NCBI GenBank assembly: GCA_017539865.1
Contig: JAFYCE010000078.1
Coordinates: forward strand, 27,419 to 91,418
Reading direction: 5' to 3'
DNA length: 64,000 nucleotides
Source: Alphaproteobacteria bacterium
GTDB lineage: Bacteria; Pseudomonadota; Alphaproteobacteria; CAAGCB01; CAG-977
Below the pieces are notes generated by a model, which was not told where the DNA came from, searched no databases, and saw only the letters and a program-made list of their open reading frames with translations. A program made the translations under genes and the position numbers. Shown here in pieces: positions 1-64,000 of this stretch. How positions within the stretch are numbered: the first letter of the stretch is position 1; every line of letters begins with the position of its first letter.

Positions 1-692
1 TCTTTAAACGACCCCAACGCTTTTTCGGCCTGTTCGGAAACGCTTGCCAGATTCGACGTTATTTCAACGATATTTTTCATTACTTCGGGAGAATCCTTGT
101 CAATCACCCGAACCAGTTTGTCCGCGTCTTGCAGCAGCTTGTTCAAATTTTCCACAGTCTGCTGCAAAGGCAGTCGCTGAAAAGTCTGCAATAATTCCTC
201 ACTCGTTGACGGCAGTGTCGGAATTTCAATCATTTTCGGATTATAATTATGCAAAACAACCGGCGTATCGGGCTGAAAGCTTATCCCGATGATTTTCTGA
301 CCGGTCAACAGGTTTTGATTTTCCAATTTCGCGCGCAACCCTTTGGCAATCAATTTTTCCGTAAATTCTCTGATGCTTTCTCTGGAAATATCCGGCAAGT
401 CCTTGATGATAAAACTGTTTTTATTCGTTTCTATATAGACGGGTATCTGAAAATCCATTGTTTTAATATCCGTCACCAAGGAAATGCCGATGACGCGCCC
501 GATCGGAACGCCGTTGAAAACGACTTGAGAACCGACGTTCAGCCCTCTAATCGACCCTTGAAAGTACAAAACGTATTTTTGCGTCTTTGAAAAAAAGCTG
601 TTTTGATTAACCAGCAAAAAAACGGCGATGAAAATAAAAAAAGCCGCTATCACAAAAGAACCGATCAGTTTAGGATTTGCTTTTTGAACCAT
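1..692 (-). CDS. mlaD: MlaD / Mce-domain protein (partial, C-terminal part runs off the window start)
   Basis: Minus-strand reading frame is open from the ATG at 692-690 to the window edge. Translation begins MVQKANPKLIGSFVIAAFFIFIAVFLLVNQNSFFSKTQKYVLYFQGSIRGLNVGS, i.e. a single N-terminal TM segment followed by an Mce domain. It lies directly downstream of mlaF on the same strand. The ORF track omits it because no stop codon falls inside the window. Confidence 0.8.
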   Translation of the reverse strand, partial: MVQKANPKLIGSFVIAAFFIFIAVFLLVNQNSFFSKTQKYVLYFQGSIRGLNVGSQVVFNGVPIGRVIGISLVTDIKTMDFQIPVYIETNKNSFIIKDLPDISRESIREFTEKLIAKGLRAKLENQNLLTGQKIIGISFQPDTPVVLHNYNPKMIEIPTLPSTSEELLQTFQRLPLQQTVENLNKLLQDADKLVRVIDKDSPEVMKNIVEITSNLASVSEQAEKALGSFK

Positions 693-702
693 GGTGTCTT
701 CC

Positions 703-1458
703 CTATTTTTCTCCGCGGGTCAAGAAATGTTTTAATGTTTCGTTCGGCGGATTTTGCAATAATTCTTTCGGATTTCCCTGCGCAATAACGGTTTTCGATG
801 CCGCATCAAGATAGATGGAATTCGTTCCGATTGCAAAAATCGACGGCAGCTCGTGCGTCACCATAACAATGGTCGTATGCAGATTTTCTTTAATCTGCAG
901 AATCAAATCGTCCAAGTTCTTGGAACTGATCGGATCCAACCCCGCCGACGGTTCGTCAAAAAAAACGATTTCGGGATCCAAAGCCAAAGCCCTTGCCAAT
1001 CCGGCACGCTTTTTCATGCCGCCGCTGATTTCCGCCGGATAGTAGTTTTGAAAACCGCCCAATCCCACCAAATCCAGCTTTAATGCGACAACATCCTTAA
1101 TTTCCGCCGCAGATAAATTCGTATACTGCTCTAACGGTAGAGCGACGTTTTCCGCCAACGTCATGGACGACCATAATGCGCCGCCCTGATACAGGATGCC
1201 TGCCCGCCGCATCAAAGCGTCACGATCGGATTTTGTCGCCCCTTTTCCCCAAAACGGTTTTCCGGCGAACATCTCCGTTCCCTCGACAGGTTCTTTCAAT
1301 CCCGTCAAAACGGATAAAAGCGTACTTTTTCCGCAGCCGCTGCCGCCCATGATGATGAAGACGTCTTCCTTGTTTACGGAAAAGCCGACATCATGCATGA
1401 TGATATTTTCGCCGTAAGCGACCGTAAAACCGGAAATTTCCAAAAAAGCTTCCGTCAT
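703..1458 (-). CDS. mlaF: ABC transporter ATP-binding protein MlaF
   Basis: Walker A motif GGSGCGKST, ABC signature LSGGMKKRAGLARAL and Walker B IVFFDEPSAGLD. Positioned between the mlaE and mlaD genes. Confidence 0.9.
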   Translation of the reverse strand: MTEAFLEISGFTVAYGENIIMHDVGFSVNKEDVFIIMGGSGCGKSTLLSVLTGLKEPVEGTEMFAGKPFWGKGATKSDRDALMRRAGILYQGGALWSSMTLAENVALPLEQYTNLSAAEIKDVVALKLDLVGLGGFQNYYPAEISGGMKKRAGLARALALDPEIVFFDEPSAGLDPISSKNLDDLILQIKENLHTTIVMVTHELPSIFAIGTNSIYLDAASKTVIAQGNPKELLQNPPNETLKHFLTRGEK

Positions 1459-1459
1459 T

Positions 1460-2587
1460 CTACACTCCGCCCATCGTAAAAAAGAACGTCAGAACGGCTG
1501 TCGCAATCGTCATCCAGATGATCGAATACACAACGGCGGAAGTCGTCGCCGAACCGACGGCGGAAGCGTTCCGGCCGCAGTTGATGCCCTGATAGCAACC
1601 GCATACGGCGATGATGACGCCGTAAACCGCGCCGTGAATGATTCCGATAATGATGTTGCGCATCAACAATGCTTTCAGCGTCATACGGAAATAGTCCTCC
1701 GGCGACAGCCCCAGCATGAATATGCCGACGAAAGCGCCGCCCAAAATCCCCATCAAATCGGCATAGACCGTCAACAGCGGCATCATCAGCGTCAAAGCCA
1801 GCACGCGCGGCATGATTAGAAAATCGAAAGGCGATATGCCCATTGTTTTCAAAGCATCGACTTCTTCATTGACCTGCATCGACCCCAAAGTCGCCGCATA
1901 AGACGCCCCCGTCCGGCCGGCCATGATAACGCCGGTCATGATCGCGCCCATCACGCGGGTGATGGATATGGCGACCAGACTGGACACGTAGATTTGCGCG
2001 CCGAACATTTTCAACTGGATGGAACCGACAAACGCCAAAATCAGACCGACCAGAAAACAAATCAAAGAAACGATGGCAAACGCTTCGACTCCGGCTCGCT
2101 GCAATTCGATTAAAAAATCCTGTTTGCGCAGAACGGCACGGCGGAAAAAGAAGCGCTTGAACGAAGCATGAATTTGGCGGCAAAAGGAAAAAACACCTTT
2201 CGTCTGTTTCCAAAAATCCAAAACAATGTTTCCCAGAACGGTTACGAACGGCTCCCCTCGGACGATTTCTCCCGACACGGCATGTTCCGGAACGGCAAAA
2301 GCCAGATTCAACAACGGTTCGACCCCTGCCGGAAAATCTTTTAAAACATACGCGACGTTATTTTTCTTACACAACTTTACCAAACGAACCAATAAAGCGG
2401 TCAATTCGCTGTTCCAATTCGTGACATCCCGCCCGTTGAACACAGCCCTGTCGAAGTCCGGCTTTTCGAAAGCGGCTAAAACGGCCGCCCTGTTTTCGAT
2501 AACGGCATTCAGAATCCATTCGCCGGCGAAAACAAGTTCCGCCGAACGATCCGGATTTATTTTCAATATAGCGTTTGCCGTCATCAA
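1460..2587 (-). CDS. mlaE: MlaE-type ABC permease with an N-terminal extension of about 120 aa (possibly STAS/MlaB-like)
   Basis: C-terminal roughly 250 aa are a multi-pass permease resembling MlaE/Ttg2B. The N-terminal roughly 120 aa form a soluble domain. The gene sits immediately upstream of mlaF. Confidence 0.85.
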   Translation of the reverse strand: MMTANAILKINPDRSAELVFAGEWILNAVIENRAAVLAAFEKPDFDRAVFNGRDVTNWNSELTALLVRLVKLCKKNNVAYVLKDFPAGVEPLLNLAFAVPEHAVSGEIVRGEPFVTVLGNIVLDFWKQTKGVFSFCRQIHASFKRFFFRRAVLRKQDFLIELQRAGVEAFAIVSLICFLVGLILAFVGSIQLKMFGAQIYVSSLVAISITRVMGAIMTGVIMAGRTGASYAATLGSMQVNEEVDALKTMGISPFDFLIMPRVLALTLMMPLLTVYADLMGILGGAFVGIFMLGLSPEDYFRMTLKALLMRNIIIGIIHGAVYGVIIAVCGCYQGINCGRNASAVGSATTSAVVYSIIWMTIATAVLTFFFTMGGV

Positions 2588-2600
2588 GCGTCCCGAAATA

Positions 2601-3530
2601 TTATTTTCCCTCTGTCTTAACAGGTTCCAGTTTCTGCGAATCCAAAGGCGTCAATTCATACTGCAAAATCAGGTGTTTGATAATATCAGGATATTTAACC
2701 GGTTTGTAGGGGAAATTTATTAGCAAATGAGCTACGGAATATCCCCTCATCGGATTATCCGTCCGTCTGTATTTGGCTCTGGCTATTCTGTAATTTTCAA
2801 AGTAGCCGTTCGTATTCAAATAATGAATCCGGCTTAACACCGCGTCATACAAAGACGGAAAGATTTTAATGCGGTATTGAGGGCCATCCTTTTGCTTTTC
2901 GTCAGGAACGGCGCCGTTTCCGTCCCAGTCGCGCTGATGAAAGACGGCATTATATTCCCGTGCGTAGCGGCTGGTTCCGAAACCGGAATCTTCCGCTGCG
3001 GTTGCCAGCAGCAATGTCGGCGTAACGCCGTCGACCTTGGGAATCAGAGTATCGAACAAAGTTTCCAAATCATCCGAAGGCTTAACATCGTAACGTGTCA
3101 CCCATTCTTTCAGCTTTTCCATGGATTCCGACGTCAAATCCCCGTTTTTATCAAATTCTTTTTTCAATATCAGGACTTGTTCGCGTTCCGCCGCCAAAGC
3201 CTCGTTCGCTTTCAGAATAACGGGCGTCATTATCTCGTAGAACAAGGCGGGACGAACCGCATCATATTTTTTCTTATTGAAATCTTTCGGAACGGACTGA
3301 ACGAAAATCCGCGGCACAGGCTTTTTTTCGGTCAAATGAAGCAACATATCATATCCGGCTTTTTTGAAATACCGTTGAAGCTGAGCCGTTTTATCTGCCG
3401 AAACGAAAAGCCCTTCATCCGTTTTGCGGACAACCGGCATGCTATTGTTAAAAAAAAGAAAAAAAACAGCGACGACCGAAAGTGCGATAACAACGCCGAC
3501 AATAATTTTAAGGATATTTTTTTTATTCAT
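2601..3530 (-). CDS. Bax-like protein with a glucosaminidase (FlgJ-type, PF01832-like) domain; N-terminal signal/TM anchor
   Basis: The segment ATAAEDSGFGTSRYAREYNAVFH resembles the AAAESGWGTSKLAR..NNLFG core of E. coli Bax and FlgJ muramidase domains. The ATG at 3530 (MNKKNILK) is more plausible as the start than the upstream ATG at 3599 used in the ORF track. Confidence 0.55.
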   Translation of the reverse strand: MNKKNILKIIVGVVIALSVVAVFFLFFNNSMPVVRKTDEGLFVSADKTAQLQRYFKKAGYDMLLHLTEKKPVPRIFVQSVPKDFNKKKYDAVRPALFYEIMTPVILKANEALAAEREQVLILKKEFDKNGDLTSESMEKLKEWVTRYDVKPSDDLETLFDTLIPKVDGVTPTLLLATAAEDSGFGTSRYAREYNAVFHQRDWDGNGAVPDEKQKDGPQYRIKIFPSLYDAVLSRIHYLNTNGYFENYRIARAKYRRTDNPMRGYSVAHLLINFPYKPVKYPDIIKHLILQYELTPLDSQKLEPVKTEGK

Positions 3531-3702
3531 AATCCGTTCCTTTTTTCCGTTTTTGCCATGATAGCCGACATCTTTTGAAAAGTCCTTTAAAAAAATCATA
3601 AAAAAACGATTTCACCGCTTGCAAAACCGAAAAGCGGCTCCTATATAGACTGCGACAAAAGCCCGAACGGGCGGAATTTAAAAATGAAAAGAGGTCTTTT
3701 TT

Positions 3703-5631
3703 ATGGGAAAAGTAATTGGTATTGACTTGGGAACGACGAATTCCTGCTTCGCTATTATGGACGGCAAGGACGCCCGCGTGATCGAAAACGCCGAAGGCGC
3801 GCGCACGACGCCGTCAATGGTCGCTTTCACGCAAGGCGGCGAAAAGCTGGTCGGACAGGCGGCCAAACGTCAGGCTGTCACGAATCCGGAAGGAACGTTC
3901 TTTGCAATCAAGCGTTTGATCGGCCGCCGATTTACGGACAAGCAGGTCGAAAAAGCGAAAACGTTGGTGCCTTATCACATCATTTCGGGTGAAAACGGTG
4001 ACGCTTGGGTGGAAGCGCACGATAAGAAATACGCGCCGAGTCAGGTTTCCGCTTTCGTTTTGCAGAAATTGAAAGAGGATGCTGAAGCCTTTTTGGGCGA
4101 ACCGGTTACGCAAGCCGTCATTACGGTTCCGGCTTACTTTGACGACTCTCAGCGTCAGGCGACAAAAGACGCCGGCAAGATCGCCGGATTGGAAGTCCTG
4201 CGTATCATCAACGAACCGACAGCGGCCGCTTTGGCTTACGGTCTGGATAAAAAGTCCAGCGGTACGATCGTCGTTTACGACTTGGGCGGCGGCACGTTCG
4301 ACGTGTCCATTCTGGAAATCGGCGACGGCGTTTTCGAAGTGAAATCCACGAACGGCGATACGTTCCTTGGCGGTGAAGATTTCGACGCGCGCATCATCAA
4401 CTATCTGGCCGACGAATTCCAGAAAGAACAGGGCATTGACCTGCGTCAGGACAAATTGGCCTTACAGCGTTTGAAAGAAGGCGCCGAAAAAGCCAAAATC
4501 GAATTGTCTTCCGCACAGCAGACCGAAATCAACCTGCCGTTCATTACGGCGGACGCGACGGGGCCGAAGCATTTGAACGTCAAACTGACGCGCGCGAAAA
4601 TGGAATCCTTGGTCGAAGATTTGTTGGAACGCACGAAAATTCCGTGTGAAAAAGCGTTGAAAGACGCGGGCTTGAAAGCTTCAGACATTGACGAAGTCAT
4701 CTTGGTCGGCGGTATGACCCGTATGCCCAAGGTTCAGGAAATCGTCAAAGAATTTTTCGGCCGCGAACCGCATAAAGGCGTGAACCCCGACGAAGTCGTC
4801 GCTTTGGGAGCGGCGATTCAGGGCGGCGTCTTAAAGGGCGACGTCAAAGACGTTTTGTTGCTAGACGTCACCCCGCTGTCTTTGGGAATTGAAACGTTGG
4901 GCGGCGTGTTTACGCGTTTAATCGACCGCAACACGACGATTCCGACACGCAAATCGCAAGTGTTCTCGACGGCGGAAGACGGTCAGACGGCCGTGACGAT
5001 CCGCGTGTTCCAAGGCGAACGCGAAATGACGGCGGACAACAAACTGCTCGGCCAGTTCGACTTGGTCGGCATTCCGCCCGCACCGCGCGGCATGCCGCAG
5101 ATCGAAGTCACGTTCGACATTGACGCGAACGGCATTGTGAACGTTTCCGCAAAGGATAAGGCGACCGGCAAGGAACAGACCATCCGTATCCAGTCTTCCG
5201 GCGGATTGAGCGAAGCCGACATCGACAAGATGGTCAAGGACGCCGAAGCCCACGCTTCCGAAGACAAGAAACGCCGCGAAGCCATCGACGCGAAAAACAG
5301 GGCGGAAAGCCTGATTCATGAAACCGAAAAGAACATCAAAGATCTGGGCGACAAGGTTTCCGCCGCCGACAAGGAAAAAGTCGAAGCGGATATCAAAGAG
5401 CTTAAAGATGTTCTGGAATCCGGCGATGCCGAAAAAATCAAAGGAAAGACGGAAGCTTTGATGCAATCCGCCATGAAGATCGGCGAAGCTCTGTATAAAG
5501 CGCAGCAAGCCGAAGCCGCCGCAGGCGCGGCCGGCGCTCAGACTTCCGGTGCGGACGCTTCCGCTTCGACGGAATCAAAACCGGATGAAGGCGTTGTCGA
5601 TGCCGATTTTGAAGAAGTCAAAAAAGACTAA
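3703..5631 (+). CDS. dnaK: Molecular chaperone DnaK (Hsp70)
   Basis: Contains [17 protein letters not shown] and the full Hsp70 architecture; 642 aa. Confidence 0.98.
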
Positions 5632-5658
5632 TCTTTTCTGATATATAACCGTTCGGAG

Positions 5659-5695
5659 AGGAAAATTCCCCTCCGGACGGTTTTCGCGTAATTGA
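5659..5695 (+). terminator. Stem-loop between dnaK and dnaJ (attenuator or terminator)
   Basis: Sequence ccgttcggagagg-aaaattc-ccctccggacgg followed by ttttc. Confidence 0.4.
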
Positions 5696-5710
5696 TATAA
5701 GGCTGAAAAA

Positions 5711-6868
5711 ATGGCGAAACAGGATTACTACGAACTTTTGGGTGTCAATAAAAACGCTTCCGACGCGGAAATCAAAAAAGCGTATCGCACTCTGGCGATG
5801 AAGTACCACCCCGACCGCAACCCCGGCGACAAGGAGGCGGAAACCAAATTCAAAGAAGTGACGGAAGCGTATGAAATCCTGAAAGACAATCAGAAACGTG
5901 CGGCTTACGATCAATACGGCCATGCGGCGTTCGCACAGGGCGGCGGAGCCGGAGGCTTCGGTGGCGGCTTCGGCGGGTTCAATTTCGGTTTCGGCGGCGG
6001 TTCGGGCGGCGGCTTCGGCGGCATCTTCGACGACATTTTCAGCGAATTCATGGGAGCGGCCGCCGGCGGACGAAGCAGAACCTCACAACAGGGGCAACGC
6101 GGCGCAGACATCCGCTACGATCTGGAAATCTCTTTGGAAGAAGCTTACACAGGTCTGAAAAAAGAAATCGAAATCCAGACGGCCGTCAAATGCGACGAAT
6201 GCAACGGCACGGGCGCGGCCGCCGGCTCCAAGGCGGAAACATGCGACATGTGTCACGGTACGGGACGCGTGCGCCGTCAATCCGGTTTCTTTATTGAAGA
6301 ACGCACTTGCCCGACTTGCCACGGTACGGGACAAGTAATCAAGAATCCCTGCAAAAAATGCCACGGCACGGGCAAGGTCGCGCAGAAAAAAGTATTGGAA
6401 GTCAACATTCCCGCCGGTATTGACACGGAAAACAGAATGCGTCTGTCCGGACAGGGCGAAGCCGGTTCAAACGGCGGACCGAACGGCGATCTGTATATTT
6501 TCGTTCACGTCAAGCCGCACCCGTTGTTCAAGCGGGAGGCAACGGATTTATACTGCGACATTCCCGTTTCGATGGTAACGGCGGCATTGGGCGGCACGAT
6601 TGAGATCCCCTGCATTGACGGCACAAAAGAAAAAGTCACGATCAGCGCGGGAACGCAGTCCGGCGACGAAGTCCGCCTGCGCAAAAAAGGGATGTCCGTC
6701 CTGCAAAGCAAAGGTTTGGGCGACCTGTTCGTCCGGTTCAAGGTTGAAACACCGACCAAGCTGACGGCGAAACAAAAAGAACTGTTGAAACAGTTTGAAG
6801 CGGAAAGCAACGAAAGCAGTCCGGAATCCAACGGCTTTTTTGAAAAACTCAAGGACTTCCTGAAATAA
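5711..6868 (+). CDS. dnaJ: Chaperone DnaJ
   Basis: J-domain with HPD (KYHPDRNP), a Gly/Phe-rich linker, four CxxCxGxG zinc-finger repeats, and a C-terminal domain. Confidence 0.97.
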
Positions 6869-6876
6869 TGATTTTT

Positions 6877-6910
6877 CTTGACAAAACTAAAATTTCGTCC
6901 AACACTCATA
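6877..6910 (+). promoter_or_regulatory. Conserved promoter block (copy 1) upstream of paralog A1
   Basis: cTTGACAaaactaaaatttcgtccaacactcat. A near-identical block, cTTGACAaaaacaaattttcgtccaataatgat, lies at 7864-7896 upstream of the paralogous gene. Both carry a consensus -35 hexamer. Confidence 0.55.
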
Positions 6911-6940
6911 AACAGATGCCCTTTGTTTCAGGAGAAAATC

Positions 6941-7720
6941 ATGCCTCTTTCAGGTGTTGAAGATTTTAAGAATGTTACCGCTTATCCGTCCGGACGCGAT
7001 GTCGCTACGGGCAAGGAAACGTCGTCGAGATACGCTAAAACGCTGGCGGCTGTATGCGGTGCGGCTCTTTTCACCGTCGGAATCGGTTGGGATCTGGTCG
7101 CTTATACGGATGCGGCCAATTACCCTGCGGAAGAAAAGGCGGCATTAACGGCGGAATACGATACGGCATTGCTGGCAACGATCGATTCTTTGCATAATAC
7201 TGGCCTGTCTATGGAAAACTCCGTCGAAAAAGGCGTTCTGATGCAGACGAACCGTGCGAAATACAAAATGAGCGTTAAAGACGCGGAAGCGATTATCGTT
7301 ATGAAGCACGCGAATCAACGTCTGGCTCAATCCCGTAAAATAGACCATATCAATAAACGCAGCGAAACCTCTCTGGGCTTTAGCGCGACCAGAGCCGCGA
7401 TGGGATTTAGCGGGTTGACGGTGGACGAAGAAACCGTTTACGACACGGTTTATGCCTACAAACCCGAATTCCGAAATCAACTGGCCGAAGATATTCACCT
7501 TTACCGAACGGCCGTTCAACAAAAAGCGACAGAGGCCGAAATCGCCGCCGACACGACGACGCACGCCGCCGTTCGGGATACCGTTCCCGCAGCTAAAATC
7601 GAAATCGGCAATAAACCGAACAAGGATTTCCGCGCCTATCAATCAAATATTCAGAAGCAGCTGAACGTCAAAGGTCTGTCCGCGGCGGCCATAGCCGCAA
7701 AAAAGGGTAATTCCAGATAA
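6941..7720 (+). CDS. Hypothetical protein, paralog A1 (N-terminal VTAYPSGR motif, one predicted TM segment)
   Basis: The ORF track extends it to 6878, but homology with the downstream paralog begins at MPLSGVEDFKNVTAYPSGRDVATGKETS. No function recognised. Confidence 0.6.
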   Translation: MPLSGVEDFKNVTAYPSGRDVATGKETSSRYAKTLAAVCGAALFTVGIGWDLVAYTDAANYPAEEKAALTAEYDTALLATIDSLHNTGLSMENSVEKGVLMQTNRAKYKMSVKDAEAIIVMKHANQRLAQSRKIDHINKRSETSLGFSATRAAMGFSGLTVDEETVYDTVYAYKPEFRNQLAEDIHLYRTAVQQKATEAEIAADTTTHAAVRDTVPAAKIEIGNKPNKDFRAYQSNIQKQLNVKGLSAAAIAAKKGNSR

Positions 7721-7789
7721 CCCCGATAATCAACCTTTTCATTTCCGAAGCCCTTTATAAAATCCAACAAAATTTTCAAAAGGCGGGAT

Positions 7790-7816
7790 TTTTCCCGCCT
7801 TTTTCAATACGGCTTA
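7790..7816 (+). terminator. Rho-independent terminator after paralog A1
   Basis: aaaaggcggga-tttt-tcccgcc followed by ttttt. Confidence 0.6.
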
Positions 7817-7863
7817 TTAGCGAAAATCCCCTGTCTTTTTTCGAAACGGATCGTCAAAAGCCG

Positions 7864-7896
7864 CTTGACAAAAACAAATTTTCGTCCAATAATGAT
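7864..7896 (+). promoter_or_regulatory. Conserved promoter block (copy 2) upstream of paralog A2
   Basis: TTGACA, then a 17 nt spacer, then AATAAT; shares the aaattttcgtccaa core with copy 1. Confidence 0.55.
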
Positions 7897-7923
7897 TTAA
7901 ATGGAATTTTGAAAGGGTTTGTC

Positions 7924-8823
7924 ATGTCTTTTATCTCTTTTCTTGAAAAGGATGTCACCGCTTATCCGTCCGGCCGCGAGGTCGCCGAAGGAAAGAAGAC
8001 GTCCGCCAAATATAAAAAGGCGATAGCAGGCATTTTGGCTGCGGGGATAGCGATATCCGCCGGAACGTATTACGATTCTCTCGCGCCGTGGTCTTCGGAA
8101 AACTATCCGACACAATATAAAATGGAAGTCACGACGGAATACGATTCGTCGCTGCTGTCAACGATTGATTCCATATATAACACCGGCGTTTCCATGGATG
8201 TCGCCGTTGAAAAGGGCGTTTTGCTGGAGGCGGGACGCGCCGCGCAGGTCGTCCGCAACGATCCGCCGGAAGAACAGAGAATCGTCAACGTCAAGGTTCG
8301 CGATTCGGTCATGGAACACAAAATCGCGCTGAATCACGCTCAACAGCGGGTCGAAGACGCGCGCGACACGGTGCAGACGGACAGCGGAACAGTCTTCGTT
8401 TACAAAGCGGATTTCCGCGATCAATTGGCTTCCGAAATCGATCAGAACGCGGCGAAGCTGCAGAAAATGGAAAACATGTCCGTTGTCGATCAGGTTTCCG
8501 CCAGCGTTCAGGATCTGAAAGATAATTACAACCGCCTGTCCAAGGAAAAAAGGGACGACGGTGAAAAGCATCGCGAACTGTCCTGCCGCGCCGGACAAAA
8601 CGGCGTTGTCGGCGTTGCCGGCATTCTGGCCGCCGGAGCCGCCAAGGAAGTCGTCGATTTCACCAAGAAAGTCACCAACGAGGATTTGCGCAACGCGTAC
8701 GGCGGTGTCGAAGGCGTTGTGGCGGATGGCGTTAAGGATATGAAAAACAACGTCAACGGTTCCCTTTACGGTTTCCTGCACAAATACGGCGATTGCGGAA
8801 AATGGTCGTCCGGCCGCGGCTGA
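7924..8823 (+). CDS. Hypothetical protein, paralog A2 (VTAYPSGR family; Gly-rich C-terminus)
   Basis: Shares with A1 the blocks VTAYPSGR[DE]VA.GK.TS..Y.K, ENYP, EYD..LL.TIDS..NTG.SM...VEKGVL, and a TM segment (AIAGILAAGIAISAG). Confidence 0.6.
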   Translation: MSFISFLEKDVTAYPSGREVAEGKKTSAKYKKAIAGILAAGIAISAGTYYDSLAPWSSENYPTQYKMEVTTEYDSSLLSTIDSIYNTGVSMDVAVEKGVLLEAGRAAQVVRNDPPEEQRIVNVKVRDSVMEHKIALNHAQQRVEDARDTVQTDSGTVFVYKADFRDQLASEIDQNAAKLQKMENMSVVDQVSASVQDLKDNYNRLSKEKRDDGEKHRELSCRAGQNGVVGVAGILAAGAAKEVVDFTKKVTNEDLRNAYGGVEGVVADGVKDMKNNVNGSLYGFLHKYGDCGKWSSGRG

Positions 8824-9014
8824 TCGCCGGCCGGGAAAGCATAATGCCGCACAGCCCGTCCGGAAAACGGTATCATCCCCCCTCCTTTTTTCAGGCGGGG
8901 GTTATTTTTTGATGCGATAAGAACGGCTCGTCTTTTTAAATCATATCTTATTGGCAGTTTTTCTTTTTTATTTTAGGATGTATCCGTTGTTTATTCCGAT
9001 AAAAGAGGTTTTGC

Positions 9015-9815
9015 ATGAAAATAGGCGTGACAGGATGCGCGGGCAGAATGGGCAAAATGTTGCTCAGCCGCATTATAACCAATAAAAACTGTGAATTATC
9101 CGGCGGATCCGAACGTCGGGAAAGCGGCTTTATCGGTCGCGACATCGGCGAAATTATCGGTGTGCGGCCGCTCAATCTGACCGTAACGGCCTATCCGTTC
9201 GAATTGTTTGAAGCCAGCGACGCCGTGATCGACTTCACCGCGCCCGCCGCAACGGTCGAACACGCCAAAATCGCCGCCGAAACCGGCAAGATTTTAGTGA
9301 CCGGTACAACAGGGCTGACGGCGGAGCAAATGGACATTTTGAAAAAATGCGCCGAAAAAACGGTCATTGTCGCTTCCCCGAACATGAGCGTCGGCGTCAA
9401 TTTGCTGTTTTCTCTGGTCAAGAAAGCCGCCGCAATCTTAGACCCGTCTTATGACATTGAAATCGTTGAAATGCACCATCGCAACAAAGCGGACGCGCCG
9501 TCCGGAACGGCTCTCGGACTGGGCAGAGCCGCCGCCGAAGGACGAAATGTTTCCCTGACAGGCACGGCGCGTTACGAACGGCACGGCAACACCGGCATCC
9601 GCCCGACGGGAGAAATCGGTTTCGCGGCTTTGCGCGGCGGCGACGTTGTCGGCGATCATTCCGTCATCTTTGCCGGTTCCGGCGAACGCGTCGAACTGAC
9701 GCACAAGGCATCCTCGCGTGAAATCTTTGCCGACGGAGCGATTCGCGCCGCCTTATGGGCACAGGGGAAAGCCGAAAATTTATATACAATGTCGGATGTT
9801 TTGGGGTTAGACTGA
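9015..9815 (+). CDS. dapB: 4-hydroxy-tetrahydrodipicolinate reductase
   Basis: Begins MKIGVTGCAGRMGK with a Rossmann motif; EIVEMHHRNKADAPSGTAL is the characteristic DapB motif. Confidence 0.9.
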   Translation: MKIGVTGCAGRMGKMLLSRIITNKNCELSGGSERRESGFIGRDIGEIIGVRPLNLTVTAYPFELFEASDAVIDFTAPAATVEHAKIAAETGKILVTGTTGLTAEQMDILKKCAEKTVIVASPNMSVGVNLLFSLVKKAAAILDPSYDIEIVEMHHRNKADAPSGTALGLGRAAAEGRNVSLTGTARYERHGNTGIRPTGEIGFAALRGGDVVGDHSVIFAGSGERVELTHKASSREIFADGAIRAALWAQGKAENLYTMSDVLGLD

Positions 9816-9849
9816 AAAACGCATTCAAACAAAAACGGAGCGTTTTTTC

Positions 9850-10365
9850 ATGAAAAAATTTCTTTTAGCATCGGCTTTTTTGTTCTTAACTTCGACGGCT
9901 CAGGCCGGAATGTACGTTTCCGGCGGCATCGGATGGAATTTTAAAAACGACAGCAAAACGACAGACCTTCAAAATATCAGTTTCAAATATGACGATTCCG
10001 CCTTGTTATCGGCGGCCGTCGGTTACGCTTTCCCCGTCGTGCGCGTCGAACTGGAAGGTTTATACAACAAAAGCGATATGAAAAACGTCGATAGCCACAT
10101 GACTACGGGAGCCGCCTTCATCAACGCTTACGCCCGAATTCCCGTCGTAGGGATTTATGCCGGCGCAGGAGCCGGATACGCTTCCGTCAAAAGCAAAAAA
10201 ACACCCGTCTATCAGGGAATGTTGGGTGTCGAATACGGTCTGGGCTTTGTCAATCTGGGCGTGGAATACAGACACATTCAATCGTCCAAAGACATTAAAA
10301 AGTTTAATGAAAAATCCGAACTGCGCAACGACGCTCTTTTGTTAAAAATGCGCTTCGAATTTTAA
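9850..10365 (+). CDS. Small outer-membrane beta-barrel protein (OmpA-like/Opacity porin family)
   Basis: Signal peptide [19 protein letters not shown], alternating hydrophobic beta-strand pattern, and C-terminal ...MRFEF ending in aromatic Phe. Confidence 0.65.
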
Positions 10366-10397
10366 GCCCTCCCCTCTTATTTCATCCGGAGGACACT

Positions 10398-11183
10398 ATG
10401 GATACGAAAGCTTTCTTTAAATTGACTTACGGGCTTTACCTCGTCGGCGTGAAAAACGGCGATAAATTCGGCGGCTGCGTCATCGACGCGGTCATGCAGA
10501 CGACCGTCGATCCGCCGACGTTGGTCATTTCGTCAAACAAATGCACCAAAACAAACGAATGTATCGGAAAAACGAAAGAATTTACGCTGTCCGTTCTTTC
10601 CGAAACGACGGATCCGTTCGTCATTGCCAATTTCGGCTTTCAATCCTGCCGAACGGTTGAAAAATGGGAGAAAGTGCCGCACCGTTTCCTGAACGGCCTG
10701 CCCGTTTTGGATGACGCTGCGGCTTATCTGCACTGCAAAGTGACCGAAATCAAAGAACTTTCGACGCACACGTTGTTTTTCTGCGATATCATCGACGCCG
10801 TTGACAGTGCAAAAAAAGCGTTGAGCTACACGACTTATCAAGAATCCTGGAAACCGAAAGTCATGGAAGCTTTCAAATCCGGAAAATGTTCACTCACCAA
10901 CCAGAAAGGAGAAAAAACAATGACGAAATGGGTCTGTAAAGTTTGCGGATATGTTTATGAAGGCGACGAATTGCCCGAAGATTACGTCTGTCCCGTTTGC
11001 GGCGTAGGTCCGGAAGAATTTGAAAAGGTAGAAGAAAAACCGGCCGCGAAACCCTCTACGGAAAAGTGGGTCTGTTCCGTTTGCGGCTATGTTTACGACG
11101 GCGACACCCCGTTTGAAGAACTGCCGGAAGACTATGTCTGCCCGATCTGCCAGCAACCGAAAAGCGTTTTTGAAAAACAATAA
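10398..11183 (+). CDS. Flavin reductase-like domain fused to two C-terminal rubredoxin domains
   Basis: N-terminus (about 1-160) resembles flavin reductase/HpaC-like FMN-binding proteins. Two rubredoxin modules follow: [13 protein letters not shown]...YVCPVCG and [13 protein letters not shown]...YVCPICQ. Confidence 0.7.
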
Positions 11184-11202
11184 AGATGAATAATACTAAA
11201 AA

Positions 11203-11231
11203 AGAGGGCTTTTCAGCCCTCTTTTTGCTTA
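11203..11231. terminator. Bidirectional terminator between the rubredoxin-fusion gene and htpG
   Basis: aaaaagagggc-ttttca-gccctcttttt. Confidence 0.6.
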
Positions 11232-13088
11232 ATTAACCGCATTCATCATAAAATCCGTAACGCGCTGTGAAAACGCCGCGGGGTCGTTGATCGGTTCGCC
11301 TTCGATGATTTTCGCCTGATCGAACAGCACTTGCACCAACGCTTTGTTTGTGTCGCCCGTATCGCCCGCCGCGACTTTAGCCGCCAGTTTCTTAATCAAC
11401 GGGTGGCGCGGGTTGATGTCGAAATAACGGTTGCTGACATACAAAGACGGCTGATTGTGCTGACGCATCAGGCGTTCCAGATGAATGGACGCTTCGCCGT
11501 CGCCGGTCGAAAGCGCGACGGGGCTTTTTGTCAGACGTTCCGTTGTGCGGACTTCCTTGACTTCGTCGCCGACAATTTCTTTCATGAACTTCTTTAACGC
11601 TTCCAAGTCCTTTTCGTCCGCTTTTTCGATTTTATCGGATTGGTCGGTAATGAGCAGCGTTTCCAGTTCCTGCGCGCCGGCGTTGACGGATTTAATCGGC
11701 TTTTCCTTATATTGCGTCAGGTTCTGCGGCCAGAATTCGTCGATCGGGTCGGTCAGCAACAGCACTTCGATCCCGCGGGAAGCAAAGCCTTCCAACTGCG
11801 GGTTGTTGCGCAAAACGCCCAGATTGTCGCCCGTGATGTAGTAAATGCTCTTCTGTCCGTCTTTCATGCGGGAGATGTAATCCGCCAAAGTCGTCAGGCC
11901 GTCGCCGTTCGTCGAATAAAAACGGCACAGTTCGGCGATTTCTTCGCGGTTCGAGAAGTCTTCGAAAATGCCTTCTTTTAGCACCGCGCCGAAAGCGTCC
12001 CAGAACGTCAGATATTCTTTTTCGTTTTCACTGCGCTTTTTCAGCTCATTCAAAATGCGGCGGACGACACCGGTTTTAATCTTGGATAACACGGGTGTCT
12101 TTTGCAGCATTTCACGTGAAACATTCAAAGGCAGTTCTTTCGTGTCGATGACGCCCTGCACGAAACGCAGGTAGTTCGGCAACATATCGGGGACTTGGTC
12201 GGTAATGAAAACACGATTGATGTAAAGTTTGATTTGCGCGTTACGGTTCGGCTGGAAGATGTCGAACGGCGTCTTTGTCGGAATGTACATCAAAGCCGTG
12301 TATTCGATCGTGCCTTCCGCCTTGTAGTGCAAAATGTCCCACGGGTCGTCGAAAGCGTGCGAGATATGGCGGTAAAAGTCCTTGTATTGCGCTTCCGTGA
12401 TGTCGGCTTTGTTGCGCGTCCACAAGGCGCTGGCCAGATTGATCGTTTCCGTTTCGCCCATGTAGTGCATGATCACGGGGAAGGAAATATGGTCGGAGAA
12501 CTGCCGGACGATGCGGCGGACTTCGGAGGCTTCGGCATAGCTGTAAGAGGCTTCTTTCAGATACAGCGTGATTTTCGTGCCGCGGGCGACGTCCTTTTCT
12601 TCGGTGATCGTAAAAGAGCCTTTACCGTTTGATGTCCACAGCCAGCCTTCTTCCTCACCGGCTTTGCGGGAGCGGACTTCGACCTTTTCGGCAACCATAA
12701 ACGCCGAATAAAAGCCGACGCCGAACTGTCCGATGATGGTCGCATCCTTCTGCTTGTCGCCTGTCAGATTGTTCAGAAACTCGGCGGAACCGGAACGCCC
12801 GATGGAGCCTAAATCCTTGATTAAATCCTGCTTGTTCATTCCGATGCCGTTATCGGAAATCGTCAGCGTGTGCGCGTCCTTGTCGGGCGTGATGTGGATC
12901 TGGAATTCCCCGTCCCCTTTGGCAATGTCCGGTTTCATGATCGCGGCGTAACGCAGCTTGTCGCACGCGTCCGAAGCGTTCGACACCAGTTCGCGCAGGA
13001 AAATGTCCGTGTCCGAATAAAGGGCGTTGACGACGATATCCAAAACCTTGCCGACTTCGGCTTGAAATTGCATTTTTTCTTCTGACAT
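11229..13088 (-). CDS. htpG: Chaperone HtpG (Hsp90)
   Basis: 619 aa with an N-terminal GHKL ATPase (ELVSNASDA..., GQFGVGFYS), middle domain and C-terminal domain. Confidence 0.96.
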   Translation of the reverse strand: MSEEKMQFQAEVGKVLDIVVNALYSDTDIFLRELVSNASDACDKLRYAAIMKPDIAKGDGEFQIHITPDKDAHTLTISDNGIGMNKQDLIKDLGSIGRSGSAEFLNNLTGDKQKDATIIGQFGVGFYSAFMVAEKVEVRSRKAGEEEGWLWTSNGKGSFTITEEKDVARGTKITLYLKEASYSYAEASEVRRIVRQFSDHISFPVIMHYMGETETINLASALWTRNKADITEAQYKDFYRHISHAFDDPWDILHYKAEGTIEYTALMYIPTKTPFDIFQPNRNAQIKLYINRVFITDQVPDMLPNYLRFVQGVIDTKELPLNVSREMLQKTPVLSKIKTGVVRRILNELKKRSENEKEYLTFWDAFGAVLKEGIFEDFSNREEIAELCRFYSTNGDGLTTLADYISRMKDGQKSIYYITGDNLGVLRNNPQLEGFASRGIEVLLLTDPIDEFWPQNLTQYKEKPIKSVNAGAQELETLLITDQSDKIEKADEKDLEALKKFMKEIVGDEVKEVRTTERLTKSPVALSTGDGEASIHLERLMRQHNQPSLYVSNRYFDINPRHPLIKKLAAKVAAGDTGDTNKALVQVLFDQAKIIEGEPINDPAAFSQRVTDFMMNAVN

Positions 13089-13168
13089 AGTATAACCTCC
13101 CGTAAACGAAGTTCTAAATAGGTTCTTTTACGGCGGATTTCAACCCTTTTGAAGAAAGATTTTTTATC

Positions 13169-15697
13169 GTGGCGGATTCTGTGATAACGGCGGTGCTGGG
13201 GCCCACAAACACGGGCAAGACGTATCTGGCGATCGAAAAGATGATGACGCATAAAACCGGCATGATCGGTTTTCCTTTGCGTCTGCTCGCGCGCGAAAAC
13301 TATGACAAAATCGTCCGCGTCAAAGGAATAAACAATGTCGCTCTGATTACCGGAGAGGAAAAGATCCTGCCCGACAATCCGTCTTATTTTGTCTGCACGG
13401 TCGAAGCGATGCCTTTGGAACAGCCGGTCGATTTTCTGGCGGTTGACGAAATCCAGATGGCGGCAGACGTCGAACGCGGACATATCTTTACGGACAGACT
13501 GCTTTACGCCAGAGGGAAAAGGGAAACGATGTTCCTCGGCGCGGAAACGATGAAGCCGCTGATAAAACAGCTGATTCCTGAAATCGTGATTGAAACGCGG
13601 CCGAGATTTTCAAAATTAACGTATACGGGGATCAAGAAAATCACGCGTCTTCCCGCGCGCTCGGCGATCATCGGCTTTTCCGTGCAGGACGTTTACGCTC
13701 TGGCGGAACTGATCCGGCGGCAGAAAGGCGGCGCGGCGGTCGTGATGGGCGCTTTAAGCCCCCGCACCCGTAATGCTCAAGTCGATATGTTCCAGTCCGG
13801 CGAAGTCGATTATCTGGTCGCGACGGACGCCATTGGCATGGGACTGAACATGGACATCGGGCACGTCTGCTTTACTTCGTTGAGGAAATTCGACGGGCAA
13901 AGGATGCGCGCTTTGTCGGCGGCGGAGCTGGCTCAAATCGCAGGACGGGCGGGACGGTATATGACGGACGGCACGTTCGGCGCGGCGGCGGAAGCGTCCG
14001 CCATGACGCAAGACGTCATCGACAGAATCGAAGAACACCGCTTTGAAAACCTGCCGAATCTGTTCTGGCGCAATCACGATTTGAAAACGACTTCTCTGGA
14101 CGCCTTGATTTACAGCCTGAACGTCAGACCGACGCAAACGGGCTTGATTACGGCCAGAAAAGCCGAAGATCAGCAGGTTCTGGAAGTCCTGATGCAGGAT
14201 TCGGGCATTGAAAAGCTGGCGAATCATCCCTCCCGCGTAAAGCTTTTATGGGAAATCTGCCAGATTCCCGATTTCCGCAAAGTCTCTCCGCAGGCGCATG
14301 CGAAACTGGCGGGGCAGCTGTTCCGCATGATTCTCGACAAGGGGAAAATCGAGCAGGATTGGTTCGCGAAACAAGTCAAAACGCTGGATAATACGAACGG
14401 CGACATTGATGTTGTTACGGGACGTATTGCAGGAATCAGAATTTGGACGTATATTGCCCAAAGAAAAGAATGGATCGACCGGTCGTCGTACTGGCGGGAC
14501 ATGACAAGAGCCGTCGAGGACAAGCTTTCGGACGCTTTGCATCAGAAGCTTTCCCAACGGTTCGTGGATAAACGCACATCTGTTTTGGTTAAGGGTATGA
14601 AAACACAAGTGGATTTAGAAGCTCAAATCGGCGAAGACGGTTCCGTTTCCGTCGAAGGTCAAACTATCGGAAAACTGGAAGGGCTGCGCTTTATGCCGGA
14701 CACCGGAAACGGCAAATTTGCCGACCGCGTGCTGATGAATGCGGCGGACAAGGCTTTGCAGGCGGAATTTCAAACCAGAATCGCGGAAATCCTCGATCCC
14801 GAAAAGGACGATCTGACGCTGGAAAACGACGCGCGGATTTTGTGGAAAGGTCAAAACCTCGGCAAAGTCGTGAAAGGTCGCGATATTCTGCATCCTGCTA
14901 TTTCTTTAACCGTGCAGGAAAACATCGATTCTTCGTATGTCGAGCAGTTAAGAACCCGCCTGAACGGTTGGCTGGAAGTTTACCTGAACAATAAAATCAT
15001 GCCGTTGTTTAAAGCGTTGCGAACGATCGACGAGGAAGGCGCGTCCGGTTCCGTGCGCGGCATTCTGTACCAAGCGGCCGACCAGTTGGGAACGATCAGG
15101 CGCGAAAAAGTGCTGGAACTCGTCAAAGGCTTGAATGAAGCGGATAAAAAGATTCTGGCGAAAACCGGCGTGCGTATGGGGTATGAATATATTTTCTTCC
15201 CGATGCTGTTGAAACCGGCGGCTCAGCGCGTTTGCGCCATTTTATGGAAGATCTGGAACGAAAAAACGCAATATGCGACCGGTTTTGCGATTGACGGTAA
15301 AATGTCCTTTGCCGTTGAAAAAGGCATTCCTTGGGCTTTATATCTGGTGCAAGGCTATGTTTTGGCCGGAACGCGGGCGATTCGCGTTGATGTAATGGAG
15401 AGATTTACATCAAAACTGCGCGAAATCACACGTCAGGACAAAGGAAAACCGCAAGTCCTGCCGTTGGAATTGTTGTCGATTGCCGGCTTGAAACGCGATG
15501 AAGCGGCGGAAGTGTTCGGATTCTTGGGCTTTAACGTAACGAAGGAAACACAAACCGTTACGGTCGGCGAAGAAACAAAAGAAACCGAAACGCTGATGAT
15601 CCAGCCGAAGTTCAAAAAGCACAAAAAAGCCCCGAAAGAGGAAAAGATCGATGAAACATCCCCCTTTGCGGCATTGGCGGCGTTGAAGAAAAAATAA
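13169..15697 (+). CDS. Suv3/SUPV3L1-like ATP-dependent helicase
   Basis: Walker A GPTNTGKT, DEIQ box (VDEIQM) and a helicase C-terminal domain, with a roughly 400 aa C-terminal extension typical of mitochondrial-type Suv3 homologs found in alphaproteobacteria. Confidence 0.55.
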   Translation: MADSVITAVLGPTNTGKTYLAIEKMMTHKTGMIGFPLRLLARENYDKIVRVKGINNVALITGEEKILPDNPSYFVCTVEAMPLEQPVDFLAVDEIQMAADVERGHIFTDRLLYARGKRETMFLGAETMKPLIKQLIPEIVIETRPRFSKLTYTGIKKITRLPARSAIIGFSVQDVYALAELIRRQKGGAAVVMGALSPRTRNAQVDMFQSGEVDYLVATDAIGMGLNMDIGHVCFTSLRKFDGQRMRALSAAELAQIAGRAGRYMTDGTFGAAAEASAMTQDVIDRIEEHRFENLPNLFWRNHDLKTTSLDALIYSLNVRPTQTGLITARKAEDQQVLEVLMQDSGIEKLANHPSRVKLLWEICQIPDFRKVSPQAHAKLAGQLFRMILDKGKIEQDWFAKQVKTLDNTNGDIDVVTGRIAGIRIWTYIAQRKEWIDRSSYWRDMTRAVEDKLSDALHQKLSQRFVDKRTSVLVKGMKTQVDLEAQIGEDGSVSVEGQTIGKLEGLRFMPDTGNGKFADRVLMNAADKALQAEFQTRIAEILDPEKDDLTLENDARILWKGQNLGKVVKGRDILHPAISLTVQENIDSSYVEQLRTRLNGWLEVYLNNKIMPLFKALRTIDEEGASGSVRGILYQAADQLGTIRREKVLELVKGLNEADKKILAKTGVRMGYEYIFFPMLLKPAAQRVCAILWKIWNEKTQYATGFAIDGKMSFAVEKGIPWALYLVQGYVLAGTRAIRVDVMERFTSKLREITRQDKGKPQVLPLELLSIAGLKRDEAAEVFGFLGFNVTKETQTVTVGEETKETETLMIQPKFKKHKKAPKEEKIDETSPFAALAALKKK

Positions 15698-16071
15698 TGG
15701 CGGATTGCCAGAGAATCGACAAGTGGCTGTATTTCTCGCGTTTTGCAAAAACGCGGACGGTCGCGCAGGAATTGATCGAAGGCGGACACGTTTCCGTCAA
15801 CGATGAAAAAATCCTGAAATGCAGTCGTGACATTAAAATCGGCGACGAATTAACGATTTTGCGCGGCACGATGCGATTTTTCGTCCGTGTGACGGGCTTT
15901 GCTGAAAAACGGGTCGGCGCGCCGGTCGCGCAAACGCTCTACGAGCAGACGAAAGAACCGGAAAACCTCGCTCCTCCGCCGAAAAAAGCGTTTGAATACC
16001 GCGCCGCCGGTTCCGGCCGCCCGACCAAACGCGACCGCCGGGCGTTAAACAGATTGAAGGGGAAGTTTTAA
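15697..16071 (+). CDS. hslR: Ribosome-associated heat shock protein Hsp15 (S4 RNA-binding domain)
   Basis: S4-domain signature RIDKWLYFSRFAKTRTVAQELIEGGHVSVN. Start is coupled to the helicase stop (ATGA-type overlap). Confidence 0.75.
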   Translation: MADCQRIDKWLYFSRFAKTRTVAQELIEGGHVSVNDEKILKCSRDIKIGDELTILRGTMRFFVRVTGFAEKRVGAPVAQTLYEQTKEPENLAPPPKKAFEYRAAGSGRPTKRDRRALNRLKGKF

Positions 16072-16373
16072 TTCTCTGCGTCGTTCAAAAAGATAAGGTC
16101 TTTTTCGATCAGTTTGTAAAAGTCGGCATCAACCTTATGAAAATCGCAGAAATTAACAATGTATGGCAAACGGCTGTCATCGCATTTTTGTTTGATTTCT
16201 TCCAATGTTTCAAAGGGCATAGGCTCTTTACCGCAAATCAGGATATCCAGATCGGAGGTTTTTTCAAATCCGCCTTTGACGCGGGAACCGTAGCAGGCAA
16301 ATCGAAACTCCCGCTGATACGGTTCAAAAATGTTTTTTAGAATATTCAGTTCATCCGAAGTGATGCCGATCAT
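16068..16373 (-). CDS. Minimal nucleotidyltransferase (MNT; HI0073-like), putative antitoxin of a HEPN/MNT pair
   Basis: NTase motif GSRVKGGFEKTSDLDILI; about 100 aa; overlaps the upstream HEPN gene by 4 nt. Confidence 0.75.
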   Translation of the reverse strand: MIGITSDELNILKNIFEPYQREFRFACYGSRVKGGFEKTSDLDILICGKEPMPFETLEEIKQKCDDSRLPYIVNFCDFHKVDADFYKLIEKDLIFLNDAEN

Positions 16374-16783
16374 TGACGACCTGCGGCTTTTTTAAAGGAC
16401 GCAACCAAGATTTCGGCATCGGCGATAAATTGGGGAATGACGGTTAAAACGGAATGCGATTTTTCAATGTTGTATTCGTGCGACGTTTCGTTGCGCTTGA
16501 TATAATACTCTTTCCAATTTTCCCAGTCGCCGATCATATTGTATCCGCTCATCAATCGGAAAATATTATTGACGGTCAATTCCTCGTCCGATTTTCCGTA
16601 GACCAGCTTTAAATACTTTTTCATCAGTTTCCAAGCCGTTTCCAACGTGTATTCGTATCTCTGAATGCAGGAATCGGTGATAATGGAGGTCAGCGTTTCA
16701 TCTTTGTTATTTTGGTAGGCCGTCCACGCTTCGCGCAAAGTCTGCAAAAATTTTTCCAAAGCGTCCGTCTTAAATTCTGTCAT
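16370..16783 (-). CDS. HEPN-superfamily nucleotidyltransferase substrate-binding protein (HI0074-like), putative toxin
   Basis: About 138 aa from the internal ATG at 16783 (MTEFKTDALEKF...). Paired with the MNT gene. The ORF track extends it to 16867. Confidence 0.6.
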   Translation of the reverse strand: MTEFKTDALEKFLQTLREAWTAYQNNKDETLTSIITDSCIQRYEYTLETAWKLMKKYLKLVYGKSDEELTVNNIFRLMSGYNMIGDWENWKEYYIKRNETSHEYNIEKSHSVLTVIPQFIADAEILVASFKKAAGRQ

Positions 16784-16896
16784 CGTAAAAGCCTTTGGGT
16801 TTTTGTTTATGAGGCATATTAACGTATTATCATTTTTTTGCCAAGACGCCATAAAAGCATAAAACAATCACGTTAAAAGAAAGTTTTAAATCCTGT

Positions 16897-17520
16897 TTAT
16901 TTTAATCCGTTTATTTCTTTTTGCAAATTTTCAAGGAATTTTCCGGCATGCGCGCCGTCCATTTGCGTGTGGTGGAATTGAAAGGATATCGGCAGGATGT
17001 AGCGGAAAAACTTTTTTCTGTATTTGCCCCAGATCAAAAACGGATTATTGAAGATGCCGCTGTTCATGCCGACTGCGCCGTCTATTTCCGTATCGACGAT
17101 CGCCGATGTCCCGATAACCATGCTGTCGGCGGATAAATCAAAATCCTGACCGCTTTCCGCGACTTGCGCGGTATGTTTCAAATAATCACGGTTAAATGTT
17201 TCCAAGTCCTCGGAATAAGGAATATCGCAGGAGCTGACTTCGCCGTTCTTGTTTTTAACAATCGTGTTTACGGCGATTGTGTCGTATTGCATCAGTTTGT
17301 CGCCGACCGGAAGCAGGTAAAATTCCTTTATATCTGCGGCAGCTTTTCCGATACACCAGTCAAGAAGCATATTGAATTTCAGATGCTTCTTTTTGCCGAT
17401 TTTAACTAAATTCGTCACGTCCAACGTTTTAAAAAACGTCACCATCGGATTCGGCGCGTTCAGCCAAAGCTTAAAAGCCATGGCTCTGGAGGTATTTTGA
17501 GGATCGACTTCCTTTGCCAT
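16897..17520 (-). CDS. Chloramphenicol O-acetyltransferase family protein (type A CAT fold)
   Basis: Collinear with classical CAT: ...FKLW.., LDVTNLVK..KKHLKFNMLLDW, and WGKYRKKFFRYILPISFQFHHTQMDGAHAGKFLENLQ aligned to CAT [37 protein letters not shown]. Confidence 0.7.
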   Translation of the reverse strand: MAKEVDPQNTSRAMAFKLWLNAPNPMVTFFKTLDVTNLVKIGKKKHLKFNMLLDWCIGKAAADIKEFYLLPVGDKLMQYDTIAVNTIVKNKNGEVSSCDIPYSEDLETFNRDYLKHTAQVAESGQDFDLSADSMVIGTSAIVDTEIDGAVGMNSGIFNNPFLIWGKYRKKFFRYILPISFQFHHTQMDGAHAGKFLENLQKEINGLK

Positions 17521-17697
17521 TATTCAGCCTTCTTCATTATTAAATCCTTTTGAGCTTTTCCTTGAAAAATAAATTCTTAAAGGATCAATGTAAATCCGGT
17601 AAGCATAAAATTTAACCTTTCGGCGATTAAGTGTTGAAAATCCTCAAAAACCGTTTATATTTTTTTAAGTCATACAAATTTTTTGAGGAGATTTAAT

Positions 17698-17925
17698 ATG
17701 CCTTCAGTCGTTAATGATTCTTGCGTCAAGTGCCTGACCTGTGTTGAAGCCTGTCCGGTCGGCGCGATTATTGAAGCGGATACGCAAGTCGTTGTCAATC
17801 CGGATGTCTGCATTGATTGCGGTGTTTGCATTTCCGAATGCCCGCAGGGTGCGATTTCTTCCGACAGCGATGCCGATGAAAAATGGGTGAAGTTCAACGC
17901 CGAAAAAGCGGCTGCCGCCGGCTAA
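17698..17925 (+). CDS. 2x[4Fe-4S] ferredoxin
   Basis: Two cluster motifs, CVKCLTCVEACP and CIDCGVCISECP. SD gaggag lies 8 nt upstream of the ATG at 17698. Confidence 0.85.
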   Translation: MPSVVNDSCVKCLTCVEACPVGAIIEADTQVVVNPDVCIDCGVCISECPQGAISSDSDADEKWVKFNAEKAAAAG

Positions 17926-17945
17926 TTCCCCTATAAACAATTTTA

Positions 17946-17980
17946 AACGCCCTCTGAATCATCAGAGGGCGTTTTTTGTT
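17946..17980 (+). terminator. Rho-independent terminator after the ferredoxin gene
   Basis: aaacgccctctga-atca-tcagagggcgtttttt. Confidence 0.65.
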
Positions 17981-17988
17981 GGCCGATA

Positions 17989-18852
17989 TCAAATGGCTAT
18001 ATCGGTCACACTTTTCTGAGCAGCTCCGGCCGCGCCATGTTGCGCCACTTTCTTGGCGGCTTCATAAGCGTCCAGCTGGCGTGTCATCGCTTCGGGAAAC
18101 CACGAAGCGGCGGCGGAAACCTTTTCCGAAGACGTATTCGGCAGGTCAGGACGTTTGTAGCCGAATCCTTCCGAACTGACCTGAGCGCGAATGGCTTCCG
18201 GATCAATGACGGCGGGCTTTTTTGCTAAAGATGTGTTTGTTTCGGCAATCGTTTTTGCTTTTGCCTGCTGTTTCATTTCTTCCATACGCAACTGTTTTGC
18301 CTGTTCGGAAGCGCTGGCGGCCAACGGCACATTTCCGCCGAATTTGGTTTCGTTGTTTCTGTAACGGGCGGCTTTATCCATGGAAAAGACTTTGGCATTC
18401 CCCGACCCTTTTAATGTTTTTGTTTCCTGAGCCGTTTCACGCGCTTTGGCTTTTTCATCGGACATATTGTAAGGGGATTCCTTACCGAAAAGCTTGTTTT
18501 TTTGTTTGGAAAAAGTCGTGCGTTCCAGCTGTTCGTTCAAGCGCGCCCCCGGCTTTGAAACCGTATCCGCGCTGACGACGAAAGGCGTCAAATCGACGAC
18601 ATCCGCCAAAGCCACCGGCATTTCCTGAACTTTTTGCTCCTGCGCCGCCAAAACAGCCGGTGAAGAAGCGGGCATCCGCTTTTCCGAAACAACCGGTTTT
18701 TCAGGTTCCGTAACAGATATTTCCTTTATCTGCCGTGCAAAAGACGGACGCGCACGCGGCACGACCGTTTCGGCGACCGGAGCGGAATCCTGCTGAAACG
18801 TAAAGCCGTCTTGCCAAACGGACAGATCAACGGTAAAATCCATATTCAACAT
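17989..18852 (-). CDS. Hypothetical low-complexity protein (Ala/Lys/Gln/Glu-rich)
   Basis: 287 aa ORF with no recognisable domain and coiled-coil-like composition. Divergent from the regulator gene at 18917. Confidence 0.4.
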   Translation of the reverse strand: MLNMDFTVDLSVWQDGFTFQQDSAPVAETVVPRARPSFARQIKEISVTEPEKPVVSEKRMPASSPAVLAAQEQKVQEMPVALADVVDLTPFVVSADTVSKPGARLNEQLERTTFSKQKNKLFGKESPYNMSDEKAKARETAQETKTLKGSGNAKVFSMDKAARYRNNETKFGGNVPLAASASEQAKQLRMEEMKQQAKAKTIAETNTSLAKKPAVIDPEAIRAQVSSEGFGYKRPDLPNTSSEKVSAAASWFPEAMTRQLDAYEAAKKVAQHGAAGAAQKSVTDIAI

Positions 18853-18916
18853 ACGCGCCTCCCTTTTTCTAAAACAAATGCAACATTCGTGCCAATAATT
18901 TTAAAAGGAAAACATC

Positions 18917-19558
18917 ATGCGCCGGATTTTGATTTATTCAATACAAGAACATCCCAGACAAGCTTTAGCCGGAGAGCTCCGCGCGCTTGATATCGCAGAG
19001 GAAGTCGATGAAACCGCTTCGTTTGAAGAGGTAAAAACGCTTTCGGAACAGGAAAGTTTTTCCGCTTTCATCATTGATGAACCGACGCCGGAACAAATGC
19101 GGCAACTGGCGGAAATACCAAGTAAAGCGCCGTTTTTTTATCTGGCGGCACAATCGCTTGCGGCGGATAAGGGGCAATTTGTTCAAAAACCTTTCCGTCT
19201 GTCCGTTTTCCTGCCGGCTTTGATTGCTTCCATCGCCAAATTCGAGCAAAGCGACCACGCTTCCTTTTTTCTGAACGGATGGAACTTTAATTTTGCAGGC
19301 AGAATCTTGAGCTGCGAAAACGAAGAAATCAAACTGACCGATAAAGAAGCGGCTTTGCTGAATTACTTGCATGCGCAAACGGAACCTGTCGACAAGGAAA
19401 CGCTTTTGCGTGAAATCTGGGGATACGGCGAAGGTATATCCACGCATACGCTGGAAACACATATTTACCGGCTACGGCAAAAGCTGGAAGCGACAGGCAT
19501 CACGTTTTCAGCGGCAAACGGCGACGGCTATCGACTGATTTGTGAATCGTCTATTTGA
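18917..19558 (+). CDS. OmpR-family winged-helix transcriptional regulator with an atypical receiver domain
   Basis: C-terminal trans_reg_C segment (LTDKEAALLNYL...THTLETHIYRLRQKL...GYRL). The N-terminal receiver-like domain keeps a candidate Asp (FIIDE) and a Lys (VQKPF) but lacks the N-terminal acidic pair. Confidence 0.6.
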   Translation: MRRILIYSIQEHPRQALAGELRALDIAEEVDETASFEEVKTLSEQESFSAFIIDEPTPEQMRQLAEIPSKAPFFYLAAQSLAADKGQFVQKPFRLSVFLPALIASIAKFEQSDHASFFLNGWNFNFAGRILSCENEEIKLTDKEAALLNYLHAQTEPVDKETLLREIWGYGEGISTHTLETHIYRLRQKLEATGITFSAANGDGYRLICESSI

Positions 19559-29482: not shown

Positions 29483-29986
29483 ATGATTACTCTTCGCCCT
29501 TGTCAAAACAAAAAAGAAGACGCCCTGATTGCGTTTTCATGGCGGAACGATCCGAAAACGATTGCCTCCTCCTATATTGCTTTGCCTAAAAGCTGGGATT
29601 CGTTCTGGTTGGAATATAACGCCGGTTATTTTGAAAATCCGCCGTTCGATCCCGTTTTTGTCATGGAAGGAAATGAACCGGTCGGCTTTATCCGTTTTGA
29701 ACCGGCGGTATTGCAACAATATCCGGACAAAAAAATCATTGAAGTCATGATCAACATCGCCCCCTACCGGCGCGGCGAAGGTATCGGAACGGAAGCTTTG
29801 ATCGTTTTACAGCAAGAAATGAAAGCCAGAAACGTTTTTGCACTGATGGCGGATATCCGAAAAAACAATCGGGCTTCTTTAAGTACCTTTGAACACGCGG
29901 GCTTTTCTTTTTTTAGCGAAAGAACGGAATATATTGCCAAAACAAAAGAAAATTGCTGTATACTGTGTTATCTTTGCAAATTATAA
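29483..29986 (+). CDS. GNAT-family N-acetyltransferase
   Basis: Acetyl-CoA-binding block RRGEGIGTEAL and overall GNAT-fold spacing; 167 aa. Confidence 0.7.
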   Translation: MITLRPCQNKKEDALIAFSWRNDPKTIASSYIALPKSWDSFWLEYNAGYFENPPFDPVFVMEGNEPVGFIRFEPAVLQQYPDKKIIEVMINIAPYRRGEGIGTEALIVLQQEMKARNVFALMADIRKNNRASLSTFEHAGFSFFSERTEYIAKTKENCCILCYLCKL

Positions 29987-30006
29987 TTCACTGAAAAACG
30001 GAGTTA

Positions 30007-31134
30007 TTGATGACAAACATCCCTTATTTCATTCTGCTGGCTTGCGTGCTTGTCCTGAACATCTCCGTTTTGTACAGTTATTTTTTAGTCTGCGATATTA
30101 AAACGAATGAAACCGTACATAATGATTTGGCTCCTGTTATTTTAAAAAAAGCCTATTGTGTTCAAGCGTTGACTTTTCTTACCGGTTCGGCGGCTCTTTT
30201 TTATTTTTCCGATGACAAAATATGGTTCCGCATTTCAGGAATCGCTGTTTTTCCAACGTTGCTTCTTTTATTTTTTCTGTCCGGATATTTAAAAGGGAAA
30301 TCTAAAATTCTGACAGCTTTAAGTTTGATTACAGAATTAGCCGGCATGCTTCTTTTTACCTTCAACCTATCCGGTTTTTCCATATTCTCAAATTCTTCGC
30401 TGTCTGTCGCCGCCGTCAAAATCTCAGCCGGCTGCATTTGGTTTGTCGTATTTCAATTTTTCCGTTTATTATCCGCCCGTTTTGACAGTCTCATCGTCAT
30501 CCAATCCCTGCATATCGGTTTTTCTTCCCTTTTGGTTTTACTTCTTCTTCCGTTCACGCCGGTTCCATTGTTGCAGCTGTGTGGCATACTTTTACCGATC
30601 ATGCTGATGCTGGCACCGTTTTATTGTATTCTTCAAACGGTTTTGCCTTTAACCGAAAATATGCGCAATTTTTTCTGTCTGTTGCTGACAGGGTTGGCCT
30701 TTTTCACAATTCCCGCCGGCCACTGGGGCGTTGGCGTTTTAATGTCCGGCTATATCCTGTTTGAAATAGCGGTCGTCGTCATTCATTTCATGCTTAATTT
30801 GATAAAGAAAAAGAAAAAACCTTTATTTTTCCATGACAATCTTATGGAAAAAAACGCTTCCGCCGCTCACATTGTCGTTTATTACAATTTTTTGGCATCC
30901 GGACTGCTGTTTTTTGCCGTTTATATCAATCAATCGCTTCAAGTCATCATTTTAGCCGTTTTCATGTATTTTAAAATGTATTTAAATATCATGAGTCCGA
31001 AAACAGCCAATACGGGCATCATCGACCTTTTCAAAGAAGCCAAAAAAACGGCCGTGTCCAGCATTGAACAAACATCGCAGACAATTACCGATTTAAAACA
31101 GACGTTTTCGCCCAAACAAGGAAAAGACAAATGA
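30007..31134 (+). CDS. Hypothetical polytopic membrane protein
   Basis: Ten or more predicted TM segments, no recognisable motif, AT-rich codon usage. Confidence 0.45.
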   Translation: MMTNIPYFILLACVLVLNISVLYSYFLVCDIKTNETVHNDLAPVILKKAYCVQALTFLTGSAALFYFSDDKIWFRISGIAVFPTLLLLFFLSGYLKGKSKILTALSLITELAGMLLFTFNLSGFSIFSNSSLSVAAVKISAGCIWFVVFQFFRLLSARFDSLIVIQSLHIGFSSLLVLLLLPFTPVPLLQLCGILLPIMLMLAPFYCILQTVLPLTENMRNFFCLLLTGLAFFTIPAGHWGVGVLMSGYILFEIAVVVIHFMLNLIKKKKKPLFFHDNLMEKNASAAHIVVYYNFLASGLLFFAVYINQSLQVIILAVFMYFKMYLNIMSPKTANTGIIDLFKEAKKTAVSSIEQTSQTITDLKQTFSPKQGKDK

Positions 31135-32438
31135 GCGGATTTGATTTGTTGACCCGCCGTTTGGCCGTTAATATTTTTGACGCCGTGTACAAACACGGTA
31201 AAGGATTGGAAGAGGAATACTCTTTCCAAATGGAACGTCAGGAAAAGAGTAATCCTTTGGAAATCCGCGACAGGACCTTTGTCCGGTTGCTGACGACCGT
31301 AATGTTGCGGCGATTGGGACAGATCGACGATATTCTTTCACATTTTTTAAAAAAGCCCTTGCCTGAAAAAGCTTTTTACGTACAGAACGTCTTGAGGCTT
31401 GGAACGGCTCAGCTTGTTTTTCTGGACACGCCGCCGCATGCCGCCGTTTCGACAGGCGTTTCTTTGATTAAAAACAATCGAAAATACGCAGGATTTGCCG
31501 GATTGGCCAACGCCGTCCTGCGTCGAATCGCTCAGGATGGAAAAAAACTTGCCGAAAAGCAAAACGCGGCGAAACTGAATGTTCCCGACTGGCTGTTTGA
31601 AAAATGGCGGCGGGAATACGGAACGGAAACAGCGGAAAAAATAGCAAAAGCGGGGTTGCAGGAAGCCCCTTTGGATTTCAGCGTCAAATCCGATCCGGAA
31701 TTTTGGGCCGGACAGTTGGACGCCGTTATCATGCCGACGGGAACTTTACGCAGAGAAAAACAAGCTTCCGTTCCGCAATTAACCGGATATGAAGAAGGGA
31801 AATGGTGGATTCAAGACTTGTCAGCCGCCATGCCCGCGAAACTGTTTCATTCCTTGAAAGGCCGTACCGCCGTGGACTTATGCGCCGCCCCCGGTGGAAA
31901 AACGGCACAGATGATTACGGCGGGTGCCGACGTTACGGCGGTGGACATTTCGGAAAACAGAATCAAACGGCTGAAAGAAAATCTGAAAAGGCTGCATTTC
32001 GACGTTAAAACCGTTTGCGCCGACATTCAAAAATGGGAACAGGAGAAAAACCGGAAATTTGATATCGTTTTGCTGGATGCCCCCTGCTCGGCGACCGGAA
32101 CGTTGCGCCGTCATCCCGATGTCACCTGTCATCGTACCGCTCAGGATGTCGACAGATTAAGCAGCACTCAAAAACAACTGTTGAAAACGGCTGTCAACAT
32201 GATGAATGAGAACGGGGAAATGATTTACTGCGTTTGTTCCGTCCTGCCGGAAGAAGGACGGCAAATCATCGACGACGCCGTTAATTCGGGCTTGGTGGAA
32301 CGCGTTCCATTAGACAGCTCGGAAGTTCCTCCGGAAATGATTTCCAAAGAAGGCGATCTGTTGATTTTTCCGTTCTTTTACGAATCTGCGGGCGGCTGCG
32401 ACGGTTTTTTTGCCGCCCGATTGAAAAAAAGGAAGTAA
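31131..32438 (+). CDS. rsmB: 16S rRNA (cytosine967-C5)-methyltransferase RsmB/Sun
   Basis: N-terminal NusB-like domain plus a SAM methyltransferase (DLCAAPGGKT, VLLDAPCSATG, catalytic Cys in MIYCVCS). Confidence 0.85.
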   Translation: MSGFDLLTRRLAVNIFDAVYKHGKGLEEEYSFQMERQEKSNPLEIRDRTFVRLLTTVMLRRLGQIDDILSHFLKKPLPEKAFYVQNVLRLGTAQLVFLDTPPHAAVSTGVSLIKNNRKYAGFAGLANAVLRRIAQDGKKLAEKQNAAKLNVPDWLFEKWRREYGTETAEKIAKAGLQEAPLDFSVKSDPEFWAGQLDAVIMPTGTLRREKQASVPQLTGYEEGKWWIQDLSAAMPAKLFHSLKGRTAVDLCAAPGGKTAQMITAGADVTAVDISENRIKRLKENLKRLHFDVKTVCADIQKWEQEKNRKFDIVLLDAPCSATGTLRRHPDVTCHRTAQDVDRLSSTQKQLLKTAVNMMNENGEMIYCVCSVLPEEGRQIIDDAVNSGLVERVPLDSSEVPPEMISKEGDLLIFPFFYESAGGCDGFFAARLKKRK

Positions 32439-32442
32439 AAAA

Positions 32443-33081
32443 ATGAAAATGACCGTTTTTTATCCTTTTATGGAAGACCTTTTTTCAGAAAACACGCTTT
32501 CATTCATAGAAACAATTGCAGCGCTGCAAAAATCAAAAGCCATTGACGTTCTGATTACCGTGGATAAAGCGGGACGAACGGCGGACGCTTTGAAAAAAGC
32601 GCATCTTTCTTATGAGGAAACCGCCTTTTCCCATCCGGTCGGCGTTCGTGATTTTTATCTGACGGCGTTGTTCAAGCTGGTTCGTTCGGCGCTGCCTTCC
32701 TTTTTTTATTTTAAAGAACACAAAATCAATGTTATGCACTGTCCGGATGCTTTGTCTCTTTTGTGTTGGGGAAACACAGCCAAAATGAATCGCGTTCCTT
32801 TTGTGACTTCTCTTCAGGAAAGTGAAAAATTTTCCCATTACGCCCGTTTGATGTTGGCGGACAGCAGGAAACTGATTTGCCGGAACGAAGAGGTTCGCAA
32901 CGAATTGCCTTCCCGCTTTTCTTCAACGGCTTTGCTTTCCCCTCAAGCGCAAAATATTCCGGAAAACCTTCGACATGAAACGGCTGAAAAATACGCTGTT
33001 GATTTTTGGATTCAGCTGTATGCTTCACTATTTATTAAACCTGATTTGAGTAAAATCACCGGTATCTTGAATAAAAATTGA
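32443..33081 (+). CDS. Hypothetical protein
   Basis: 212 aa ORF downstream of rsmB with no confident domain assignment. Confidence 0.4.
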   Translation: MKMTVFYPFMEDLFSENTLSFIETIAALQKSKAIDVLITVDKAGRTADALKKAHLSYEETAFSHPVGVRDFYLTALFKLVRSALPSFFYFKEHKINVMHCPDALSLLCWGNTAKMNRVPFVTSLQESEKFSHYARLMLADSRKLICRNEEVRNELPSRFSSTALLSPQAQNIPENLRHETAEKYAVDFWIQLYASLFIKPDLSKITGILNKN

Positions 33082-33096
33082 AAGGATGGATAACGA

Positions 33097-33630
33097 ATGA
33101 AAAAACTTTTTCTTCTTTTTTTAATGCTGTTTTCCGTTCCCTGTGCGGCACAAAATCTGATTGACGCCAAAAAAGTTCAGCATATCGGCGTTTTCGACGA
33201 TTGGAACGCGTATATCTTCAATGATAAAAAAGACAAAGTCTGTTTCGTATCCTCCATGCCGTTGAAATCAACAGGGGAATATACCCGCCGCGGCGACGTT
33301 TTTTTAATGGTATCGCACCGTCCGAATGAAAAACTGTTTGACGTTTTGACACTGGTTGCCGGCTATACTTACATGCCCAGATCGGAAGTTCAATTCCGCG
33401 TAGGAAATGTCAAGGCTTCTTTATTCACCAGCGAAGACACCGCTTGGTCAAAAAATCTGAAAACCGACGATGAGATCGCCAAAGCGATGAACAAAGCCGT
33501 TCGCGTTACCGCAAAAGGATTGACGATTGAAGGTGTGGAAACTTATGATGTCTTTTCAACAAAAGGGTTTAACAACGCGATGGAAGCCATCAACCGTCTG
33601 TGCCGCCAGCCTGCCGGTTTTAATGAATAG
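33097..33630 (+). CDS. Secreted protein, possibly of the invasion-associated locus B (IalB) family
   Basis: Signal peptide MKKLFLLFLMLFSVPCAAQ. About 160 aa mature protein with a DDWNAY...C pattern and a C-terminal Cys. Size and context are typical of alphaproteobacterial IalB-like proteins, but the assignment is tentative. Confidence 0.35.
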   Translation: MKKLFLLFLMLFSVPCAAQNLIDAKKVQHIGVFDDWNAYIFNDKKDKVCFVSSMPLKSTGEYTRRGDVFLMVSHRPNEKLFDVLTLVAGYTYMPRSEVQFRVGNVKASLFTSEDTAWSKNLKTDDEIAKAMNKAVRVTAKGLTIEGVETYDVFSTKGFNNAMEAINRLCRQPAGFNE

Positions 33631-33702
33631 CTTTTTCGCTTTGTATCTCAAATCGCAAAGTGTTATGCTTTTTTCAGTTCGTTCTTTCAGAGGTCATAAA
33701 AT

Positions 33703-34158
33703 ATGAGCATGGAAATACCCGTTAACGATCCCGTCCGTCAGGAATTTATCGATATGTACGAAGAAACGTTAATCGATTTGATGGAAAAATCAGATGAAAG
33801 CTCCTTATCCGAAGACGATGAACGGACATTACGTATCAACGCCATGGTCGACACGGCTTTGCGTGTTCGTAAAGACCTTGATCCTCTTTTGGCCAACAAG
33901 TTGAAATCCCTTGAAAATCTAAAAGATTACAAACAGATTCTGTTAACGGAATTCCGGCTTTTCGGCAATATTCCCAAGGCTTCCGTTGCACGTATTTTTG
34001 CGGAATATTTACTGCTGTCCCTCTTAAACGAATTTGAAATTGATGACAGAATCGACTTTGATGTTTTCGGAAACGAGCTTAATAAAGCCTTTTCCGAAAT
34101 GACCGACGATTATAAAGATTTGCGCCGGATTTTCCCATGGGGACGGCTGGTGGACTAA
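33703..34158 (+). CDS. Hypothetical acidic protein
   Basis: 151 aa ORF with no recognisable motifs. Confidence 0.4.
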   Translation: MSMEIPVNDPVRQEFIDMYEETLIDLMEKSDESSLSEDDERTLRINAMVDTALRVRKDLDPLLANKLKSLENLKDYKQILLTEFRLFGNIPKASVARIFAEYLLLSLLNEFEIDDRIDFDVFGNELNKAFSEMTDDYKDLRRIFPWGRLVD

Positions 34159-34919
34159 TCCCCTTTTTTCGGCAGCTTTGTCAAAACGAATTCGGCAAGG
34201 CACGCCGGCAAACAGGAAACAAGCCATGCACTGAAAGCCAACAAGGGCGGGAATGTGATTCGCCCTTTATTTTTTCTCAAACCTTCGCCAATGATAGCGG
34301 CCGCCTTATCCGCCGGCATCAAAAACGGCATCGGGAATTTATTTTTTGCCGTGATACGGGAAACAACAAACCCCGGACAAATGACATTCACTTCAATACC
34401 GTAAGGTTTTATATATCCGCGCAAAGCTTCCCCCCACGCCCGAACGGCATTTTTAGAACCTGAATAAGCCGGCGCCGAAGGCAACCCTCTGTATCCCGCC
34501 AACGAACTCAACATGGCGACTTGTCCCGTATGGCGCGGGCTCATTTTTTCCAATGCCGGCAAAACGGTATTTAAAACGCCGCCAACGTTAACGGCAAAAA
34601 TCTTGCGTGTCGTTTCGCTGGATTCGCCGTTTTTCCCCGGACCGGCGGAAACACCGGCATTGGCGATAACCAAATCCAGTTCGGCGATCTGATCGCACCG
34701 GCTGATCCAATTTTCCATAGCGACCGTATCCGTTACATCTATCTTTTCGGCAAAGACCTCCGCCCTTTTTTCACGGCAGCGGCGCGCGACATCTTTCAAA
34801 CGGGTTATATTTTGCCCGCAAAGAAACAACGTCACATTTTTTTCAGCATAATACAAAGCCAAAGCCTCGCCGATGCCGCTGGAAGCTCCCGTAATTAAAA
34901 TATGTTGCGGATTTTGCAT
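34155..34919 (-). CDS. Short-chain dehydrogenase/reductase (SDR) family oxidoreductase
   Basis: TGASSGIG Rossmann motif, NAG, and the catalytic S...YSGSK triad. Confidence 0.88.
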   Translation of the reverse strand: MQNPQHILITGASSGIGEALALYYAEKNVTLFLCGQNITRLKDVARRCREKRAEVFAEKIDVTDTVAMENWISRCDQIAELDLVIANAGVSAGPGKNGESSETTRKIFAVNVGGVLNTVLPALEKMSPRHTGQVAMLSSLAGYRGLPSAPAYSGSKNAVRAWGEALRGYIKPYGIEVNVICPGFVVSRITAKNKFPMPFLMPADKAAAIIGEGLRKNKGRITFPPLLAFSAWLVSCLPACLAEFVLTKLPKKGD

Positions 34920-34991
34920 TTTTAAATTCCCGTTTTGATTCGTTTTATGTAAGGTAATGCAAACGGTTTCATAAATAAAGAGGCTTTAGCA

Positions 34992-35864
34992 ATGGAAAGT
35001 ATGACAGGTTTCGGCTCCTGTTCGGAACAAAACGGATGTTCATGGACATGGACGTTACGCAGCGTCAACGCCAAAGGATTGGATATCCGCTGCCGCTATC
35101 CGCAGGGATATGAAGAATTGGAGCAAAAAATACGGGATTGTCTGCGATCTTTTTTTACACGGGGCAGTCTTTCGGTTTCGTTGGATATCACGGTTGATCC
35201 GGCAAATCAAAAGCCTAAAATCAACTATGCTTTTTTAGAAGAGCTGTGCGCCTTATCCCAACAGCTGCAACAAAAATTTCCGAACCTTCGACCGGCGGGA
35301 ATCGACGGTTTGATAAATGTGCCGGGGGTCGCGGAATTAAATGCGGAAACAGCGGAAGACCGTTCGGAAATGACGGCTCTGTTTCTTTCTTCACTGGAAA
35401 AAGCCGCGGAATCTTTAAAAAAGTCACGCTTGGCGGAAGGAGCTAAAATCGCAATTTGTCTGAACGAACAGGTCGACCGTATCGAACAGCTGGTCATCGC
35501 CGCCAAAAATCACGCGGCCGCCCAACCTCAGCACATCAAAGAAAAATTAAAAGAGGGTTTGGCGTTGCTTAAAGAGGAAAAAGACCTGACCGAAGATCGC
35601 TTTATGCAAGAAGTCACCGCCTGCATGATGCGCGCGGACGTACGCGAGGAACTGGATCGCTTGGCGGCACATGTTCATACGGCGCGCGAACTGTTTGCGG
35701 AAAAAGGCTCTATCGGTCGGAAATTGGATTTTTTGTGTCAGGAATTCAATCGGGAAGCAAACACTCTTTGTTCCAAATCCATGGACATTGAACTGACACG
35801 TACGGGTATGGCTTTAAAAACCGTTATCGATCAGCTCAGAGAACAAATTCAAAATATCGAATAG
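34992..35864 (+). CDS. yicC: YicC-family stress-induced protein
   Basis: SMTGFG start comparable to E. coli YicC MIRSMTAY; W.W..RSVN...L; conserved adjacency to gmk. Confidence 0.8.
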   Translation: MESMTGFGSCSEQNGCSWTWTLRSVNAKGLDIRCRYPQGYEELEQKIRDCLRSFFTRGSLSVSLDITVDPANQKPKINYAFLEELCALSQQLQQKFPNLRPAGIDGLINVPGVAELNAETAEDRSEMTALFLSSLEKAAESLKKSRLAEGAKIAICLNEQVDRIEQLVIAAKNHAAAQPQHIKEKLKEGLALLKEEKDLTEDRFMQEVTACMMRADVREELDRLAAHVHTARELFAEKGSIGRKLDFLCQEFNREANTLCSKSMDIELTRTGMALKTVIDQLREQIQNIE

Positions 35865-35877
35865 GAGATTTTTCATC

Positions 35878-36516
35878 ATGTCAAACACAATCAAACGCAG
35901 AGGCTTCATGCTGGTTTTATCATCTCCGTCCGGAGCGGGAAAAACAGCGATAGCCCGTCGTATTCTGGAAACCGAAGAAAATATGTCGCTTTCCGTTTCC
36001 GTCACAACACGCCCCCCCCGCCCCGGAGAAATCAACGGCAAAGACTATTTTTTCGTTGATATGCCGGCTTTCGAAGGCATGGTTCAACGCAACGAATTTT
36101 TGGAACATGCGAAATTTTGCAACAACTGCTACGGTACGCCGCGGGAACCTGTTCGTAAAGCTTTGGAAGAAGGAAAAGACATCTTATTCGACATTGAATG
36201 GCAGGGAACCCAGCAAATTGCGGAAAACGCGCGGGAAGATTTGGTCAGCATCTTCATCCTGCCGCCGTCCATGGCGGAATTGGAACGGCGTTTGTTCTCC
36301 CGCGCACAGGATTCCGAAGAAGTCGTACATCAGCGTATGGCGACCGCTGCCGCTGAAATGAGTCACTGGAACGAATACGATTACGTCATCGTCAACATCG
36401 ACTTTGAAGAAAGCGTTAAAAACGTCCGTTCCATCATTCAAGCCGAACGTCTTAAACGCCAACGTCAAAGCGGATTGGCCGGCTTTGTCAACGGTATGCG
36501 CTCACAGACTGCATAA
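35878..36516 (+). CDS. gmk: Guanylate kinase
   Basis: P-loop SSPSGAGKT, plus F.VS.TTR..R.GE..G.DY.F. Confidence 0.92.
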   Translation: MSNTIKRRGFMLVLSSPSGAGKTAIARRILETEENMSLSVSVTTRPPRPGEINGKDYFFVDMPAFEGMVQRNEFLEHAKFCNNCYGTPREPVRKALEEGKDILFDIEWQGTQQIAENAREDLVSIFILPPSMAELERRLFSRAQDSEEVVHQRMATAAAEMSHWNEYDYVIVNIDFEESVKNVRSIIQAERLKRQRQSGLAGFVNGMRSQTA

Positions 36517-36583
36517 TCCGAAAAGCTTTTTATAAAATTAAAGGTCGTTTTCGCTTTTCAAACGGAAACGGCCTTTTAAATTA

Positions 36584-38920
36584 TCATCCCTGTCCGGAAG
36601 GTTTGGGCGGAACGGGAGCCTCTCCCTGATGCAAGGCTTTGGGAATTTTAACACGTACGACACCCGGCATTTTCGGAACTTTAATCATTCCGGGCGGCAT
36701 TTTAATGGGAACTTTCTTTAAAACGGGAACTTTGACGACCGGTACTTTGACAGCCGGAACAGAAAAAGCGCTTTCCTCTTCATCAGGTTGTTTAACGACC
36801 GTCGGCGGAATCGGTTCCTGAAATTTTTCTTCGACAACAGCGGCGGACGGTTCCGGTTCGAAAGTTTCATTTTCCTCCGGAAGGATTTCTTCCTGTCCGT
36901 CTTCAATCCCTTCCCCGGCCGTTTCCTGTTCCGGAATTTCAAATCCGTTTTCCGGAGCCGGATAAATTTCTTCTTCTTCCGTCGGCAGCTCCTCTTCTTC
37001 CAAAGGCGTTTCTTCCTGTGATTCTTCAACAGGATGATATTCTTCTTCAGGTTCATCGGGCGGCAGTTCTTCCTCCGCTTCCTCTTCCAAAAGCAATTCA
37101 TTTTCGACTATTGGCGGCGGAACGGGTTTGTTTGCCGGAACAAAGCCGGAATCGTCATCATCCGATTCATACAAAGAATTTAATGAAACGCCTTGCTGCG
37201 AAGATTGAATTTCATCCTCGTCATCATCCAGATATTCCTCATCATCAGCCGTATCGCCGCTTAATCCGACAACACCGGTTTCCTCCGGTTCATCGGATTG
37301 GTTTCTGATAACCGGCGCGGAAGTCGGTTTGAAGTAATACAACGGTTCGGCTTTGACTTTTTCTATATCCTCACCTTCCGGCCGCGGCAGATTCTTGTTC
37401 GGTCCCGTTTCTTCATAAACAACGACCTGATTTCTGCCGTTTTCTTTTGCAACATACAAAGATTCATCCGCCATCTTCAACATTTCCGGAATATCGTCCG
37501 TCACCGTTGAAGACACCAATCCGATACTGACCGTAAACTGAACGTCTTCATCCTGTTCGTTTTTCACGACGAGCTTGGAAATCTTTATTCTTAAACGTTC
37601 CGCCACGCGGAAAGCGTTTTCGATTGTCGATTCGGGCAGCAGAATGACGAATTCCTCTCCGCCGAAACGCGCCACGATATCGGATTCACGCAGCGTACGA
37701 CGGCAACAATCCGCCAATGCCTGCAGCACCAAGTCGCCGACGGCGTGTCCATGCGTATCGTTGACGTTTTTAAAGTGGTCGGCATCAATCATAAACAAAC
37801 AGAACGGATGATTATAACGACGGGAACGCTGGATTTCCTTCTTGGCCAACTCGTCAAACTGGCGGCGGTTATAGCATTTTGTCAGCGGATCGCGGGTCGC
37901 CTGATCAAACAGCTGCAATTCTTTTTTCTTACGATCGGTAATGTCTTGGAAAGCCATATACAACGCGATTTCATATTCAAAGTCGATAACGCGCGCCGAC
38001 AACAGCAACCAGAACGGATCGCCTTTGCGCGGTTTGACCAGAAATTCGAAATCGTCAACGACCGGATGTTTTTCCAGCTTAGCCAACAATTCCGTCCTTT
38101 TTTCCGGTTCCGCAAAGTAATCCACCGTTTTGAAATTCCCCGGATGTTTGACATCCAAACCGAACAATGCGCCGGCTTTGTTGTTAATCAACATCAGCTG
38201 ATCGTCTTTCAATCGGGAAATGATGATCGGGAACGGCGACATTTGAATCATCAAACGCAGACGGTCTTTACTTTCTTGAGCTTCCTGTTCCAGCGTATCG
38301 AATTGCTGCGCCATCAAATTGTTGGAAATCAAAATCCATCCGCACATAATGGCAATATACAAGAACGTTTCAAAAGCTGGCGAAATCAGATTTTGTCCCC
38401 AAGACATCAAAGTCAGTAAATTATATAACGCCAAAAAAACGCTGAACCATCCCGTAACGACAAATCCGACAGAATTGCGCAACCCTTTTCTGCGCCACAG
38501 GGAAGCGGCTAAAAAAGCATATCCGACAACCGATGCCATTAAAGAAAACGTCAAAGAATTTCCGTCACGCGTAACAATGACGACATACCAACTCCACACA
38601 CCGGCCAAAAGAGCGGAAAAAATAATGACCGTCCGGCTGAAAAGCTTGCTTCCTTTGATACTGGCGGCACCGGCCGTTAATAAAACGGCCGACCATAATT
38701 TCAGCATCAGGCAAATGAAATAATAATATTCCGCCGACATAAAGCGGGAAGCGAACAGCAATACCTTTGTTAAAAAGAGACAGACAAACCCCCAAAAAAT
38801 CAATTGAACGGCTTTTGAAAAATCAGCCATTCCCTTTAAATATTGTAAGGCCGTTAAAACGCCCACCAAACTGAGCATCATCGGTATAAGGCCGACTGTT
38901 GAATCAAGCGAGGTTTCCAT
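36584..38920 (-). CDS. Membrane-anchored PAS-GGDEF diguanylate cyclase with a roughly 280 aa acidic/proline-rich, KVP-repeat C-terminal tail
   Basis: N-terminal roughly 200 aa contain multiple TM segments, followed by a PAS-like region and GGDEF (RFGGEEFVILLPE). The C-terminus is extremely acidic (runs of E and D) and ends in VKVPVVKVPVLKKVPIKMPPGMIKVPKMPGVVRVKIP. Confidence 0.8.
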   Translation of the reverse strand: METSLDSTVGLIPMMLSLVGVLTALQYLKGMADFSKAVQLIFWGFVCLFLTKVLLFASRFMSAEYYYFICLMLKLWSAVLLTAGAASIKGSKLFSRTVIIFSALLAGVWSWYVVIVTRDGNSLTFSLMASVVGYAFLAASLWRRKGLRNSVGFVVTGWFSVFLALYNLLTLMSWGQNLISPAFETFLYIAIMCGWILISNNLMAQQFDTLEQEAQESKDRLRLMIQMSPFPIIISRLKDDQLMLINNKAGALFGLDVKHPGNFKTVDYFAEPEKRTELLAKLEKHPVVDDFEFLVKPRKGDPFWLLLSARVIDFEYEIALYMAFQDITDRKKKELQLFDQATRDPLTKCYNRRQFDELAKKEIQRSRRYNHPFCLFMIDADHFKNVNDTHGHAVGDLVLQALADCCRRTLRESDIVARFGGEEFVILLPESTIENAFRVAERLRIKISKLVVKNEQDEDVQFTVSIGLVSSTVTDDIPEMLKMADESLYVAKENGRNQVVVYEETGPNKNLPRPEGEDIEKVKAEPLYYFKPTSAPVIRNQSDEPEETGVVGLSGDTADDEEYLDDDEDEIQSSQQGVSLNSLYESDDDDSGFVPANKPVPPPIVENELLLEEEAEEELPPDEPEEEYHPVEESQEETPLEEEELPTEEEEIYPAPENGFEIPEQETAGEGIEDGQEEILPEENETFEPEPSAAVVEEKFQEPIPPTVVKQPDEEESAFSVPAVKVPVVKVPVLKKVPIKMPPGMIKVPKMPGVVRVKIPKALHQGEAPVPPKPSGQG

Positions 38921-39016
38921 CTGTTATCCAAAAAATATTCTTTTCCTTATTTATTTATAGTATATTGCTCTTGCGGAGCAAAGCTGAATTTGTCATAACA
39001 GAAAAAAAACATCATT

Positions 39017-40273
39017 TTGAGGACGGGTATGCTGCAAAAAGAATTGTTGGAAAATAGCGATTTGGACGAGTTGGAAGGGTTATCTGTCAATGAAGAAAAA
39101 ATCGAAACCAGACGGTTACGGCCATTGGCTTCCTTTTTGGATTTTGACGTTTCCCGCCGGCCGACACAAGCGAAAGACCGTGTTTCAAAAAGAAAGGTTT
39201 ATACGGGAATTGCTTTGGGAATCACTCTGATCGCTTTGGGATTCCTTGGTAATTTCGGCACGATCGACAATTCTTTGTTTGCCGGAAAAGATTCCCCCCT
39301 TCCCTCCGAAAGCGCAAATGTTTTTTCCGCTTCATGGCTGTTTGTCGGATTGGGGCTTTTTCTGATTGCAACCCGTCTTTCATTAATGCTTTACGGTCGC
39401 GATTTTTTCATCGGTCACAAATTTGCCGCCGTCGTTATTCAAAAACCGTTTGAACAAAGCCAAAGAATGGCGGATTCCCTGACCGAATATATCGGCGTGC
39501 GTTACAGAACGCGCATTGTCAATGTCTTGGGGCTGACCTCTTTCACCCAGCACATTATTGATCTGCAACATCCGAACGAAACCAAAACCATCCCGCTTTA
39601 CATTACTAAAAACGGCGAAAATATCTCTAAAAAATGGGAAGAACTGGCGCGTCAAATGCAAAAACCCGCCATTTTCAACACAGCGGACGGCATTATTGAA
39701 ATCGAACCGCAGGACATTCAAAAAACTTTGCCGGATATGATTTCGGAAGGAAAAATATCTGTTTCCGATCGCAATCTATACAAAATTCCGCGTTCTTTTA
39801 AAATCATAGAAGATGCTGAAAGTTGCCAAATCGATCCGCAAATACGTGATAGTGCCTTTTCCTTATCTTCGGGTATTATATGTTTCAGTCTGTTTTTCGG
39901 CATTCTGTTTTTAAGCTTTGTCCTGCATCTGCCCTTTTCTTATTTTCCGATTTTGCTTGTAGGATCGGTTTTCTTTATCATTGTACCGGCAGCGCTCTTT
40001 TTCAGACGAAAAAGAGTGATTATTTCCGCACAGGGAATCAGGATCAAATCAAAATGGTTGTTTTTTCCGTCGATCGGATTTCTTATCAAGCCCGAGCAGC
40101 TGGAATACAACTACGTCATTCATAACAGCTATGATTTCAAATATACTCTTGTGCTTGGCGCAGACGGTCAGACAACGCATATCGGTCGCGGCTTGCCGAA
40201 AGAGGATCTGGATTGGCTCCGGAACTTCATCAATGCGCAAATCAAACACTTTATGTGTGATAAAAAGAATTAA
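39017..40273 (+). CDS. Hypothetical membrane protein
   Basis: 418 aa with several TM segments and no known domain. Confidence 0.45.
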
Positions 40274-42147
40274 CTTTTTGCCGACTTGATATAGCCCAGA
40301 ACGGCCGTCACCGCCGCCGGTGTAATGCCGGAAATGCGCGATGCCGCGCCCAACGTTTCGGGTCGGACTTTCGACAGTTTCATAATCACTTCGTTCGACA
40401 GACCGCCGATTTTCTTATAGTCTATGTCTTTGGGAATTTTCAAAGCTTCGTCTTTGCGGAAAGCGGCGATATCCGCTTCCTGCCGCTGTAAATAACCGCG
40501 GTATCTCGCTTCGATTTCCAGCTGTTCGACGACATCGGCGCGCGTATCTTTCAATTCCGGCCAGACGGCGGAAAGCTTTTTCCAGTCGATTTCCCCGTAC
40601 GCCAGCAAATCAAACCCGTTGCGGTGGGAACCGTCCTTGTTGACTTCAAAGCCGAGTTTTTCCAATTCTCCGGGGGTTCCGCCAATCGCATTCAGTTTTT
40701 GCCGCGCGATTTTCAACGCTTCCGCCTTTTCTTCAAAAGCTTTGCGCCGTTTTTCACCGACACAGCCGATGGCGATACCTTTCGGCGTCAGACGCATATC
40801 CGCGTTGTCCGAACGCAATAAAAGCCGGTATTCGGCACGGGAAGTAAACATACGATAAGGCTCGTCCACACCTTTGGTCGTCAGGTCGTCAATCATCACG
40901 CCCAAATAAGCGTCCGCGCGGTCCAGCGTAAATTCTTTTTCCGACCCGCTTGCCTTTAACGCAGCGTTAATGCCCGCCAAAAGCCCCAAAGCGGCGGCTT
41001 CTTCGTATCCCGTCGTGCCGTTCAGCTGCCCCGCAATAAACAAACCCGATACTTTCTTTGTTTCCAAAGTCGTCCGCATTTCCAACGGATCGACATAATC
41101 GTACTCGATCGCATACCCCGGCCGGATAATCCGCACGTTTTCCAAGCCTTTGATCGAATGAATCATCGCGTCCTGCACGTCGGCGGGCAAAGACGTGGAA
41201 ATCCCGTTCGGATAAACCGTGTCGTCGTCCAATCCTTCGGGTTCCAGAAAGACATGATGGGAATCCCTGTCCGCGAATTTGACCAGTTTATCTTCAATGC
41301 TGGGACAATAACGGGGACCTATGCCCTTAATCTGCCCTGAAAACAGCGGCGCGCGATGCATATTGGCGCGAATGATTTCATGCGTTTTCGTATTTGTCGC
41401 CGTAACATAGCAAGCGATTTGAGGCGTTGTGATTTTGTCGTCCATAAAAGAAAACGGCTCGGGGTCGGAATCGCCTTCCTGCCGCTGAAGAATATCGTAA
41501 TTGATCGTTTTACCGTCCAGTCTTGCCGGCGTTCCCGTTTTCAACCGCCCTACTCTTAATCCTAAACGAATTAAGAAATCGGACAAATGTTCGCAGGAAA
41601 TTTCCCCGACGCGCCCGCCAACCGTCTTTGTTTCCCCGACGTGCATCAACCCGTTCAGGAACGTCCCCGCCGTCAAAACGACCGCTCCCGCCGCATATTG
41701 CGTACCGTCAGATGTAACAATACCTGTCACTTGCGTCGGATTTTCCCGATACATCAGACCTTCGACGGCGGCTTCAATGACGGTCAGATTTTCATAATTC
41801 AGCAATTCCGCCTGCATCGCCTGACGGTAAAGCTTTCTGTCCGCTTGCGTCCTTAATCCCTGAACGGCGGGACCTTTCGAGCTGTTCAGCATACGGAACT
41901 GAATCCCCGCTTTATCGGCGACACGCCCCATTACACCGTCCAAAGCGTCGATTTCGCGCACCAAGTGACCTTTTCCCAATCCGCCGATGGCCGGATTGCA
42001 CGACATTTCCCCGAGCGTGGAAATCTTGTGCGTCAATAAAGCCGTTTTCGCGCCCATGCGCGCTGCCGCCGCCGCCGCTTCACAACCGGCGTGACCGCCG
42101 CCGACAACTATCACATCAAACGTATTCGTCATCATTTCCCTATGCAA
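40270..42147 (-). CDS. mnmG: tRNA uridine 5-carboxymethylaminomethyl modification enzyme MnmG (GidA)
   Basis: FAD motif [14 protein letters not shown] and full-length GidA (625 aa). Confidence 0.96.
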
Positions 42148-43439
42148 AAATCTTTAAAAATAACATCCAGCAGTTCTTCCACCTGCACCTGTCCGGTGAT
42201 TTTTCCCAAAGAACGCATCGCCATGCGCAAGTCTTCCGTCAATAACTCTATTTCGGGCGCATTTAAAGAAGAATCTAAAAATTCAACACATTCCTCCAAC
42301 GCTTTGCGATGGCGCAAACGCGTTAAAGACGGTTCTTCGCGCATTGAAAGCTTTTCTTCGACATACCTGCCGATTTTTTTTAATAAAGCATCGAGTCCCT
42401 GCCCTGTTTTGGCCGAAATCCAGAAATTGCCGTCGTTTTCAGCCGGAACCTGATCGGCCTTGTTCATAATCGGAATGATCTTTTCAGGGTCGAGTCCCCG
42501 CGTTTCCGCTTTGTCTTTTTGTCCGTTTGCGTCCGTCAGCCATAACACAAGGTCAGCCTCCTCCGCTCTGGCTTTCGCGCGACGTACGCCTTCAGCTTCG
42601 ATTTCCTCCACCGTATCGCGCAATCCCGCCGTATCCGCCACAATGACCGGATAACCGTTGATATCCAACCGGACTTCAATCACGTCGCGCGTCGTTCCCG
42701 CCGTGGAAGACACAATCGCCACGTCGCGCTGCGCCAGACGGTTCATCAGACTGGACTTGCCCGCGTTCGGTGCTCCGATGATCGCAATTTGCAATCCGTC
42801 GCGCAGTCTTTCCCCGCGCCTTCCGTCGTTCAGATGTTTTTCGATTCCCTCTTTCAAAGACATAATCTTGCCGCGGACTTCGGCGGAAACACTTTCGGGG
42901 ATTTCCTCTTCGGGAAAATCAATATACGCTTCCATCCACGCCAGAACGTGCATCAATTCGCCGTGCCAGCGTTCGTAAATCTTGGCCAAAGCGCCGTTCA
43001 TCTGACGCAACGCCTGCCGTCTTTGCTGCTCCGTTTCGGCATCAATCAAATCCGCCATGCCTTCGGCGGCGGTCAGATCCATTTTGCCGTTTTCGACCGC
43101 GCGTCTGGTAAATTCGCCGCGCTCGGCCGGTCTAAATCCATCTATTTTTGCCAGTTCCGCAAGCAATATCGCCGTAATCGCCCGACCGCCGTGCGTTTGG
43201 AACTCGACCACATCTTCGCCCGTAAAGCTGTTCGGATTTGGAAAATAAATAACCAACGCTTCATCAATCTGAAGGCCGTCAAGCGTATGAATCTCAGATA
43301 AGACGGCTTTTCGGGGAACGGGATTTTGAATCGGCGTCATCAAATGAACGGCCTTCAAAGCTTCCGCGCCCGAAACGCGCACAATGGCCACACCGGCTTT
43401 TCCCAAAGCCGTTGCCGGTGCAAAAATCGTTGCGCTCAT
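42132..43439 (-). CDS. mnmE: tRNA modification GTPase MnmE (TrmE)
   Basis: G-domain [18 protein letters not shown], and C-terminal ...CIGK; overlaps mnmG by 16 nt. Confidence 0.95.
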
Positions 43440-43477
43440 TGTTTTCGTCCTTTAAAACTTTTGTTGAGCCTGTCTTA

Positions 43478-43999
43478 TCACGTTCTGTTCCGTTTTAAAA
43501 GAATATAAAAAGCGCCGTCGCCGCCGTCTTTCGGCTGTGCCGTCGTATAAGACAAAACCAAGCTTCTTATTTCCGCCGAATTCATCCAGACAGGCATTTC
43601 GGCCTTTAAAACACCGCGTCCCAACAGTCCGCCCTTTCCCGTAATCACCAGCAGACAACGCGCGTTCCGGCGGCTTTGATCGTGAATGAAATTTTTCAGC
43701 ACGTCAAAAGCTTTATCCAGCGTATAACCGTGCAAATCAAGCCGCGCGTCGATTTGCATCGCTCCGGCTTTGAAACGCTGTCCCGTTTTTTTATCCATCG
43801 CATGCAGATCGCCCTGTATCAGCGGATCGCAAACCGCATAGTTGAAATCCGGACTGTGGCGGGATGGTTGAAAGTCGATTGTCAGCTTTTTGCGCAAAGA
43901 AACATGTTCGGATTTTTTGGCCGGCGTTTTGGAATTTAAAGGCCGGACAGTATCCGTCACCGCTTTCCATAAAGCTTCATCGTCGTTTTTATCAGTCAT
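43478..43999 (-). CDS. Smr-domain protein
   Basis: C-terminal Smr motif (IDLHGYTLDKAF...LLVITGKG). Confidence 0.75.
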   Translation of the reverse strand: MTDKNDDEALWKAVTDTVRPLNSKTPAKKSEHVSLRKKLTIDFQPSRHSPDFNYAVCDPLIQGDLHAMDKKTGQRFKAGAMQIDARLDLHGYTLDKAFDVLKNFIHDQSRRNARCLLVITGKGGLLGRGVLKAEMPVWMNSAEIRSLVLSYTTAQPKDGGDGAFYILLKRNRT

Positions 44000-44489
44000 T
44001 TTGTTCTTTATCCTTCGACATCGCGTCTTGAGGAATCAAATCTGAAAAATAAGCTTGAGTAAACTGTTTCCAATTTCCGAAAGGCGCCCGACAGGAATAT
44101 CGGGGATCGGCCGTTAAAACAAGGGTAATGCCGCCATACCGCCAAGCGATTAAAAATTTTTCTATTCTGGGAACAATACGTTTCATGACACGGTTTTGCA
44201 TAAACGGTTCCAAAAAATAAGGCATTAAAAACGCATATCCGACACATAAAGCCATCAAAACCGCCGTTCCGATGATTAAATTACGGAAAATCATCAAAAA
44301 TAAAGACATTCCCAAGATAAACAATAAAGGCAAAACGTTTTCCCACGGATTGAAAAACGGCGATTTGAACCGGTTCAACCGTTTAAAATTGATACTGATA
44401 AACGCTTTTTTTTCAACCAATGCGCGCTGTAATCCTTGAAAAACCATCAAATCTTCCCGCGTCGGCGGCTTTATGGCAAATTTATCCAT
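43992..44489 (-). CDS. Hypothetical membrane protein
   Basis: Two or three TM segments, located between mltA and smr. Confidence 0.4.
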   Translation of the reverse strand: MDKFAIKPPTREDLMVFQGLQRALVEKKAFISINFKRLNRFKSPFFNPWENVLPLLFILGMSLFLMIFRNLIIGTAVLMALCVGYAFLMPYFLEPFMQNRVMKRIVPRIEKFLIAWRYGGITLVLTADPRYSCRAPFGNWKQFTQAYFSDLIPQDAMSKDKEQND

Positions 44490-44490
44490 T

Positions 44491-45624
44491 TCAATTTCCT
44501 TTCGGCAATAGCAAAAAATAAGTTCCCTGACTTCTCATGCTTCCGGCCTCTTTTAAAGCCTTTTTTCCCGTTCCCCAGAAAAAATCCCCGCGAACGGCTC
44601 CTTTGATGGCGCTGCCGGTATCCTGCGCCGTTACCAGACGGCTTAAATCCGTTTTATCATGTTTTGCCTGCAGCCATAAAAAACTGCCCAAAGGAATGTA
44701 AGCCGGATCAACAGCCAGACTTCTGCCTGCCGTCAAAGGCACGCCCAAAGCTCCGACAGCCTCCGGTTTATCAAGCTTTTTAAAGAAAATATAACGCTTG
44801 TTTTCATGCATCATTTCCCGTGCCCGTTCAGGATTTGCAATCAGCCAATCCCTGATTTCAGACATCGTGTAAACGCCTTTTTCCAACAATCCCTTTTTGG
44901 CCATGACACTGCCAATTCCGGTAAAACGATGACCGTTATTACCATCGTAACCGATTCCGATTTTTTCCCCGTCCGGCAGTTTCAATATACCCGATCCTTG
45001 AATATGCAGAATGAACAAATCGACCGGTTCTTTGACCCATCCGATAATATCCGCCGGAAATTTTACTTTTCCGGTTTCGATTTCCTTACGTGTCAGATAG
45101 GGTGTGATTTCTTTGCCGTTCTGTTTGCCAAACAGGATTTCGCCTTTGTATTTCCGATTGAACCTGCCCAAATCGATCCGGAAAATATCCTGCGGCAATC
45201 CGTAAACGGGGGTTGTATATTCTTCCGTTTGAGTAAGAGACCCCTCTATTTCAGGCTCGTAATAACCGGTAAAAAGCCCTTTTTGTCCGTTATTAACGGC
45301 ATAAGGCTGAAAATTTTCTTTCAGAAAATTCCTTAATTCCCGATCCGATTGAAAAGAATTGTTCAGACGTTTGCAAACGGCTTTCCATTGTTCGTATTTT
45401 TTCAAAACAATGCATGATTTTCTCAAAGCCGGCAAAGCGTCCAGCATTTTATCCGTTTCAAATCCGTTTAATTGATTGAAATTGACCGCCGCAAGTTTTA
45501 TCCCCTTGGGCAATTCGGCAATAAAAGAAATCTTTTCCGCCGGCTTTTCCGATGCTTTTCTGAAACAGAACGACAGACCGGCGATCAAAACGGCACAAAG
45601 AATGATAAAAACGTTTTTCATCAA
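44491..45624 (-). CDS. mltA: Membrane-bound lytic murein transglycosylase A
   Basis: MltA domain plus C-terminal 3D domain (GSAIKGAVRGDFFWGTG...GTYFLLLPK); N-terminal signal/lipoprotein-like sequence. Confidence 0.85.
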   Translation of the reverse strand: MMKNVFIILCAVLIAGLSFCFRKASEKPAEKISFIAELPKGIKLAAVNFNQLNGFETDKMLDALPALRKSCIVLKKYEQWKAVCKRLNNSFQSDRELRNFLKENFQPYAVNNGQKGLFTGYYEPEIEGSLTQTEEYTTPVYGLPQDIFRIDLGRFNRKYKGEILFGKQNGKEITPYLTRKEIETGKVKFPADIIGWVKEPVDLFILHIQGSGILKLPDGEKIGIGYDGNNGHRFTGIGSVMAKKGLLEKGVYTMSEIRDWLIANPERAREMMHENKRYIFFKKLDKPEAVGALGVPLTAGRSLAVDPAYIPLGSFLWLQAKHDKTDLSRLVTAQDTGSAIKGAVRGDFFWGTGKKALKEAGSMRSQGTYFLLLPKGN

Positions 45625-45627
45625 GCC

Positions 45628-46314
45628 TTATTTACTGTGTGTTGCCGTTAACACCCAAACCGGATTGTCCGACCGCATATCCTTTTTCAAAGTCCAGATA
45701 TCGGTTACCGTTTCAATATAAGTCGGATCGCCAACAATAACTTCTCCGTCAGCGTTTTTAACGATATTGGTTTGTTCCGTTTCAAATTCAACGGTCAATT
45801 CGACTTCACTGCCGAACAATCGGGCATCGGTCAATCTGATGGATTTAAACCCGATTAAGCTGAATTCCGCCGTTTCATGGCGTTCATAACGTTCATCAAT
45901 CACTTTTTCAAAGCTTTTGTAAATATCATTACTTAACAACGGCTTCAAGCTTTCCTTATCTCCTTTAGCGAAAGCCGAAGCGATATATTCGAACGCCCGC
46001 GGCGCTTTTTGCATAAAATCGACCAGATCAAAAACGGGAAAAGCTTCTTTGATTTTTTTCAAGCTTTGAACGATTTCGGCGTCTTCTTCAAAGTCGGCGT
46101 TTGCGGCGACATCCGGTTTCAGTTTAGCACCGGTCGTACTTTCCAGCGTTCTGTATTCTGAAATCTCAACGATATTGGAAGATTCCCCCGTTTCGTTTTT
46201 AACGGAATTATCAGCTGAAGGACGCGTTCCCAAAACGCTGCGCAAACGATTGACCAACAGTAAAACGACTATTCCCAAAAAGACGATGTCCAAAAATTGA
46301 AACTGTTGTAACAT
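45628..46314 (-). CDS. Tim44-like domain protein
   Basis: N-terminal TM segment followed by a C-terminal Tim44-like fold; conserved alphaproteobacterial position between secB and mltA. Confidence 0.7.
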   Translation of the reverse strand: MLQQFQFLDIVFLGIVVLLLVNRLRSVLGTRPSADNSVKNETGESSNIVEISEYRTLESTTGAKLKPDVAANADFEEDAEIVQSLKKIKEAFPVFDLVDFMQKAPRAFEYIASAFAKGDKESLKPLLSNDIYKSFEKVIDERYERHETAEFSLIGFKSIRLTDARLFGSEVELTVEFETEQTNIVKNADGEVIVGDPTYIETVTDIWTLKKDMRSDNPVWVLTATHSK

Positions 46315-46393
46315 AATTTTTTAACCTTCTTTCTTTCCTTCCCGATTCAATTAGGATAGAGTATACCAGATTTTTAATTCAGGAGAATACTTT

Positions 46394-46873
46394 ATGAGCG
46401 AAAATAATACCGAAAATACCCAACAACAGCAAGTCGCCATTGCAATCAACGCGCAATTTGTCAAGGATATTTCATTCGAAGCCCCGCATGTCCCCCAAAT
46501 TTTCACCGAAGTGAAAACCAATCCCGAAATCAATGTCAATGTCGACGTCCAAGCCGGCAAAATTCAGGACACGGTTTATCAGGTCGGCTTAAAAATTAAA
46601 GCCGAAGCCAAAGTGGAAGACAAGGTAGCTTTTTTATGTGAAGTCGAATACGGCTGTATTGCGACCGTTCAAGTGCCGCCGGAACATGTCGAACCGATTT
46701 TATTGATTGAAATTCCGCGTTTACTGTTCCCGTTTGCGCGCAACATCATTGCCGACCTGACTCGTGAAAGCGGATTCCCGCCCTTGATGATCAATCCGAT
46801 CGATTTTGTCGGCCTGTATCATAAACGGTTGGAAGAACTGAAAAAAGAAAAAGAAGCCACAACGGTCAACTGA
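46394..46873 (+). CDS. secB: Protein-export chaperone SecB
   Basis: 159 aa with SecB-like blocks (QFVKDISFEAP...; LLFPFARNIIADLTRESGFPPLMINPIDF). Confidence 0.9.
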   Translation: MSENNTENTQQQQVAIAINAQFVKDISFEAPHVPQIFTEVKTNPEINVNVDVQAGKIQDTVYQVGLKIKAEAKVEDKVAFLCEVEYGCIATVQVPPEHVEPILLIEIPRLLFPFARNIIADLTRESGFPPLMINPIDFVGLYHKRLEELKKEKEATTVN

Positions 46874-47555
46874 ACCACATAGGATCTTTCAATTTTTTTA
46901 AAAAAGCCTCGTGATTCTCCGCTTCCCCCTCTAAAAAAACGGCAGGACGCGGTTCTTTGCGGGGCTTTTTAATATGTTCCGAGGAACGCGCCTTGATTTC
47001 TAAAGCGCTTTCCTCTTTTTTCATGCCGAGAACAAACCCCGGTTCACGGCCTCCCAAAAGTTCCAGATATACTTCGGCCAACAACTCGGAATCCAGCAAC
47101 GCCCCGTGCTTTGTACGCTTGGTATTGTCTATGCCGAACCGGCGGCAAAGTTCGTCCAGATTGACACGGGAACCGGGGAATTTCCGTTTGGCAATCAGCA
47201 AAGTGTCAATCGCCCTTTCCATCGGAATGGGATCCCGTTTGATCCACGATAATTCCGCATTGATAAACTTCATATCAAATTCGGCGTTATGAATGACTAA
47301 CGGAGAATCCCCGATAAAAGCCAGAAAATCGTCGACGATATCACGGAACGGCGGTTCCTTGTCCAGAATTTCGTTGGTCAATCCGTGAACTTTGACGACT
47401 TCTTCCGGAACATCGCGCTCCGGATTGATCAGCTGATAATACGTTTTGCCGGTCGGCATATGGTTTTCCAGTTCGACACAACCGATCGACACCAGCTTAT
47501 GCCCCGAATACGGGTCAAGTCCCGTCGTTTCCGTATCTAAAACAATCTCTCTCAT
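46866..47555 (-). CDS. dnaQ: DNA polymerase III epsilon subunit (3'-5' exonuclease)
   Basis: Exo I DTETTG, Exo II (HNAEFD), Exo III (HGALLDSELLAEVY). Confidence 0.92.
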   Translation of the reverse strand: MREIVLDTETTGLDPYSGHKLVSIGCVELENHMPTGKTYYQLINPERDVPEEVVKVHGLTNEILDKEPPFRDIVDDFLAFIGDSPLVIHNAEFDMKFINAELSWIKRDPIPMERAIDTLLIAKRKFPGSRVNLDELCRRFGIDNTKRTKHGALLDSELLAEVYLELLGGREPGFVLGMKKEESALEIKARSSEHIKKPRKEPRPAVFLEGEAENHEAFLKKLKDPMWFS

Positions 47556-48139
47556 TCGATTTCTTCCATAATTTCAGTCAACTGCCGACGCACCGGTTCA
47601 ATTCCGTATTGTGTTTCAATGACATAATCCGCTTTTTTCCGTTTTTCTTCATCGGATATCTGACGTGCGGTTAAAGCTTGATATTTTTCCTCCGTCATGC
47701 CGGAGCGTTCGAAAACACGCCGTTTCAACACCTCCGCCGGCGCGGATACGACAATGATTTTATCGCAGAATTTGTCCCACCCCGCTTCAAACAGTAAAGG
47801 CACATCCAAAACGACCAGCCGTTCTGAACGATGACGCATGAAAAAGTTCCGCAATTCCTTTTCCAAAAAAGGATAAATCATTTTTTCCAGCTGCCGGACG
47901 TCAAGCTTTCCTTCTTTAATCAAAACGGATAGAATGGAACGGTCGATTTCGTCATTGACGACACTTTCCGGAAACTTGCGATAAAACAAAGCTTTCATTT
48001 CCCGATTGTCCCGCATCAGGATATGCACGGCTTGATCGGCCTCAAAAACGGGAATGATCATTTCACGGATCATCTTGACGGCGGTCGATTTTCCGGCGCC
48101 CATATTTCCGGTCAATCCGACAATAACGCTTTTTGTCAT
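47552..48139 (-). CDS. coaE: Dephospho-CoA kinase
   Basis: P-loop GLTGNMGAGKST. Start assigned to the internal ATG (MTKSVIVGLTG); the ORF track extends to 48211. Confidence 0.85.
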   Translation of the reverse strand: MTKSVIVGLTGNMGAGKSTAVKMIREMIIPVFEADQAVHILMRDNREMKALFYRKFPESVVNDEIDRSILSVLIKEGKLDVRQLEKMIYPFLEKELRNFFMRHRSERLVVLDVPLLFEAGWDKFCDKIIVVSAPAEVLKRRVFERSGMTEEKYQALTARQISDEEKRKKADYVIETQYGIEPVRRQLTEIMEEIE

Positions 48140-48990
48140 GTCAAAACAAGATCCCTTAATTCCGGCGTAATTTCCGGCATGACACCAAACCAAGCCTGAA
48201 AAGCCGGACACGCCTGATGCAGAAGCATTCCCAATCCGTCCGCCGTAATGTACCCTTTTTCTTCGGCTTGTTTCAATAATGCCGTTTTCAAAGGAGAATA
48301 CACCAGATCCGCGACAATCGCCGACGCATCCAAACCGGACAGGTCGATTTCCAGCGGATCGAACCCGTTCATCCCGAGTGTCGTTGCATTGGCAAGCAAT
48401 CCTGCGTCATTTAAAACCGTTTCTTTTTTACTCCATTCGATCAGACGAAAATTCCCGCCGACCGAAGCGGCAAGTTTTTCGGCTTTTTCCCTTGTCCTGT
48501 AAACCAGCCTGATTTCCGGCACGCCGGCTAAGACCAGAGCCGCACAAACTCCTCTGGCCGCTCCGCCCGTTCCCAAAATGACAACGGGTTTTTGCTTAAT
48601 ATCAAAGTCTTTCTTTTTTTCCTGAATATTGGCTAAAAAGCCTAAACCGTCCGTGTTATGTCCGAATAAAGTCCCGTCTTTTCCGACAATGACGGTATTG
48701 ACGGCGCCCGCTTTTTTCGCCGCATCGGACAGCTCGTCCATCAATTTCATCACGGCGACTTTATGCGGAACGGTGACGTTGATTCCGGCAAAATCTTTTT
48801 CTTTTAAAGAAAGTATAAATTTTTCCAGTTCTTCCGGCTTGACTTCAAAAGCATCGTATTGCGCCTGAACGCCGTATTTTTTCAGCCAGTAATTATGAAT
48901 AACCGGAGATTTTGAATGATGAACGGGAAAACCGATGACGCCGGCCCTTTTCAAGGTCATTTTTTCAGTTCCCCGCACTGGCGCAGACAA
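48136..48990 (-). CDS. aroE: Shikimate dehydrogenase
   Basis: GVIGFPVHHSKSP, ILGTGGAARG, ...NTVI...G.NTDG.G.; the exact start is uncertain. Confidence 0.88.
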   Translation of the reverse strand: MSAPVRGTEKMTLKRAGVIGFPVHHSKSPVIHNYWLKKYGVQAQYDAFEVKPEELEKFILSLKEKDFAGINVTVPHKVAVMKLMDELSDAAKKAGAVNTVIVGKDGTLFGHNTDGLGFLANIQEKKKDFDIKQKPVVILGTGGAARGVCAALVLAGVPEIRLVYRTREKAEKLAASVGGNFRLIEWSKKETVLNDAGLLANATTLGMNGFDPLEIDLSGLDASAIVADLVYSPLKTALLKQAEEKGYITADGLGMLLHQACPAFQAWFGVMPEITPELRDLVLT

Positions 48991-49547
48991 TCCAACAACG
49001 GCAGCAAAGGCAGTCCCAAAACCGAAAAATAATCGCCTTCAAAAGACTTTACCAGCTGCGCGCCCAAGTCCTCCATATAATAAGCCCCGACAGAATAACA
49101 AACTTCTTCACCCGCTTCCGCCAGATAATCATCAAGAAAATTATCGGAAAAGTCGCGCATTGTCACTTTAACGACAGAATTGTCAAACCAAATCAATTTT
49201 CCGTTTTTAACAACCGCCGTCCCGTTCACCAATAAATGCGTCTTATTGCGCAGTTTTTTCAAATGTTTGTGCGCCATGCTCAAATCGGCCGGTTTTGAAA
49301 ACCATTCGCCGTTCATGTCCAGAATCTGATCCGCGCCGATAACGAAGGCTTTCGGATACTTTTTAGAAACGGCCATCGCTTTTTCGGTCGCCAGTTTCAA
49401 GCTTGCCTGTTTGCTGTCGCAACCGGCGGAGCGCATTTCGGATTTGATCGTTTCCTCGTCAATATCGGCGGAAACGCTTTTAAACTCAACGCCCGCAGCG
49501 TCCAAAAGGTCTTGCCTGCTTTTGCTTTGAGAAGCCAATATCAACAT
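48957..49547 (-). CDS. maf: Maf-family nucleotide pyrophosphatase (septum formation protein)
   Basis: MLILASQSKSRQDLL... Maf signature; the internal ATG (49547) is favoured over 49586. Confidence 0.85.
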   Translation of the reverse strand: MLILASQSKSRQDLLDAAGVEFKSVSADIDEETIKSEMRSAGCDSKQASLKLATEKAMAVSKKYPKAFVIGADQILDMNGEWFSKPADLSMAHKHLKKLRNKTHLLVNGTAVVKNGKLIWFDNSVVKVTMRDFSDNFLDDYLAEAGEEVCYSVGAYYMEDLGAQLVKSFEGDYFSVLGLPLLPLLDCLRQCGELKK

Positions 49548-49974
49548 TTTTCCACACTCCTGTGTATAAGTCTGATAAAACAACATTCGATTTATTTTTA
49601 TCCCTTTTATGCCATTATGTCCCGTTTTTTATGCATATGTGTATAAAAATTTTTATTTGTTTGACTATAACGGGGATAACGACTTATCCCCGTTATCCAC
49701 AAAACGGAGCGACTCGCCGTAATATTGTTTTTTCCGTTTTTTTATTTTTTATTTTTCCAGAATAAGGGGACTGTGACCGTTTCTGTTGAAAACCTGTTGA
49801 TAAAAAAGTATCCGACTTATGCACAGAAACAAAGGATAACAACATCCTTTTTTATATAATTTATTGAAGATATTTTTTTCAGCTTGACCGGAAACGCCAA
49901 AAAAGATAAAACAAAACTCTCTTCTCTTTGGCGATATTCCGCCGTTTTCCAATCATAACAAAGACAGAATAAAT

Positions 49975-51228
49975 ATGCATTTGAAGAATCTGAAAAAGAA
50001 ATCTCCGGCCGAGTTGTTGAATATGGCGGAGGAATTAGGCGTTGAAAACGCCTCGACGTTAAGAACGCAGGACTTGACTTTTGCCATTTTGAAACAGTTG
50101 GCAAACAACGAAGAAACCCTTTTGGACGAAGGCGTCATCGAGGTTTTGCAGGACGGTTTCGGCTTTTTGCGTTCACCGGAATCCAACTATTTGCCGGGAC
50201 CGGACGACATTTACGTTTCCCCCAGTCAGGTCAAAAAGTTCGGTTTGAGAACCGGTGACACGGTTGAAGGCGAACTCCGCGCTCCGAAAGACGGCGAAAG
50301 ATACTTTGCCCTTTCCAAGATTTCCAAGATTAACTTTGCCGATCCGGAAAACGTGCGTTACCGCATTAATTTCGATAACCTGACACCGCTGCATCCGAAC
50401 GAAAAAATCAGGATGGAAAACGATCTGGACAACAAAAACATGACGTCCAGAATCATCGACCTGATCTGTCCGCAGGGCAAAGGTCAGCGCGGCATGATTG
50501 TCGCGCCGCCCAGAACGGGTAAAACCGTCATGCTGCAAAATATCGCGCACGCGATTACGCAAAACAATCCGGAAATCTATCTGATTGTCCTGTTGATTGA
50601 CGAACGCCCCGAAGAAGTCACGGAAATGAGCCGCACGATTCAAGGCGAAGTCATCAGTTCGACGTTTGACGAACCGGCTTCCCGTCACGTTCAGGTTGCC
50701 GAAATGGTTATTGAAAAGGCTAAGAGACTGGTTGAACACAAGCGCGATGTCGTTATTCTGCTTGACTCGATTACGCGTCTGGCGCGCGCTTATAACACGG
50801 TCGTGCCAAGCTCCGGAAAGGTCTTGACCGGCGGCGTCGACGCCAACGCTTTGCAAAAACCGAAACGCTTTTTCGGCGCGGCCAGAAATATCGAGGAAGG
50901 CGGTTCCCTGACGATTATCGCCACTGCTTTGATCGATACGGGATCCCGTATGGACGAAGTGATTTTTGAAGAATTCAAAGGTACGGGCAATTCTGAAATC
51001 ATTCTGGATCGCAAAGTGTCCGACAAGCGTATTTTCCCCGCAATCGACATTACGAAGTCCGGTACGCGCAAGGAAGAATTGCTGGTTGGTAAAGACATGC
51101 TGTCGAAAATGTGGGTTCTGCGTCGTGTGCTGATGCCGATGGGACCGGCGGACGCAATGGAGTTTTTGATGGAAAAACTGAAACAATCGAAAAACAATCA
51201 CGACTTTTTCGACGCGATGAACTCTTAG
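49975..51228 (+). CDS. rho: Transcription termination factor Rho
   Basis: N-terminal RNA-binding domain, Walker [18 protein letters not shown], and Q/R loops; 417 aa. Preceded by a long AT-rich leader. Confidence 0.97.
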
Positions 51229-51306
51229 TATTGCCCGTACGGGATATTTCATACGGGAAATAACGCCCTCCCCGACGGGAGGAATTTAATTTGAAAGGGT
51301 TGAACA

Positions 51307-52389
51307 ATGAAGCGTTCTTTTGTGGCTTTGCCGGATTATATGATCGGAACCGACGTTTATCAAAAAGCGTCCGTCATCTTGAAAAAATACGGTAAAACGG
51401 CGGTGATCATCGGCGGAAAGACGGCGATGGCGGTAGCGGCGGAAAAGCTGACGAAAGAATTGGACGGCGTTGAAGTTCTGGGACAGGTTTGGTTCGGCGG
51501 GGATTCCACTTATGAAAACGTCGATATGTTGACCGCCGACGAAACCGTTCAAAAAGCCGATATGATTCTGGCTATGGGCGGCGGCAAGTGTTGCGATACC
51601 TGCAAAGTGACGGCGGAACGGTTGGGAAAGCCTTTGTTCACGTTTCCGACGATTTCCTCGAACTGCGCGCCATGCACCGCTTTGGCGATCATGTATAACG
51701 CCGACGGCAGTTTCAAAAACAATTTTTACAGTTCACATCCGCCCGTTTGCGTGTTCATCAACGATCAGATCATCGCCGAGGCTCCGATCAAATACCTGCA
51801 GGCCGGTATCGGCGACGCTTTGAGCAAAGAACCGGAAGTTGCTCTGGCATTAAGAAATGTGAAACTTGACCAGAATTTATTGGTTGGCAAGTGCTTATGC
51901 GGCGCGTGTTCGGAACCGTTGTTGCAGTTCGGCGAAGAGGCGATGAAGTCCTGTGAAAATAAGAAAACCTCCGAAGCGTTGCAGGAAGTCGCCCTCTGCA
52001 TCATCATTTCCACGGGACTGGTCAGCAATATGACGGTTTGCCCCGAATTTTACTACAACACGAATCTGGCGCACTGTTTTTATTACGGCGCGACGATTTT
52101 TCCCGTGTCGCACAAGTATCTGCATGGATTTCTGGTCGCTTACGGCGTTCTGGCACTGTTGGAATACGACGGTCAGACGGCTTTGCGCGACCGCGTGCTG
52201 AAATTTTATAAAACAACGGGACTGCCGACGACTTTAGAAGAAATCGGATTGACCGAAGCCGATTTGTCCGCTTTAATCGACAAGGCGACCAAAGTCCCCG
52301 GCTGGCACGTTAAAGGATATGATTTAAGCGCGGACAAGTTTAAAAATGCCATTCTGCACATAGACACTTTGGGAAAGGCTTTGAATTAA
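51307..52389 (+). CDS. Iron-containing alcohol dehydrogenase family protein (glycerol dehydrogenase-like)
   Basis: GGGKCCDTCK is comparable to the GldA GGGKTLDTAK motif. NAD-binding N-terminus and a metal-ligand His region (HKYLHG); 360 aa. Confidence 0.6.
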   Translation: MKRSFVALPDYMIGTDVYQKASVILKKYGKTAVIIGGKTAMAVAAEKLTKELDGVEVLGQVWFGGDSTYENVDMLTADETVQKADMILAMGGGKCCDTCKVTAERLGKPLFTFPTISSNCAPCTALAIMYNADGSFKNNFYSSHPPVCVFINDQIIAEAPIKYLQAGIGDALSKEPEVALALRNVKLDQNLLVGKCLCGACSEPLLQFGEEAMKSCENKKTSEALQEVALCIIISTGLVSNMTVCPEFYYNTNLAHCFYYGATIFPVSHKYLHGFLVAYGVLALLEYDGQTALRDRVLKFYKTTGLPTTLEEIGLTEADLSALIDKATKVPGWHVKGYDLSADKFKNAILHIDTLGKALN

Positions 52390-52480
52390 CGAAAAATGAA
52401 ATTGTAAAACGACCGGATTACCGTTTAAAATACTGATATCATCATGACGGCCTGAAAACTTATTTGACGGAGATAATAAA

Positions 52481-52810
52481 ATGCAAATCGAAAAAACAAA
52501 GGAAGGCGATATTGTTGTTCTGAAAATCAGCGGTCAGCTGACATCTGTGACTTCACCTGAGTTGGAAACGGCTATCAACGGCGTTTTGGAAACGGAGAGC
52601 AATTTGGTTTTGGATTTTGCCGAATTGGATTTTCTGGCTTCTTCCGGTTTGCGCGTCATTCTTTCGACTCAGAAAAGAATAAACGCCAAAGACGGTGCCT
52701 TGGTCATTCGCAACGTTAACAAAGTTGTGATGGAAGTGTTCGAAATGACGGGTTTGCGTGATTTTTTGAACGTTTTTCAAGGTAATCGGCAGATTTCCGG
52801 TTCGAAATAG
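52481..52810 (+). CDS. STAS-domain anti-sigma-factor antagonist (SpoIIAA/RsbV-like)
   Basis: 109 aa with a conserved phosphorylatable Ser context (DFLASSGLRVIL). Confidence 0.8.
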   Translation: MQIEKTKEGDIVVLKISGQLTSVTSPELETAINGVLETESNLVLDFAELDFLASSGLRVILSTQKRINAKDGALVIRNVNKVVMEVFEMTGLRDFLNVFQGNRQISGSK

Positions 52811-52859
52811 CCGGATTACGGAAATTTATTAATATTCTTAACAAAACGGAACAAAAGCG

Positions 52860-55223
52860 ATGCCCGAAAAAAAAGTTCCTTCTTTGCACCGCGTTTTTCA
52901 GGCGTGGCTGCTGGTTTTTGTTTTTGCCGCTTTTTGCATTACATTCGGTCTGTCATATTTTTTTCAAACGCGTACAGCCCAAAACATGGCGGCGCATCAG
53001 GCCATTTTACATTTGGATTATATCGGCAATCAGGTCAAAGTCATCGAAAACGATTTGAAAGACCTGAAATCCGATTTAAGCAAAAGTCTGGTTGAAAAAG
53101 CCCGTGTTTTTTCTTTGCTTTTAAAATACAATCCGACTTTGCTGCACAATAAAGATTTTTTAAGCGAATGGAGCAAAGCCGCAGGGATAAAAGAAGTCAG
53201 CATTCTCGGTAAAGACGGTGTCGTTATAGAGGCTTTTCCCGAAGAATTTATCGATACCGACTTTAAAGAATTGGATTTTCTGCATCCTTATCTGCCTTTG
53301 ATTAACAAGAAGGATGGTCTTTATATCGAAGACATACGCACCAGTTACAAGAAAAGCGGCAGTACGAACTCATTGGTGCAGTTTGTCGGCGTATCGCGCT
53401 TGGATTCTCCGGGTGTCATTCAAATGGGTTATTCCGCCGAACGATATGCGGAAGCCTTGAAAACGGCGTCCGCCGATGTTTTGGCCGACGATTACGTTTT
53501 AGGAAAAGACGGCTTCGTCATTATCTCGCAGGACGGTAAGATTATCAGCGCCGGCAATAAAGAGTTAAAGGGAAAAAAGTTAACGGCTTCCGGTTGGAGC
53601 GTTATCAACGATATGCCCGAAGGAAAGCTCTTTTTAGAAACGATTGACGGAAAATCCGTTTTTCTGATGACGCGGCGGATTGATTCTTATCTTTTGTCCG
53701 TCGTTATGCCGAAAAGTGATGTTTACGCCTTTCGAAACACGATTTTATTATGGGCGGCGCTTGTTTACATACTTTTGTTGTCCATCGTTTATATTTTTCT
53801 GTCGGCGTTGTTGGAAAAAATCGTTGTTCGCGGAATTGAAAAAACGAACACGACGTTGGAAAAAATCACCGAAGGATATTTGGATGAGAAAGTCGATGTC
53901 CATTCAAATCAGGAATTTATTTCCTTGTCCAACGGCATCAACACGATGGTTGACGCTTTAAAAGACGCGATCGCCGAAGCGGCCGCCCGTTTGGATAAGG
54001 AACTTGAATTTGCCCGCGAAATTCAACACTCCGCTTTACCGCGCGTGTTTCCGCCGTATCCGAATAAAAACGAATTTGATATTTTTGCATCCATGACGGC
54101 GGCAAAGGAAGTCGGCGGCGATTTTTACGATTTCTTTTTATTGGGACACGCCGGAAGCCATGTCGGCATAGTCATTGCCGATGTGTCGGGAAAAGGAATT
54201 CCCGCCGCTTTATTTATGATGTCTGCCAAGACGTTGATTAAAAACTTTTCCGAAACGGGAATGTCGCCTGCAGAAATTTTTTATCATACCAATCAGAAAT
54301 TGTGTGAAAATAACGAAGCCGGCATGTTTGTAACGGCGTTTATGGGGATTTTGGAAATCGAAACGGGGAAATTCACCTATGTCAATGCGGGACATAATCC
54401 GCCGTTGATTAAACGGGGAAGCAGGGGTTTCGAACGGATGAAATTGAAATCGGGCTTTATGTTGGGCGGCTTGGATTCTTTCGTCTATCAACAAGAGGAA
54501 ATATATTTGGACGGTGACGATACCGTATTTCTGTATACGGACGGCGTGACCGAAGCGCAAAATAACAATTTACAGTTATTCGGCGACGACCGGCTGCACG
54601 ATGTTCTGAATAAAAACATCGGTAAAACGCCGAAAGAATTGCTGACTGCGGTGCAGGAAGCGGTGGCCGGATATGTTGACGGTGCGGAACAGTCCGACGA
54701 TTTAACGATGCTGGCGTTGTCGTATCATCCGAAAACAATCACCGTTTCCGCTGAAATCGAAAATCAGGACAAGGTCATGGACTTTGTCAACGAACGGCTG
54801 GAAAAGGCTTCCGCGCCGATGAAAGTCACCGCTCAGACGGATATCGTGATAGATGAGGTTTTTGCCAATATCTGTAATTATGCATACGCGCCTGACAAAG
54901 GGACGGCAACGATCCGCTGTTCTGTCGGCGGAACTCCCGCTTTTCTGTCTTTGGTATTCCGTGATAAGGGCAAGCCTTTTAATCCGTTGAATAAAGCCGA
55001 TCCCGATATTACGGCAAGCATAGAGGATCGCGAAATCGGCAATCTGGGCATATTCATGGTGAAACAGATTATGGATACTGTTGAATATGAATATAAAAAC
55101 GGCGAAAACGTGCTGACGATGACCAAGCATTTCGGAAACGTTCAGGATGAAGTCCAATCATCTGCCGAAGAAGATAAGATTTTGACGGATGATGGTGACA
55201 AAAGCTTTGAACATGATGAATAA
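52860..55223 (+). CDS. Membrane sensor-HAMP-PP2C (SpoIIE/RsbU-like) phosphatase fused to a C-terminal RsbW-like HATPase_c kinase domain
   Basis: Two TM segments flank a periplasmic domain of about 270 aa, followed by a HAMP domain. The PP2C motifs include GGDFYDF and DVSGKG...DGVTEA. The C-terminal 130 aa have GHKL-type N/G boxes (ICNYAY, NLGIFMV). Confidence 0.75.
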   Translation: MPEKKVPSLHRVFQAWLLVFVFAAFCITFGLSYFFQTRTAQNMAAHQAILHLDYIGNQVKVIENDLKDLKSDLSKSLVEKARVFSLLLKYNPTLLHNKDFLSEWSKAAGIKEVSILGKDGVVIEAFPEEFIDTDFKELDFLHPYLPLINKKDGLYIEDIRTSYKKSGSTNSLVQFVGVSRLDSPGVIQMGYSAERYAEALKTASADVLADDYVLGKDGFVIISQDGKIISAGNKELKGKKLTASGWSVINDMPEGKLFLETIDGKSVFLMTRRIDSYLLSVVMPKSDVYAFRNTILLWAALVYILLLSIVYIFLSALLEKIVVRGIEKTNTTLEKITEGYLDEKVDVHSNQEFISLSNGINTMVDALKDAIAEAAARLDKELEFAREIQHSALPRVFPPYPNKNEFDIFASMTAAKEVGGDFYDFFLLGHAGSHVGIVIADVSGKGIPAALFMMSAKTLIKNFSETGMSPAEIFYHTNQKLCENNEAGMFVTAFMGILEIETGKFTYVNAGHNPPLIKRGSRGFERMKLKSGFMLGGLDSFVYQQEEIYLDGDDTVFLYTDGVTEAQNNNLQLFGDDRLHDVLNKNIGKTPKELLTAVQEAVAGYVDGAEQSDDLTMLALSYHPKTITVSAEIENQDKVMDFVNERLEKASAPMKVTAQTDIVIDEVFANICNYAYAPDKGTATIRCSVGGTPAFLSLVFRDKGKPFNPLNKADPDITASIEDREIGNLGIFMVKQIMDTVEYEYKNGENVLTMTKHFGNVQDEVQSSAEEDKILTDDGDKSFEHDE

Positions 55224-55304
55224 ACAAATCGCCGGAGTTGTCCGTTTCGGCAATCAAGCTTCACGTTTCCGGTATTTGTTTGAAATTTTTTGTTTTTAAA
55301 ACGG

Positions 55305-55338
55305 CGGGGCGGAATTTTTATTAAAAAATTCCGCCCTT
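55305..55338 (+). terminator. Terminator hairpin after the PP2C/kinase gene, at the head of leader element A
   Basis: ggcggaatttttattaaaaaattccgcc followed by cttgttt. Confidence 0.6.
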
Positions 55339-55566
55339 GTTTCATGTGGAACATTTTTTTCTTGAAAGAAACCGGTATTCTTCATATTTTGGATACGTAT
55401 CGGCAACATTGGGTTGCCGGTAAAGTACCTTAGCGGGTGCAGAGATGCGCCATTATCCGTTTTGCTTATTACAAACACGGAAAATATTCTCGGATAACTT
55501 TAAAAGTCAAAAGATAATTGTTCTATGTGATTTTCTCAACCTCCCAAACTGCTGAAAGGTGATTTC
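55339..55566 (+). promoter_or_regulatory. Conserved structured 5' leader (copy A) upstream of the acyltransferase-3 gene
   Basis: Homologous to 59459-59801 upstream of the methyltransferase gene: near-palindrome TGTTTCATGTGGAACA, cttgaaagaaaccggtattcttc, acgtatcggc plus a hairpin, ccttagcgggtgcagag, ttatccgttttgc, acggaaaatat, and gatttctcaacctccc. Confidence 0.5.
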
Positions 55567-57021
55567 ATGAAAGAAAAAATTTTTGGTGCGCTAATGGCTT
55601 TAATCGTTTTGGCGTCGACAACGGGTTTATGGTTTTGTCATAAAGGAAAGATAACATTTTTGACAAATTTAAAACCGGAAACGGAAGTTCTTTTACAATA
55701 TCAGAAAAAAAACGACGGCAATTTAATATCCGTAAAGAAAAAATCGAAACCTGACGGCAAGATTTCATTTGAAGTTAAAGGAAGAACACTTTCTTATTTT
55801 AAAGTCAATGTGCCGGAGAATACAGTAATAAAAAATATTCAGTTCCGCGGTTGGAAAAAACAAAACATTATCCTGAACGCTCAAAATGAATATACGGGAA
55901 AAATACTGAGGAATCGTATCAGTATAACGGATTGGTATAATCTGATTGTTCTGGGAGGCTTGGGATACTATTTGGGATGGTTTTTAATTCATTCCTTAAA
56001 ATACGGCTTTCCGAAAGACGATCCGAAACTGCCGAAAATGTTAAATATCGAATTTTTGAGGATTGTGTTCACATTAATACTGGTTATTCATCATCTTAAT
56101 AATAATTTTCGGGAATTAAAAATATGGAATGCAGGCTGGTTAGGCGTTGAATTCTTTTTTATTTTAAGCGGTTTTTTATTAGTGTTAACTTTTCGTCCTG
56201 AAAAAACTGCAATCAGCTTTATTAAAAACAGATGGATTAGATTTGCACCTCTTGTCATTTTCGGAGGAGTATTGTCAAGTCTGTTTTTTAATCATGTAAG
56301 AGCAAGATATTTTGTAGAATCGATATTCTTTTATAGTTATGACTTCGATTTCATAAAATGGTATTATAATAAGCCTGTTTGGTATATTTATGTATTATTT
56401 TGGGTTGGAATATTTTATTTCTGTTTAATGAAGGCTTTTAAAAAGGAAATTGTAAATTTATTGATGTCCATTATTACTGTGTCAAGTCTTATCTATGTTA
56501 TGCGGTATAATGTTGCCACTTTAGGAATCTTTAGCGGTTGGATAATGCGCGGTTCGGCTTGTATGGGATTGGGGTATTTTTTAGCAGAAATATATAAAAA
56601 TGCGGAAAATGCCGTAATTGTTCGAAAGAAAACATACAATTCTTTTGAATTGTTTATACTTTTATTTTCAATATTTAATATAATATTTATAAAACAATTG
56701 TATATGGATCGGTTTGTTTCCTGTATTTCTTTTATGATTTTAATCCTATTATTTTCATTGAGAAAAGGTGCTATTTCGAATTTTTTCGAAAAACCCGTTT
56801 TTGCGAAAATAGCACGGTATTGTTTATCTGTATATCTGACACATTGGGTTGTAATACGACATATTTTTCCGATTTATTTGGAAAAATATAAAGAATTTTT
56901 TCTTGCGCATACAATTGTTCCGTTTTCTTTAGTTCTGATATCGGTATGCTTGTTAGGTGTTGTCACGCATCATGCGATTGAATTACCGGTAACTCGCATT
57001 TTGAAAAAATGGTTGGAATAA
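55567..57021 (+). CDS. Acyltransferase family 3 (OatA/WecH-like membrane O-acyltransferase) with an N-terminal extracytoplasmic extension of about 150 aa
   Basis: Acyltransferase_3 blocks (LRIVFTLILVIHH; WLGVEFFFILSGFLL) across about 10 TM segments; AT-rich. Confidence 0.7.
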   Translation: MKEKIFGALMALIVLASTTGLWFCHKGKITFLTNLKPETEVLLQYQKKNDGNLISVKKKSKPDGKISFEVKGRTLSYFKVNVPENTVIKNIQFRGWKKQNIILNAQNEYTGKILRNRISITDWYNLIVLGGLGYYLGWFLIHSLKYGFPKDDPKLPKMLNIEFLRIVFTLILVIHHLNNNFRELKIWNAGWLGVEFFFILSGFLLVLTFRPEKTAISFIKNRWIRFAPLVIFGGVLSSLFFNHVRARYFVESIFFYSYDFDFIKWYYNKPVWYIYVLFWVGIFYFCLMKAFKKEIVNLLMSIITVSSLIYVMRYNVATLGIFSGWIMRGSACMGLGYFLAEIYKNAENAVIVRKKTYNSFELFILLFSIFNIIFIKQLYMDRFVSCISFMILILLFSLRKGAISNFFEKPVFAKIARYCLSVYLTHWVVIRHIFPIYLEKYKEFFLAHTIVPFSLVLISVCLLGVVTHHAIELPVTRILKKWLE

Positions 57022-57047
57022 GTAAATTCAAATGGCAATTTTAAAAT

Positions 57048-57101
57048 AAAAAAAGCCGGGGAACTCCTCCGGCTTTTTGCTTTATAACTTGTTGATCCAA
57101 T
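57048..57101 (+). repeat. Direct repeat, left copy (duplicated 3' end plus terminator of the flavodoxin gene)
   Basis: aaaaaaagccggggaactcctccggctttttgctttataacttgttgatccaat versus 61493-61545 aaaaaaagccggaaaacttctccggctttttgctttataacctgttgatccaat. About 90% identity; a terminator hairpin lies inside. Confidence 0.8.
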
Positions 57102-57479
57102 AAGTGGCTTCGGTTTTTTAGAATTTATGGAATGATTCAAAAAAGTGGAAAAATAATATGACTGCGAATGGTAAATTTGCAGGCTTAATATGAATTTTTC
57201 TCTTAAAAGCAATCTCGATTTTTTGTTAAAACGGCATTTCTGTTTGATATTTTAAAGCGGTTATAGCTTTATAGTCCGTGACGAGCCGGTAATTTATCAC
57301 GGATTTTTTTGTAAAGATAAAATCGCACGGGTATCTATTATATCCTGAAAAAATATCCCTTCATTGAAAAAACAGTCTATAACGGCTATATAGACAACAA
57401 CTAATAGGCTATATACATTAAACAATGTCGGTTAAATAAAACAAGCTACTTTTAATAGTGTTAACAGGAGGTTTGAAAA

Positions 57480-57716
57480 ATGGGTAAAAAAGAAACACTG
57501 GATAATAATTTGAACTGTGAAAGAGGCTATTTGACTTTTAGGCAAAAAGAAGTGTTAGGATATTTGAGAAAAGGACTCTTAAACAAACAGATTGCTCACG
57601 CAATGGGATTGTCCGTTTCAACGATTAAACTGCACATTTCCGGTATTTTTATACGGCTGAACGTTAATACGCGGACGGCAGCGGTCGTCAAAGCGCAGGA
57701 ATTGGGATTGATTTGA
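57480..57716 (+). CDS. LuxR/GerE-type helix-turn-helix transcriptional regulator (HTH domain only)
   Basis: LTFRQKEVLGYLRKGLLNKQIAHAMGLSVSTIKLHISGIF matches the GerE HTH signature; 78 aa. Confidence 0.65.
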   Translation: MGKKETLDNNLNCERGYLTFRQKEVLGYLRKGLLNKQIAHAMGLSVSTIKLHISGIFIRLNVNTRTAAVVKAQELGLI

Positions 57717-57754
57717 GTTTAACATTTGGAATCGGAGCGGTTTTTCTAAAAGAA

Positions 57755-57770
57755 AAACCGCTCTTGTTTC
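57755..57770. promoter_or_regulatory. Perfect 16 bp palindrome TGTTTCATATGAAACA (copy 2), following a terminator hairpin
   Basis: Same palindrome at 59459-59474 and a near-copy at 55339-55354; each is preceded by a GC hairpin and followed by a T-run. Confidence 0.5.
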
Positions 57771-58108
57771 ATATGAAACATATTTAAATATTTTTCTTGT
57801 ATTCTGATAATGTATTGGTGCAAAAGAAAAATAAAAAAATGGCACAATTTGAAACGGACAGCATTGTTCTTATCACGACAATACGATTGTCAAAATTTTA
57901 GTGGCGTTACATCGGTAAAATTTTTGTTGAGATTTGTTTAAAAATCAGGATAATCTTAAGAGATAAAGAAAATGCTTCATTGGAAATATTTCTTTAAAAG
58001 TGGAAAATCGGCTTTTTGTCAGAAGTTTTTTAGATCATTTGAAATTTCAATATGATAGAGTGGGGATATGCTGGTTGAAATCTGAAAAAACAGCTGAAAA
58101 GGAAAAAA

Positions 58109-59011
58109 ATGCCGACGATAAAAAGCAAAACTCAATTTTTAAAAGAACTGATTGCATTGAAAGAAGTAATTGATGCAGGAAAAATCAGCACTGCAGCAGA
58201 TAAAAATGGATTGAAGTCGACTAATTTATCTAAATTGATTACATCTCTTGAAAGTCGATTGCATACGAAATTAATTTCAAGGTCTTCAAAGGGAGTATAT
58301 CCATTAGAAGAAGCTGTGAAAATAAATGAAACAACAGAAAAAATTATAAAGCTGCTTGAAGTCTTATTTGTTGAATATGGTCATAGTACAAAAATGACAG
58401 GCTGTATTTCCATATATTCCGAAGAGGATTATATCGGAAGCTATTTTTTTGAAAAATTACAAAAATTTTTGCAAAGTTATCCTTTTTTAAAGATAAAAAT
58501 TTTCTCTGGAGAAAAGGTGGATTTGGATCAAATGGATCTTATTATTTCCTCAAACGGTTCTAATTTATCACGTACGCGGTCTTTGTATAAAACAGAAATT
58601 CAAAGTCATTTTTATATATCGGATAAATATATTCAAAGACATGGAAAACCTGAAAATTTAAGTGATTTGTTGGAAAACCATTTCCTTTGTATGCGCCATA
58701 GCGATTTTCAACATAAGGAAATATCTTATATCATTAAAACGGCTAAACATTTAAATATAACGGCGGACGAAACCTCTATCGTATTTAGAGTTATTCAGAA
58801 TGGAGATGCTGTTGGCATTTTACCGGAATGGTGCGGAGATTTTGATCCTTCGGTCTTTAGGTTGGATAATGTTTTTATAAGCATCAAAAAAGATTTTGAT
58901 GTAATGTATAATATGAAAACAAAAAACGCTGTTATGATGAAATCTGTGCTGTCTTTTCTTAAAAATTTTAATAAAGAAGGAGAATTTTCTAAAAATCCTC
59001 CTTTAAATTAA
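58109..59011 (+). CDS. LysR-like transcriptional regulator
   Basis: N-terminal HTH pattern (L..L.ALKEVIDAGKISTAADKNGLKSTNLSKLITSLESRL...L..R) plus a co-inducer-binding domain of about 200 aa; very AT-rich. Confidence 0.5.
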   Translation: MPTIKSKTQFLKELIALKEVIDAGKISTAADKNGLKSTNLSKLITSLESRLHTKLISRSSKGVYPLEEAVKINETTEKIIKLLEVLFVEYGHSTKMTGCISIYSEEDYIGSYFFEKLQKFLQSYPFLKIKIFSGEKVDLDQMDLIISSNGSNLSRTRSLYKTEIQSHFYISDKYIQRHGKPENLSDLLENHFLCMRHSDFQHKEISYIIKTAKHLNITADETSIVFRVIQNGDAVGILPEWCGDFDPSVFRLDNVFISIKKDFDVMYNMKTKNAVMMKSVLSFLKNFNKEGEFSKNPPLN

Positions 59012-59101
59012 TTGCCCCGATGTTGGTTGATGAGAAAGATTTTATAGCTCCATACAAGAATAAAAAAACATCTCTTTATTGCAACATCGGAAGTAACAGA
59101 A

Positions 59102-59275
59102 TTATTTTTTCGATATGTCGGAGAGTGTTTCCGATTTCTGAATAAATTTTTCTTTTATCTTATTCAGAGATTTTGAAAAATGAGGATAATCAAATTGCAT
59201 AAAAAGTTCTTGCAATCCGTTAATTTGGTACAAGATATAGTCTTCTACATCGTTTTGTTTGAATTTTCTTTGCAT
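59102..59275 (-). CDS. Small hypothetical protein (57 aa)
   Basis: Minus-strand ORF MQRKFKQNDVEDYILYQINGLQELFMQFDYPHFSKSLNKIKEKFIQKSETLSDISKK with a strong SD (aaaggag) 7 nt upstream. Absent from the ORF track because it is under 60 aa. Confidence 0.3.
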   Translation of the reverse strand: MQRKFKQNDVEDYILYQINGLQELFMQFDYPHFSKSLNKIKEKFIQKSETLSDISKK

Positions 59276-59458
59276 TTTATACTCCTTTCATCGTTGATAT
59301 AAGAAGTATATTTTTTTTATGATTTATAACAAATTACCCATTTTATCATAAACCTGTATATTTTGAGGATATTCACGAACGCAGCTATAGGAGGCGGTTG
59401 TCAAGACGTAGAAACTGGGATTGGTCTGAAAGAAAACAAGGGCGGGTTATTCCGCCCT

Positions 59459-59801
59459 TGTTTCATATGAAACATTTTTTCTTTCTTGAAAGAAACCGGT
59501 ATTCTTCGTATTCTGAAAACGTATCGGCGGCACAGGGTCGTCGATAAAGCGCCTTAGCGGGTGCGGAGCCGTGAGAAGCTCTCATATATAGCCGGCGCAG
59601 AGATGCGTCGTTATCCGTTTTGCCTATGGGAAAACGGAAAATATCCCCGACTGTCTTTAATGATGGTTCGGGGGGCTTTTGACGTATGTTCAGAAGTCGC
59701 CGGTTTATCCCCGGACGATTTTAAAGGTCAAAAGGGTCATCGCTATATATGATTTCTCAACCTCCCGAACCGCCAAAAGGCGGTTTACGGGGGATTTTTT
59801 T
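59459..59801 (+). promoter_or_regulatory. Conserved structured 5' leader (copy B) upstream of the DNA methyltransferase gene
   Basis: Begins with a terminator hairpin (gggcgggttattccgccc) and the TGTTTCATATGAAACA palindrome. Shares ordered blocks with copy A, plus two insertions. Confidence 0.5.
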
Positions 59802-60914
59802 ATGGATAAACCGCATAATGCGATTTTAAATCAGGCTCAACGTATTAGAAACGATGAATTTTACACGCAATACGCCGATATTCAGTCGGAAATGAACGCT
59901 TATCTGGATTTTGATCCCGATGTGTTCCGCGACAAAACGGTTTTACTGCCGTGCGACGATCTGGAAGGGAGCAATTTCACCAAGTTTTTCGCGCAGAACT
60001 TTGAATTGTTCGGATTGAAAAAGCTGATCAGCACCAGCTACGCCGTTGAAAGCAAGCAATATAAGAAAGGCTATCAACCGACTTTGTTTGAAACGCGAAG
60101 CCCGTTGTTCGATTCGGACAAGACGCGGACGAACGGCAAGATTTTCACGCTGACCCGCGTCGAAGCCGAAAGGACGAATATCAACGCCCTGAAATGGGAC
60201 TATCTGGACGGCGACGGCGATTTCCGCAGTCCGGAGGTGACCGCTTTGCGCGACGAAGCCGACATTATCGTTACCAACCCGCCCTTCTCTTTGTTCCGCG
60301 CGTTTTTAGCGTGGATAATCGAAGGAAAGAAGACTTTTTCAATCATAGGAAATATCAATGCTCTGACATATCGGGAAGTGTTTCCGCTGATAACTTCAAA
60401 CAAAATTTGGTTAGGGCCCAGTATTTCAAGCGGAGACAGAGAATTTATAATACCTGAAGGAATTGTTGATTTTGAGAGATTTACAGGAATCATCCGGCAA
60501 AATGAAAAAGGGGAAAACATTTATTTTCAAAAAGTTGTCGGCGTCCGTTGGTTCACAAACATTGAACACGGCAAACGTCATCAACCGTTGTCCCTGATGA
60601 CGATGGCGGACAACGTCAAATTCAGCAAACACAAGGAAATCAAGGGCATCGGTTATCGGAAATACGATAATTACGACGCGTTGGAAGTTCCCTTTACCGA
60701 CGCGATCCCGTCCGATTACGACGGCGCGATGGGCGTTCCGATCAGCTTTCTGGATAAATACAATCCCGAACAGTTCGAAATCATCGGGGCTACGGAAAGT
60801 GAAGGCAGAGGGTTTTCAAACGGGCTTTGGCATGAAGAAAGTAAAACGCCTCAGCCTTTGATCGACAACAACAGAATCTTCAAACGTATCTTTATCAGGT
60901 ACAAGGGGAAATGA
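59802..60914 (+). CDS. N6-adenine-specific DNA methyltransferase (NPPF motif; EcoRI-methylase-like or phage-type family)
   Basis: DIIVTNPPFSLF is catalytic motif IV, and the N-terminal NDEFYTQ block fits. Start assigned to the ATG at 59802 (MDKPHNAIL), which is preceded by ggggga; the ORF track starts at 59679. Confidence 0.65.
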   Translation: MDKPHNAILNQAQRIRNDEFYTQYADIQSEMNAYLDFDPDVFRDKTVLLPCDDLEGSNFTKFFAQNFELFGLKKLISTSYAVESKQYKKGYQPTLFETRSPLFDSDKTRTNGKIFTLTRVEAERTNINALKWDYLDGDGDFRSPEVTALRDEADIIVTNPPFSLFRAFLAWIIEGKKTFSIIGNINALTYREVFPLITSNKIWLGPSISSGDREFIIPEGIVDFERFTGIIRQNEKGENIYFQKVVGVRWFTNIEHGKRHQPLSLMTMADNVKFSKHKEIKGIGYRKYDNYDALEVPFTDAIPSDYDGAMGVPISFLDKYNPEQFEIIGATESEGRGFSNGLWHEESKTPQPLIDNNRIFKRIFIRYKGK

Positions 60915-60915
60915 A

Positions 60916-61494
60916 ATGAAAACTTTTTTGAATCAAATCAGCGTGAAAGACATCTGTGAAGGCTTTATGTATAACGAACTGGAAGGGAAAGGACTGTACG
61001 GATTAAACGGAAAACTGGTCATTCAGCCGGAATATCAACGCAATTACATATATGCGGACGGCAAAAAGGATGTCGCCGTCATCGAATCCCTGATAAAAGG
61101 CTATCCGCTCGGGCTGATCTATTTCAACAAAACGGGGGATGACGCTTTTGAAGTTCTGGACGGTCAGCAGAGAATCACCAGCATCGGACGCTTTGTTACA
61201 AATCGTTTTGCCGTTAAGGATTCAAACGGAATGGAGCAAATCTTTGACGGCTTGGACAAGGAAATACGGGAAAAAATTTTAAACACAAAATTGCTTGTTT
61301 ACGAATGCGAAGGAACGGAAGCCGAAATCAAAGAATGGTTCAAAACGATCAATATCGCGGGGATTCCTTTGAACCGGCAGGAATTGATGAACGCGATCTA
61401 TTCGGGACCTTTCGTAACGGCGGCGCGACGGATATTTCCAACTGCGAAATGCTTTGCAAATCGCATAACCGCGCCAAAGGAAACCGTTGAATAA
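60916..61494 (+). CDS. DUF262/ParB-like (DGQQR motif) protein, possibly truncated or frameshifted
   Basis: FEVLDGQQRITSIGRF is the hallmark of the DUF262 N-terminal domain of GmrSD-type nucleases. Only 192 aa. A cryptic HNH-like motif is encoded in another frame at its 3' end. Starts 2 nt after the methyltransferase stop. Confidence 0.6.
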   Translation: MKTFLNQISVKDICEGFMYNELEGKGLYGLNGKLVIQPEYQRNYIYADGKKDVAVIESLIKGYPLGLIYFNKTGDDAFEVLDGQQRITSIGRFVTNRFAVKDSNGMEQIFDGLDKEIREKILNTKLLVYECEGTEAEIKEWFKTINIAGIPLNRQELMNAIYSGPFVTAARRIFPTAKCFANRITAPKETVE

Positions 61495-61545
61495 AAAAAG
61501 CCGGAAAACTTCTCCGGCTTTTTGCTTTATAACCTGTTGATCCAA
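61493..61545 (+). repeat. Direct repeat, right copy (authentic 3' end of the flavodoxin gene plus its terminator)
   Basis: See the left copy; on the minus strand it encodes ...DWINRL*. Confidence 0.8.
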
Positions 61546-62138
61546 TCGGCGATTTTGGCTTCAACCTGCTTATCGTATTTTTTATCCATGTTGTTAAAAT
61601 CCGCGTGTTGCAGGATTTTTGCATTTTTTGCGGTCGCGGCGAAATCTTCGAAGAATGTGCCGACATTGCTTCCCTGCGTTGAAAAAGGAACCACTTTTTT
61701 TCCTTTAAAATCAAGCTGTTCCAGAACAGAGAAAACCGGAGGGGCGACCGTGTACCACCAAACGGGCGCGCCGACGAAGACGATATCGTAAGCAGTAACG
61801 TCCGGCAGGGCTTCTACAACCGGATACTGTTTGTTTTTGATTTCCTTTTTCGATGTCGTGTAGAGTTTCGCACCGGTAGGATAAGCTTCTTTTGTTTTGA
61901 TTTCAAACGTGTCCGCATTCGTTTTCGCGGCAATTTTTTCCGCAATGTCTTTCGTGTGTCCCGTCAGCGAATAATATACGACCAGAACTTTGCCGAGGTC
62001 GTTCTTGACTTCGGCGGATTTGTTTTCGTATTGCGCCATTTCCTTTTTGTTTTTTGCCGAAACGCGGTAAAGACGGAACAAACCGCCTATGCCGCCGATG
62101 ACGACGGCCGCAATGATGATGCCTAAAACGTATTTCAT
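61527..62138 (-). CDS. Flavodoxin-family protein with an N-terminal membrane anchor
   Basis: VLVVYYSLTGHTKDIAEKIA is a flavodoxin FMN-binding loop; 203 aa. Confidence 0.7.
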   Translation of the reverse strand: MKYVLGIIIAAVVIGGIGGLFRLYRVSAKNKKEMAQYENKSAEVKNDLGKVLVVYYSLTGHTKDIAEKIAAKTNADTFEIKTKEAYPTGAKLYTTSKKEIKNKQYPVVEALPDVTAYDIVFVGAPVWWYTVAPPVFSVLEQLDFKGKKVVPFSTQGSNVGTFFEDFAATAKNAKILQHADFNNMDKKYDKQVEAKIADWINRL

Positions 62139-62750
62139 TTATAAAGCTCCCTTTGTGCTGGGGGTGATGTTCGCCGCTCTCGGGTCGGTTTCGGACGCGT
62201 GTCTGAACGCGCGGGCGAACGCTTTAAAGCACGATTCCGCGATATGGTGCGAATTGTCGCCGTACAGGTTTTCAATATGGATCGCCGCTTTCAGGTTGTC
62301 GGCGACGGCGGCGAAAAATTCTTTGAAAACTTCGGTGTCCAATTCTCCTACTTTCTCCGTCGGAAATTTGACGTGCCAGACAAACGCCGTCCGGCCGCTT
62401 AAATCAATGACACAGCGGGTCAGCGTTTCATCCATCGGAATGCACGCCGAACCGTATCTGTTCAGTCCTTTTTTGTCGCCCAGAGCCTGTGCTAAGGTTT
62501 TGCCCAGCACGATGCCTGTGTCTTCGACCAGATGATGCGCGTCAACGTGCAGGTCTCCGGTCGCTTTGACGGTCAGATCCACAAGGCTGTGGCGTGAAAA
62601 CTGCTCCAGCATGTGATCGAAAAAGCCGCATCCGGTATGGATGTCATATTTTCCGTCTCCGTCCAAATTCAAAGAAACGGAAATCTGCGTTTCCGTGGTC
62701 TTTCGTTCTAATTGAGCTTGCCGCATTGCTTTTTTTCTTCCTTTTCGCAA
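62139..62750 (-). CDS. hisB: Imidazoleglycerol-phosphate dehydratase
   Basis: IGPD motifs (RKTTETQISVSLNLDG; DAHHLVEDTGIVLG; DNSHHIAES). Confidence 0.9.
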   Translation of the reverse strand: MRKGRKKAMRQAQLERKTTETQISVSLNLDGDGKYDIHTGCGFFDHMLEQFSRHSLVDLTVKATGDLHVDAHHLVEDTGIVLGKTLAQALGDKKGLNRYGSACIPMDETLTRCVIDLSGRTAFVWHVKFPTEKVGELDTEVFKEFFAAVADNLKAAIHIENLYGDNSHHIAESCFKAFARAFRHASETDPRAANITPSTKGAL

Positions 62751-62796
62751 TAATCTGTTTTAAATCACTTTAACGCAGATTGACTGAGGAGGCAAC

Positions 62797-63339
62797 ATGG
62801 ACAATCAAACGCCGTCTTTAAGAGGAACGACAATCCTGTGCGTTCGCAAAAATGATTCCGTCGTCATCGCCGGCGACGGACAGGTGACTTTCGGCAACAC
62901 GGTTTTGAAAAGCAACGCGCGCAAAGTGCGGCGGTTGGGCAACGGTTCGATCATCGCCGGATTTGCCGGAGCGACCGCGGACGCTTTCACACTGTTTGAA
63001 CGGTTGGAGGAAAAAATCGAAAAGTTCTCCGGTCAGCTGACCCGCGCTTGTGTGGAATTGGCTAAGGATTGGCGCACCGACCGCTATTTGAGAAAGCTGG
63101 AAGCGATGATGATCGTGGCGGACAAGGAAACAACGCTTGTCCTGACCGGAAACGGCGACGTTCTGGAACCGCAGCACGGTCTGATCGGTATAGGGTCGGG
63201 CGGCTCTTACGCGCAGGCGGCGGCTTTGGCATTGATCGACACGGAATTGTCCGCCGAAGACATCGTTAAAAAGGCGATGGATATCGCCGCCGATATTTGC
63301 ATTTACACCAATCACAACATCGTTATGGAAAAGCTATGA
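62797..63339 (+). CDS. hslV: ATP-dependent protease subunit HslV
   Basis: N-terminal Thr after Met processing (TTILCVRK...), proteasome beta-like; 180 aa. Confidence 0.93.
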
Positions 63340-64000
63340 GTACGTTTTTTTCTCCGCGTGAAATCGTTTCCGAACTGGACAGGCATATCGTCGGGCAAAC
63401 CGAAGCCAAACGCGCCGTTGCGGTCGCTCTGCGCAACCGTTGGCGCAGACAGCAGCTTTCTCCCGCTTTAAAAGAGGAAGTCGTTCCCAAAAACATTCTG
63501 ATGATCGGTCCCACCGGTGTCGGAAAGACGGAAATCGCCCGCCGTCTGGCTAAGCTGGCGCAGGCTCCCTTTATCAAAACGGAAGCGACGAAGTTTACGG
63601 AAATCGGCTATGTGGGCCGCGATGTGGAAAGCATCATTCGAGACTTGTTGGAAATCTCGATTACGATGACGCGCAAGAAAATGCGTAAAAGCGTCCATGT
63701 CAAAGCCGAAGAAGCGGCCGAAAAACGTGTCCTTGACGCTCTGGTCGGATTGAACGCAACTGAGGAAACACGGCAAAAGTTCCGTAAAATGCTCCGTGAA
63801 GGCTCTTTGGACGACAGGGAAATCGAAATCGAAGTGCAGGAAGCGCCGAACAACTCCATGCCGACGTTTGATATTCCGGGGATGCCGGGGGCGCAAATGG
63901 GCATGATCAGCTTGGGCGATCTGCTGGGCGGCAAAGGAACTTCTTTCCGTAAAAAGAAAATGACCGTCAAGGATTCCTATGACGTTTTGGTGACGGAAGA
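63336..64000 (+). CDS. hslU: ATP-dependent protease ATPase subunit HslU (5' partial, runs off the window end)
   Basis: [15 protein letters not shown]..., Walker [16 protein letters not shown]; start overlaps the hslV stop (ATGA). Confidence 0.93.

Follow-up and report, generated by a model that had tools for sequence, protein, structure and literature searches.

The two adjacent genes that follow dnaKJ in the window (the whole 64-kb stretch of DNA analyzed), here called gene A and gene B, are old duplicates and belong to a tiny, unnamed family of envelope proteins of uncultured gut Alphaproteobacteria. Both products carry the same N-terminal core (N-core), and B has in addition a C-terminal module (C-module). 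According to our in silico analysis, the family promoter is sigma70-like (TTGACA-17-AATAAT), and profile comparisons link the C-module of B, as a divergent domain with an intact active-site signature, to prok-SAA/Lipocone. The explanation that we favor, at somewhat better than an even chance, is a variable array of independently transcribed envelope genes in which B is a Lipocone enzyme and in which a selected family promoter is likely read by a dedicated regulator. The coordinates of all features are given in Table 1.

Table 1. Features of the gene A and gene B locus and the heat-shock promoters used as comparators (positions in the window)
Feature	Position	Strand	Details
dnaK RpoH-type promoter	3618..3646	+	comparator, outside the family; CTTG-N18-CCTATAT
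dnaK	3703-5631
dnaJ	5711-6868		
Gene A promoter	6878..6906	+	-35 TTGACA 6878-6883; 17-nt spacer with TTTCGTCC 6893-6900; -10-like AACACT 6901-6906
Gene A	6941..7720	+	259 aa; ATG 6941 the most likely start; RBS AGGAG 6930-6934
Gene A leader	6941-7039	+	residues 1-33
Gene A signal-anchor	7043-7099	+	residues 35-53
Gene A periplasmic N-core	7118-7540	+	predicted; about residues 60-200
Gene A intrinsic terminator	7778..7808	+	11-bp GC-rich hairpin, then U-run; -18.6 kcal/mol, z=-5.2
Gene B promoter	7865..7893	+	-35 TTGACA 7865-7870; 17-nt spacer with TTTCGTCC 7880-7887; -10 AATAAT 7888-7893
Gene B	7924..8823	+	299 aa; ATG start 7924
Gene B N-terminal part	7924..8535	+	leader, residues 1-33; Ala/Gly-rich hydrophobic segment, about 34-50; N-core, about 57-200
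Gene B C-module	8536..8823	+	residues 205-299; divergent prok-SAA-like Lipocone domain (profile-level assignment)
Gene B intrinsic terminator	8878..8910	+	hairpin, then U-run; -16.8 kcal/mol, z=-2.4
htpG RpoH-type promoter	13116..13144	-	comparator; GTTG-N18-CCTATTT

The initial annotation had placed both genes directly after dnaKJ, and the dnaK and dnaJ coordinates bear this out: only 9 nt separate the dnaJ stop codon from the -35 of gene A. In BLASTP, A and B align over 179 aa with 36% identity (E=5e-34), and comparison of the two proteins confirmed the shared blocks described earlier. Each gene possesses its own promoter, RBS, open reading frame and intrinsic terminator. None of 200 shuffles folded as well as the terminator of gene A, and the same hairpin is present 3' of two paralogs in the related locus L001. 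The proposal that the whole transcription unit was duplicated is thus supported, since promoter, reading frame and terminator were all copied and a sibling genome has four units in tandem. An Rfam scan of positions 3400-9200 revealed no known RNA element.

The slot between dnaJ and dapB is variable in copy number, with 2 genes here and 4 paralogs in L001/L002. The order of the paralogs is altered in L021, and L015 contains 2 of them. Upstream of g3 in L001, the final ~40 nt of dnaJ recur together with the stop codon and the promoter. The array probably owes its growth and shuffling to tandem duplication, at this slot, of a segment made of dnaJ tail, promoter, reading frame and terminator. An N-core gene also lies directly 3' of dnaJ in the distant genome L010, and in L007 the dnaJ-dapB slot holds a C-module cassette.

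Both genes are preceded by a common promoter block, CTTGACAAAANNAAANTTTCGTCCAANA, at 6877-6904 and 7864-7891. This block had been reported as about 33 nt long with t/a at its second variable position; it is present, but it covers about 28-30 nt and the position in question is t/c. The gene B promoter matches 11/12 consensus positions, while the gene A site was missing from the promoter scan because of its weak -10 (3/6). Between A and B, 24/30 positions are identical in the block, compared to 7-15/30 in both flanks. No further copy of CTTGACAAAANNAAANTTTCGTCCAANA was found in the 64-kb window, even at 3 mismatches (expected number, 0.01), and two or more copies never occurred in 100 shuffles. 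A search for the block elsewhere had been suggested as a way to define a regulon. Within the 64 kb and ~90 kb of related loci, the block was recovered at related family genes but not beyond the family, and no regulon emerged; the TTGACA-N9-TTTYGT arrangement was likewise seen solely upstream of family genes.

Seven diverged promoters have TTGACA and TTTYGTC in common, with the 9 nt preceding TTTYGTC scrambled, and the L007 promoter keeps TTTYGTC although the N-terminal half of its gene is unrelated. In front of the L005 B ortholog (80% protein identity), TTTCGTCCAATAAT is kept at 14/14 positions and the 9 nt before it differ at 7/9. Together with an upstream GACAAAA, TTTYGTC forms the inverted repeat GACAAAA-N6-TTTYGTC, which is imperfect in the gene A promoter (left arm GACAAAA, right arm TTTCGTC). 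The regulator site proposed earlier for the aaattttcgtccaa core is plausible on these grounds. We propose that selection maintains the block as a sigma70-type promoter specific to the family, whose spacer element, TTTYGTCC, and inverted repeat would most likely be bound by a dedicated regulator, although we identified no candidate regulator gene for the block.

Two other explanations of the promoter were considered. Its likeness between genes could come from common descent and gene conversion, the block being just a strong sigma70 promoter, which we hold to be possible but rather unlikely. The best-kept parts are indeed the -35 TTGACA and the -10-like A/T hexamer at 17-nt spacing, and the motif, TTTYGTCC included, has decayed in distant members (L010, L012). 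The gene A promoter is also nearer to that of B than to that of its own ortholog, L001 g2 (20/30), and the N-terminus of A differs from that of this ortholog, which suggests recombination. However, a conversion tract is expected to include flanking sequence, yet only a few nt beyond the block, in either direction, identity has fallen to background. Retention of TTTYGTC in the seven promoters with a scrambled center, L007 among them, and the absence of this architecture from any other gene in the 64 kb and ~90 kb of related loci also argue against conversion. A link to heat shock had been raised by the proximity of dnaKJ. The alphaproteobacterial sigma32 consensus is CTTG-N17/18-CYTATNT, and a CC dinucleotide just 5' of the -10 is typical for sigma32 promoters. 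The family promoters share with those of dnaK and htpG the TTG-N18-CC geometry and the CC just upstream of the -10. Moreover, no terminator was found between dnaJ and gene A, so that transcripts from dnaKJ may, and probably do, read through into gene A, and L001, L010 and, for the cassette, L007 share the location immediately 3' of dnaJ. Nevertheless, the dnaK and htpG promoters are RpoH-type and those of the family sigma70-like: the -35, TTGACA, fits sigma70 perfectly, the -10 region CCAAYAMT lacks the third-position T of CYTATNT, the extra TTTYGT element is missing at dnaK and htpG, and B orthologs at loci without connection to heat-shock genes still have the promoter. The heat-shock link was thus not borne out at the promoter level, and membership of A and B in the RpoH regulon, by a sigma32-type block or by expression with dnaKJ, seems improbable.

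The family proteins follow one plan, a conserved leader (FFKKDVTAYPSGR), then a signal-anchor, then a helical/beta-hairpin core. The leader (~33 aa) would be cytoplasmic and the core periplasmic. A single TM helix had been assigned to both proteins; it is clear in A (residues 35-53, KD19 1.83), whereas the Ala/Gly-rich stretch of B is weaker and marginal and contains a possible cleavage site, AISA|G. Structure prediction of A gave a pLDDT of 83-94 across residues 60-140, and its C-terminus is the basic tail typical of the family, ending ...KKGNSR. A C-terminal Arg is present in 17/25 distant members, and one paralog retains only the leader and TM segment. A lipobox ([LVI][ASTVI][GAS]C at the end of the h-region) is absent in A, where Cys39 is located early in the TM segment (AAVC), and B has no Cys at the lipobox position of its hydrophobic segment. 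Most of the distant members do carry one (e.g., SMVAC-G, LLASC-G), and in many members the lipobox follows right behind the leader motif. Extended signal peptides (ESPR of autotransporters) and long-n-region lipoproteins also have a ~30-aa conserved motif before the hydrophobic core; the family leader differs from ESPR in its unrelated sequence. Direct scans of A and B gave no match in Pfam, NCBIfam, PHROGs or PADLOC, and the N-core family has no relative in the PDB. In a set of 133 sequences (representatives plus closer homologs), the N-core occurs in 37 proteins and the C-module in 98, and only B orthologs contain both.

The C-terminus of B had been described as Gly-rich. This holds for its composition, but instead of a low-complexity tail the region forms a conserved, folded domain. 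The C-module is widespread and ~95 aa long, and the AF2 model of B shows a five-helix C-terminal domain (pLDDT 73-82). In the SAW clade of the Lipocone superfamily, the triad consists of a His on H2, a Glu on H3 and an Asp on H4, completed by a D/E ending H3, by a polar residue that follows the Asp of H4 and by a Gly that caps this helix (Burroughs, Nicastro & Aravind, eLife 2025; PMC12419801). In 41 diverse C-modules, H18, E44 and D74 (H216, E242 and D272 of B) are invariant, and D47, N77 and G81 (D245, N275 and G279 of B) are at least 90% conserved. B also has a Cys pair, C221/C291. Of the H4 motif sNxxGR, N-N-x-x-G is kept (KDMKNNVNGS); almost all members have S, A or L where the Arg would be.

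B itself does not match Pfam SAA. A broad C-module profile (A3) matched human SAA1 weakly (E=0.011, 3.7% probability) and P0092 not significantly; its PDB matches, such as antibody light chains, were chance matches only. With a profile of the DNYxHR subgroup (A7), the top 8 PDB matches were all SAA (best E=9.4e-4), and the bona fide SAA domain of P0092 was matched at E=6e-5. A7 aligns with A3 at 100% probability (E=1e-39) and is, among the profiles tried, the only one that connects the C-module to SAA. P0092 has its PG-binding half in common with P0010 and carries a Pfam SAA domain (44.4 bits, cutoff 30.8) in place of the C-module. Sub-threshold SAA matches in the same register were seen for 3/41 and 6/10 members. 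Fold searches did not recover SAA. The remote-homology check called for earlier thus improved on "function unknown", as it links the C-terminus of B to prok-SAA/Lipocone through an intermediate profile, and the module is predicted, by analogy with the superfamily, to cut lipid head groups.

Compared to the prok-SAA domains of the SAW clade (PMC12419801; animal SAA is Pfam PF00277), the modeled C-module of B is similarly soluble, ~95 aa long and made of four to five helices. It conserves the His on H2, the Glu/Asp on H3 and the Asp/Asn/capping Gly on H4, and C-modules take the architectural place that in P0092 a true SAA domain has behind its PG-binding half. It differs by being too divergent for Pfam SAA, by the absent sNxxGR Arg, by its conserved Cys pair, by the lack of an adjacent immunity gene and by its fusion to an undescribed membrane-anchored N-core with a conserved, predicted cytoplasmic leader. 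The only biochemically characterized Lipocone toxin is TelC, a T7SS lipid II phosphatase toxin of Streptococcus intermedius, which acts extracytoplasmically on the carrier-lipid phosphate linkage and is countered by the membrane/periplasmic immunity protein TipC (PMC12419801). TelC may serve as a mechanistic template for the C-module, although it belongs to another Lipocone clade, uses LXG/T7SS secretion and comes from a Gram-positive host, and it gave no sequence or fold match with the C-module. By this analogy and the superfamily prediction, the C-module of B would act at the periplasmic face of the inner membrane, where it would hydrolyze or exchange lipid head groups joined through phosphate, with lipid II/undecaprenyl-PP-linked precursors or phospholipids as candidate substrates.

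Outside B, the C-module is found alone or fused to a PG-binding domain. Small multi-TM proteins are encoded next downstream of such genes in L007/L008, L017 and L018, a toxin-immunity-like layout, to judge from gene order, which recalls the two-gene arrangements of Lipocone toxins with membrane proteins (PMC12419801). Downstream of B, no immunity-like gene was found in the four contexts of B orthologs examined (the window, L001/2, L004 and L005/6), which argues against a classical toxin. Neither A nor B matched a trafficking or secretion domain (PAAR, LXG/WXG, RHS, VirD4-binding, MuF) in Pfam or NCBIfam. The family resembles polymorphic toxin loci and orphan effector-immunity arrays by its constant N-terminal part, variable C-terminal ends, tandem paralogs at a strain-variable hotspot and cassettes swapped in one slot. 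In contrast to them, it has no interleaved immunity genes and no recognized trafficking domain, and every paralog is equipped with a separate promoter and terminator.

Several roles can be considered for these proteins. B could be a housekeeping or stress-responsive enzyme acting on its own envelope lipids rather than an antibacterial toxin, with A as a non-catalytic structural paralog. Carrier-lipid recycling and head-group modification are examples of such a function. We give this a minority chance, similar to that of gene conversion. B orthologs are solitary in all four contexts, homologs of the multi-TM partners are absent from the 64-kb window, and B appears to be tethered to, or exported across, its own inner membrane. 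Its promoter is strong and constitutive-looking, and the Lipocone superfamily is described as having many roles outside conflict, in the metabolism of lipids, PG and exopolysaccharides (PMC12419801). Against this, the family has an extremely narrow, patchy distribution, and strains differ in how many copies they carry and where, which is atypical for housekeeping genes; the nearest C-modules occur in the toxin-immunity-like pairs. It is very unlikely, in our view, that the N-core proteins are diversified periplasmic or lipoprotein immunity paralogs against Lipocone-type toxins, B being an immunity-toxin fusion or a cis-inhibited toxin. This would account for B without a separate immunity gene and would fit both the tandem, diverging paralogs with their own promoters at a variable slot in gut bacteria and the report that the Lipocone immunity proteins known or predicted so far are, without exception, periplasm-acting TM proteins or lipoproteins (PMC12419801). 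Only slightly less doubtful is that leader and N-core form an unrecognized export or tethering platform with interchangeable C-terminal effectors, a dedicated promoter/operator and self-protection by the N-core. Protection would then operate in cis, or in trans by paralogs such as gene A, without a classical immunity gene, and the family would represent a new kind of polymorphic effector system.

Our preferred explanation remains the small, variable array of separately transcribed envelope genes, limited to uncultured gut Alphaproteobacteria. Its proteins would run from a cytoplasmic leader through a signal-anchor (a lipoprotein signal in distant members) to a periplasmic N-core and a variable C-terminal end. 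B would be either an antibacterial effector, tethered or exported by Sec, or an envelope-remodeling enzyme, and A would be a paralog without enzyme domain that keeps the ancestral basic tail. If so, B extends the SAA/Wnt-related Lipocone enzymes, a group defined only recently, by a divergent branch with a new type of fusion that comes from uncultured Alphaproteobacteria of the human gut. It also offers a compact testable case, with one domain, six signature residues, immunity partners present or absent and a discrete promoter element, and it bears on how prok-SAA domains act on envelope lipids and hence on the biochemical role of animal SAA. The locus further records a strain-variable hotspot after dnaKJ and an uncharacterized protein family with an unusual conserved, putatively cytoplasmic leader and a C-terminal Arg. 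A viral scan with the DDGEKHRE alignment gave no match, and the DDGEKHRE scan of the genome collection matched one MAG.

Genes A and B, which lie side by side downstream of dnaKJ, encode proteins with 36% identity across 179 residues (BLASTP, E=5e-34), and each gene is preceded by the block CTTGACAAAANNAAANTTTCGTCCAANA (6877-6904 and 7864-7891). The block occurs exactly twice in the 64 kb, with 0.01 occurrences expected, and no further copy was found elsewhere in the window with up to 3 mismatches allowed. This confirmed the paired genes and repeated block reported in the initial annotation, whose description was correct except for the length of the block, which is really 28-30 nt, and for one variable base; its interpretation was supported in part. 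Neither A nor B matched Pfam, NCBIfam, PHROGs or PADLOC, and Rfam returned no known RNA element in the A/B region. According to the best-supported picture, the locus would be a strain-variable array of autonomous units for exported or membrane-tethered envelope proteins, in which B would carry an intact, predicted Lipocone enzyme domain on the periplasmic side, A would be a paralog without this domain, and the common promoter would be a selected regulatory element specific to the family.

Features of the dnaKJ-A-B region (positions within the window)
Feature	Position	Strand	Details
dnaK promoter, RpoH type	3618-3646	+	CTTG-N18-CCTATAT
dnaK	3703-5631	+	
dnaJ	5711-6868	+	
gene A	6941-7720	+	259 aa; most likely start ATG 6941, eight nt after AGGAG
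terminator hairpin and U-run, gene A	7778-7808	+	-18.6 kcal/mol, z=-5.2
gene B	7924-8823	+	299 aa; start ATG 7924
terminator hairpin and U-run, gene B	8878-8910	+	-16.8 kcal/mol, z=-2.4
htpG promoter, RpoH type	13144-13116	-	GTTG-N18-CCTATTT

No sigma70-like site in 3400-10500 scores higher than the gene B promoter (TTGACA-17 nt-AATAAT, 11/12 consensus positions). In gene A the -35 and spacer are the same, but the -10 is weak (AACACT). The A and B units agree at 24/30 positions within the block and at 7-15/30 on either side of it (the preceding 60 nt and the 5'UTR); identity recovers only over the leader (25/30) and conserved core motifs. This pattern points to selection on a discrete element and away from a recent copy. 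Allowing one mismatch, TTGACA-N9-TTTYGT is found in the window at A and B only. The initial annotation had suggested looking for the block elsewhere; over the window and ~90 kb of related loci, the motif lies upstream of family genes only, at all four paralogs of locus L001, once per solitary B ortholog and once at the L007 cassette. Alignment of nine diverged promoters gave TTGACAA-(variable)-TTTtGTCcaA-a/t-rich, and the B ortholog of L005 keeps TTTCGTCCAATAAT at 14/14 positions while the nine bases before it differ at 7/9. The sigma70 consensus does not account for the TTTYGT element: to form an extended -10, its TG would have to be shifted by two nt. In our reading of the promoter alignment, TTTYGTC forms the right half of the inverted repeat GACAAAA-N6-TTTYGTC, whose arms are complementary at 6-7/7 positions in seven promoters. 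From these sequence comparisons, the shared promoter is best explained as a putative selected, family-specific regulatory element. The A promoter shares 24/30 positions with that of B but 20/30 with that of the A ortholog, which makes some gene conversion likely in addition to selection.

A heat-shock link had been raised from the proximity to dnaKJ. The promoters of dnaK and htpG, which are of the alphaproteobacterial RpoH type, are handy internal references for sigma32 sites in the source genome. The family promoters have a TTG-N18-CC geometry in common with them, but their -35 is a perfect sigma70 match, their -10 differs and they contain TTTYGT in addition. B orthologs also retain the promoter at sites distant from heat-shock genes, and RpoH control of A and B is thus unlikely. 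Transcription of A by read-through from dnaKJ is possible, as no terminator lies between dnaJ and A and the -35 of A begins only 9 nt past the dnaJ stop codon. A second promoter-like site (TTGAAA-18-AATAAT, TG before the -10; 6840-6869, + strand) sits inside the 3' end of dnaJ and runs across the stop codon; it is part of what was copied ahead of the third L001 paralog (L001 5727-5770).

The N-terminal envelope part common to A and B (N-core) belongs to a rare family. Word-seeded searches of 5.8 billion clusters returned 5 and 6 relatives, the sole name among them being "MAG: hypothetical protein [Alphaproteobacteria bacterium]", and 126 proteins were retrieved when a profile was run against 1.84 billion representatives. 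In a set of 133 (these 126 plus closer homologs), local HMMs detected the N-core in 37 and the C-terminal ~95 residues of B (C-module) in 98, both together in B orthologs only. The leader M-x-L-x-x-FF-KKDV-T-A-YPSG-R is kept even at 20-25% overall identity, and a metagenome scan with it recovered family members only, which argues for a family-specific leader and not a general tag. After it come a stretch of basic residues and then a hydrophobic segment, which ends in a lipobox-like [AST][AGS]C-G/S in most distant members, a feature absent from A and B; next is a predicted periplasmic domain with three helices, one beta-hairpin and a long helix. AF2 models this periplasmic core confidently (pLDDT 80-94) and the C-module fairly (pLDDT 73-82). 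Arg is the C-terminal residue in 17 of 25 aligned N-core proteins, usually as ...G/S-R (window 7703-7717). An Ala/Lys-rich amphipathic tail precedes this Arg, and the tail matched no known C-terminal sorting or processing signal.

Among 41 diverse C-modules, D14, H18, E44, K51, D70, D74, G85 and C93 are invariant and C23, G29, G40, K43, D47, K73, N77 and G81 nearly so. Directly, the link to serum amyloid A (SAA) is weak: B has no match to Pfam SAA, and a broad C-module profile aligned with human SAA1 in the expected register at low probability (E=0.011) and gave no significant match to P0092. This protein has the PG-binding N-half of P0010 and, where the C-module would be, a bona fide SAA domain (44.4 bits, cutoff 30.8; profile positions 3-97 of 102). 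Through an intermediate profile the link holds. The "DNYxHR" subgroup shows sub-threshold SAA matches in 6/10 proteins in a single register; its profile retrieved SAA as the top eight of 177,635 PDB sequences (best E=9.4e-4), aligned 79 columns with the P0092 SAA domain (E=6e-5) and matched the broad profile with 100% probability (E=1e-39). P0131/P0192 (206 aa, DNYxHR-type C-module) belong to a cluster of 131 members. One of these, P0192, turned up on 805 contigs, the longest reaching 2 Mb, so this subgroup, unlike the window's family, is common in some well-sampled genome.

Prokaryotic SAA has been placed in the SAA-Wnt clade of the Lipocone superfamily, whose active site is His(H2)/Glu(H3)/Asp(H4); in addition, H3 ends in a D/E, H4 has a polar residue and a Gly cap, and there is an sNxxGR motif; the predicted activity is cleavage or exchange of phosphate-linked lipid head groups, and the characterised toxin is TelC, a lipid II phosphatase (2025; PMC12419801). 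H216, E242, D245, D272, N275 and G279 of B match this pattern, and the Arg of sNxxGR is the sole signature element missing. With these six residues and the profile link, we filed the C-module as a putative divergent prok-SAA-like Lipocone domain, which B joins to an uncharacterised N-core family in a new fusion architecture.

The content of the locus varies across relatives. In L001/L002, four paralogs occupy the dnaJ-dapB slot (200 aa, A-type, 153 aa, B-type), each with one promoter and with the same recurring terminator hairpin; their A ortholog is 90% identical, and the 153-aa type consists of leader and TM segment only. Upstream of the third L001 paralog, the final ~40 nt of dnaJ, stop codon included, are present a second time, so the duplicated unit extended into dnaJ. 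The order in L021 is A-type, 200-aa type, 153-aa type, and L015/L016, from a distant genome, carry two N-core genes in tandem at another location. The likewise distant L010 (GCA_037359095.1) reads dnaK-dnaJ-[lipoprotein-type N-core]-HNH-dapB. The HNH_2 nuclease gene in the slot (L010/L011 8746-9519) is another sign that it takes foreign or variable genes. B orthologs (71-80% identity) are solitary at unrelated sites, beside GAF-HD/PmbA or beside LMWPc and cas1-cas2. In one relative (L005 5747-6986 and L006 2136-6572), the B ortholog has cas2, cas1 and a 1042-aa ORF that lacks any Pfam match on record as neighbours; this could be a CRISPR-Cas locus that encodes a large effector.

In L007/L008 the slot contains, on the opposite strand, a PG-binding and C-module protein without signal peptide, followed by two mutually similar multi-TM ORFs (114 and 94 aa). 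This C-module subtype has one species representative among 185,579 genomes, a Hadza-gut Alphaproteobacteria MAG with two standalone C-module genes, a homologous multi-TM protein following each. By this arrangement the standalone C-modules resemble the toxin-immunity pairs reported for Lipocone toxins (PMC12419801). B may thus be an antibacterial effector, which the layout of its relatives favours. It may instead be a self-directed lipid enzyme, as favoured by the consistent absence of an immunity partner: no multi-TM protein follows B, and no homologs of the partner proteins are encoded in the window.

C-module relatives were also seen on two IMG/VR viral contigs (L020 5806-6300, IMGVR_UViG_3300029094_000103; L019 257-484). 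The former, of DNYYHRKAMCE type, directly follows a 623-aa Gly/Ala-rich protein shortly before a tail-fibre-like ORF, which suggests that some phages have a Lipocone protein associated with the virion. A second variable spot lies nearby: a 323-aa gene without Pfam match (L001 9784-10755, - strand), between a flavin-reductase/rubredoxin gene and htpG in L001/L002, is absent from the window (11183-11229).

Follow-up and report, generated by a model that had tools for sequence, protein, structure and literature searches.

Two genes of the window (the whole stretch of 64,000 nucleotides analysed here, from a contig of an uncultured gut alphaproteobacterium) are preceded by copies of a leader RNA that belongs to a previously undescribed family. 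We hold it as nearly certain that this family of conserved, structured RNAs is real. Directly visible in the sequences are the leader's promoter consensus, fold, terminator and gene arrangement. The leader probably decides whether the genes downstream of it are switched on, and we favour, with moderate confidence, its reading as a cis-acting, riboswitch-like conditional terminator. Positions given below without a locus name are those of the window, where all features lie on the + strand, except for a palindrome that has no strand.

Copy A (55305-55566) is located upstream of an acyltransferase-3 gene (55567-57021; PF01757, 2.1e-20) and copy B (59436-59801) upstream of a gene encoding an EcoRI-family Type II DNA methyltransferase (59802-60914), which is fused to the copy B leader. 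A reading of the sequence alone had listed an ordered series of blocks shared by the two regions. By pairwise alignment, every one of these blocks was found in both copies with the order kept, and the blocks stop, as that reading had noted, at the start codons (55567 in copy A, 59802 in copy B). Column identity is 76% between 55290-55580 and 59425-59815. It reaches about 84% within the common blocks, and clean deletions set the two copies apart, copy B containing extra segments of 34 nt and 63 nt relative to copy A. CCTTAGCGGGTGCRGAG occurs twice in the window, against 0.06 occurrences expected. The last of the shared blocks correspond to transcribed RNA, whereas the first three (the terminator hairpin, the palindrome and cttgaaagaaaccggtattcttc, which comprises the -35 hexamer and the spacer) turned out to be DNA features located 5' of the transcript. 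From 5' to 3', the parts are the hairpin and palindrome, a sigma-70 promoter, the leader RNA and, in copy B, a 3' terminator.

The terminator-like hairpin of copy A (55306-55337) has a 14-bp stem followed by TGTTTCAT and is located 3' of a SpoIIE/HATPase gene; this GC-rich hairpin is also found at 57734-57764 and 59440-59457. Directly 3' of the hairpin (55306-55353 and 59440-59474 for the two parts together) lies a 16-bp palindrome of the form TGTTTCAT(A/G)TG(A/G)AACA. It reads TGTTTCATGTGGAACA in copy A (55338-55353), where it is a candidate operator at the DNA level, and the perfect version TGTTTCATATGAAACA within the hairpin and palindrome segment located 5' of copy B (59440-59474). The palindrome TGTTTCATRTGRAACA has three sites in the window (55338, 57765 and 59459), against 0.13 by chance. 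A third hairpin and palindrome pair (57734-57780) follows a 78-aa GerE/LuxR-type HTH gene (57480-57716) and has no leader RNA behind it; it was considered as a third leader copy and ruled out, hairpin and palindrome alone being in common. Judging from its TGT-N10-ACA shape, the palindrome may be the operator of the GerE-type protein. The hairpin and palindrome pair is confined to the species of the window, the palindrome being missing from every locus examined in other species.

The promoters are of the sigma-70 type, with TTGAAA-17-TATTTT in copy A (55362-55390) and TTGAAA-17-TATTCT in copy B (59486-59514). Both conform to a consensus, TTGAAA-17-TATTYT, whose hexamers and 17-bp spacing are kept in all lineages while the letters of the spacer vary, which is the signature of a working promoter. 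The transcribed leader begins near ACGTATCGGC.

Homologues and conserved fold

Pattern scans and protein-guided look-ups recovered ten further loci, corresponding to nine distinct long sequences, in other gut alphaproteobacterial MAGs and in gut metagenome contigs. These sequences (L004, L005, L006, L007, L008, L010, L072, L076 and L081; L009 is identical to L007, L073-75 to L072 and L077-79 to L076) are all of the long, copy B type, with lengths of 273-287 nt. They lie at unrelated loci of other assemblies and species, of which there are at least eight. The leader family consists of about ten distinct sequences from a narrow clade. The sequence-only reading had made itself dependent on the existence of further copies and of a structure conserved among them. 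Homologues do occur in other genomes, before different genes, and their alignment abounds in compensatory changes.

That reading had also not recognised any well-known riboswitch class, and our searches agree. No gathering-level match to Rfam 15 was obtained in the window, L004, L007, L008 or L031. Permissive Rfam scans of copies A and B gave sub-threshold matches only, at the upstream hairpin and promoter end, and that of L076 a single sub-threshold match over the terminator; the T-box model matched neither copy A nor copy B at E <= 10. ARAGORN found 0 tRNA or tmRNA genes in the window. A BLASTN search of plasmid and phage collections with copy B gave no match, and scanning viral contigs with the conserved blocks gave no true match, L041 being a false positive that was rejected by the covariance model. 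Two other candidates were discarded: L003 (Pontibacterium) is a chance pattern match, and a region of L031 (7962-8164; 16.7 bits), considered as a distant relative, has its best sub-threshold Rfam resemblance to sRNA-Xcc1. The motif description was not found in literature searches.

The full-length leader RNA of copy B (59520-59801, about 280 nt; 259.9 bits) begins with hairpin P1 (59522-59546, arms 59522-59531 and 59537-59546), whose loop is of the RYNGG type. In copy A, P1 (55398-55422, arms 55398-55407 and 55413-55422) is the stem that the sequence-only reading had singled out as compensated (cggcaac/gttgccg in A, cggcggc/gtcgtcg in B). This proposal proved correct well beyond the two copies, with 8 of the 10 pairs of P1 double-changed and pairing kept across nine lineages. 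An invariant single strand, AAAGUGCCUUAGCGGGUGC, follows P1 on its 3' side and precedes a long-range closing helix, X1-X3, made of three segments; the conserved single strand in the folded RNA is GCCUUAGCGGGUGC. In copy B, the conserved 5' strand GCGCCUUAGCGGGUGCGGAG (59549-59568), a candidate antiterminator, holds the 5' side of X1 (GGAG). It is followed by the 5' strands of X2 (UGAGAA) and X3 (AUAUAUAGC) at 59572-59592, and the 3' strands of X3 (GCUAUAUAU), X2 (UUCUCA) and X1 (CUCC, pairing with GGAG) are located at 59742-59765. The closing helix encircles a core of five helices, P4-P8 (59593-59734). P4 carries a GAGA tetraloop in most lineages and is followed by P5; the stem of P6 is invariant (CCCCGA/UCGGGG), and P7 encloses both an invariant internal loop (GUAUGUUCAGAA / UUUAAAG) and the variable hairpin P8.

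The letters of the long-range helix differ in each lineage and their complementarity is always kept, a property that was noticed in the MFE folds of the homologues. X3 is formed by AUAUAUAGC / GCUAUAUAU and X2 by UGAGAA / UUCUCA in copy B. The equivalent segments are AGCUAUAC / GUAUAGCU and AGAAAAA / UUUUUCU in L004, CAACAAG / CUUGUUG and AGAAG / CUUCU in L006, GGUUACAC / GUGUAACU and AAGAAA / UUUCUU in L007, UAAUCUUACC / GGUAAGAUUA and AGAACA / UGUUCU in L008, and UAAUAGAAC / GUUCUAUUA and UCAUAA / UUAUGA in L081; in L076, X3 reads UACAUCAG / CUGAUGUA.

In a model-guided alignment of nine long sequences, 97.6% of the cells in modelled pairs are paired. Double-sided changes affect 37 of the 78 pairs, against 4-11 in slid controls, and this number was reached in none of 500 shuffles. 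Besides P1, compensatory pairs are concentrated in the closing helix (6/7 in X2, 7/7 in X3). Because the alignment was fitted to the model, it leans towards structure; the fold was checked independently by comparing cognate and non-cognate duplex energies and by an earlier, MAFFT-based count. In the first of these checks, which does not depend on any alignment, the duplex of the 5' and 3' blocks of the closing helix has -17 to -23 kcal/mol when both blocks come from one lineage, versus -7 to -16 when the 3' block is that of another lineage. The MFE of copy B is far below that of shuffled sequences (z = -7.2), and that of copy A is modestly below (z = -2.1).

Local hairpins P3 and P9 were part of the first model and were dropped, since covariation did not support them once the long-range helix had been recognised. 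We also considered a small ORF or leader peptide inside the leader and rejected it: indels shift the frames apart between homologues, and the frame of L006 is a different one. No in-frame ORF within the element is conserved across the homologues read. The ATG in GAGAUGCG sits within helix P4 and has no spaced Shine-Dalgarno sequence.

The 3' end of the leader and the genes behind it

Long forms possess a terminator made of a GC-rich stem of 6-7 bp followed by U7-8, their ends reading GACCGCYGAAAGGCGGUC + U7-8 or a variant thereof. In copy B, the intrinsic terminator (59761-59801) has an inner stem AACCGCC/GGCGGUU and an outer stem CCUCCCG/CGGGGGA that contains the Shine-Dalgarno sequence, and its U7 runs directly into the ATG. 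An outer stem in which CUCCC pairs with the Shine-Dalgarno GGGGA, followed by the U-run, is found in copy B, L072, L076, L081 and L008, where the outer stem (CCUCCCG/CGGGGGA) rivals X1 for CUCC. As this stem holds the Shine-Dalgarno sequence, the same switch would govern both termination and translation in the versions associated with restriction-modification (R-M) genes.

GCCUUAGCGGGUGCGGAG, the invariant 5' strand, has its complement in CUCCCCGACCGCUGAAAGGC. This segment takes in the 3' side of X1 together with the terminator's 5' half, its loop and the opening nucleotides of its 3' half. From this complementarity, the 5' strand is plausibly an antiterminator. The duplex has a predicted energy of about -22 kcal/mol (shuffle p about 0.01-0.09), and 91.7% of its cells are paired versus 31-60% in slid controls. 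Covariation was detected at 2 pairs, a number equalled by 56 of 500 shuffles; it is not significant because the two strands are near-invariant and hardly vary. In L076, the most divergent homologue, both strands are rewritten (GCCUG/CAGGC, AAG/CUU, GGC/GCC); the pairing energy of its 5' strand is -23.2 with the 3' strand from L076 itself, against -18, -14 and -11 with those from other lineages. The MFE folds of the long forms hold the terminator, not the antiterminator.

In all lineages, a co-oriented ORF begins 0-30 nt past the U-run, so close that a further promoter would not fit in between. Five unrelated kinds of gene, one of them the acyltransferase-3 gene of copy A, occupy this position, and no common metabolic theme among them points to a ligand, as it would in a coherent riboswitch regulon. 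A Type II R-M operon (methyltransferase and GmrSD_N-HNH nuclease) follows the leader in the window, L072, L076 and L081, in four different neighbourhoods. In the window, the methyltransferase gene precedes a truncated gene for a GmrSD_N-type Type II restriction endonuclease (60916-61494; 192 aa, as compared to 398 aa in L072), and PADLOC labels the pair behind copy B as Type II methyltransferase and Type II restriction enzyme. The leader of L008 is followed by a 1603-aa Type ISP R-M enzyme that adjoins MobC-like and dGTPase defence genes. A lipoprotein and an HNH_3 protein are encoded behind the leader in L006, L007 and L010, and a 199-aa protein of no assigned family together with a Zn-ribbon/DUF805 protein in L004 and L005, at two different loci. 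As the leader recurs with the same gene in differing neighbourhoods, leader and gene move as a unit. The leader cores of copy B and L072 are 99.2% identical, while their P1 and promoter regions are not related, and identity in the methyltransferase DNA stands at 83%; near-identical cores between diverged flanks suggest modular exchange at the leader borders.

In L004, L006, L007 and L010, the element is located directly after ctrA (the identity of CtrA was confirmed), with differing genes behind it; in related species, ctrA is directly followed by aas and the element is absent. It was not found behind ctrA in five further CtrA variants (about 50 loci), indicating that the post-ctrA position is confined to a narrow subclade. 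No integrase adjoins any of the copies, and a repeat scan of 54900-61900 found no inverted repeats bracketing copy A or B of the kind that delimit MITEs or IS elements. No C gene adjoins the R-M units of L072, L076 and L081, and the leader is absent before a Bacteroidota-like methyltransferase homologue (67% identity).

Proposed mechanism and comparison with known systems

The element combines features by which riboswitches are recognised: a folded domain supported by covariation, a 5' UTR position directly before a co-oriented ORF, and an expression platform in the form of a terminator and/or a sequestered Shine-Dalgarno sequence. The conserved fold and the occurrence of copies before different genes support the earlier suggestion of a cis-acting structured RNA such as a riboswitch or attenuator. 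We picture the element as a cassette in which a sigma-70 promoter would drive a leader of about 275 nt ending in an intrinsic terminator that abuts the gene start. The core would respond to a signal, for which a protein, an RNA or a small ligand may be considered. With the switch on, the conserved 5' strand and CUCCCCGACCGCUGAAAGGC would pair, the closing helix would grow outward and the terminator would be blocked; in the R-M versions the Shine-Dalgarno sequence would be released as well, and the downstream gene would be expressed. In the off state, the terminator would form and transcription would halt. In the proposed pairing, GCCUUAGCGG would be the 5' antiterminator strand and CCGCUGAAAGGC the partner-side segment. 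Copy B represents the full version and would drive a Type II R-M operon. We infer switching, its direction and its action in cis from these parts, and the most economical scheme would be an ON-type switch in which stabilisation of the closing helix prevents termination.

Narrowing the signal to a small molecule, which would make the element a riboswitch in the strict sense, is a tentative step that we think has a smaller chance of being right. A still bolder version appears rather unlikely: a new class of riboswitches devoted to mobile defence and surface-variation genes, with a core of about 200 nt sensing a cellular or infection signal. SAM, SAH, a nucleotide second messenger or a phage-induced metabolite would then be candidate signals, and their binding would license R-M systems, the O-acyltransferase and the lipoproteins. 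If true, restriction-modification would, to our knowledge, come under the control of a known RNA sensor for the first time. In the same reading, the conserved leader might also act as a recombination anchor for the exchange of downstream genes.

An own promoter and terminator are also what a trans-acting sRNA possesses, and the element may be a free-standing sRNA gene, acting in trans or with a protein partner, whose 3' end would be a preferred site of insertion or recombination for accessory genes, these being expressed by leaky read-through. We consider this unlikely. The promoter is strong and the terminator canonical, the MFE folds retain the terminator, four loci (L004, L006, L007 and L010) share the post-ctrA position with differing genes where relatives have ctrA-aas, and the cores of copy B and L072, at 99.2% against 83% for the methyltransferase DNA, suggest exchange at the border. 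However, the independence from neighbours that an sRNA gene would display is not observed, the gene behind always being co-oriented and 0-30 nt past the U-run. In five lineages the Shine-Dalgarno sequence lies inside the terminator stem and the ATG comes straight after the U-run; leader and downstream gene travel jointly to unrelated loci, and none of the copies has an integrase beside it. Copy A, furthermore, has lost the core and retained the promoter and 5' UTR, as expected if it is the driving of the gene that matters.

A cassette consisting of a constitutive promoter and an attenuator might, on the other hand, damp or insulate acquired genes while sensing nothing, its structure serving RNA stability. 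The heterogeneity of the downstream genes, the mobile context of L008 with its MobC-like and dGTPase defence genes, and the failure of covariation to support the alternative hairpins P3 and P9 would all fit such a device. We nevertheless judge it improbable, as 275 nt and nine conserved helices far exceed the needs of damping or stability, GUAUGUUCAGAA, UUUAAAG and CCCCGA/UCGGGG are invariant across sequences that are about 70% identical, and the complementarity of the 5' strand to the terminator is kept in the divergent L076. Recent segmental duplication, raised by the sequence-only reading itself, explains part of the similarity within the window, a GerE 3' fragment being repeated with the hairpin and palindrome upstream of copy A, and the locus is indeed a duplication mosaic that also includes a 72-nt repeat. 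It does not explain the whole similarity: that the resemblance is the mere functionless trace of such an event is scarcely credible in view of the homologues at unrelated loci of at least eight other assemblies and species, of the helices preserved by compensatory changes, and of an identity of merely about 84% in the common blocks, interrupted by clean deletions.

The preferred reading, that of a conditional terminator, can be compared with several known systems. The pbuE/ydhL adenine riboswitch is a transcription-terminating ON-switch in which the closing (P1-type) helix competes with an intrinsic terminator. Riboswitches of this type resemble our element in having a folded leader domain and a long-range closing helix whose 3' strand runs into the terminator, with the gene right after it; the Shine-Dalgarno sequence is sequestered in some versions. 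In contrast to purine aptamers, the present leader is much larger (about 275 nt, nine helices); it matches none of 4227 Rfam models, it is associated with R-M and surface genes rather than with one metabolic pathway, and a conserved promoter belongs to the unit. T-box leaders are likewise multi-helix structures of 250-300 nt with a terminator/antiterminator logic and a conserved strand that base-pairs to the terminator's 5' half. Here, however, the conserved strand is located at the 5' end instead of adjoining the terminator, there is no Rfam T-box match, and the genes are not aminoacyl-tRNA or amino-acid genes.

Specialised antitermination of acquired operons is known from JUMPStart/ops with RfaH, the EAR RNA of eps operons and LoaP leaders. 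As in these systems, a single leader type precedes unrelated accessory operons, such as those for surface modification or mobile-element genes, and read-through would be the controlled step. The present element differs from them in lacking an ops sequence, in that no NusG paralogue was seen nearby, and in being a large folded RNA, next to which lies a terminator of its own, instead of a short recruitment site. In C-protein systems, a DNA operator and a small HTH protein control Type II R-M operons. Dedicated expression control on mobile R-M units would be common to both, but the feature that travels with the R-M operon is here an RNA leader. We tentatively classify the element as a structured cis-regulatory leader, one that is unusual in its size, its conserved promoter, its mobility together with a gene and its association with R-M.

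Regulation of R-M and surface-modifying genes is usually credited to proteins or to phase variation. If confirmed, the element would link RNA-based control to both kinds of genes and add another large, well-folded orphan leader RNA to the bacterial cis-regulators. A unit in which promoter, sensor and stop signal travel with the gene suggests that mobile defence genes may bring their own regulation. A template of about 300 nt provides a concrete target for in vitro work, which matters as genetic work on the host clade, uncultured gut Alphaproteobacteria, is not yet feasible.

Copy A and the local history of the locus

The short-form leader RNA of copy A (55397-55566) scores 90.6 bits, versus 260-320 for the long forms. 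Copy A retains the promoter and P1, then the 5' strand, P4 and P5, and finally the 3' strand that pairs over the Shine-Dalgarno sequence. Missing are P6-P8, the terminator and the 5' strands of the closing helix (about 100 nt of core). The 34-nt deletion, located between repeated GGTGC motifs, removed the P3 region and the X2 and X3 5' strands; the 63-nt deletion removed most of P6 and the P7-P8 region. The conserved 5' strand ACCUUAGCGGGUGCAGAG (55427-55444) is complementary to 55549-55563, within a 3' strand (55540-55566) that comprises a degenerate terminator and the Shine-Dalgarno sequence AAGGUG. A G-C to A-U double change preserves the candidate antiterminator pairing, while the terminator is destroyed (-1.4 kcal/mol). 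Having lost about 100 nt of core together with the terminator, copy A is probably a truncated, decayed derivative of the full form, and it now probably serves just as promoter and 5' UTR of the acyltransferase gene.

The similarity of copies A and B 5' of the promoter is due in part to local duplication. A 40-nt remnant of the GerE 3' end (55238-55277), 83% identical to 57609-57648, is located 5' of the copy A hairpin and palindrome. A 72-nt repeat (57045-57116 and 61490-61561, 85% identical), containing a terminator and the 3' end of a flavodoxin gene, flanks a 4.4-kb segment that carries the GerE gene, a LysR gene, a small ORF, copy B and the R-M genes. The contig with the acyltransferase gene also bears Tim44, SecB, Rho and similar genes.

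Probable exchange at the leader borders and the truncated endonuclease

The leader core of copy B (59549-59801), the leader RNA copy that precedes the methyltransferase gene, is 99.2% identical to the corresponding segment of L072 (3747-4000), a leader-bearing locus from another assembly. In the region of the promoter and P1, the 5′ hairpin of the leader, the window and L072 sequences are unrelated, with the shape of P1 and the AUCGG loop preserved, and the methyltransferase DNA shows only 83% identity. Judged from these alignments, the pattern is one of mosaic exchange, with putative breakpoints at the leader borders.

The restriction endonuclease gene located behind the methyltransferase gene (60916-61494) is truncated in the window. 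Its 192 aa product spans positions 4-184 of a 372-position profile, and the homologue in L072 is 398 aa long and carries both GmrSD_N and HNH. Because an HNH-like stretch is present in another frame in the window (61305-61490), the nuclease appears to be frameshifted in this strain, which would leave the methylase as an orphan.

Local duplications and a hairpin-palindrome composite

A composite element, made of a GC-rich hairpin directly followed by the 16-bp palindrome TGTTTCATATGAAACA, occurs at three sites within 4.2 kb (55306-55353, 57734-57780 and 59440-59474). The stem sequences of the hairpins differ among the three sites, with pairing preserved. No further site was found in the whole 64-kb window, nor was the composite found at any other-species locus. 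It may be an operator of the adjoining GerE-type regulator (a 78-aa HTH gene, 57480-57716), or else a terminator or insulator module.

Comparison of repeats within the window revealed a 40-nt fragment just past the SpoIIE/HATPase gene (55238-55277, repeat D5) with 83% identity to 57609-57648 in the 3′ portion of the GerE-type gene. The GerE 3′ end, the hairpin and the palindrome were therefore duplicated together upstream of copy A, the leader copy preceding the acyltransferase-3 gene. A second pair (repeat D2) consists of a 72-nt direct repeat with 85% identity between its copies (57045-57116 and 61490-61561), containing a terminator hairpin and the final codons of a minus-strand flavodoxin gene. 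The 4.4-kb segment between these repeats includes the GerE and LysR genes, a small ORF, copy B and the restriction-modification genes. The repeat pair resembles a scar left by insertion or by an att-type duplication, though no integrase was seen.

A variable spot downstream of ctrA and two side loci

In L004, L006, L007 and L010, which come from gut alphaproteobacterial MAGs, the leader is accompanied by variable genes and an ABC-F gene in the interval between ctrA and an MFS-acyltransferase-AMP-binding (aas-like) gene. In close relatives (L042-L051 and L062-L071), aas follows ctrA at a distance of no more than about 70 nt. The ctrA-aas interval marks a variable insertion spot. All ten independent assemblies of one species (L052-L061) end 30-1100 nt downstream of ctrA, suggesting repeated or strain-variable sequence there; the covariance model of the leader did not find it in their retained sequence.

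L031 (7962-8164) holds a different unit of about 200 nt, which resembles the leader in promoter context and has a strong terminator; a gene for a phage-type integrase lies about 200 nt downstream of it. The unit matches the leader model weakly (16.7 bits) and gives a sub-threshold Rfam match to sRNA-Xcc1 (33.8 bits, gathering score 53). In L008, the stretch 5271-7581, which precedes the leader-driven gene for the Type ISP enzyme, carries a defence gene of the dGTPase type (PADLOC, 8e-76), a 259-aa gene with no annotation, a MobC-like gene and one that appears to be AlpA-like, the last named from sequence reading alone. The arrangement resembles a small mobile defence island.

Follow-up and report, generated by a model that had tools for sequence, protein, structure and literature searches.

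Gene content, repeats and base composition of the locus

The locus described here lies within a 64-kb stretch of DNA (the window, to which all positions refer) and extends from a STAS-SpoIIE gene pair to a flavodoxin gene (Table 1). The first-pass annotation had read one part of it, 57048-61545 (hereafter the flagged segment), as an AT-rich, site-specifically integrated element bounded by direct repeats. The gene content listed for that segment (LuxR- and LysR-type regulators, a small ORF, an adenine methylase and a nuclease-like protein) was recovered by Pfam as GerE/LuxR, LysR, EcoRI-family methylase and GmrSD_N/DUF262; likewise, the remark that no integrase, recombinase or transposase is visible agrees with our finding that none of the seven main ORFs in 52860-61494 matches a recombinase family in Pfam.

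Table 1. Features between the STAS gene and the flavodoxin gene, in window positions
Feature	Position	Strand	Basis or remark
STAS gene	52481-52810	+	Pfam, translation, same-strain gene calls (pair, 52481-55223)
SpoIIE/HATPase_c_2 sensor phosphatase gene	52860-55223	+	as above
SpoIIE terminator hairpin, left half (...AACAAATCGCCGGAG)	55223-55237	+	alignment to L020 terminator
Acyltransferase cassette, putatively ectopic, with stubs of both neighbours	55238-57217	+	missing at this position in L020
luxR 3' half, pseudogene, in this cassette	55238-55300	+	
Terminator in this cassette	55306-55337		
Imperfect palindrome in this cassette	55338-55353		
Promoter-like site in this cassette	55362-55390		
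Degraded leader X1	to 55566		35 bits against 299 for X2 (covariance model)
Acyl_transf_3 gene in this cassette	55567-57021	+	
Y1, left copy: terminator hairpin and ~14-codon flavodoxin stub (...WINKL*)	57045-57116	.	
Putative resident block, including right half of SpoIIE terminator and intergenic region	57218-59458	+	collinear with L020, L001
luxR (GerE/LuxR)	57480-57716	+	Pfam
luxR terminator	57734-57764		in resident block
Palindrome TGTTTCATATGAAACA	57765-57780		after luxR terminator
lysR	58109-59011	+	Pfam
57-aa small ORF	59102-59275	-	
Decayed luxR 3' copy	about 59330-59432		in resident block
Terminator after decayed luxR copy	59435-59462		
Cassette left border: palindrome (59459-59474) and promoter-like TTGAAA-N17-TATTCT (59486-59514)	59459-59544	+	three-way alignment, promoter scan
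Leader X2, 257-nt predicted structured RNA	59545-59801	+	fold, covariation, covariance model R1
Predicted Type II restriction-modification (R-M) pair	59802-61494	+	Pfam, PADLOC
EcoRI-family adenine methylase	59802-60914	+	PF13651 5.5e-114; PADLOC MTase_II 1.8e-85
DUF262/GmrSD_N-HNH nuclease remnant	60916-61494	+	Pfam; REase_II PDLC03418
Y2, right copy: terminator common to nuclease remnant and flavodoxin, with the real flavodoxin 3' end	61490-61561	.	
Flavodoxin gene	61527-62138	-	Pfam Flavodoxin_4

The imperfect direct repeats are real: Y1 and Y2 are 85% identical over 72 nt at a spacing of 4445, their core (57045-57101 and 61490-61546) matches at 53 of 57 nt, with four mismatches, and the right copy lies partly in the Flavodoxin_4 gene, of which it covers the last 11 codons and the stop. 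Direct reading also confirms that the C-terminal codons were kept (...WINKL* on the left, ...WINRL* on the right). Each copy combines a bidirectional terminator hairpin with the last flavodoxin codons, and the hairpins (-15.6 to -18.1 kcal/mol) can fold on either strand; that arm substitutions preserve both hairpins, as had been pointed out, holds only trivially, because the 5-bp GCCGG/CCGGC core is identical in the two copies. A degenerate 39-nt pattern built on the core finds only these two copies in 64 kb (0 expected, from 100 shuffles), and the hairpin type AAAGCCGG...CCGGCTTT was found only twice in a scan of the window; a dispersed repeat family, which the annotation had named as evidence against its reading, is not apparent within these 64 kb, where Y has two copies only.

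A second pair of direct repeats, overlooked in the first-pass annotation, is interleaved with Y1 and Y2: X1 (55238-55590) and X2 (59390-59801); part of a third copy lies at 57609-57786. The spacing of this pair, 4124-4221, is close to that of the Y pair. Base composition does not follow Y1 and Y2 either, as the borders of the low-GC block (about 55250-59400, GC about 0.30-0.32) coincide with neither repeat; its left border lies 1.8 kb before Y1 and its right border about halfway through the flagged segment. GC is 0.32 in both the acyltransferase cassette and the putative resident block, and within the flagged segment it is 0.32 for 57218-59547 versus 0.44-0.50 for 59548-61494, the values being flank-like throughout 59548-61490, so that the description of the whole segment as AT-rich applies to its left part only.

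The restriction-modification module and its leader

Gene pairing assigns the methylase and its partner nuclease to a predicted Type II R-M system; the partner nuclease in L040 matches REase_II PDLC03418 over its full length (9.3e-93, PADLOC). The nuclease ORF measures 192 aa in the window, whereas the intact versions have 398 aa (L040) and 386 aa (L042). A 586-nt deletion between AACGGCGGCG repeats shifts the frame, which is lost at the deletion junction (61416-61425), leaving the HNH tail (61416-61490) in another frame; this deletion has destroyed the gene. The methylase-nuclease pair is kept in L040, L042 and L046, and is also common on plasmids. The module is mobile: together with X, it occurs in the infC-uvrD interval (L040/L041), beside gyrB (L042-L045) and in L039, which, with the window, makes four chromosomal contexts, and no target duplication flanks it in L040 or L042. 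The mobile part of the flagged segment is confined to 59548-61490, comprising X, the methylase and the nuclease remnant.

X2 is predicted to fold into a multi-branched structure (minimum free energy -129 kcal/mol, z -7.0) ending in an intrinsic terminator, the 3' arm of which holds the methylase Shine-Dalgarno sequence; the predicted terminator hairpin of X (-22.2 kcal/mol) is followed by U7, 0-3 nt before the ATG. The consensus has 82 pairs (95.8% paired), and two-sided changes affect 17 of the 82, versus 6.3 (sd 1.9) in shuffles and 2-7 in slid controls, in a test that draws on only about four independent lineages; in the closing helix, six of eight pairs covary. A window-wide scan against the 4227 families of Rfam 15 gave no match at the gathering threshold, and a scan of 59380-59830 gave chance-level scores only (at most 22.7 bits, all far under threshold). 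X2 and the L040 leader are identical at 253 of 254 nt (99.6%), and the adjacent coding DNA is 85-91% identical. The genes downstream of X are heterogeneous, as intact X precedes not only R-M genes but also acyltransferase genes (L002, L034). Judged by its covarying structure and predicted terminator/Shine-Dalgarno platform, X has the layout of a structured cis-regulatory RNA.

The interval in related genomes

Among related rumen Alphaproteobacteria, the cargo between SpoIIE-luxR and flavodoxin varies: it may consist of defence-type genes (a Type II R-M pair, a PDC-S01 ATPase or a PD-(D/E)XK protein), of an acyltransferase, lipoproteins or a second flavodoxin, or be missing altogether. The frame rho - Fe-ADH - variable region - flavodoxin - hisB - hslV is kept in L001-L004 and L011; of these, L003 has two flavodoxins, and L004, with 58 bp from Fe-ADH to flavodoxin, is empty for the whole 9-kb region. 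The cargo is an acyltransferase in L034, a PDC-S01 ATPase in L035/L036, and a PDDEXK_4 protein with a 66-nt HNH-tail remnant in L038. By its conserved flanks and differing content, the locus can be classed as a variable defence/accessory hotspot between core genes.

The closest simple relative, L020, carries one cassette in the order STAS-SpoIIE-luxR-lysR-small ORF-X-Acyl-Y-flavodoxin. The window is 97.4% identical to it over 52469-55190, where STAS-SpoIIE forms the conserved left frame of the hotspot, 96.3% over 57220-59646 and 91.4% over 61493-63550, and 55328-57099 is 92.6% identical to the acyltransferase cassette adjoining flavodoxin in L020. The blocks 52469-55190 and 57220-59646, which adjoin each other in L020, are equally similar to it, and the acyltransferase block that separates them in the window has diverged further. 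The resident block is collinear with L020 3145-5380 (about 96%) and L001 14369-12322 (88%), and the same gene order is found immediately after SpoIIE in L020 and immediately after Fe-ADH in L001. The 2.4 kb at the left of the flagged segment, with the intergenic region, luxR, lysR and the small ORF, thus appears to be resident DNA, and it follows from the cassette comparison with L020 that the flagged segment would consist of an AT-rich resident luxR/lysR block and an R-M module of normal GC. In a three-way alignment, the switch from acyltransferase-type to R-M-type sequence falls at the palindrome of the cassette left border. The halves of the flagged segment occur independently in relatives, and a discrete island at 57048-61545 is rejected, as the two halves differ in GC and in which relatives carry them. 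The empty site that was to be expected of an island was not encountered: no relative lacks exactly the flagged segment, since L004 lacks the whole 9 kb and L020 has the left 2.4 kb elsewhere in the locus.

Compared with L020, the extra DNA extends from 55238 to about 57217; it lies to the left of the flagged segment and splits the SpoIIE terminator hairpin. The L020 terminator, AAAAAGCCGGAG-AATTT-ATCCAGC-TTTTTG, folds at -12.1 kcal/mol (z -4.9); in the window, the left arm of this hairpin is at 55230-55237 and the right arm with the T-run is at ~57212-57225, 2 kb away. L020 is the single comparator for this argument, L038 and L012 having a shorter SpoIIE-luxR spacer that lacks such a hairpin. 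Both junctions of the cassette between the arms, of which the right one is placed to within about 8 nt, are present in the independent assemblies L029, L032 and L033, and the junctions were seen at 99.9-100% identity in independent assemblies from at least five samples. The luxR stub (55238-55277) shares 82.5% identity with functional luxR genes but only ~55% (counted by eye from alignments) with the decayed copy that precedes the canonical cassette, a pattern that fits a putative donor ordered luxR-palindrome-X-Acyl-Y-flavodoxin, as in L002. The right junction is explained only in part, because no homologue of the ~100 nt at 57117-57217 was detectable; against flavodoxin, 135 of 2000 shuffles scored equally well, which makes this stretch unrelated to it.

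Origin of the repeats and comparison with known systems

We consider it probable that the repeat marks a recombination hotspot in which two alternative gene cassettes have been stacked, rather than an integrated island. The stretch from SpoIIE-luxR to flavodoxin-hisB-hslVU would be a hypervariable accessory/defence hotspot of an uncultured rumen alphaproteobacterial lineage, in which a cassette is bordered on the left by the luxR terminator with its palindrome, the promoter and leader X, and on the right by the bidirectional flavodoxin terminator Y. Relatives would swap cassettes through recombination in these shared borders, presumably by general homologous recombination. The window strain would hold an R-M cassette (X2, methylase and dead nuclease) at the canonical site and, in addition, a ~2-kb fragment of an alternative allele (mid-luxR, palindrome, X1, acyltransferase, Y and the last ~14 flavodoxin codons), which would have been inserted ectopically 4.2 kb upstream, between the arms of the SpoIIE terminator hairpin (in its loop), possibly by an illegitimate or template-switch join. 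Two stacked alleles of one locus would yield two interleaved repeat pairs, X1/X2 and Y1/Y2, and because stacking itself yields repeats, Y1 would be the carried-along stub of the acyltransferase cassette rather than an attachment site. The direction and order of these events are suggested by parsimony and identity levels; the predicted pre-insertion state, an R-M cassette with an intact SpoIIE terminator, was not found on any contig.

Other histories have to be weighed against the stacking of cassettes. Classical site-specific integration, in which an integrase encoded elsewhere would have used the flavodoxin terminator as att site for a 4.4-kb island, would account for direct repeats that overlap a gene 3' end and for the low-GC stretch within; we regard it as very improbable, since no recombinase was seen in the segment, among the genes called on same-strain contigs on either side, which are housekeeping genes, or in the related loci examined (ORF lists of L001-L003, gene calls of the others), the repeats are non-identical (93%), the segment combines resident with mobile DNA, the two differing in GC and distribution, the R-M module occurs at other sites without the repeat, and the composite form is the only one shown by same-strain contigs, which come from at least five samples. 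What survives of the proposed decayed island is that DNA was added at the locus and that one part of it is horizontally mobile and decayed, whereas its unit, borders and mechanism were misjudged. Still less credible is an assembly chimera: the assembly is of metagenome type and contains repeats, and contigs from two samples both stop at window position 58161, but the repeats are just 84-93% identical, L029, L032 and L033 cover 55238-57490, L021 and L022 cover 58329-64000, and across the uncovered 58161-58329 the lysR ORF is intact, and lysR is contiguous in L020 and L001.

A more serious competitor, although an unlikely one, takes the flagged 4.4 kb itself as the inserted unit. A chunk from a relative (right half of the SpoIIE terminator, luxR, lysR, X2, R-M genes and Y) would have entered beside the flavodoxin of a SpoIIE-luxR-X1-Acyl-Y-flavodoxin resident, either through one-sided homologous recombination in flavodoxin combined with illegitimate joining or through a circle that crossed over once at Y, duplicating Y, and the older luxR would later have been partly deleted. 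Measured against the Acyl-Y-flavodoxin junction of L020, which has one Y, the flagged segment formally resembles an R-M-containing insertion with a 57-72-bp target duplication, and it agrees with the published description of such insertions, which asks for R and M homologues in an insert of <20 kb with a duplication of >30 bp (Furuta, Abe and Kobayashi 2010, PMC2853133), in having a methylase and nuclease remnant, 4.4 kb and a 57-72-bp repeat that extends into the 3' end of a gene. As the comparator that this description calls for, L020 shows Y once, between Acyl and flavodoxin, yet part of the "insert" is found upstream in it, and the division of the SpoIIE terminator speaks for a different sequence of events. 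A duplication-type footprint does recur at the locus, because the duplicated luxR 3' end flanks lysR and the small ORF, genes that are absent from relatives. Such an insertion would, however, require at least three events, with two independent breakpoints inside one 5-nt hairpin loop; it predicts a common history of SpoIIE and X1-Acyl, whereas identities to L020 are 97.4% for SpoIIE, 92.6% for Acyl and 96.3% for the supposedly incoming luxR-lysR; and the modules in L040 and L042 lack a flanking duplication. In a further scenario, which seems to us quite unlikely, the whole block between the SpoIIE terminator and the 3' end of flavodoxin would have been duplicated in tandem in situ, after which the first copy would have suffered deletions and R-M genes would have taken the place of the second acyltransferase. 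The near-equal spacings of the X and Y pairs would fit it, as would the lineage-specific states (ctttttgctttataac) that Y1 and Y2 have in common and that are missing in L001-L003; but a duplication, two deletions and a swap are needed, the copies are 7-16% apart, as between species-level relatives, identity falls sharply at about 57101-57116, with the next 100 nt unrelated to flavodoxin, and the luxR stub resembles functional luxR rather than the local decayed copy.

R-M complexes have been described as mobile units that undergo insertion with long target duplication and allelic substitution (PMC2853133, with earlier Helicobacter pylori work cited there). Like those units, the Type II pair described here is found without a recombinase at several unrelated chromosomal sites and on plasmids and replaces other genes at a polymorphic locus, and, as in the H. 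influenzae cases of that study, the segment lies between direct repeats of >30 bp that overlap a gene 3' end. Unlike in them, the repeat-bounded segment would include 2.4 kb of resident regulators, an ectopic copy of the neighbouring cassette gives a better account of its repeat, the L040 and L042 units show no target duplication, and a conserved structured RNA leader, not described in PMC2853133, is predicted. Sequential displacement is reported for the T6SS effector-immunity modules of Vibrio cholerae (PMC5361080), where new modules likewise enter by shared-flank recombination, and older modules or stubs persist as arrays; the genes and organism are different there, and the older cassette here would have been displaced upstream into a terminator, not left downstream.

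Integrative islands and prophages at the 3' ends of tRNA or protein genes have attL/attR repeats that, as here, leave the target gene with a complete 3' end and terminator, and DNA of deviant composition lies close by; the present locus departs from them in its missing integrase, non-identical repeats, composite interior, GC borders off the repeats and lack of a clean empty site. If the cassettes are indeed stacked, an att-like repeat can arise simply by stacking two alleles of a variable locus, which calls for caution in identifying islands from repeats alone. Defence islands and integration hotspots flanked by conserved core genes are a general concept, and the locus resembles them in its conserved flanks, content that is different in every relative, enrichment of defence-type genes (R-M, PDC-S01, PD-(D/E)XK) and gene remnants; it differs in also carrying an acyltransferase, lipoproteins and a second flavodoxin, in having its own regulators, and in its reusable frame of leader and terminator. 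It documents a recombinase-free defence/accessory hotspot in poorly known rumen Alphaproteobacteria, with an R-M unit caught in four chromosomal contexts and its nuclease freshly inactivated in the window.

Known regulators of R-M systems include C proteins and antisense RNAs. X, as modelled, is a long structured 5' leader whose intrinsic terminator overlaps the first gene's Shine-Dalgarno sequence, the usual layout of transcription attenuation in riboswitch and attenuator leaders, and the operon behind it encodes an R-M system, the expression of which has to be kept under control; in contrast to known riboswitches and attenuators, it matches none of the 4227 Rfam families and also stands before acyltransferase genes. 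We tentatively speculate, as a possibility that we would not yet expect to prove correct, that X represents a new class of structured regulatory RNA that travels with the Type II R-M unit, perhaps timing the expression of the unit in a new host, and is left behind as a reusable leader and portable homology which, together with the terminator hairpins, would enable recombinase-free swapping and stacking of cassettes at the hotspot. Leader X is the most useful by-product of this analysis, as a testable candidate for RNA-level control of R-M.

Flavodoxin-end repeats and comparison with a related strain

The first-pass annotation had proposed that the segment at 57048-61545 is a site-specifically integrated, AT-rich element bounded by direct repeats of the flavodoxin 3' end, and its observations proved largely correct. 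A repeat search of the window recovered a 72-nt direct repeat (Y1, 57045-57116; Y2, 61490-61561; 85% identity, 4445 nt apart) with four mismatches in its 57-nt core (57045-57101 and 61490-61546). In each copy, a bidirectional terminator (hairpin of -15.6 to -18.1 kcal/mol, whichever strand is folded) adjoins the last codons of a flavodoxin frame, which are part of the real gene on the right and a stub of ~14 codons ending ...WINKL* on the left. A 39-nt degenerate pattern of the core matched only these two copies in 64 kb, with no match expected by chance, and the hairpin type AAAGCCGG...CCGGCTTT occurs twice in the window, so the dispersed terminator family that would speak against a repeat-bounded element is not found there. 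The gene content was also as claimed: a GerE/LuxR protein, a LysR protein, a 57-aa ORF, an EcoRI-family adenine methylase and a GmrSD_N/DUF262 protein. The description as AT-rich applies only in part; the low-GC block (about 0.30-0.32) extends from ~55250, 1.8 kb left of the left repeat, to ~59400, in the middle of the segment, whereas 59548-61490 has a GC content of 0.44-0.50, similar to that of the surrounding core genes. Interleaved with Y is a second repeat pair that had been missed (X1, 55238-55590; X2, 59390-59801; partial third copy, 57609-57786); two interleaved pairs with similar spacing are what the stacking of two alleles of one locus would produce.

The closest simple relative, the related-strain locus L020, was found by exact-protein look-up with hslV and has the order STAS-SpoIIE-luxR-lysR-small ORF-X-acyltransferase-Y-flavodoxin-hisB-hslV, with the regulator block directly after SpoIIE. 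The block matches between the two loci (see table) show that the first 2.4 kb of the flagged segment are this resident regulator block. Relative to L020, the window has extra DNA from 55238 to ~57217, which splits the SpoIIE terminator hairpin; this reads AAAAAGCCGGAG-AATTT-ATCCAGC-TTTTTGTTAAGACGGC in L020 and in the window is divided into CGCCGGAG (55230-55237) and ATCTCGA-TTTTTTGTTAAAACGGC (from ~57212). The inserted piece starts in mid-luxR, with a stub 82.5% identical to functional luxR genes, and continues through the terminator/palindrome, X1, the acyltransferase gene, Y1 with its flavodoxin codons and ~100 unplaced nt. Judged by this order, it appears to be exactly a fragment of a genome arranged luxR-X-acyltransferase-Y-flavodoxin, as in the related locus L002. 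At the canonical site beside flavodoxin, the window carries the methylase-nuclease pair in place of the acyltransferase, and a three-way alignment puts the switch point between the acyltransferase type and the restriction-modification (R-M) type at the right-hand perfect copy of the palindrome TGTTTCATATGAAACA.

The spacers 57117-57387 and 52390-52860 showed no significant homology in a first search; L020 later accounted for 57220-57387, and the ~100 nt at 57117-57217, which separate the flavodoxin stub from the right-hand part of the SpoIIE terminator, had no detectable homologue in any fetched locus. Derivation of this stretch from flavodoxin was considered and dropped, the resemblance not being significant.

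The composite arrangement is not an assembly artefact. In at least five samples, contigs of this strain match the window at 99.9-100% identity and cover 45259-58161 and 54963-57490 (L029-L033) and 58329-64000 (L021, L022); all have the composite arrangement, and a form with the DNA excised or with a single cassette was not seen among them. Samples that contain the strain include ERZ28653672, ERZ27256878, ERZ28018973, SRR12529266 and SRR31077517. In two samples, the same-strain contigs break off inside lysR, both at 58161, and coverage starts again at 58329 or 58476; the region 58161-58476 contains many A and T homopolymer runs. The lysR gene of the relative L001 is frameshifted near codon 120-130 (L001:13275-13679).

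Features of the window and related loci (bits, score with covariance model R1 of leader X; percentages, identity between window and L020)
Feature	Location	Strand	Remarks
Flavodoxin gene, owning Y2	window 61527..62138	minus	Flavodoxin_4
16-bp palindrome TGTTTCATATGAAACA, perfect	window 57765-57780 and 59459-59474
16-bp palindrome, imperfect copy	window 55338-55353
Leader X, before R-M pair	window 59545-59801 (X2); L040:7744-8000; L039:374-630		~257-nt structured RNA; 296-299 bits
Leader X, before R-M pair	L042:5744-6001		~257-nt structured RNA; 219 bits
Leader X, before acyltransferase	L002:12124-12380	minus	~257-nt structured RNA; 278 bits
Leader X	L011:11233-11481	minus	~257-nt structured RNA
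Leader X, before acyltransferase, cut by contig end	L034		99.5 bits
Leader X, degraded	L020		122 bits
X1, degraded, terminator lost	window		35 bits
Leader X, degraded	L011 (second copy); L004		43; 32 bits
Block match	window 52469-55190; L020 354-3084		97.4%
Block match	window 57220-59646; L020 3145-5564		96.3%
Block match	window 55328-57099; L020 5369-7166		92.6%
Block match	window 61493-63550; L020 7115-9172		91.4%
10-bp direct repeat AACGGCGGCG	window 61416-61425; L040 9582-9591 and 10168-10177

A variable hotspot beside flavodoxin

By its flavodoxin (92-60% protein identity to L001-L004), the locus belongs to uncultured rumen Alphaproteobacteria. By DNA and protein synteny, the backbone rho - Fe-ADH - variable part - flavodoxin - hisB - hslV is fixed, and the variable part is different in every lineage. 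Beside flavodoxin, L004 has only 58 bp between Fe-ADH and flavodoxin; L003 has luxR, other ORFs and two tandem flavodoxins; L001 has luxR-lysR-small ORF, then XRE, HARE-HTH and lipoprotein genes; L002 has luxR-X-acyltransferase; L034 has an acyltransferase; L035/L036 have an AAA_14/DUF4143 ATPase of the PDC-S01 type; and L038 has a PDDEXK_4 protein with a 66-nt remnant of the window's HNH tail. The earlier statement that no integrase, recombinase or transposase is visible can be extended to the surroundings: no integrase, transposase or resolvase was seen among the ORFs and gene calls of the related loci examined, and the genes called beside the locus on same-strain contigs are housekeeping genes, again without any of the three. 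Exact-protein look-ups gave matches with hslV, SpoIIE and the acyltransferase and none with flavodoxin and Rho, and flavodoxin as query in a metagenome scan yielded just three loci of use, mostly short ones.

The products of the tandem flavodoxin genes of L003 (L003:9308-10609) share 77% and 84% identity with the flavodoxin of the window. In the acyltransferase (window 55567-57021; L001:18187-19659; L002:10662-12122), the first ~200 codons are conserved at about 72-75% nucleotide identity, and divergence between these lineages has brought the Acyl_transf_3 domain down to about 48-53% protein identity; the gene or pieces of it lie at differing positions in L001, L011 and L012.

Leader RNA and restriction-modification unit

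The intact leader X2 folds at -129 kcal/mol (z -7.0 vs shuffles). In an alignment of six long-form copies from about four independent lineages, the 82-pair structure has 95.8% of cells paired, with 17 pairs changed on both sides, compared with 6.3 (sd 1.9) after shuffling and 2-7 in controls with the 3' partners shifted by 1-3 columns; four different versions of the long-range closing helix occur, all perfectly complementary. The predicted structure is a multi-branched junction ending in a -22 kcal/mol hairpin and U-run just before the ATG, with the Shine-Dalgarno sequence inside the 3' arm of this hairpin and a sigma-70-like promoter just upstream of X. We infer that X is probably a functional attenuator-type leader that arrived with the R-M unit and may persist as leader or scar after cargo replacement. 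Between the window and L040, X is identical at 253 of 254 nt, the methylase gene at 84.9% and the nuclease 5' part at 90.8%. X was not found in viral contigs, a phage collection or plasmids, and it was also missing upstream of the L046-L048 methylase (67% identical). No family in Rfam 15 matched it, and the literature searched held neither an account of this RNA nor anything relevant on RNA motifs tied to DUF262 or EcoRI-type methylases; the leader thus adds somewhat to the modest interest of the locus. Two candidates were rejected: a 63-aa ORF inside X2 (59561-59752), which is disrupted by deletions in X1 and the L020 copy, and GCSCCTTGTTTC as the common left end of all X modules, which is the -35 region in L040 and lies 25-30 nt further upstream in the window.

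PADLOC identifies the methylase as MTase_II (1.8e-85) and its DUF262-HNH partner as REase_II (PDLC03418, 9.3e-93), with the match in L040 extending along the whole of the intact 398-aa protein. The unit of X, methylase and nuclease is mobile, recurring between infC and uvrD in L040/L041 (87% nucleotide identity), in a different context in L039 (methylase 96% identical) and, in a 74-77% identical version, beside gyrB in L042-L045; no direct repeats or duplication were found around it in L040 or L042. Plasmids of Actinobacteria, Firmicutes and Bacteroidetes commonly carry the pair without X, and a few phages have the nuclease gene; the methylase family is very large. In the window, the nuclease gene has lost its middle part to a frame-shifting deletion of 586 nt between two AACGGCGGCG copies, so that an ORF of 192 aa remains, with the HNH tail out of frame; on its sequence, the nuclease should be dead and the methylase an orphan. 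The suggestion of a decayed island therefore holds for the 1.9-kb module at 59548-61490, but not for the whole segment. Beside flavodoxin, L010 has an intact HNH domain, and L038:6736-6801 is the HNH tail alone, with the same starting point as the window's deletion junction.

History of the composite arrangement

Taking the hotspot, the cassette borders, the split hairpin, the mobile R-M unit and the nuclease deletion as established here, we consider a history of two events, a cassette swap and an ectopic acyltransferase insertion, to be the most probable, although with no great certainty. Cassettes would be swapped through general homologous recombination in shared borders, with the regulator block, palindrome and X on the left and Y and flavodoxin on the right, and a 2-kb acyltransferase fragment would have entered the SpoIIE terminator loop via an illegitimate or template-switch join. 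This history is preferred because it needs the fewest steps, because both junctions lie within one 5-nt hairpin loop, and because SpoIIE and luxR-lysR are equally close to L020 and the acyltransferase block is not. Its main rival, in which the flagged segment is incoming DNA and Y was duplicated on entry, draws on the formal agreement of the segment with the "insertion with long target duplication" that Furuta et al. 2010 (PMC2853133) described for R-M systems, but it requires more events and coincident breakpoints, and we regard it as unlikely.

The other explanations are weaker than this rival. A tandem duplication in situ followed by deletions seems improbable, and the classical site-specific integration of the first-pass annotation is very improbable: the left 2.4 kb are resident, the extra DNA lies elsewhere and no integrase was seen. 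Misassembly, given the agreement of the same-strain contigs, is scarcely credible. The locus is a new example of phenomena already known, namely a variable hotspot, R-M units that move and rearrangements that generate repeats.

Within the regulator block, the luxR 3' end with its terminator and palindrome is present in duplicate, on either side of lysR and the 57-aa ORF (57609-57786 and ~59330-59480), so the footprint of a gene-end duplication occurs twice at the locus; in L002, L003, L012 and L038, luxR is present and lysR and the small ORF are absent. The palindrome overlaps the luxR terminator just upstream of a sigma-70-like promoter and may serve as operator of the 78-aa GerE/LuxR protein. 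The hairpins were also considered as integron-like, a reading dropped for want of any integrase. The L020 SpoIIE terminator (L020:3104-3150) is significantly similar to the junction of nuclease tail and Y hairpin (window 61481-61525) over 46 nt, with none of 2000 shuffles scoring as high, which hints that terminator hairpins may be recurrent recombination joints.

Follow-up and report, generated by a model that had tools for sequence, protein, structure and literature searches.

Genes and features at the locus

The window, as we use the term here, is the whole stretch of DNA that was analysed, 64,000 nt in length. It carries a full-length gene for an adenine DNA methyltransferase of the EcoRI family, directly followed by a truncated nuclease gene (Table 1). 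The methyltransferase ORF matches the Pfam profile PF13651 (EcoRI_methylase) over positions 2-345 of 345 (E 5.5e-114; 381.5 bits against a cut-off of 26.4), and the PADLOC model MTase_II (PDLC03297) with an E-value of 1.8e-85. Its NPPF sequence at 60276-60287 represents the catalytic (D/N)PP(F/Y) motif. Among the columns that are at least 95% conserved in the family, the window protein retained 83 of 89, a tally identical to that of the methyltransferase at locus L096, which is the partner of an intact nuclease. The sole window-specific loss among these columns was P54L, adjoined by W56G, both in the CDDPEW motif. Since these two exchanges are unique to the window and lie inside a conserved motif, the activity of the methyltransferase is uncertain. 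The palindromes rarest against expectation in the window were GGCC, GATC, CCGG and ACGT, and a mild under-representation was seen for GAATTC, CAATTG and AATT (z -2.3 to -3.1). The gene is probably an orphan methyltransferase gene.

Table 1. Features of the methyltransferase-nuclease locus, in coordinates of the window
Feature	Position	Strand	Basis or remark
72-nt direct repeat, left copy	57045-57116		follows acyltransferase gene
GerE/LuxR-type HTH gene, 78 aa	57480..57716	+	Pfam PF00196
LysR-type regulator gene, 300 aa, flanked by the GerE and methyltransferase genes	58109..59011	+	Pfam HTH_1, LysR_substrate
Conserved structured 5' leader, 324 nt	59478..59801	+	conservation, folding, covariation
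Adenine DNA methyltransferase, EcoRI family, 370 aa, full length	59802..60914	+	Pfam, PADLOC
Truncated nuclease gene, 192-aa ORF	60916..61494	+	Pfam, PADLOC, L096 alignment
DUF262/ParB-like domain, codons 1-170 of the 192-aa ORF	60916-61425	+	
Out-of-frame tail, codons 171-192 of the 192-aa ORF		+	
Deletion junction, single retained copy of AACGGCGGCG	61416..61425	+	L096 comparison
HNH relic in the other frame (NGGATDISNCEMLCKSHNRAKGNR, then stop)	61416..61490	+	Pfam HNH, L096 identity
72-nt direct repeat, right copy (terminator and flavodoxin gene 3' end)	61490..61561	+	
Bidirectional intrinsic terminator hairpin, GCCGGA...TCCGGC between A-run and T-run	61493..61523	.	sequence reading

The methyltransferase ends with TGA at 60912-60914 and the next ATG lies at 60916, which leaves a spacer of 1 nt and not the 2 nt given in the first-pass annotation of this DNA. 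That annotation had correctly recognised the three elements of the locus, namely the methyltransferase with its NPPF motif, the adjacent 192-aa DUF262 ORF with its DGQQR motif and an HNH-like sequence in another frame. The DUF262 ORF matches PF03235 (GmrSD_N/DUF262) with an E-value of 6e-23 (82.4 bits, cut-off 33.2), and its DGQQR motif is located at 61159-61173. The PADLOC restriction enzyme model REase_II (PDLC03418) is covered only at profile positions 4-184 of 372. The remnant keeps 89 conserved columns of the nuclease family, every one within the DUF262 part, and carries just 7 substitutions at conserved columns before the junction, all of them conservative. The other frame over 61305-61490 terminates in GGATDISNCEMLCKSHNRAKGNR, with its stop 4 nt ahead of the stop of the DUF262 ORF. 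This HNH stub covers just positions 24-47 of the 47 in the PF01844 profile (E 1e-4) and lacks both the CxxC pair and the catalytic Asp-His. The beta-beta-alpha-metal motif is incomplete and not in frame with the DUF262 protein. The 192-aa ORF and its neighbours were found identical in three further independent metagenome assemblies, and the arrangement is therefore not an assembly artefact.

Leader, terminator and flanking elements

At its 3' end the leader upstream of the methyltransferase forms a 13-bp hairpin (59762-59793), after which comes a run of seven T (59795-59801). This terminal hairpin contains the GGGGG ribosome-binding site and abuts the methyltransferase ATG. The leader is about 90% identical across three lineages and precedes every methyltransferase of the window clade, including the intact copies L096-L100. 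Its minimum free energy was -133 kcal/mol, compared with -97 ± 5.4 for shuffled sequences (z = -6.6). Nine base pairs were changed on both sides, whereas shuffles gave 4.4 ± 1.7 such pairs and slid controls 0-2. A sensitive Rfam scan assigned no family to the leader, the best E-value of 0.06 being at chance level and far under the gathering scores. Scanning metagenomes with the leader motif GATGCGNCNTTATCCGTTTTGC returned one match, a chance hit within a coding gene. A reading of the long helix as an invertible promoter found no support: all 11 of 11 nhmmer copies lie on the plus strand over the full matched length, and the internal hairpins covary.

The terminator behind the remnant serves both the remnant operon and the flavodoxin gene that converges on it; it was read from the sequence and was not listed by a simple terminator scan. 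The two copies of the 72-nt direct repeat are 85% identical and lie 4445 nt apart, the left copy being present in the window lineage only. The GerE gene travels with the cassette: in L001, L087 and L096, too, it precedes the methyltransferase, in differing chromosomal contexts. The LysR gene shares 85% nucleotide identity with the LysR gene at the same position in L096 and is missing from the L001 and L087 cassettes. We found no tRNA, tmRNA or Rfam element in the window that could serve as integration site.

A deletion between two short direct repeats

Two loci, L096 and L097, contain a cassette that is 94% identical and encodes an intact nuclease of 395 aa. A perfect 10-nt direct repeat, AACGGCGGCG, is present twice in the L096 nuclease gene (5615-5624 and 6201-6210), at a spacing of 586 nt and in differing reading frames. 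In the window the two outer flanks of L096 are joined exactly through a single copy of the repeat, and the sequence reads TTTCGTAACGGCGGCGCGAC across the junction. On either side of the segment that L096 retains between its repeats, the alignment to window positions 59548-61425 and 61416-61484 is free of gaps; the nuclease remnant up to 61425 is 94% identical at the nucleotide level, with no gaps, and the HNH stub is likewise 94% identical to L096 6201-6269. The alignment bears out the earlier suspicion that a nuclease gene has been broken here, the DUF262 ORF and the out-of-frame HNH piece being parts of the same gene. The loss amounts to 586 nt, or about 195 codons (about 171-365), with a frame shift. 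Since the deletion takes out the CxxC pair and the catalytic Asp-His of the HNH domain along with the middle region, a one-base conceptual repair cannot restore the nuclease. Three-frame translation and alignment with full-length homologues likewise excluded such a repair. Consequently, from the two options that the first-pass annotation had left standing, the degenerate remnant holds and the -1/+1 frameshift falls.

The intact family and its relation to known systems

The best 80 genomic loci all encode a nuclease of 386-399 aa with the C-terminal consensus ...DHVxAWSKGGxxxxxNCxMLCKTHNRAKGN before the stop; intact homologues end in ...MDADHVxAWSKGGATDIxNCxMLCKTHNRAKGNR. The suggested compact ParB-HNH protein thus does not correspond to the intact enzyme. 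Homologues are not consistently 192 aa long and the methyltransferases are consistently partnered with a nuclease, which argues against a novel short form. In the intact protein a helical middle region connects an N-terminal DUF262 domain (ParB/Srx-like, nucleotide-binding) with the catalytic CxxC/HNH domain at the C-terminus. In Pfam searches full-length members carried GmrSD_N and a C-terminal HNH domain (PF01844/PF14279), and DUF1524 was not found in them. Full-length homologues cover PADLOC REase_II (PDLC03418) from end to end, at positions 8-371 of 372 (E 6.5e-81). The PADLOC models REase_II and MTase_II are REBASE-style models, and the model may have been built from REBASE predictions rather than from characterised enzymes. 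Sequence searches of PDB and NCBIfam gave no matches. The AlphaFold models (mean pLDDT about 73) yielded weak structure matches, with E no lower than 5e-3 and TM no higher than 0.42, to proteins of ParB/Srx fold and to BrxU, with BrxU on top (E 5e-3, TM 0.26); these support the predicted fold assignment, nothing beyond.

Methyltransferase and nuclease genes are tightly linked. Of 56 complete loci across many phyla, 48 have an intergenic distance of -4 to +8 nt, and the usual arrangement is methyltransferase first, nuclease second, with a 4-nt overlap. This spacing shows that both genes form a co-transcribed functional pair, as had been proposed from the window. The pair is conserved in at least 589 species; it is also found on plasmids and in Flavobacterium phage laban6-1. 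The median pairwise identity was 79% for the nuclease and 61% for the methyltransferase, with the nuclease higher in 99% of pairs, a comparison that is biased by the choice of loci by nuclease score. A nuclease more conserved than its partner methyltransferase is unusual for Type II systems. One locus from a Cohnella MAG (L073) combines an intact nuclease ORF with a methyltransferase fragment only, a state that a cell with a classical R-M system would survive only if its nuclease were inactive or a second methyltransferase gave protection.

The intact homologues resemble the catalogued Type II R-M pair (PDLC03418 with PDLC03297) in adjacency, coupling and gene order, whereas the window copy, with its HNH domain destroyed, fits only the first half of the restriction enzyme model. 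As in Type II systems, methyltransferase and restriction enzyme are encoded by separate genes that lie next to each other, the restriction gene of the window being a fragment. The methyltransferase shares with M.EcoRI the full-length profile match and the NPPF catalytic motif. The partner of M.EcoRI is a PD-(D/E)XK endonuclease; here, by contrast, the partner is a DUF262-HNH protein. There is a precedent for a canonical Type II system in which a DUF262 protein is the restriction enzyme paired with a methyltransferase: Ban8145ORF124P from Bifidobacterium animalis, which REBASE lists under Type II restriction enzymes (RTCAGG) and which has a Type II methyltransferase partner (PMC13091528). Judged by its description, it probably belongs to another subfamily, its methyltransferase being annotated differently and its motif being asymmetric. 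Given the PADLOC matches of both genes and this precedent, the pairing is no unrecognised kind of R-M-like system, which had been the initial proposal. In the literature we found no report characterising an enzyme of this exact DUF262-HNH family, its recognition sequence or the exact pairing.

The family also shares the N-terminal DUF262 domain with DGQQR motif and the C-terminal His-Me-finger nuclease with GmrSD, BrxU and SspE (PMC4619093), the proteins from which DUF262 is best known. One alternative is thus a defence nuclease of modification-dependent (Type IV, GmrSD-like) or nucleotide-triggered action, for which the methyltransferase would be no more than a travelling companion. BrxU as the top, if weak, structural match, the stronger conservation of the nuclease and the intact nuclease ORF in L073 would fit this idea, but on balance we regard it as improbable. 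GmrSD, BrxU and SspE combine DUF262 with DUF1524, are Type IV or phosphorothioate-sensing and measure about 560-580 aa, while the family studied here is about 390 aa long and has a classical C-terminal PF01844 HNH domain with CxxC pairs in place of DUF1524. PADLOC places the nuclease in REase_II and not in a Type IV model. The methyltransferase gene is almost always directly upstream, often overlapping, and this obligate link argues for cutting that is blocked by modification rather than dependent on it. Furthermore, a broken nuclease stands next to a long methyltransferase ORF in the window (370 aa), in L087 (347 aa) and in L090 (361 aa). Loss of the nuclease first, with the methyltransferase kept, is the order expected if the methyltransferase protects against the nuclease.

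Sister alleles and timing of the decay

The same deletion junction is found in L001/L002 and in L087, each with additional lesions, and recurs in at least six independent assemblies, which disposes of the earlier suggestion of a sequencing error. L001 has lost an additional stretch of about 320 nt that cuts its methyltransferase ORF to 261 aa, and in L087 codon 158 of the remnant is a TAG stop. Further decayed copies of the family are frameshifted, in-frame deleted or interrupted. Comparing window and L001, we observed 1 difference in 164 positions in the patch around the junction, against 9/59 to 22/185 in the flanks. The 5' flank and the stub of the window are nearer to the intact L096 allele than to L001. 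Judged by these sequence patterns, recombination has made the window allele a mosaic in the region of the junction, and the junction patch was imported. In the same patch the window differs from L096 at 13 positions and from L087 at 18, and the lowest dS of any pair (0.30) is that between window and L096. Because the window is no more distant from the intact L096 allele than from the deleted ones, most of the divergence accrued before the inactivation. On the time scale of allele divergence the deletion is thus recent, and its presence in three lineages means that it either spread by recombination or recurred.

These comparisons also bear on the idea that the DUF262-only product is retained as a functional protein, for instance as a nucleotide- or DNA-binding partner or a regulator of the methyltransferase. 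Among the three deletion-bearing lineages dN/dS of codons 1-170 is 0.07-0.11 at a dS of 0.34-0.58; their remnant ORFs of 192, 206 and 157 aa retain most or all of the Pfam DUF262 region, and the start codon, ribosome-binding site and terminator of the 192-aa ORF are all intact. Low dN/dS is, however, found in all comparisons (0.07-0.17), the intact L096 allele included. We had considered an ancient shared deletion with a functional remnant, as suggested by values around 0.1, and downgraded it in view of the closeness of L096 and the mosaic structure. With the junction patch as a recombination import, the premature stop in L087, the additional loss of the methyltransferase in L001 and an AlphaFold model whose pLDDT of about 85 drops to 37-57 past residue 140, so that the protein is poorly ordered there, a retained function appears highly improbable.

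A programmed -1/+1 ribosomal frameshift producing a compact nuclease, or a one-base sequencing error, can practically be dismissed: the HNH-like tail is open in its own frame from 61305 to a stop 4 nt short of that of the DUF262 ORF and the single-base differences between the stubs of window and L001 are all synonymous in the HNH frame, but 586 nt are missing and not 1 nt, the stub is half a domain lacking its general base, no canonical X XXY YYZ slippery heptamer was seen on inspection of the sequence at or just before the junction, the junction is identical in independent assemblies, and the synonymous pattern is explained by recent inactivation together with recombination.

Discussion

We conclude that the locus is very probably a horizontally acquired Type II-like R-M cassette with a dead restriction gene. 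The pair in the window is a dead member of an already catalogued, apparently uncharacterised R-M family and a case of ordinary gene decay rather than a novel system of defence. In the intact cassette, the gene of an EcoRI-family N6-adenine methyltransferase is translationally coupled to that of a nuclease of about 390 aa; the methyltransferase would mark the recognition sequence in the host, and the nuclease would cut unmarked incoming DNA. Slippage or recombination between the AACGGCGGCG copies removed the 586 nt and shifted the frame, leaving the DUF262-only ORF and an out-of-frame, catalytically incomplete HNH stub. Since the methyltransferase gene is still full length, the present state would at most be that of an orphan methyltransferase beside a nuclease pseudogene. 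This resembles other orphan methyltransferases from R-M decay, in which likewise the restriction gene is dead, the methyltransferase ORF persists and sister lineages erode further. Unlike in that general pattern, the inactivating event is here defined to the base.

A more far-reaching and, taken as a whole, doubtful reading is that the intact family forms a mechanistically distinct restriction class, that the 10-nt repeats are a recurrent off-switch and that the leader is a new cis-regulatory RNA. A ParB/Srx-type nucleotide-binding switch would then gate an HNH nuclease on which m6A acts as a block and not as a trigger, resulting in a GmrSD-like machine of opposite polarity. Such a class could explain why the nuclease is conserved above its methyltransferase.

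For the window itself, the Type II-like cassette with a dead restriction gene implies that the annotation of MBR4127015.1 as a 192-aa DUF262 protein should be flagged as a nuclease pseudogene. The locus provides a clean example, resolved to the base, of the death of a restriction gene by deletion between short direct repeats within it, with the same dead allele in several lineages, by recombination or recurrence. Biochemical work should use intact copies, such as L096 (Logan SRR33926303 contig 57333), Flavobacterium xanthum DSM 3661 (L030) or phage vB_FspS_laban6-1 (gp007/gp008), and not the window copy. Beyond the single organism, the locus points to a widespread, highly conserved and apparently uncharacterised cassette of a methyltransferase and a DUF262-HNH nuclease.

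A deletion between short direct repeats removed the nuclease core

The methyltransferase, the short DUF262 ORF and the out-of-frame HNH tail described in the first-pass annotation are all present in the window sequence (see the table). The 370-aa methyltransferase matches the whole Pfam EcoRI_methylase profile (E 5.5e-114). The 192-aa ORF starts 1 base past its TGA and carries a GmrSD_N/DUF262 match (E 6e-23), while the alternate frame ends in GGATDISNCEMLCKSHNRAKGNR before its stop and covers only the last 24 of 47 HNH profile positions (E 1e-4). The MAG, labeled "Alphaproteobacteria bacterium", annotates the two genes as a DNA methyltransferase (MBR4127014.1) and a DUF262 domain-containing protein (MBR4127015.1). 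The 192-aa ORF recurs, unchanged and amid the same neighbours, in three other assemblies, which rules out an assembly error.

Searching with the 192-aa protein returned 2551 relatives, mostly 70-76% identical, many of which end at contig boundaries. A scan with one genome per species found relatives in at least 589 species, and in all 80 best loci of that scan the nuclease gene encodes 386-399 aa and terminates in MDADHVxAWSKGGATDIxNCxMLCKTHNRAKGNR, preceded by a CPLC motif. In full-length members Pfam places GmrSD_N between residues 36 and 163 and HNH between about 344 and 387, and it found no DUF1524 in them. Up to NAIYSGPFVT (residue 170) the window ORF tracks this family; what comes next is the family's last 24 codons, out of frame. 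AlphaFold modelling gave a mean pLDDT of about 73 for both the remnant and a 335-aa homologue, with confidence falling past residue 140 in the remnant. Foldseek matches were weak (E >= 5e-3), all to ParB/Noc/sulfiredoxin folds or BrxU; these predicted folds agree with the Pfam assignment and add nothing decisive.

The lesion could be resolved to the base using Logan contigs (L096-L100), reached via the 90%-identity cluster of the methyltransferase. They encode a 370-aa methyltransferase and, starting 1 nt later, the nuclease, whose gene is whole and undamaged (395 aa) in L096 and L097. L096 3747-5624 aligns ungapped to window 59548-61425 with 94.2% identity, and L096 6201-6269 aligns to window 61416-61484, likewise with 94.2% identity. 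The two alignments overlap by 10 bases, a perfect direct repeat, AACGGCGGCG, whose copies in L096 lie 586 nt apart and are read in different frames (V T A A and S N G G A). Deleting one repeat copy together with all intervening sequence yields precisely the window sequence TTTCGTAACGGCGGCGCGACGGAT, and the frame changes at the junction because 586 = 3 x 195 + 1. The degenerate remnant considered earlier is the correct reading, with 586 nt missing compared to intact L096. A one-base frameshift splitting a compact nuclease does not hold, as the deletion took the middle region along with the HNH motif's D-H and the CxxC pair. Neither a sequencing correction nor ribosomal frameshifting could restore a nuclease, since the catalytic D-H and CxxC are gone.

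The pair belongs to a catalogued restriction-modification family

Of the 372 positions in the PADLOC model REase_II PDLC03418, a full-length homologue matches 8-371 (E 6.5e-81) and the window remnant 4-184 (E 4.9e-50); the window methyltransferase matches MTase_II PDLC03297. The unconventional new system once proposed is not supported; the pair is a degenerate member of this already catalogued R-M family. A Bifidobacterium animalis DUF262 protein is listed in REBASE as a Type II restriction enzyme (PMC13091528). Published biochemistry appears to be lacking for the intact DUF262-HNH family. In the proposed mechanism, methylation would protect host DNA and the HNH domain would cut unmethylated DNA; the ParB/Srx-like DUF262 domain might add the nucleotide dependence that it confers in GmrSD and BrxU (PMC4619093, PMC12707154).

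Among 56 loci carrying complete copies of both genes, the methyltransferase stop lies -4 to +8 nt from the nuclease start in 48, and the gap is 180-3099 nt in the remaining 8. Plasmid-borne pairs occur on Enterococcus faecium megaplasmids and on small plasmids of Moraxella, Apilactobacillus and Pediococcus. On enterococcal megaplasmids the resistance genes erm(A) and optrA adjoin the pair; in a Flavobacterium siphovirus it is inserted beside the tape-measure gene.

Two features depart from the textbook picture of Type II systems. Conservation is higher in the nuclease than in the methyltransferase (median pairwise identity 79% vs 61%; higher in 99% of 1540 pairs among family loci L004-L083), in a comparison biased by the choice of loci by nuclease score; the difference spans Chloroflexota, Bacteroidota, Patescibacteria, Proteobacteria and Firmicutes. 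Furthermore, a Cohnella locus (L073) retains an intact nuclease ORF with only a fragmentary methyltransferase, an exception to the pattern of the methyltransferase outliving the nuclease.

Other decayed copies are frameshifted (L088, L090), carry an in-frame deletion (L089) or are split by inserted genes (L090). The insert in L090, about 3.8 kb, encodes a DUF1016/YhcG nuclease and a PARIS-like pair made up of an AAA_15/AAA_21 ATPase and a DUF4276 protein, among other genes. This arrangement resembles a defence islet within an R-M cassette.

The methyltransferase is probably an active orphan

The window methyltransferase is full length and keeps 83 of the 89 columns whose conservation among 56 family members is 95% or more. 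The L096 enzyme, which must work because an intact nuclease adjoins it, also keeps 83. Five of the six apparent losses are clade-specific and common to L096; the window alone carries P54L and W56G, both within CDDPEW, a motif that is otherwise invariant. The dN/dS between window and L096 is 0.14. Judged from sequence, the window protein is probably an active orphan methyltransferase, with real uncertainty remaining.

A structured leader and a variable site

The segment upstream of the methyltransferase is about 90% identical between lineages, folds with z = -6.6 and shows compensatory changes in nine pairs, of which six lie in a single long closing helix. At its 3' end a 13-bp hairpin followed by T7 sequesters the ribosome-binding site. 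Rfam gave no match. We regard this leader as a candidate for a new cis-regulatory RNA of the attenuator or riboswitch-like kind. The long helix could possibly be an invertible promoter instead, but no inverted copy was seen. A second, shorter copy of this terminator-plus-leader lies directly against the start codon of an Acyl_transf_3 gene, which has low GC content and is missing from the relative L001.

GerE-type and LysR-type regulator genes travel with the cassette. L096 has the same order (GerE, LysR, methyltransferase, nuclease) in a different chromosomal setting, with thrS-infC on one side and uvrD on the other. Beside the flavodoxin gene, close relatives carry other accessory genes in place of the cassette, which marks this site as a variable hot spot. 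GC content rises from about 30% over 55250-59400 through 44-48% in the cassette to 50-54% in the downstream core genes.

A 72-nt direct repeat, containing a terminator hairpin and the 3' end of the flavodoxin gene, has its left copy only in the window lineage. The layout, leader-acyltransferase-repeat and then leader-methyltransferase-remnant-repeat, points to an exchange of alternative cassettes at a single site. The perfect palindrome TGTTTCATATGAAACA lies within a 28-nt repeat found at the tail of two terminators, those that follow GerE and LysR; its copies flank a 1.7-kb LysR segment absent from L001. Possible readings are a duplicated terminator end or an operator.

Coordinates of features (window positions unless a comparison locus is named)
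Feature	Location	Strand	Remarks
Leader	59478-59801	+	324 nt, directly 5' of methyltransferase ATG
Leader relatives	L001 6892-7218; L087 4938-5267; L096 3742-4003
Shorter leader copy	55307-55565	+	nhmmer E 2.5e-23; two internal segments missing
Acyl_transf_3 gene	55567-57021
72-nt repeat	57045-57116; 61490-61561		85% identical, 4445 nt apart
16-nt palindrome	57765-57780; 59459-59474
Methyltransferase ORF	59802-60914		NPPF at 60276-60287
192-aa ORF	60916-61494		DGQQR at 61159-61173
HNH alternate frame	61305-61490
10-base repeat	L096 5615-5624; 6201-6210
Segment 1	60916-61100		differences: 12 to L096 (intact), 22 to L001 (deleted)
Segment 2	61101-61260		21 to L096, 21 to L001
Segment 3, contains junction	61261-61424		13 to L096, 1 to L001
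Segment 4, HNH stub	61426-61484		4 to L096, 9 to L001
Site beside flavodoxin gene in close relatives	L093 8650-10296; L094 8726-9949		AAA_14/DUF4143 ATPase, or small HARE-HTH and HTH_3 genes
Cohnella sp. MAG locus	L073 5414-7170		389-aa nuclease; methyltransferase residues 193-350, split into small ORFs
E. faecium plasmid pBN83-1	L084 3810-6164		intact pair
Flavobacterium phage vB_FspS_laban6-1	L085 2781-5143		intact pair
Metagenomic locus	L090 69-6187		insert parts methyltransferase from frameshifted nuclease

The dead allele across lineages

The same junction occurs in L001/L002 and in L087, with remnant proteins 90% and 92% identical to that of the window, respectively. L001 has suffered a further deletion of about 320 nt and its methyltransferase ORF is down to 261 aa; the L087 remnant has a TAG at codon 158. 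Over codons 1-170 the three deleted alleles show dN/dS of 0.07-0.11, similar to the nearby flavodoxin, hisB and SpoIIE genes, and all five isolated differences between the window and L001 HNH stubs fall at third positions of the HNH frame. Such low values could be read as selection on a functional remnant. We set this reading aside, as intact L096 is as near to the window (dS 0.30) as the deleted alleles are (L001 0.34, L087 0.58). The window allele is a mosaic of L096-like and L001-like segments, and together with the closeness of L096 this pattern indicates that most divergence predates nuclease loss. The junction patch reflects either homologous recombination between lineages or repeated origin at the 10-nt repeat; in either case a functional remnant is not required. 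The window locus is a base-resolved lesion with an interesting small-scale population history.
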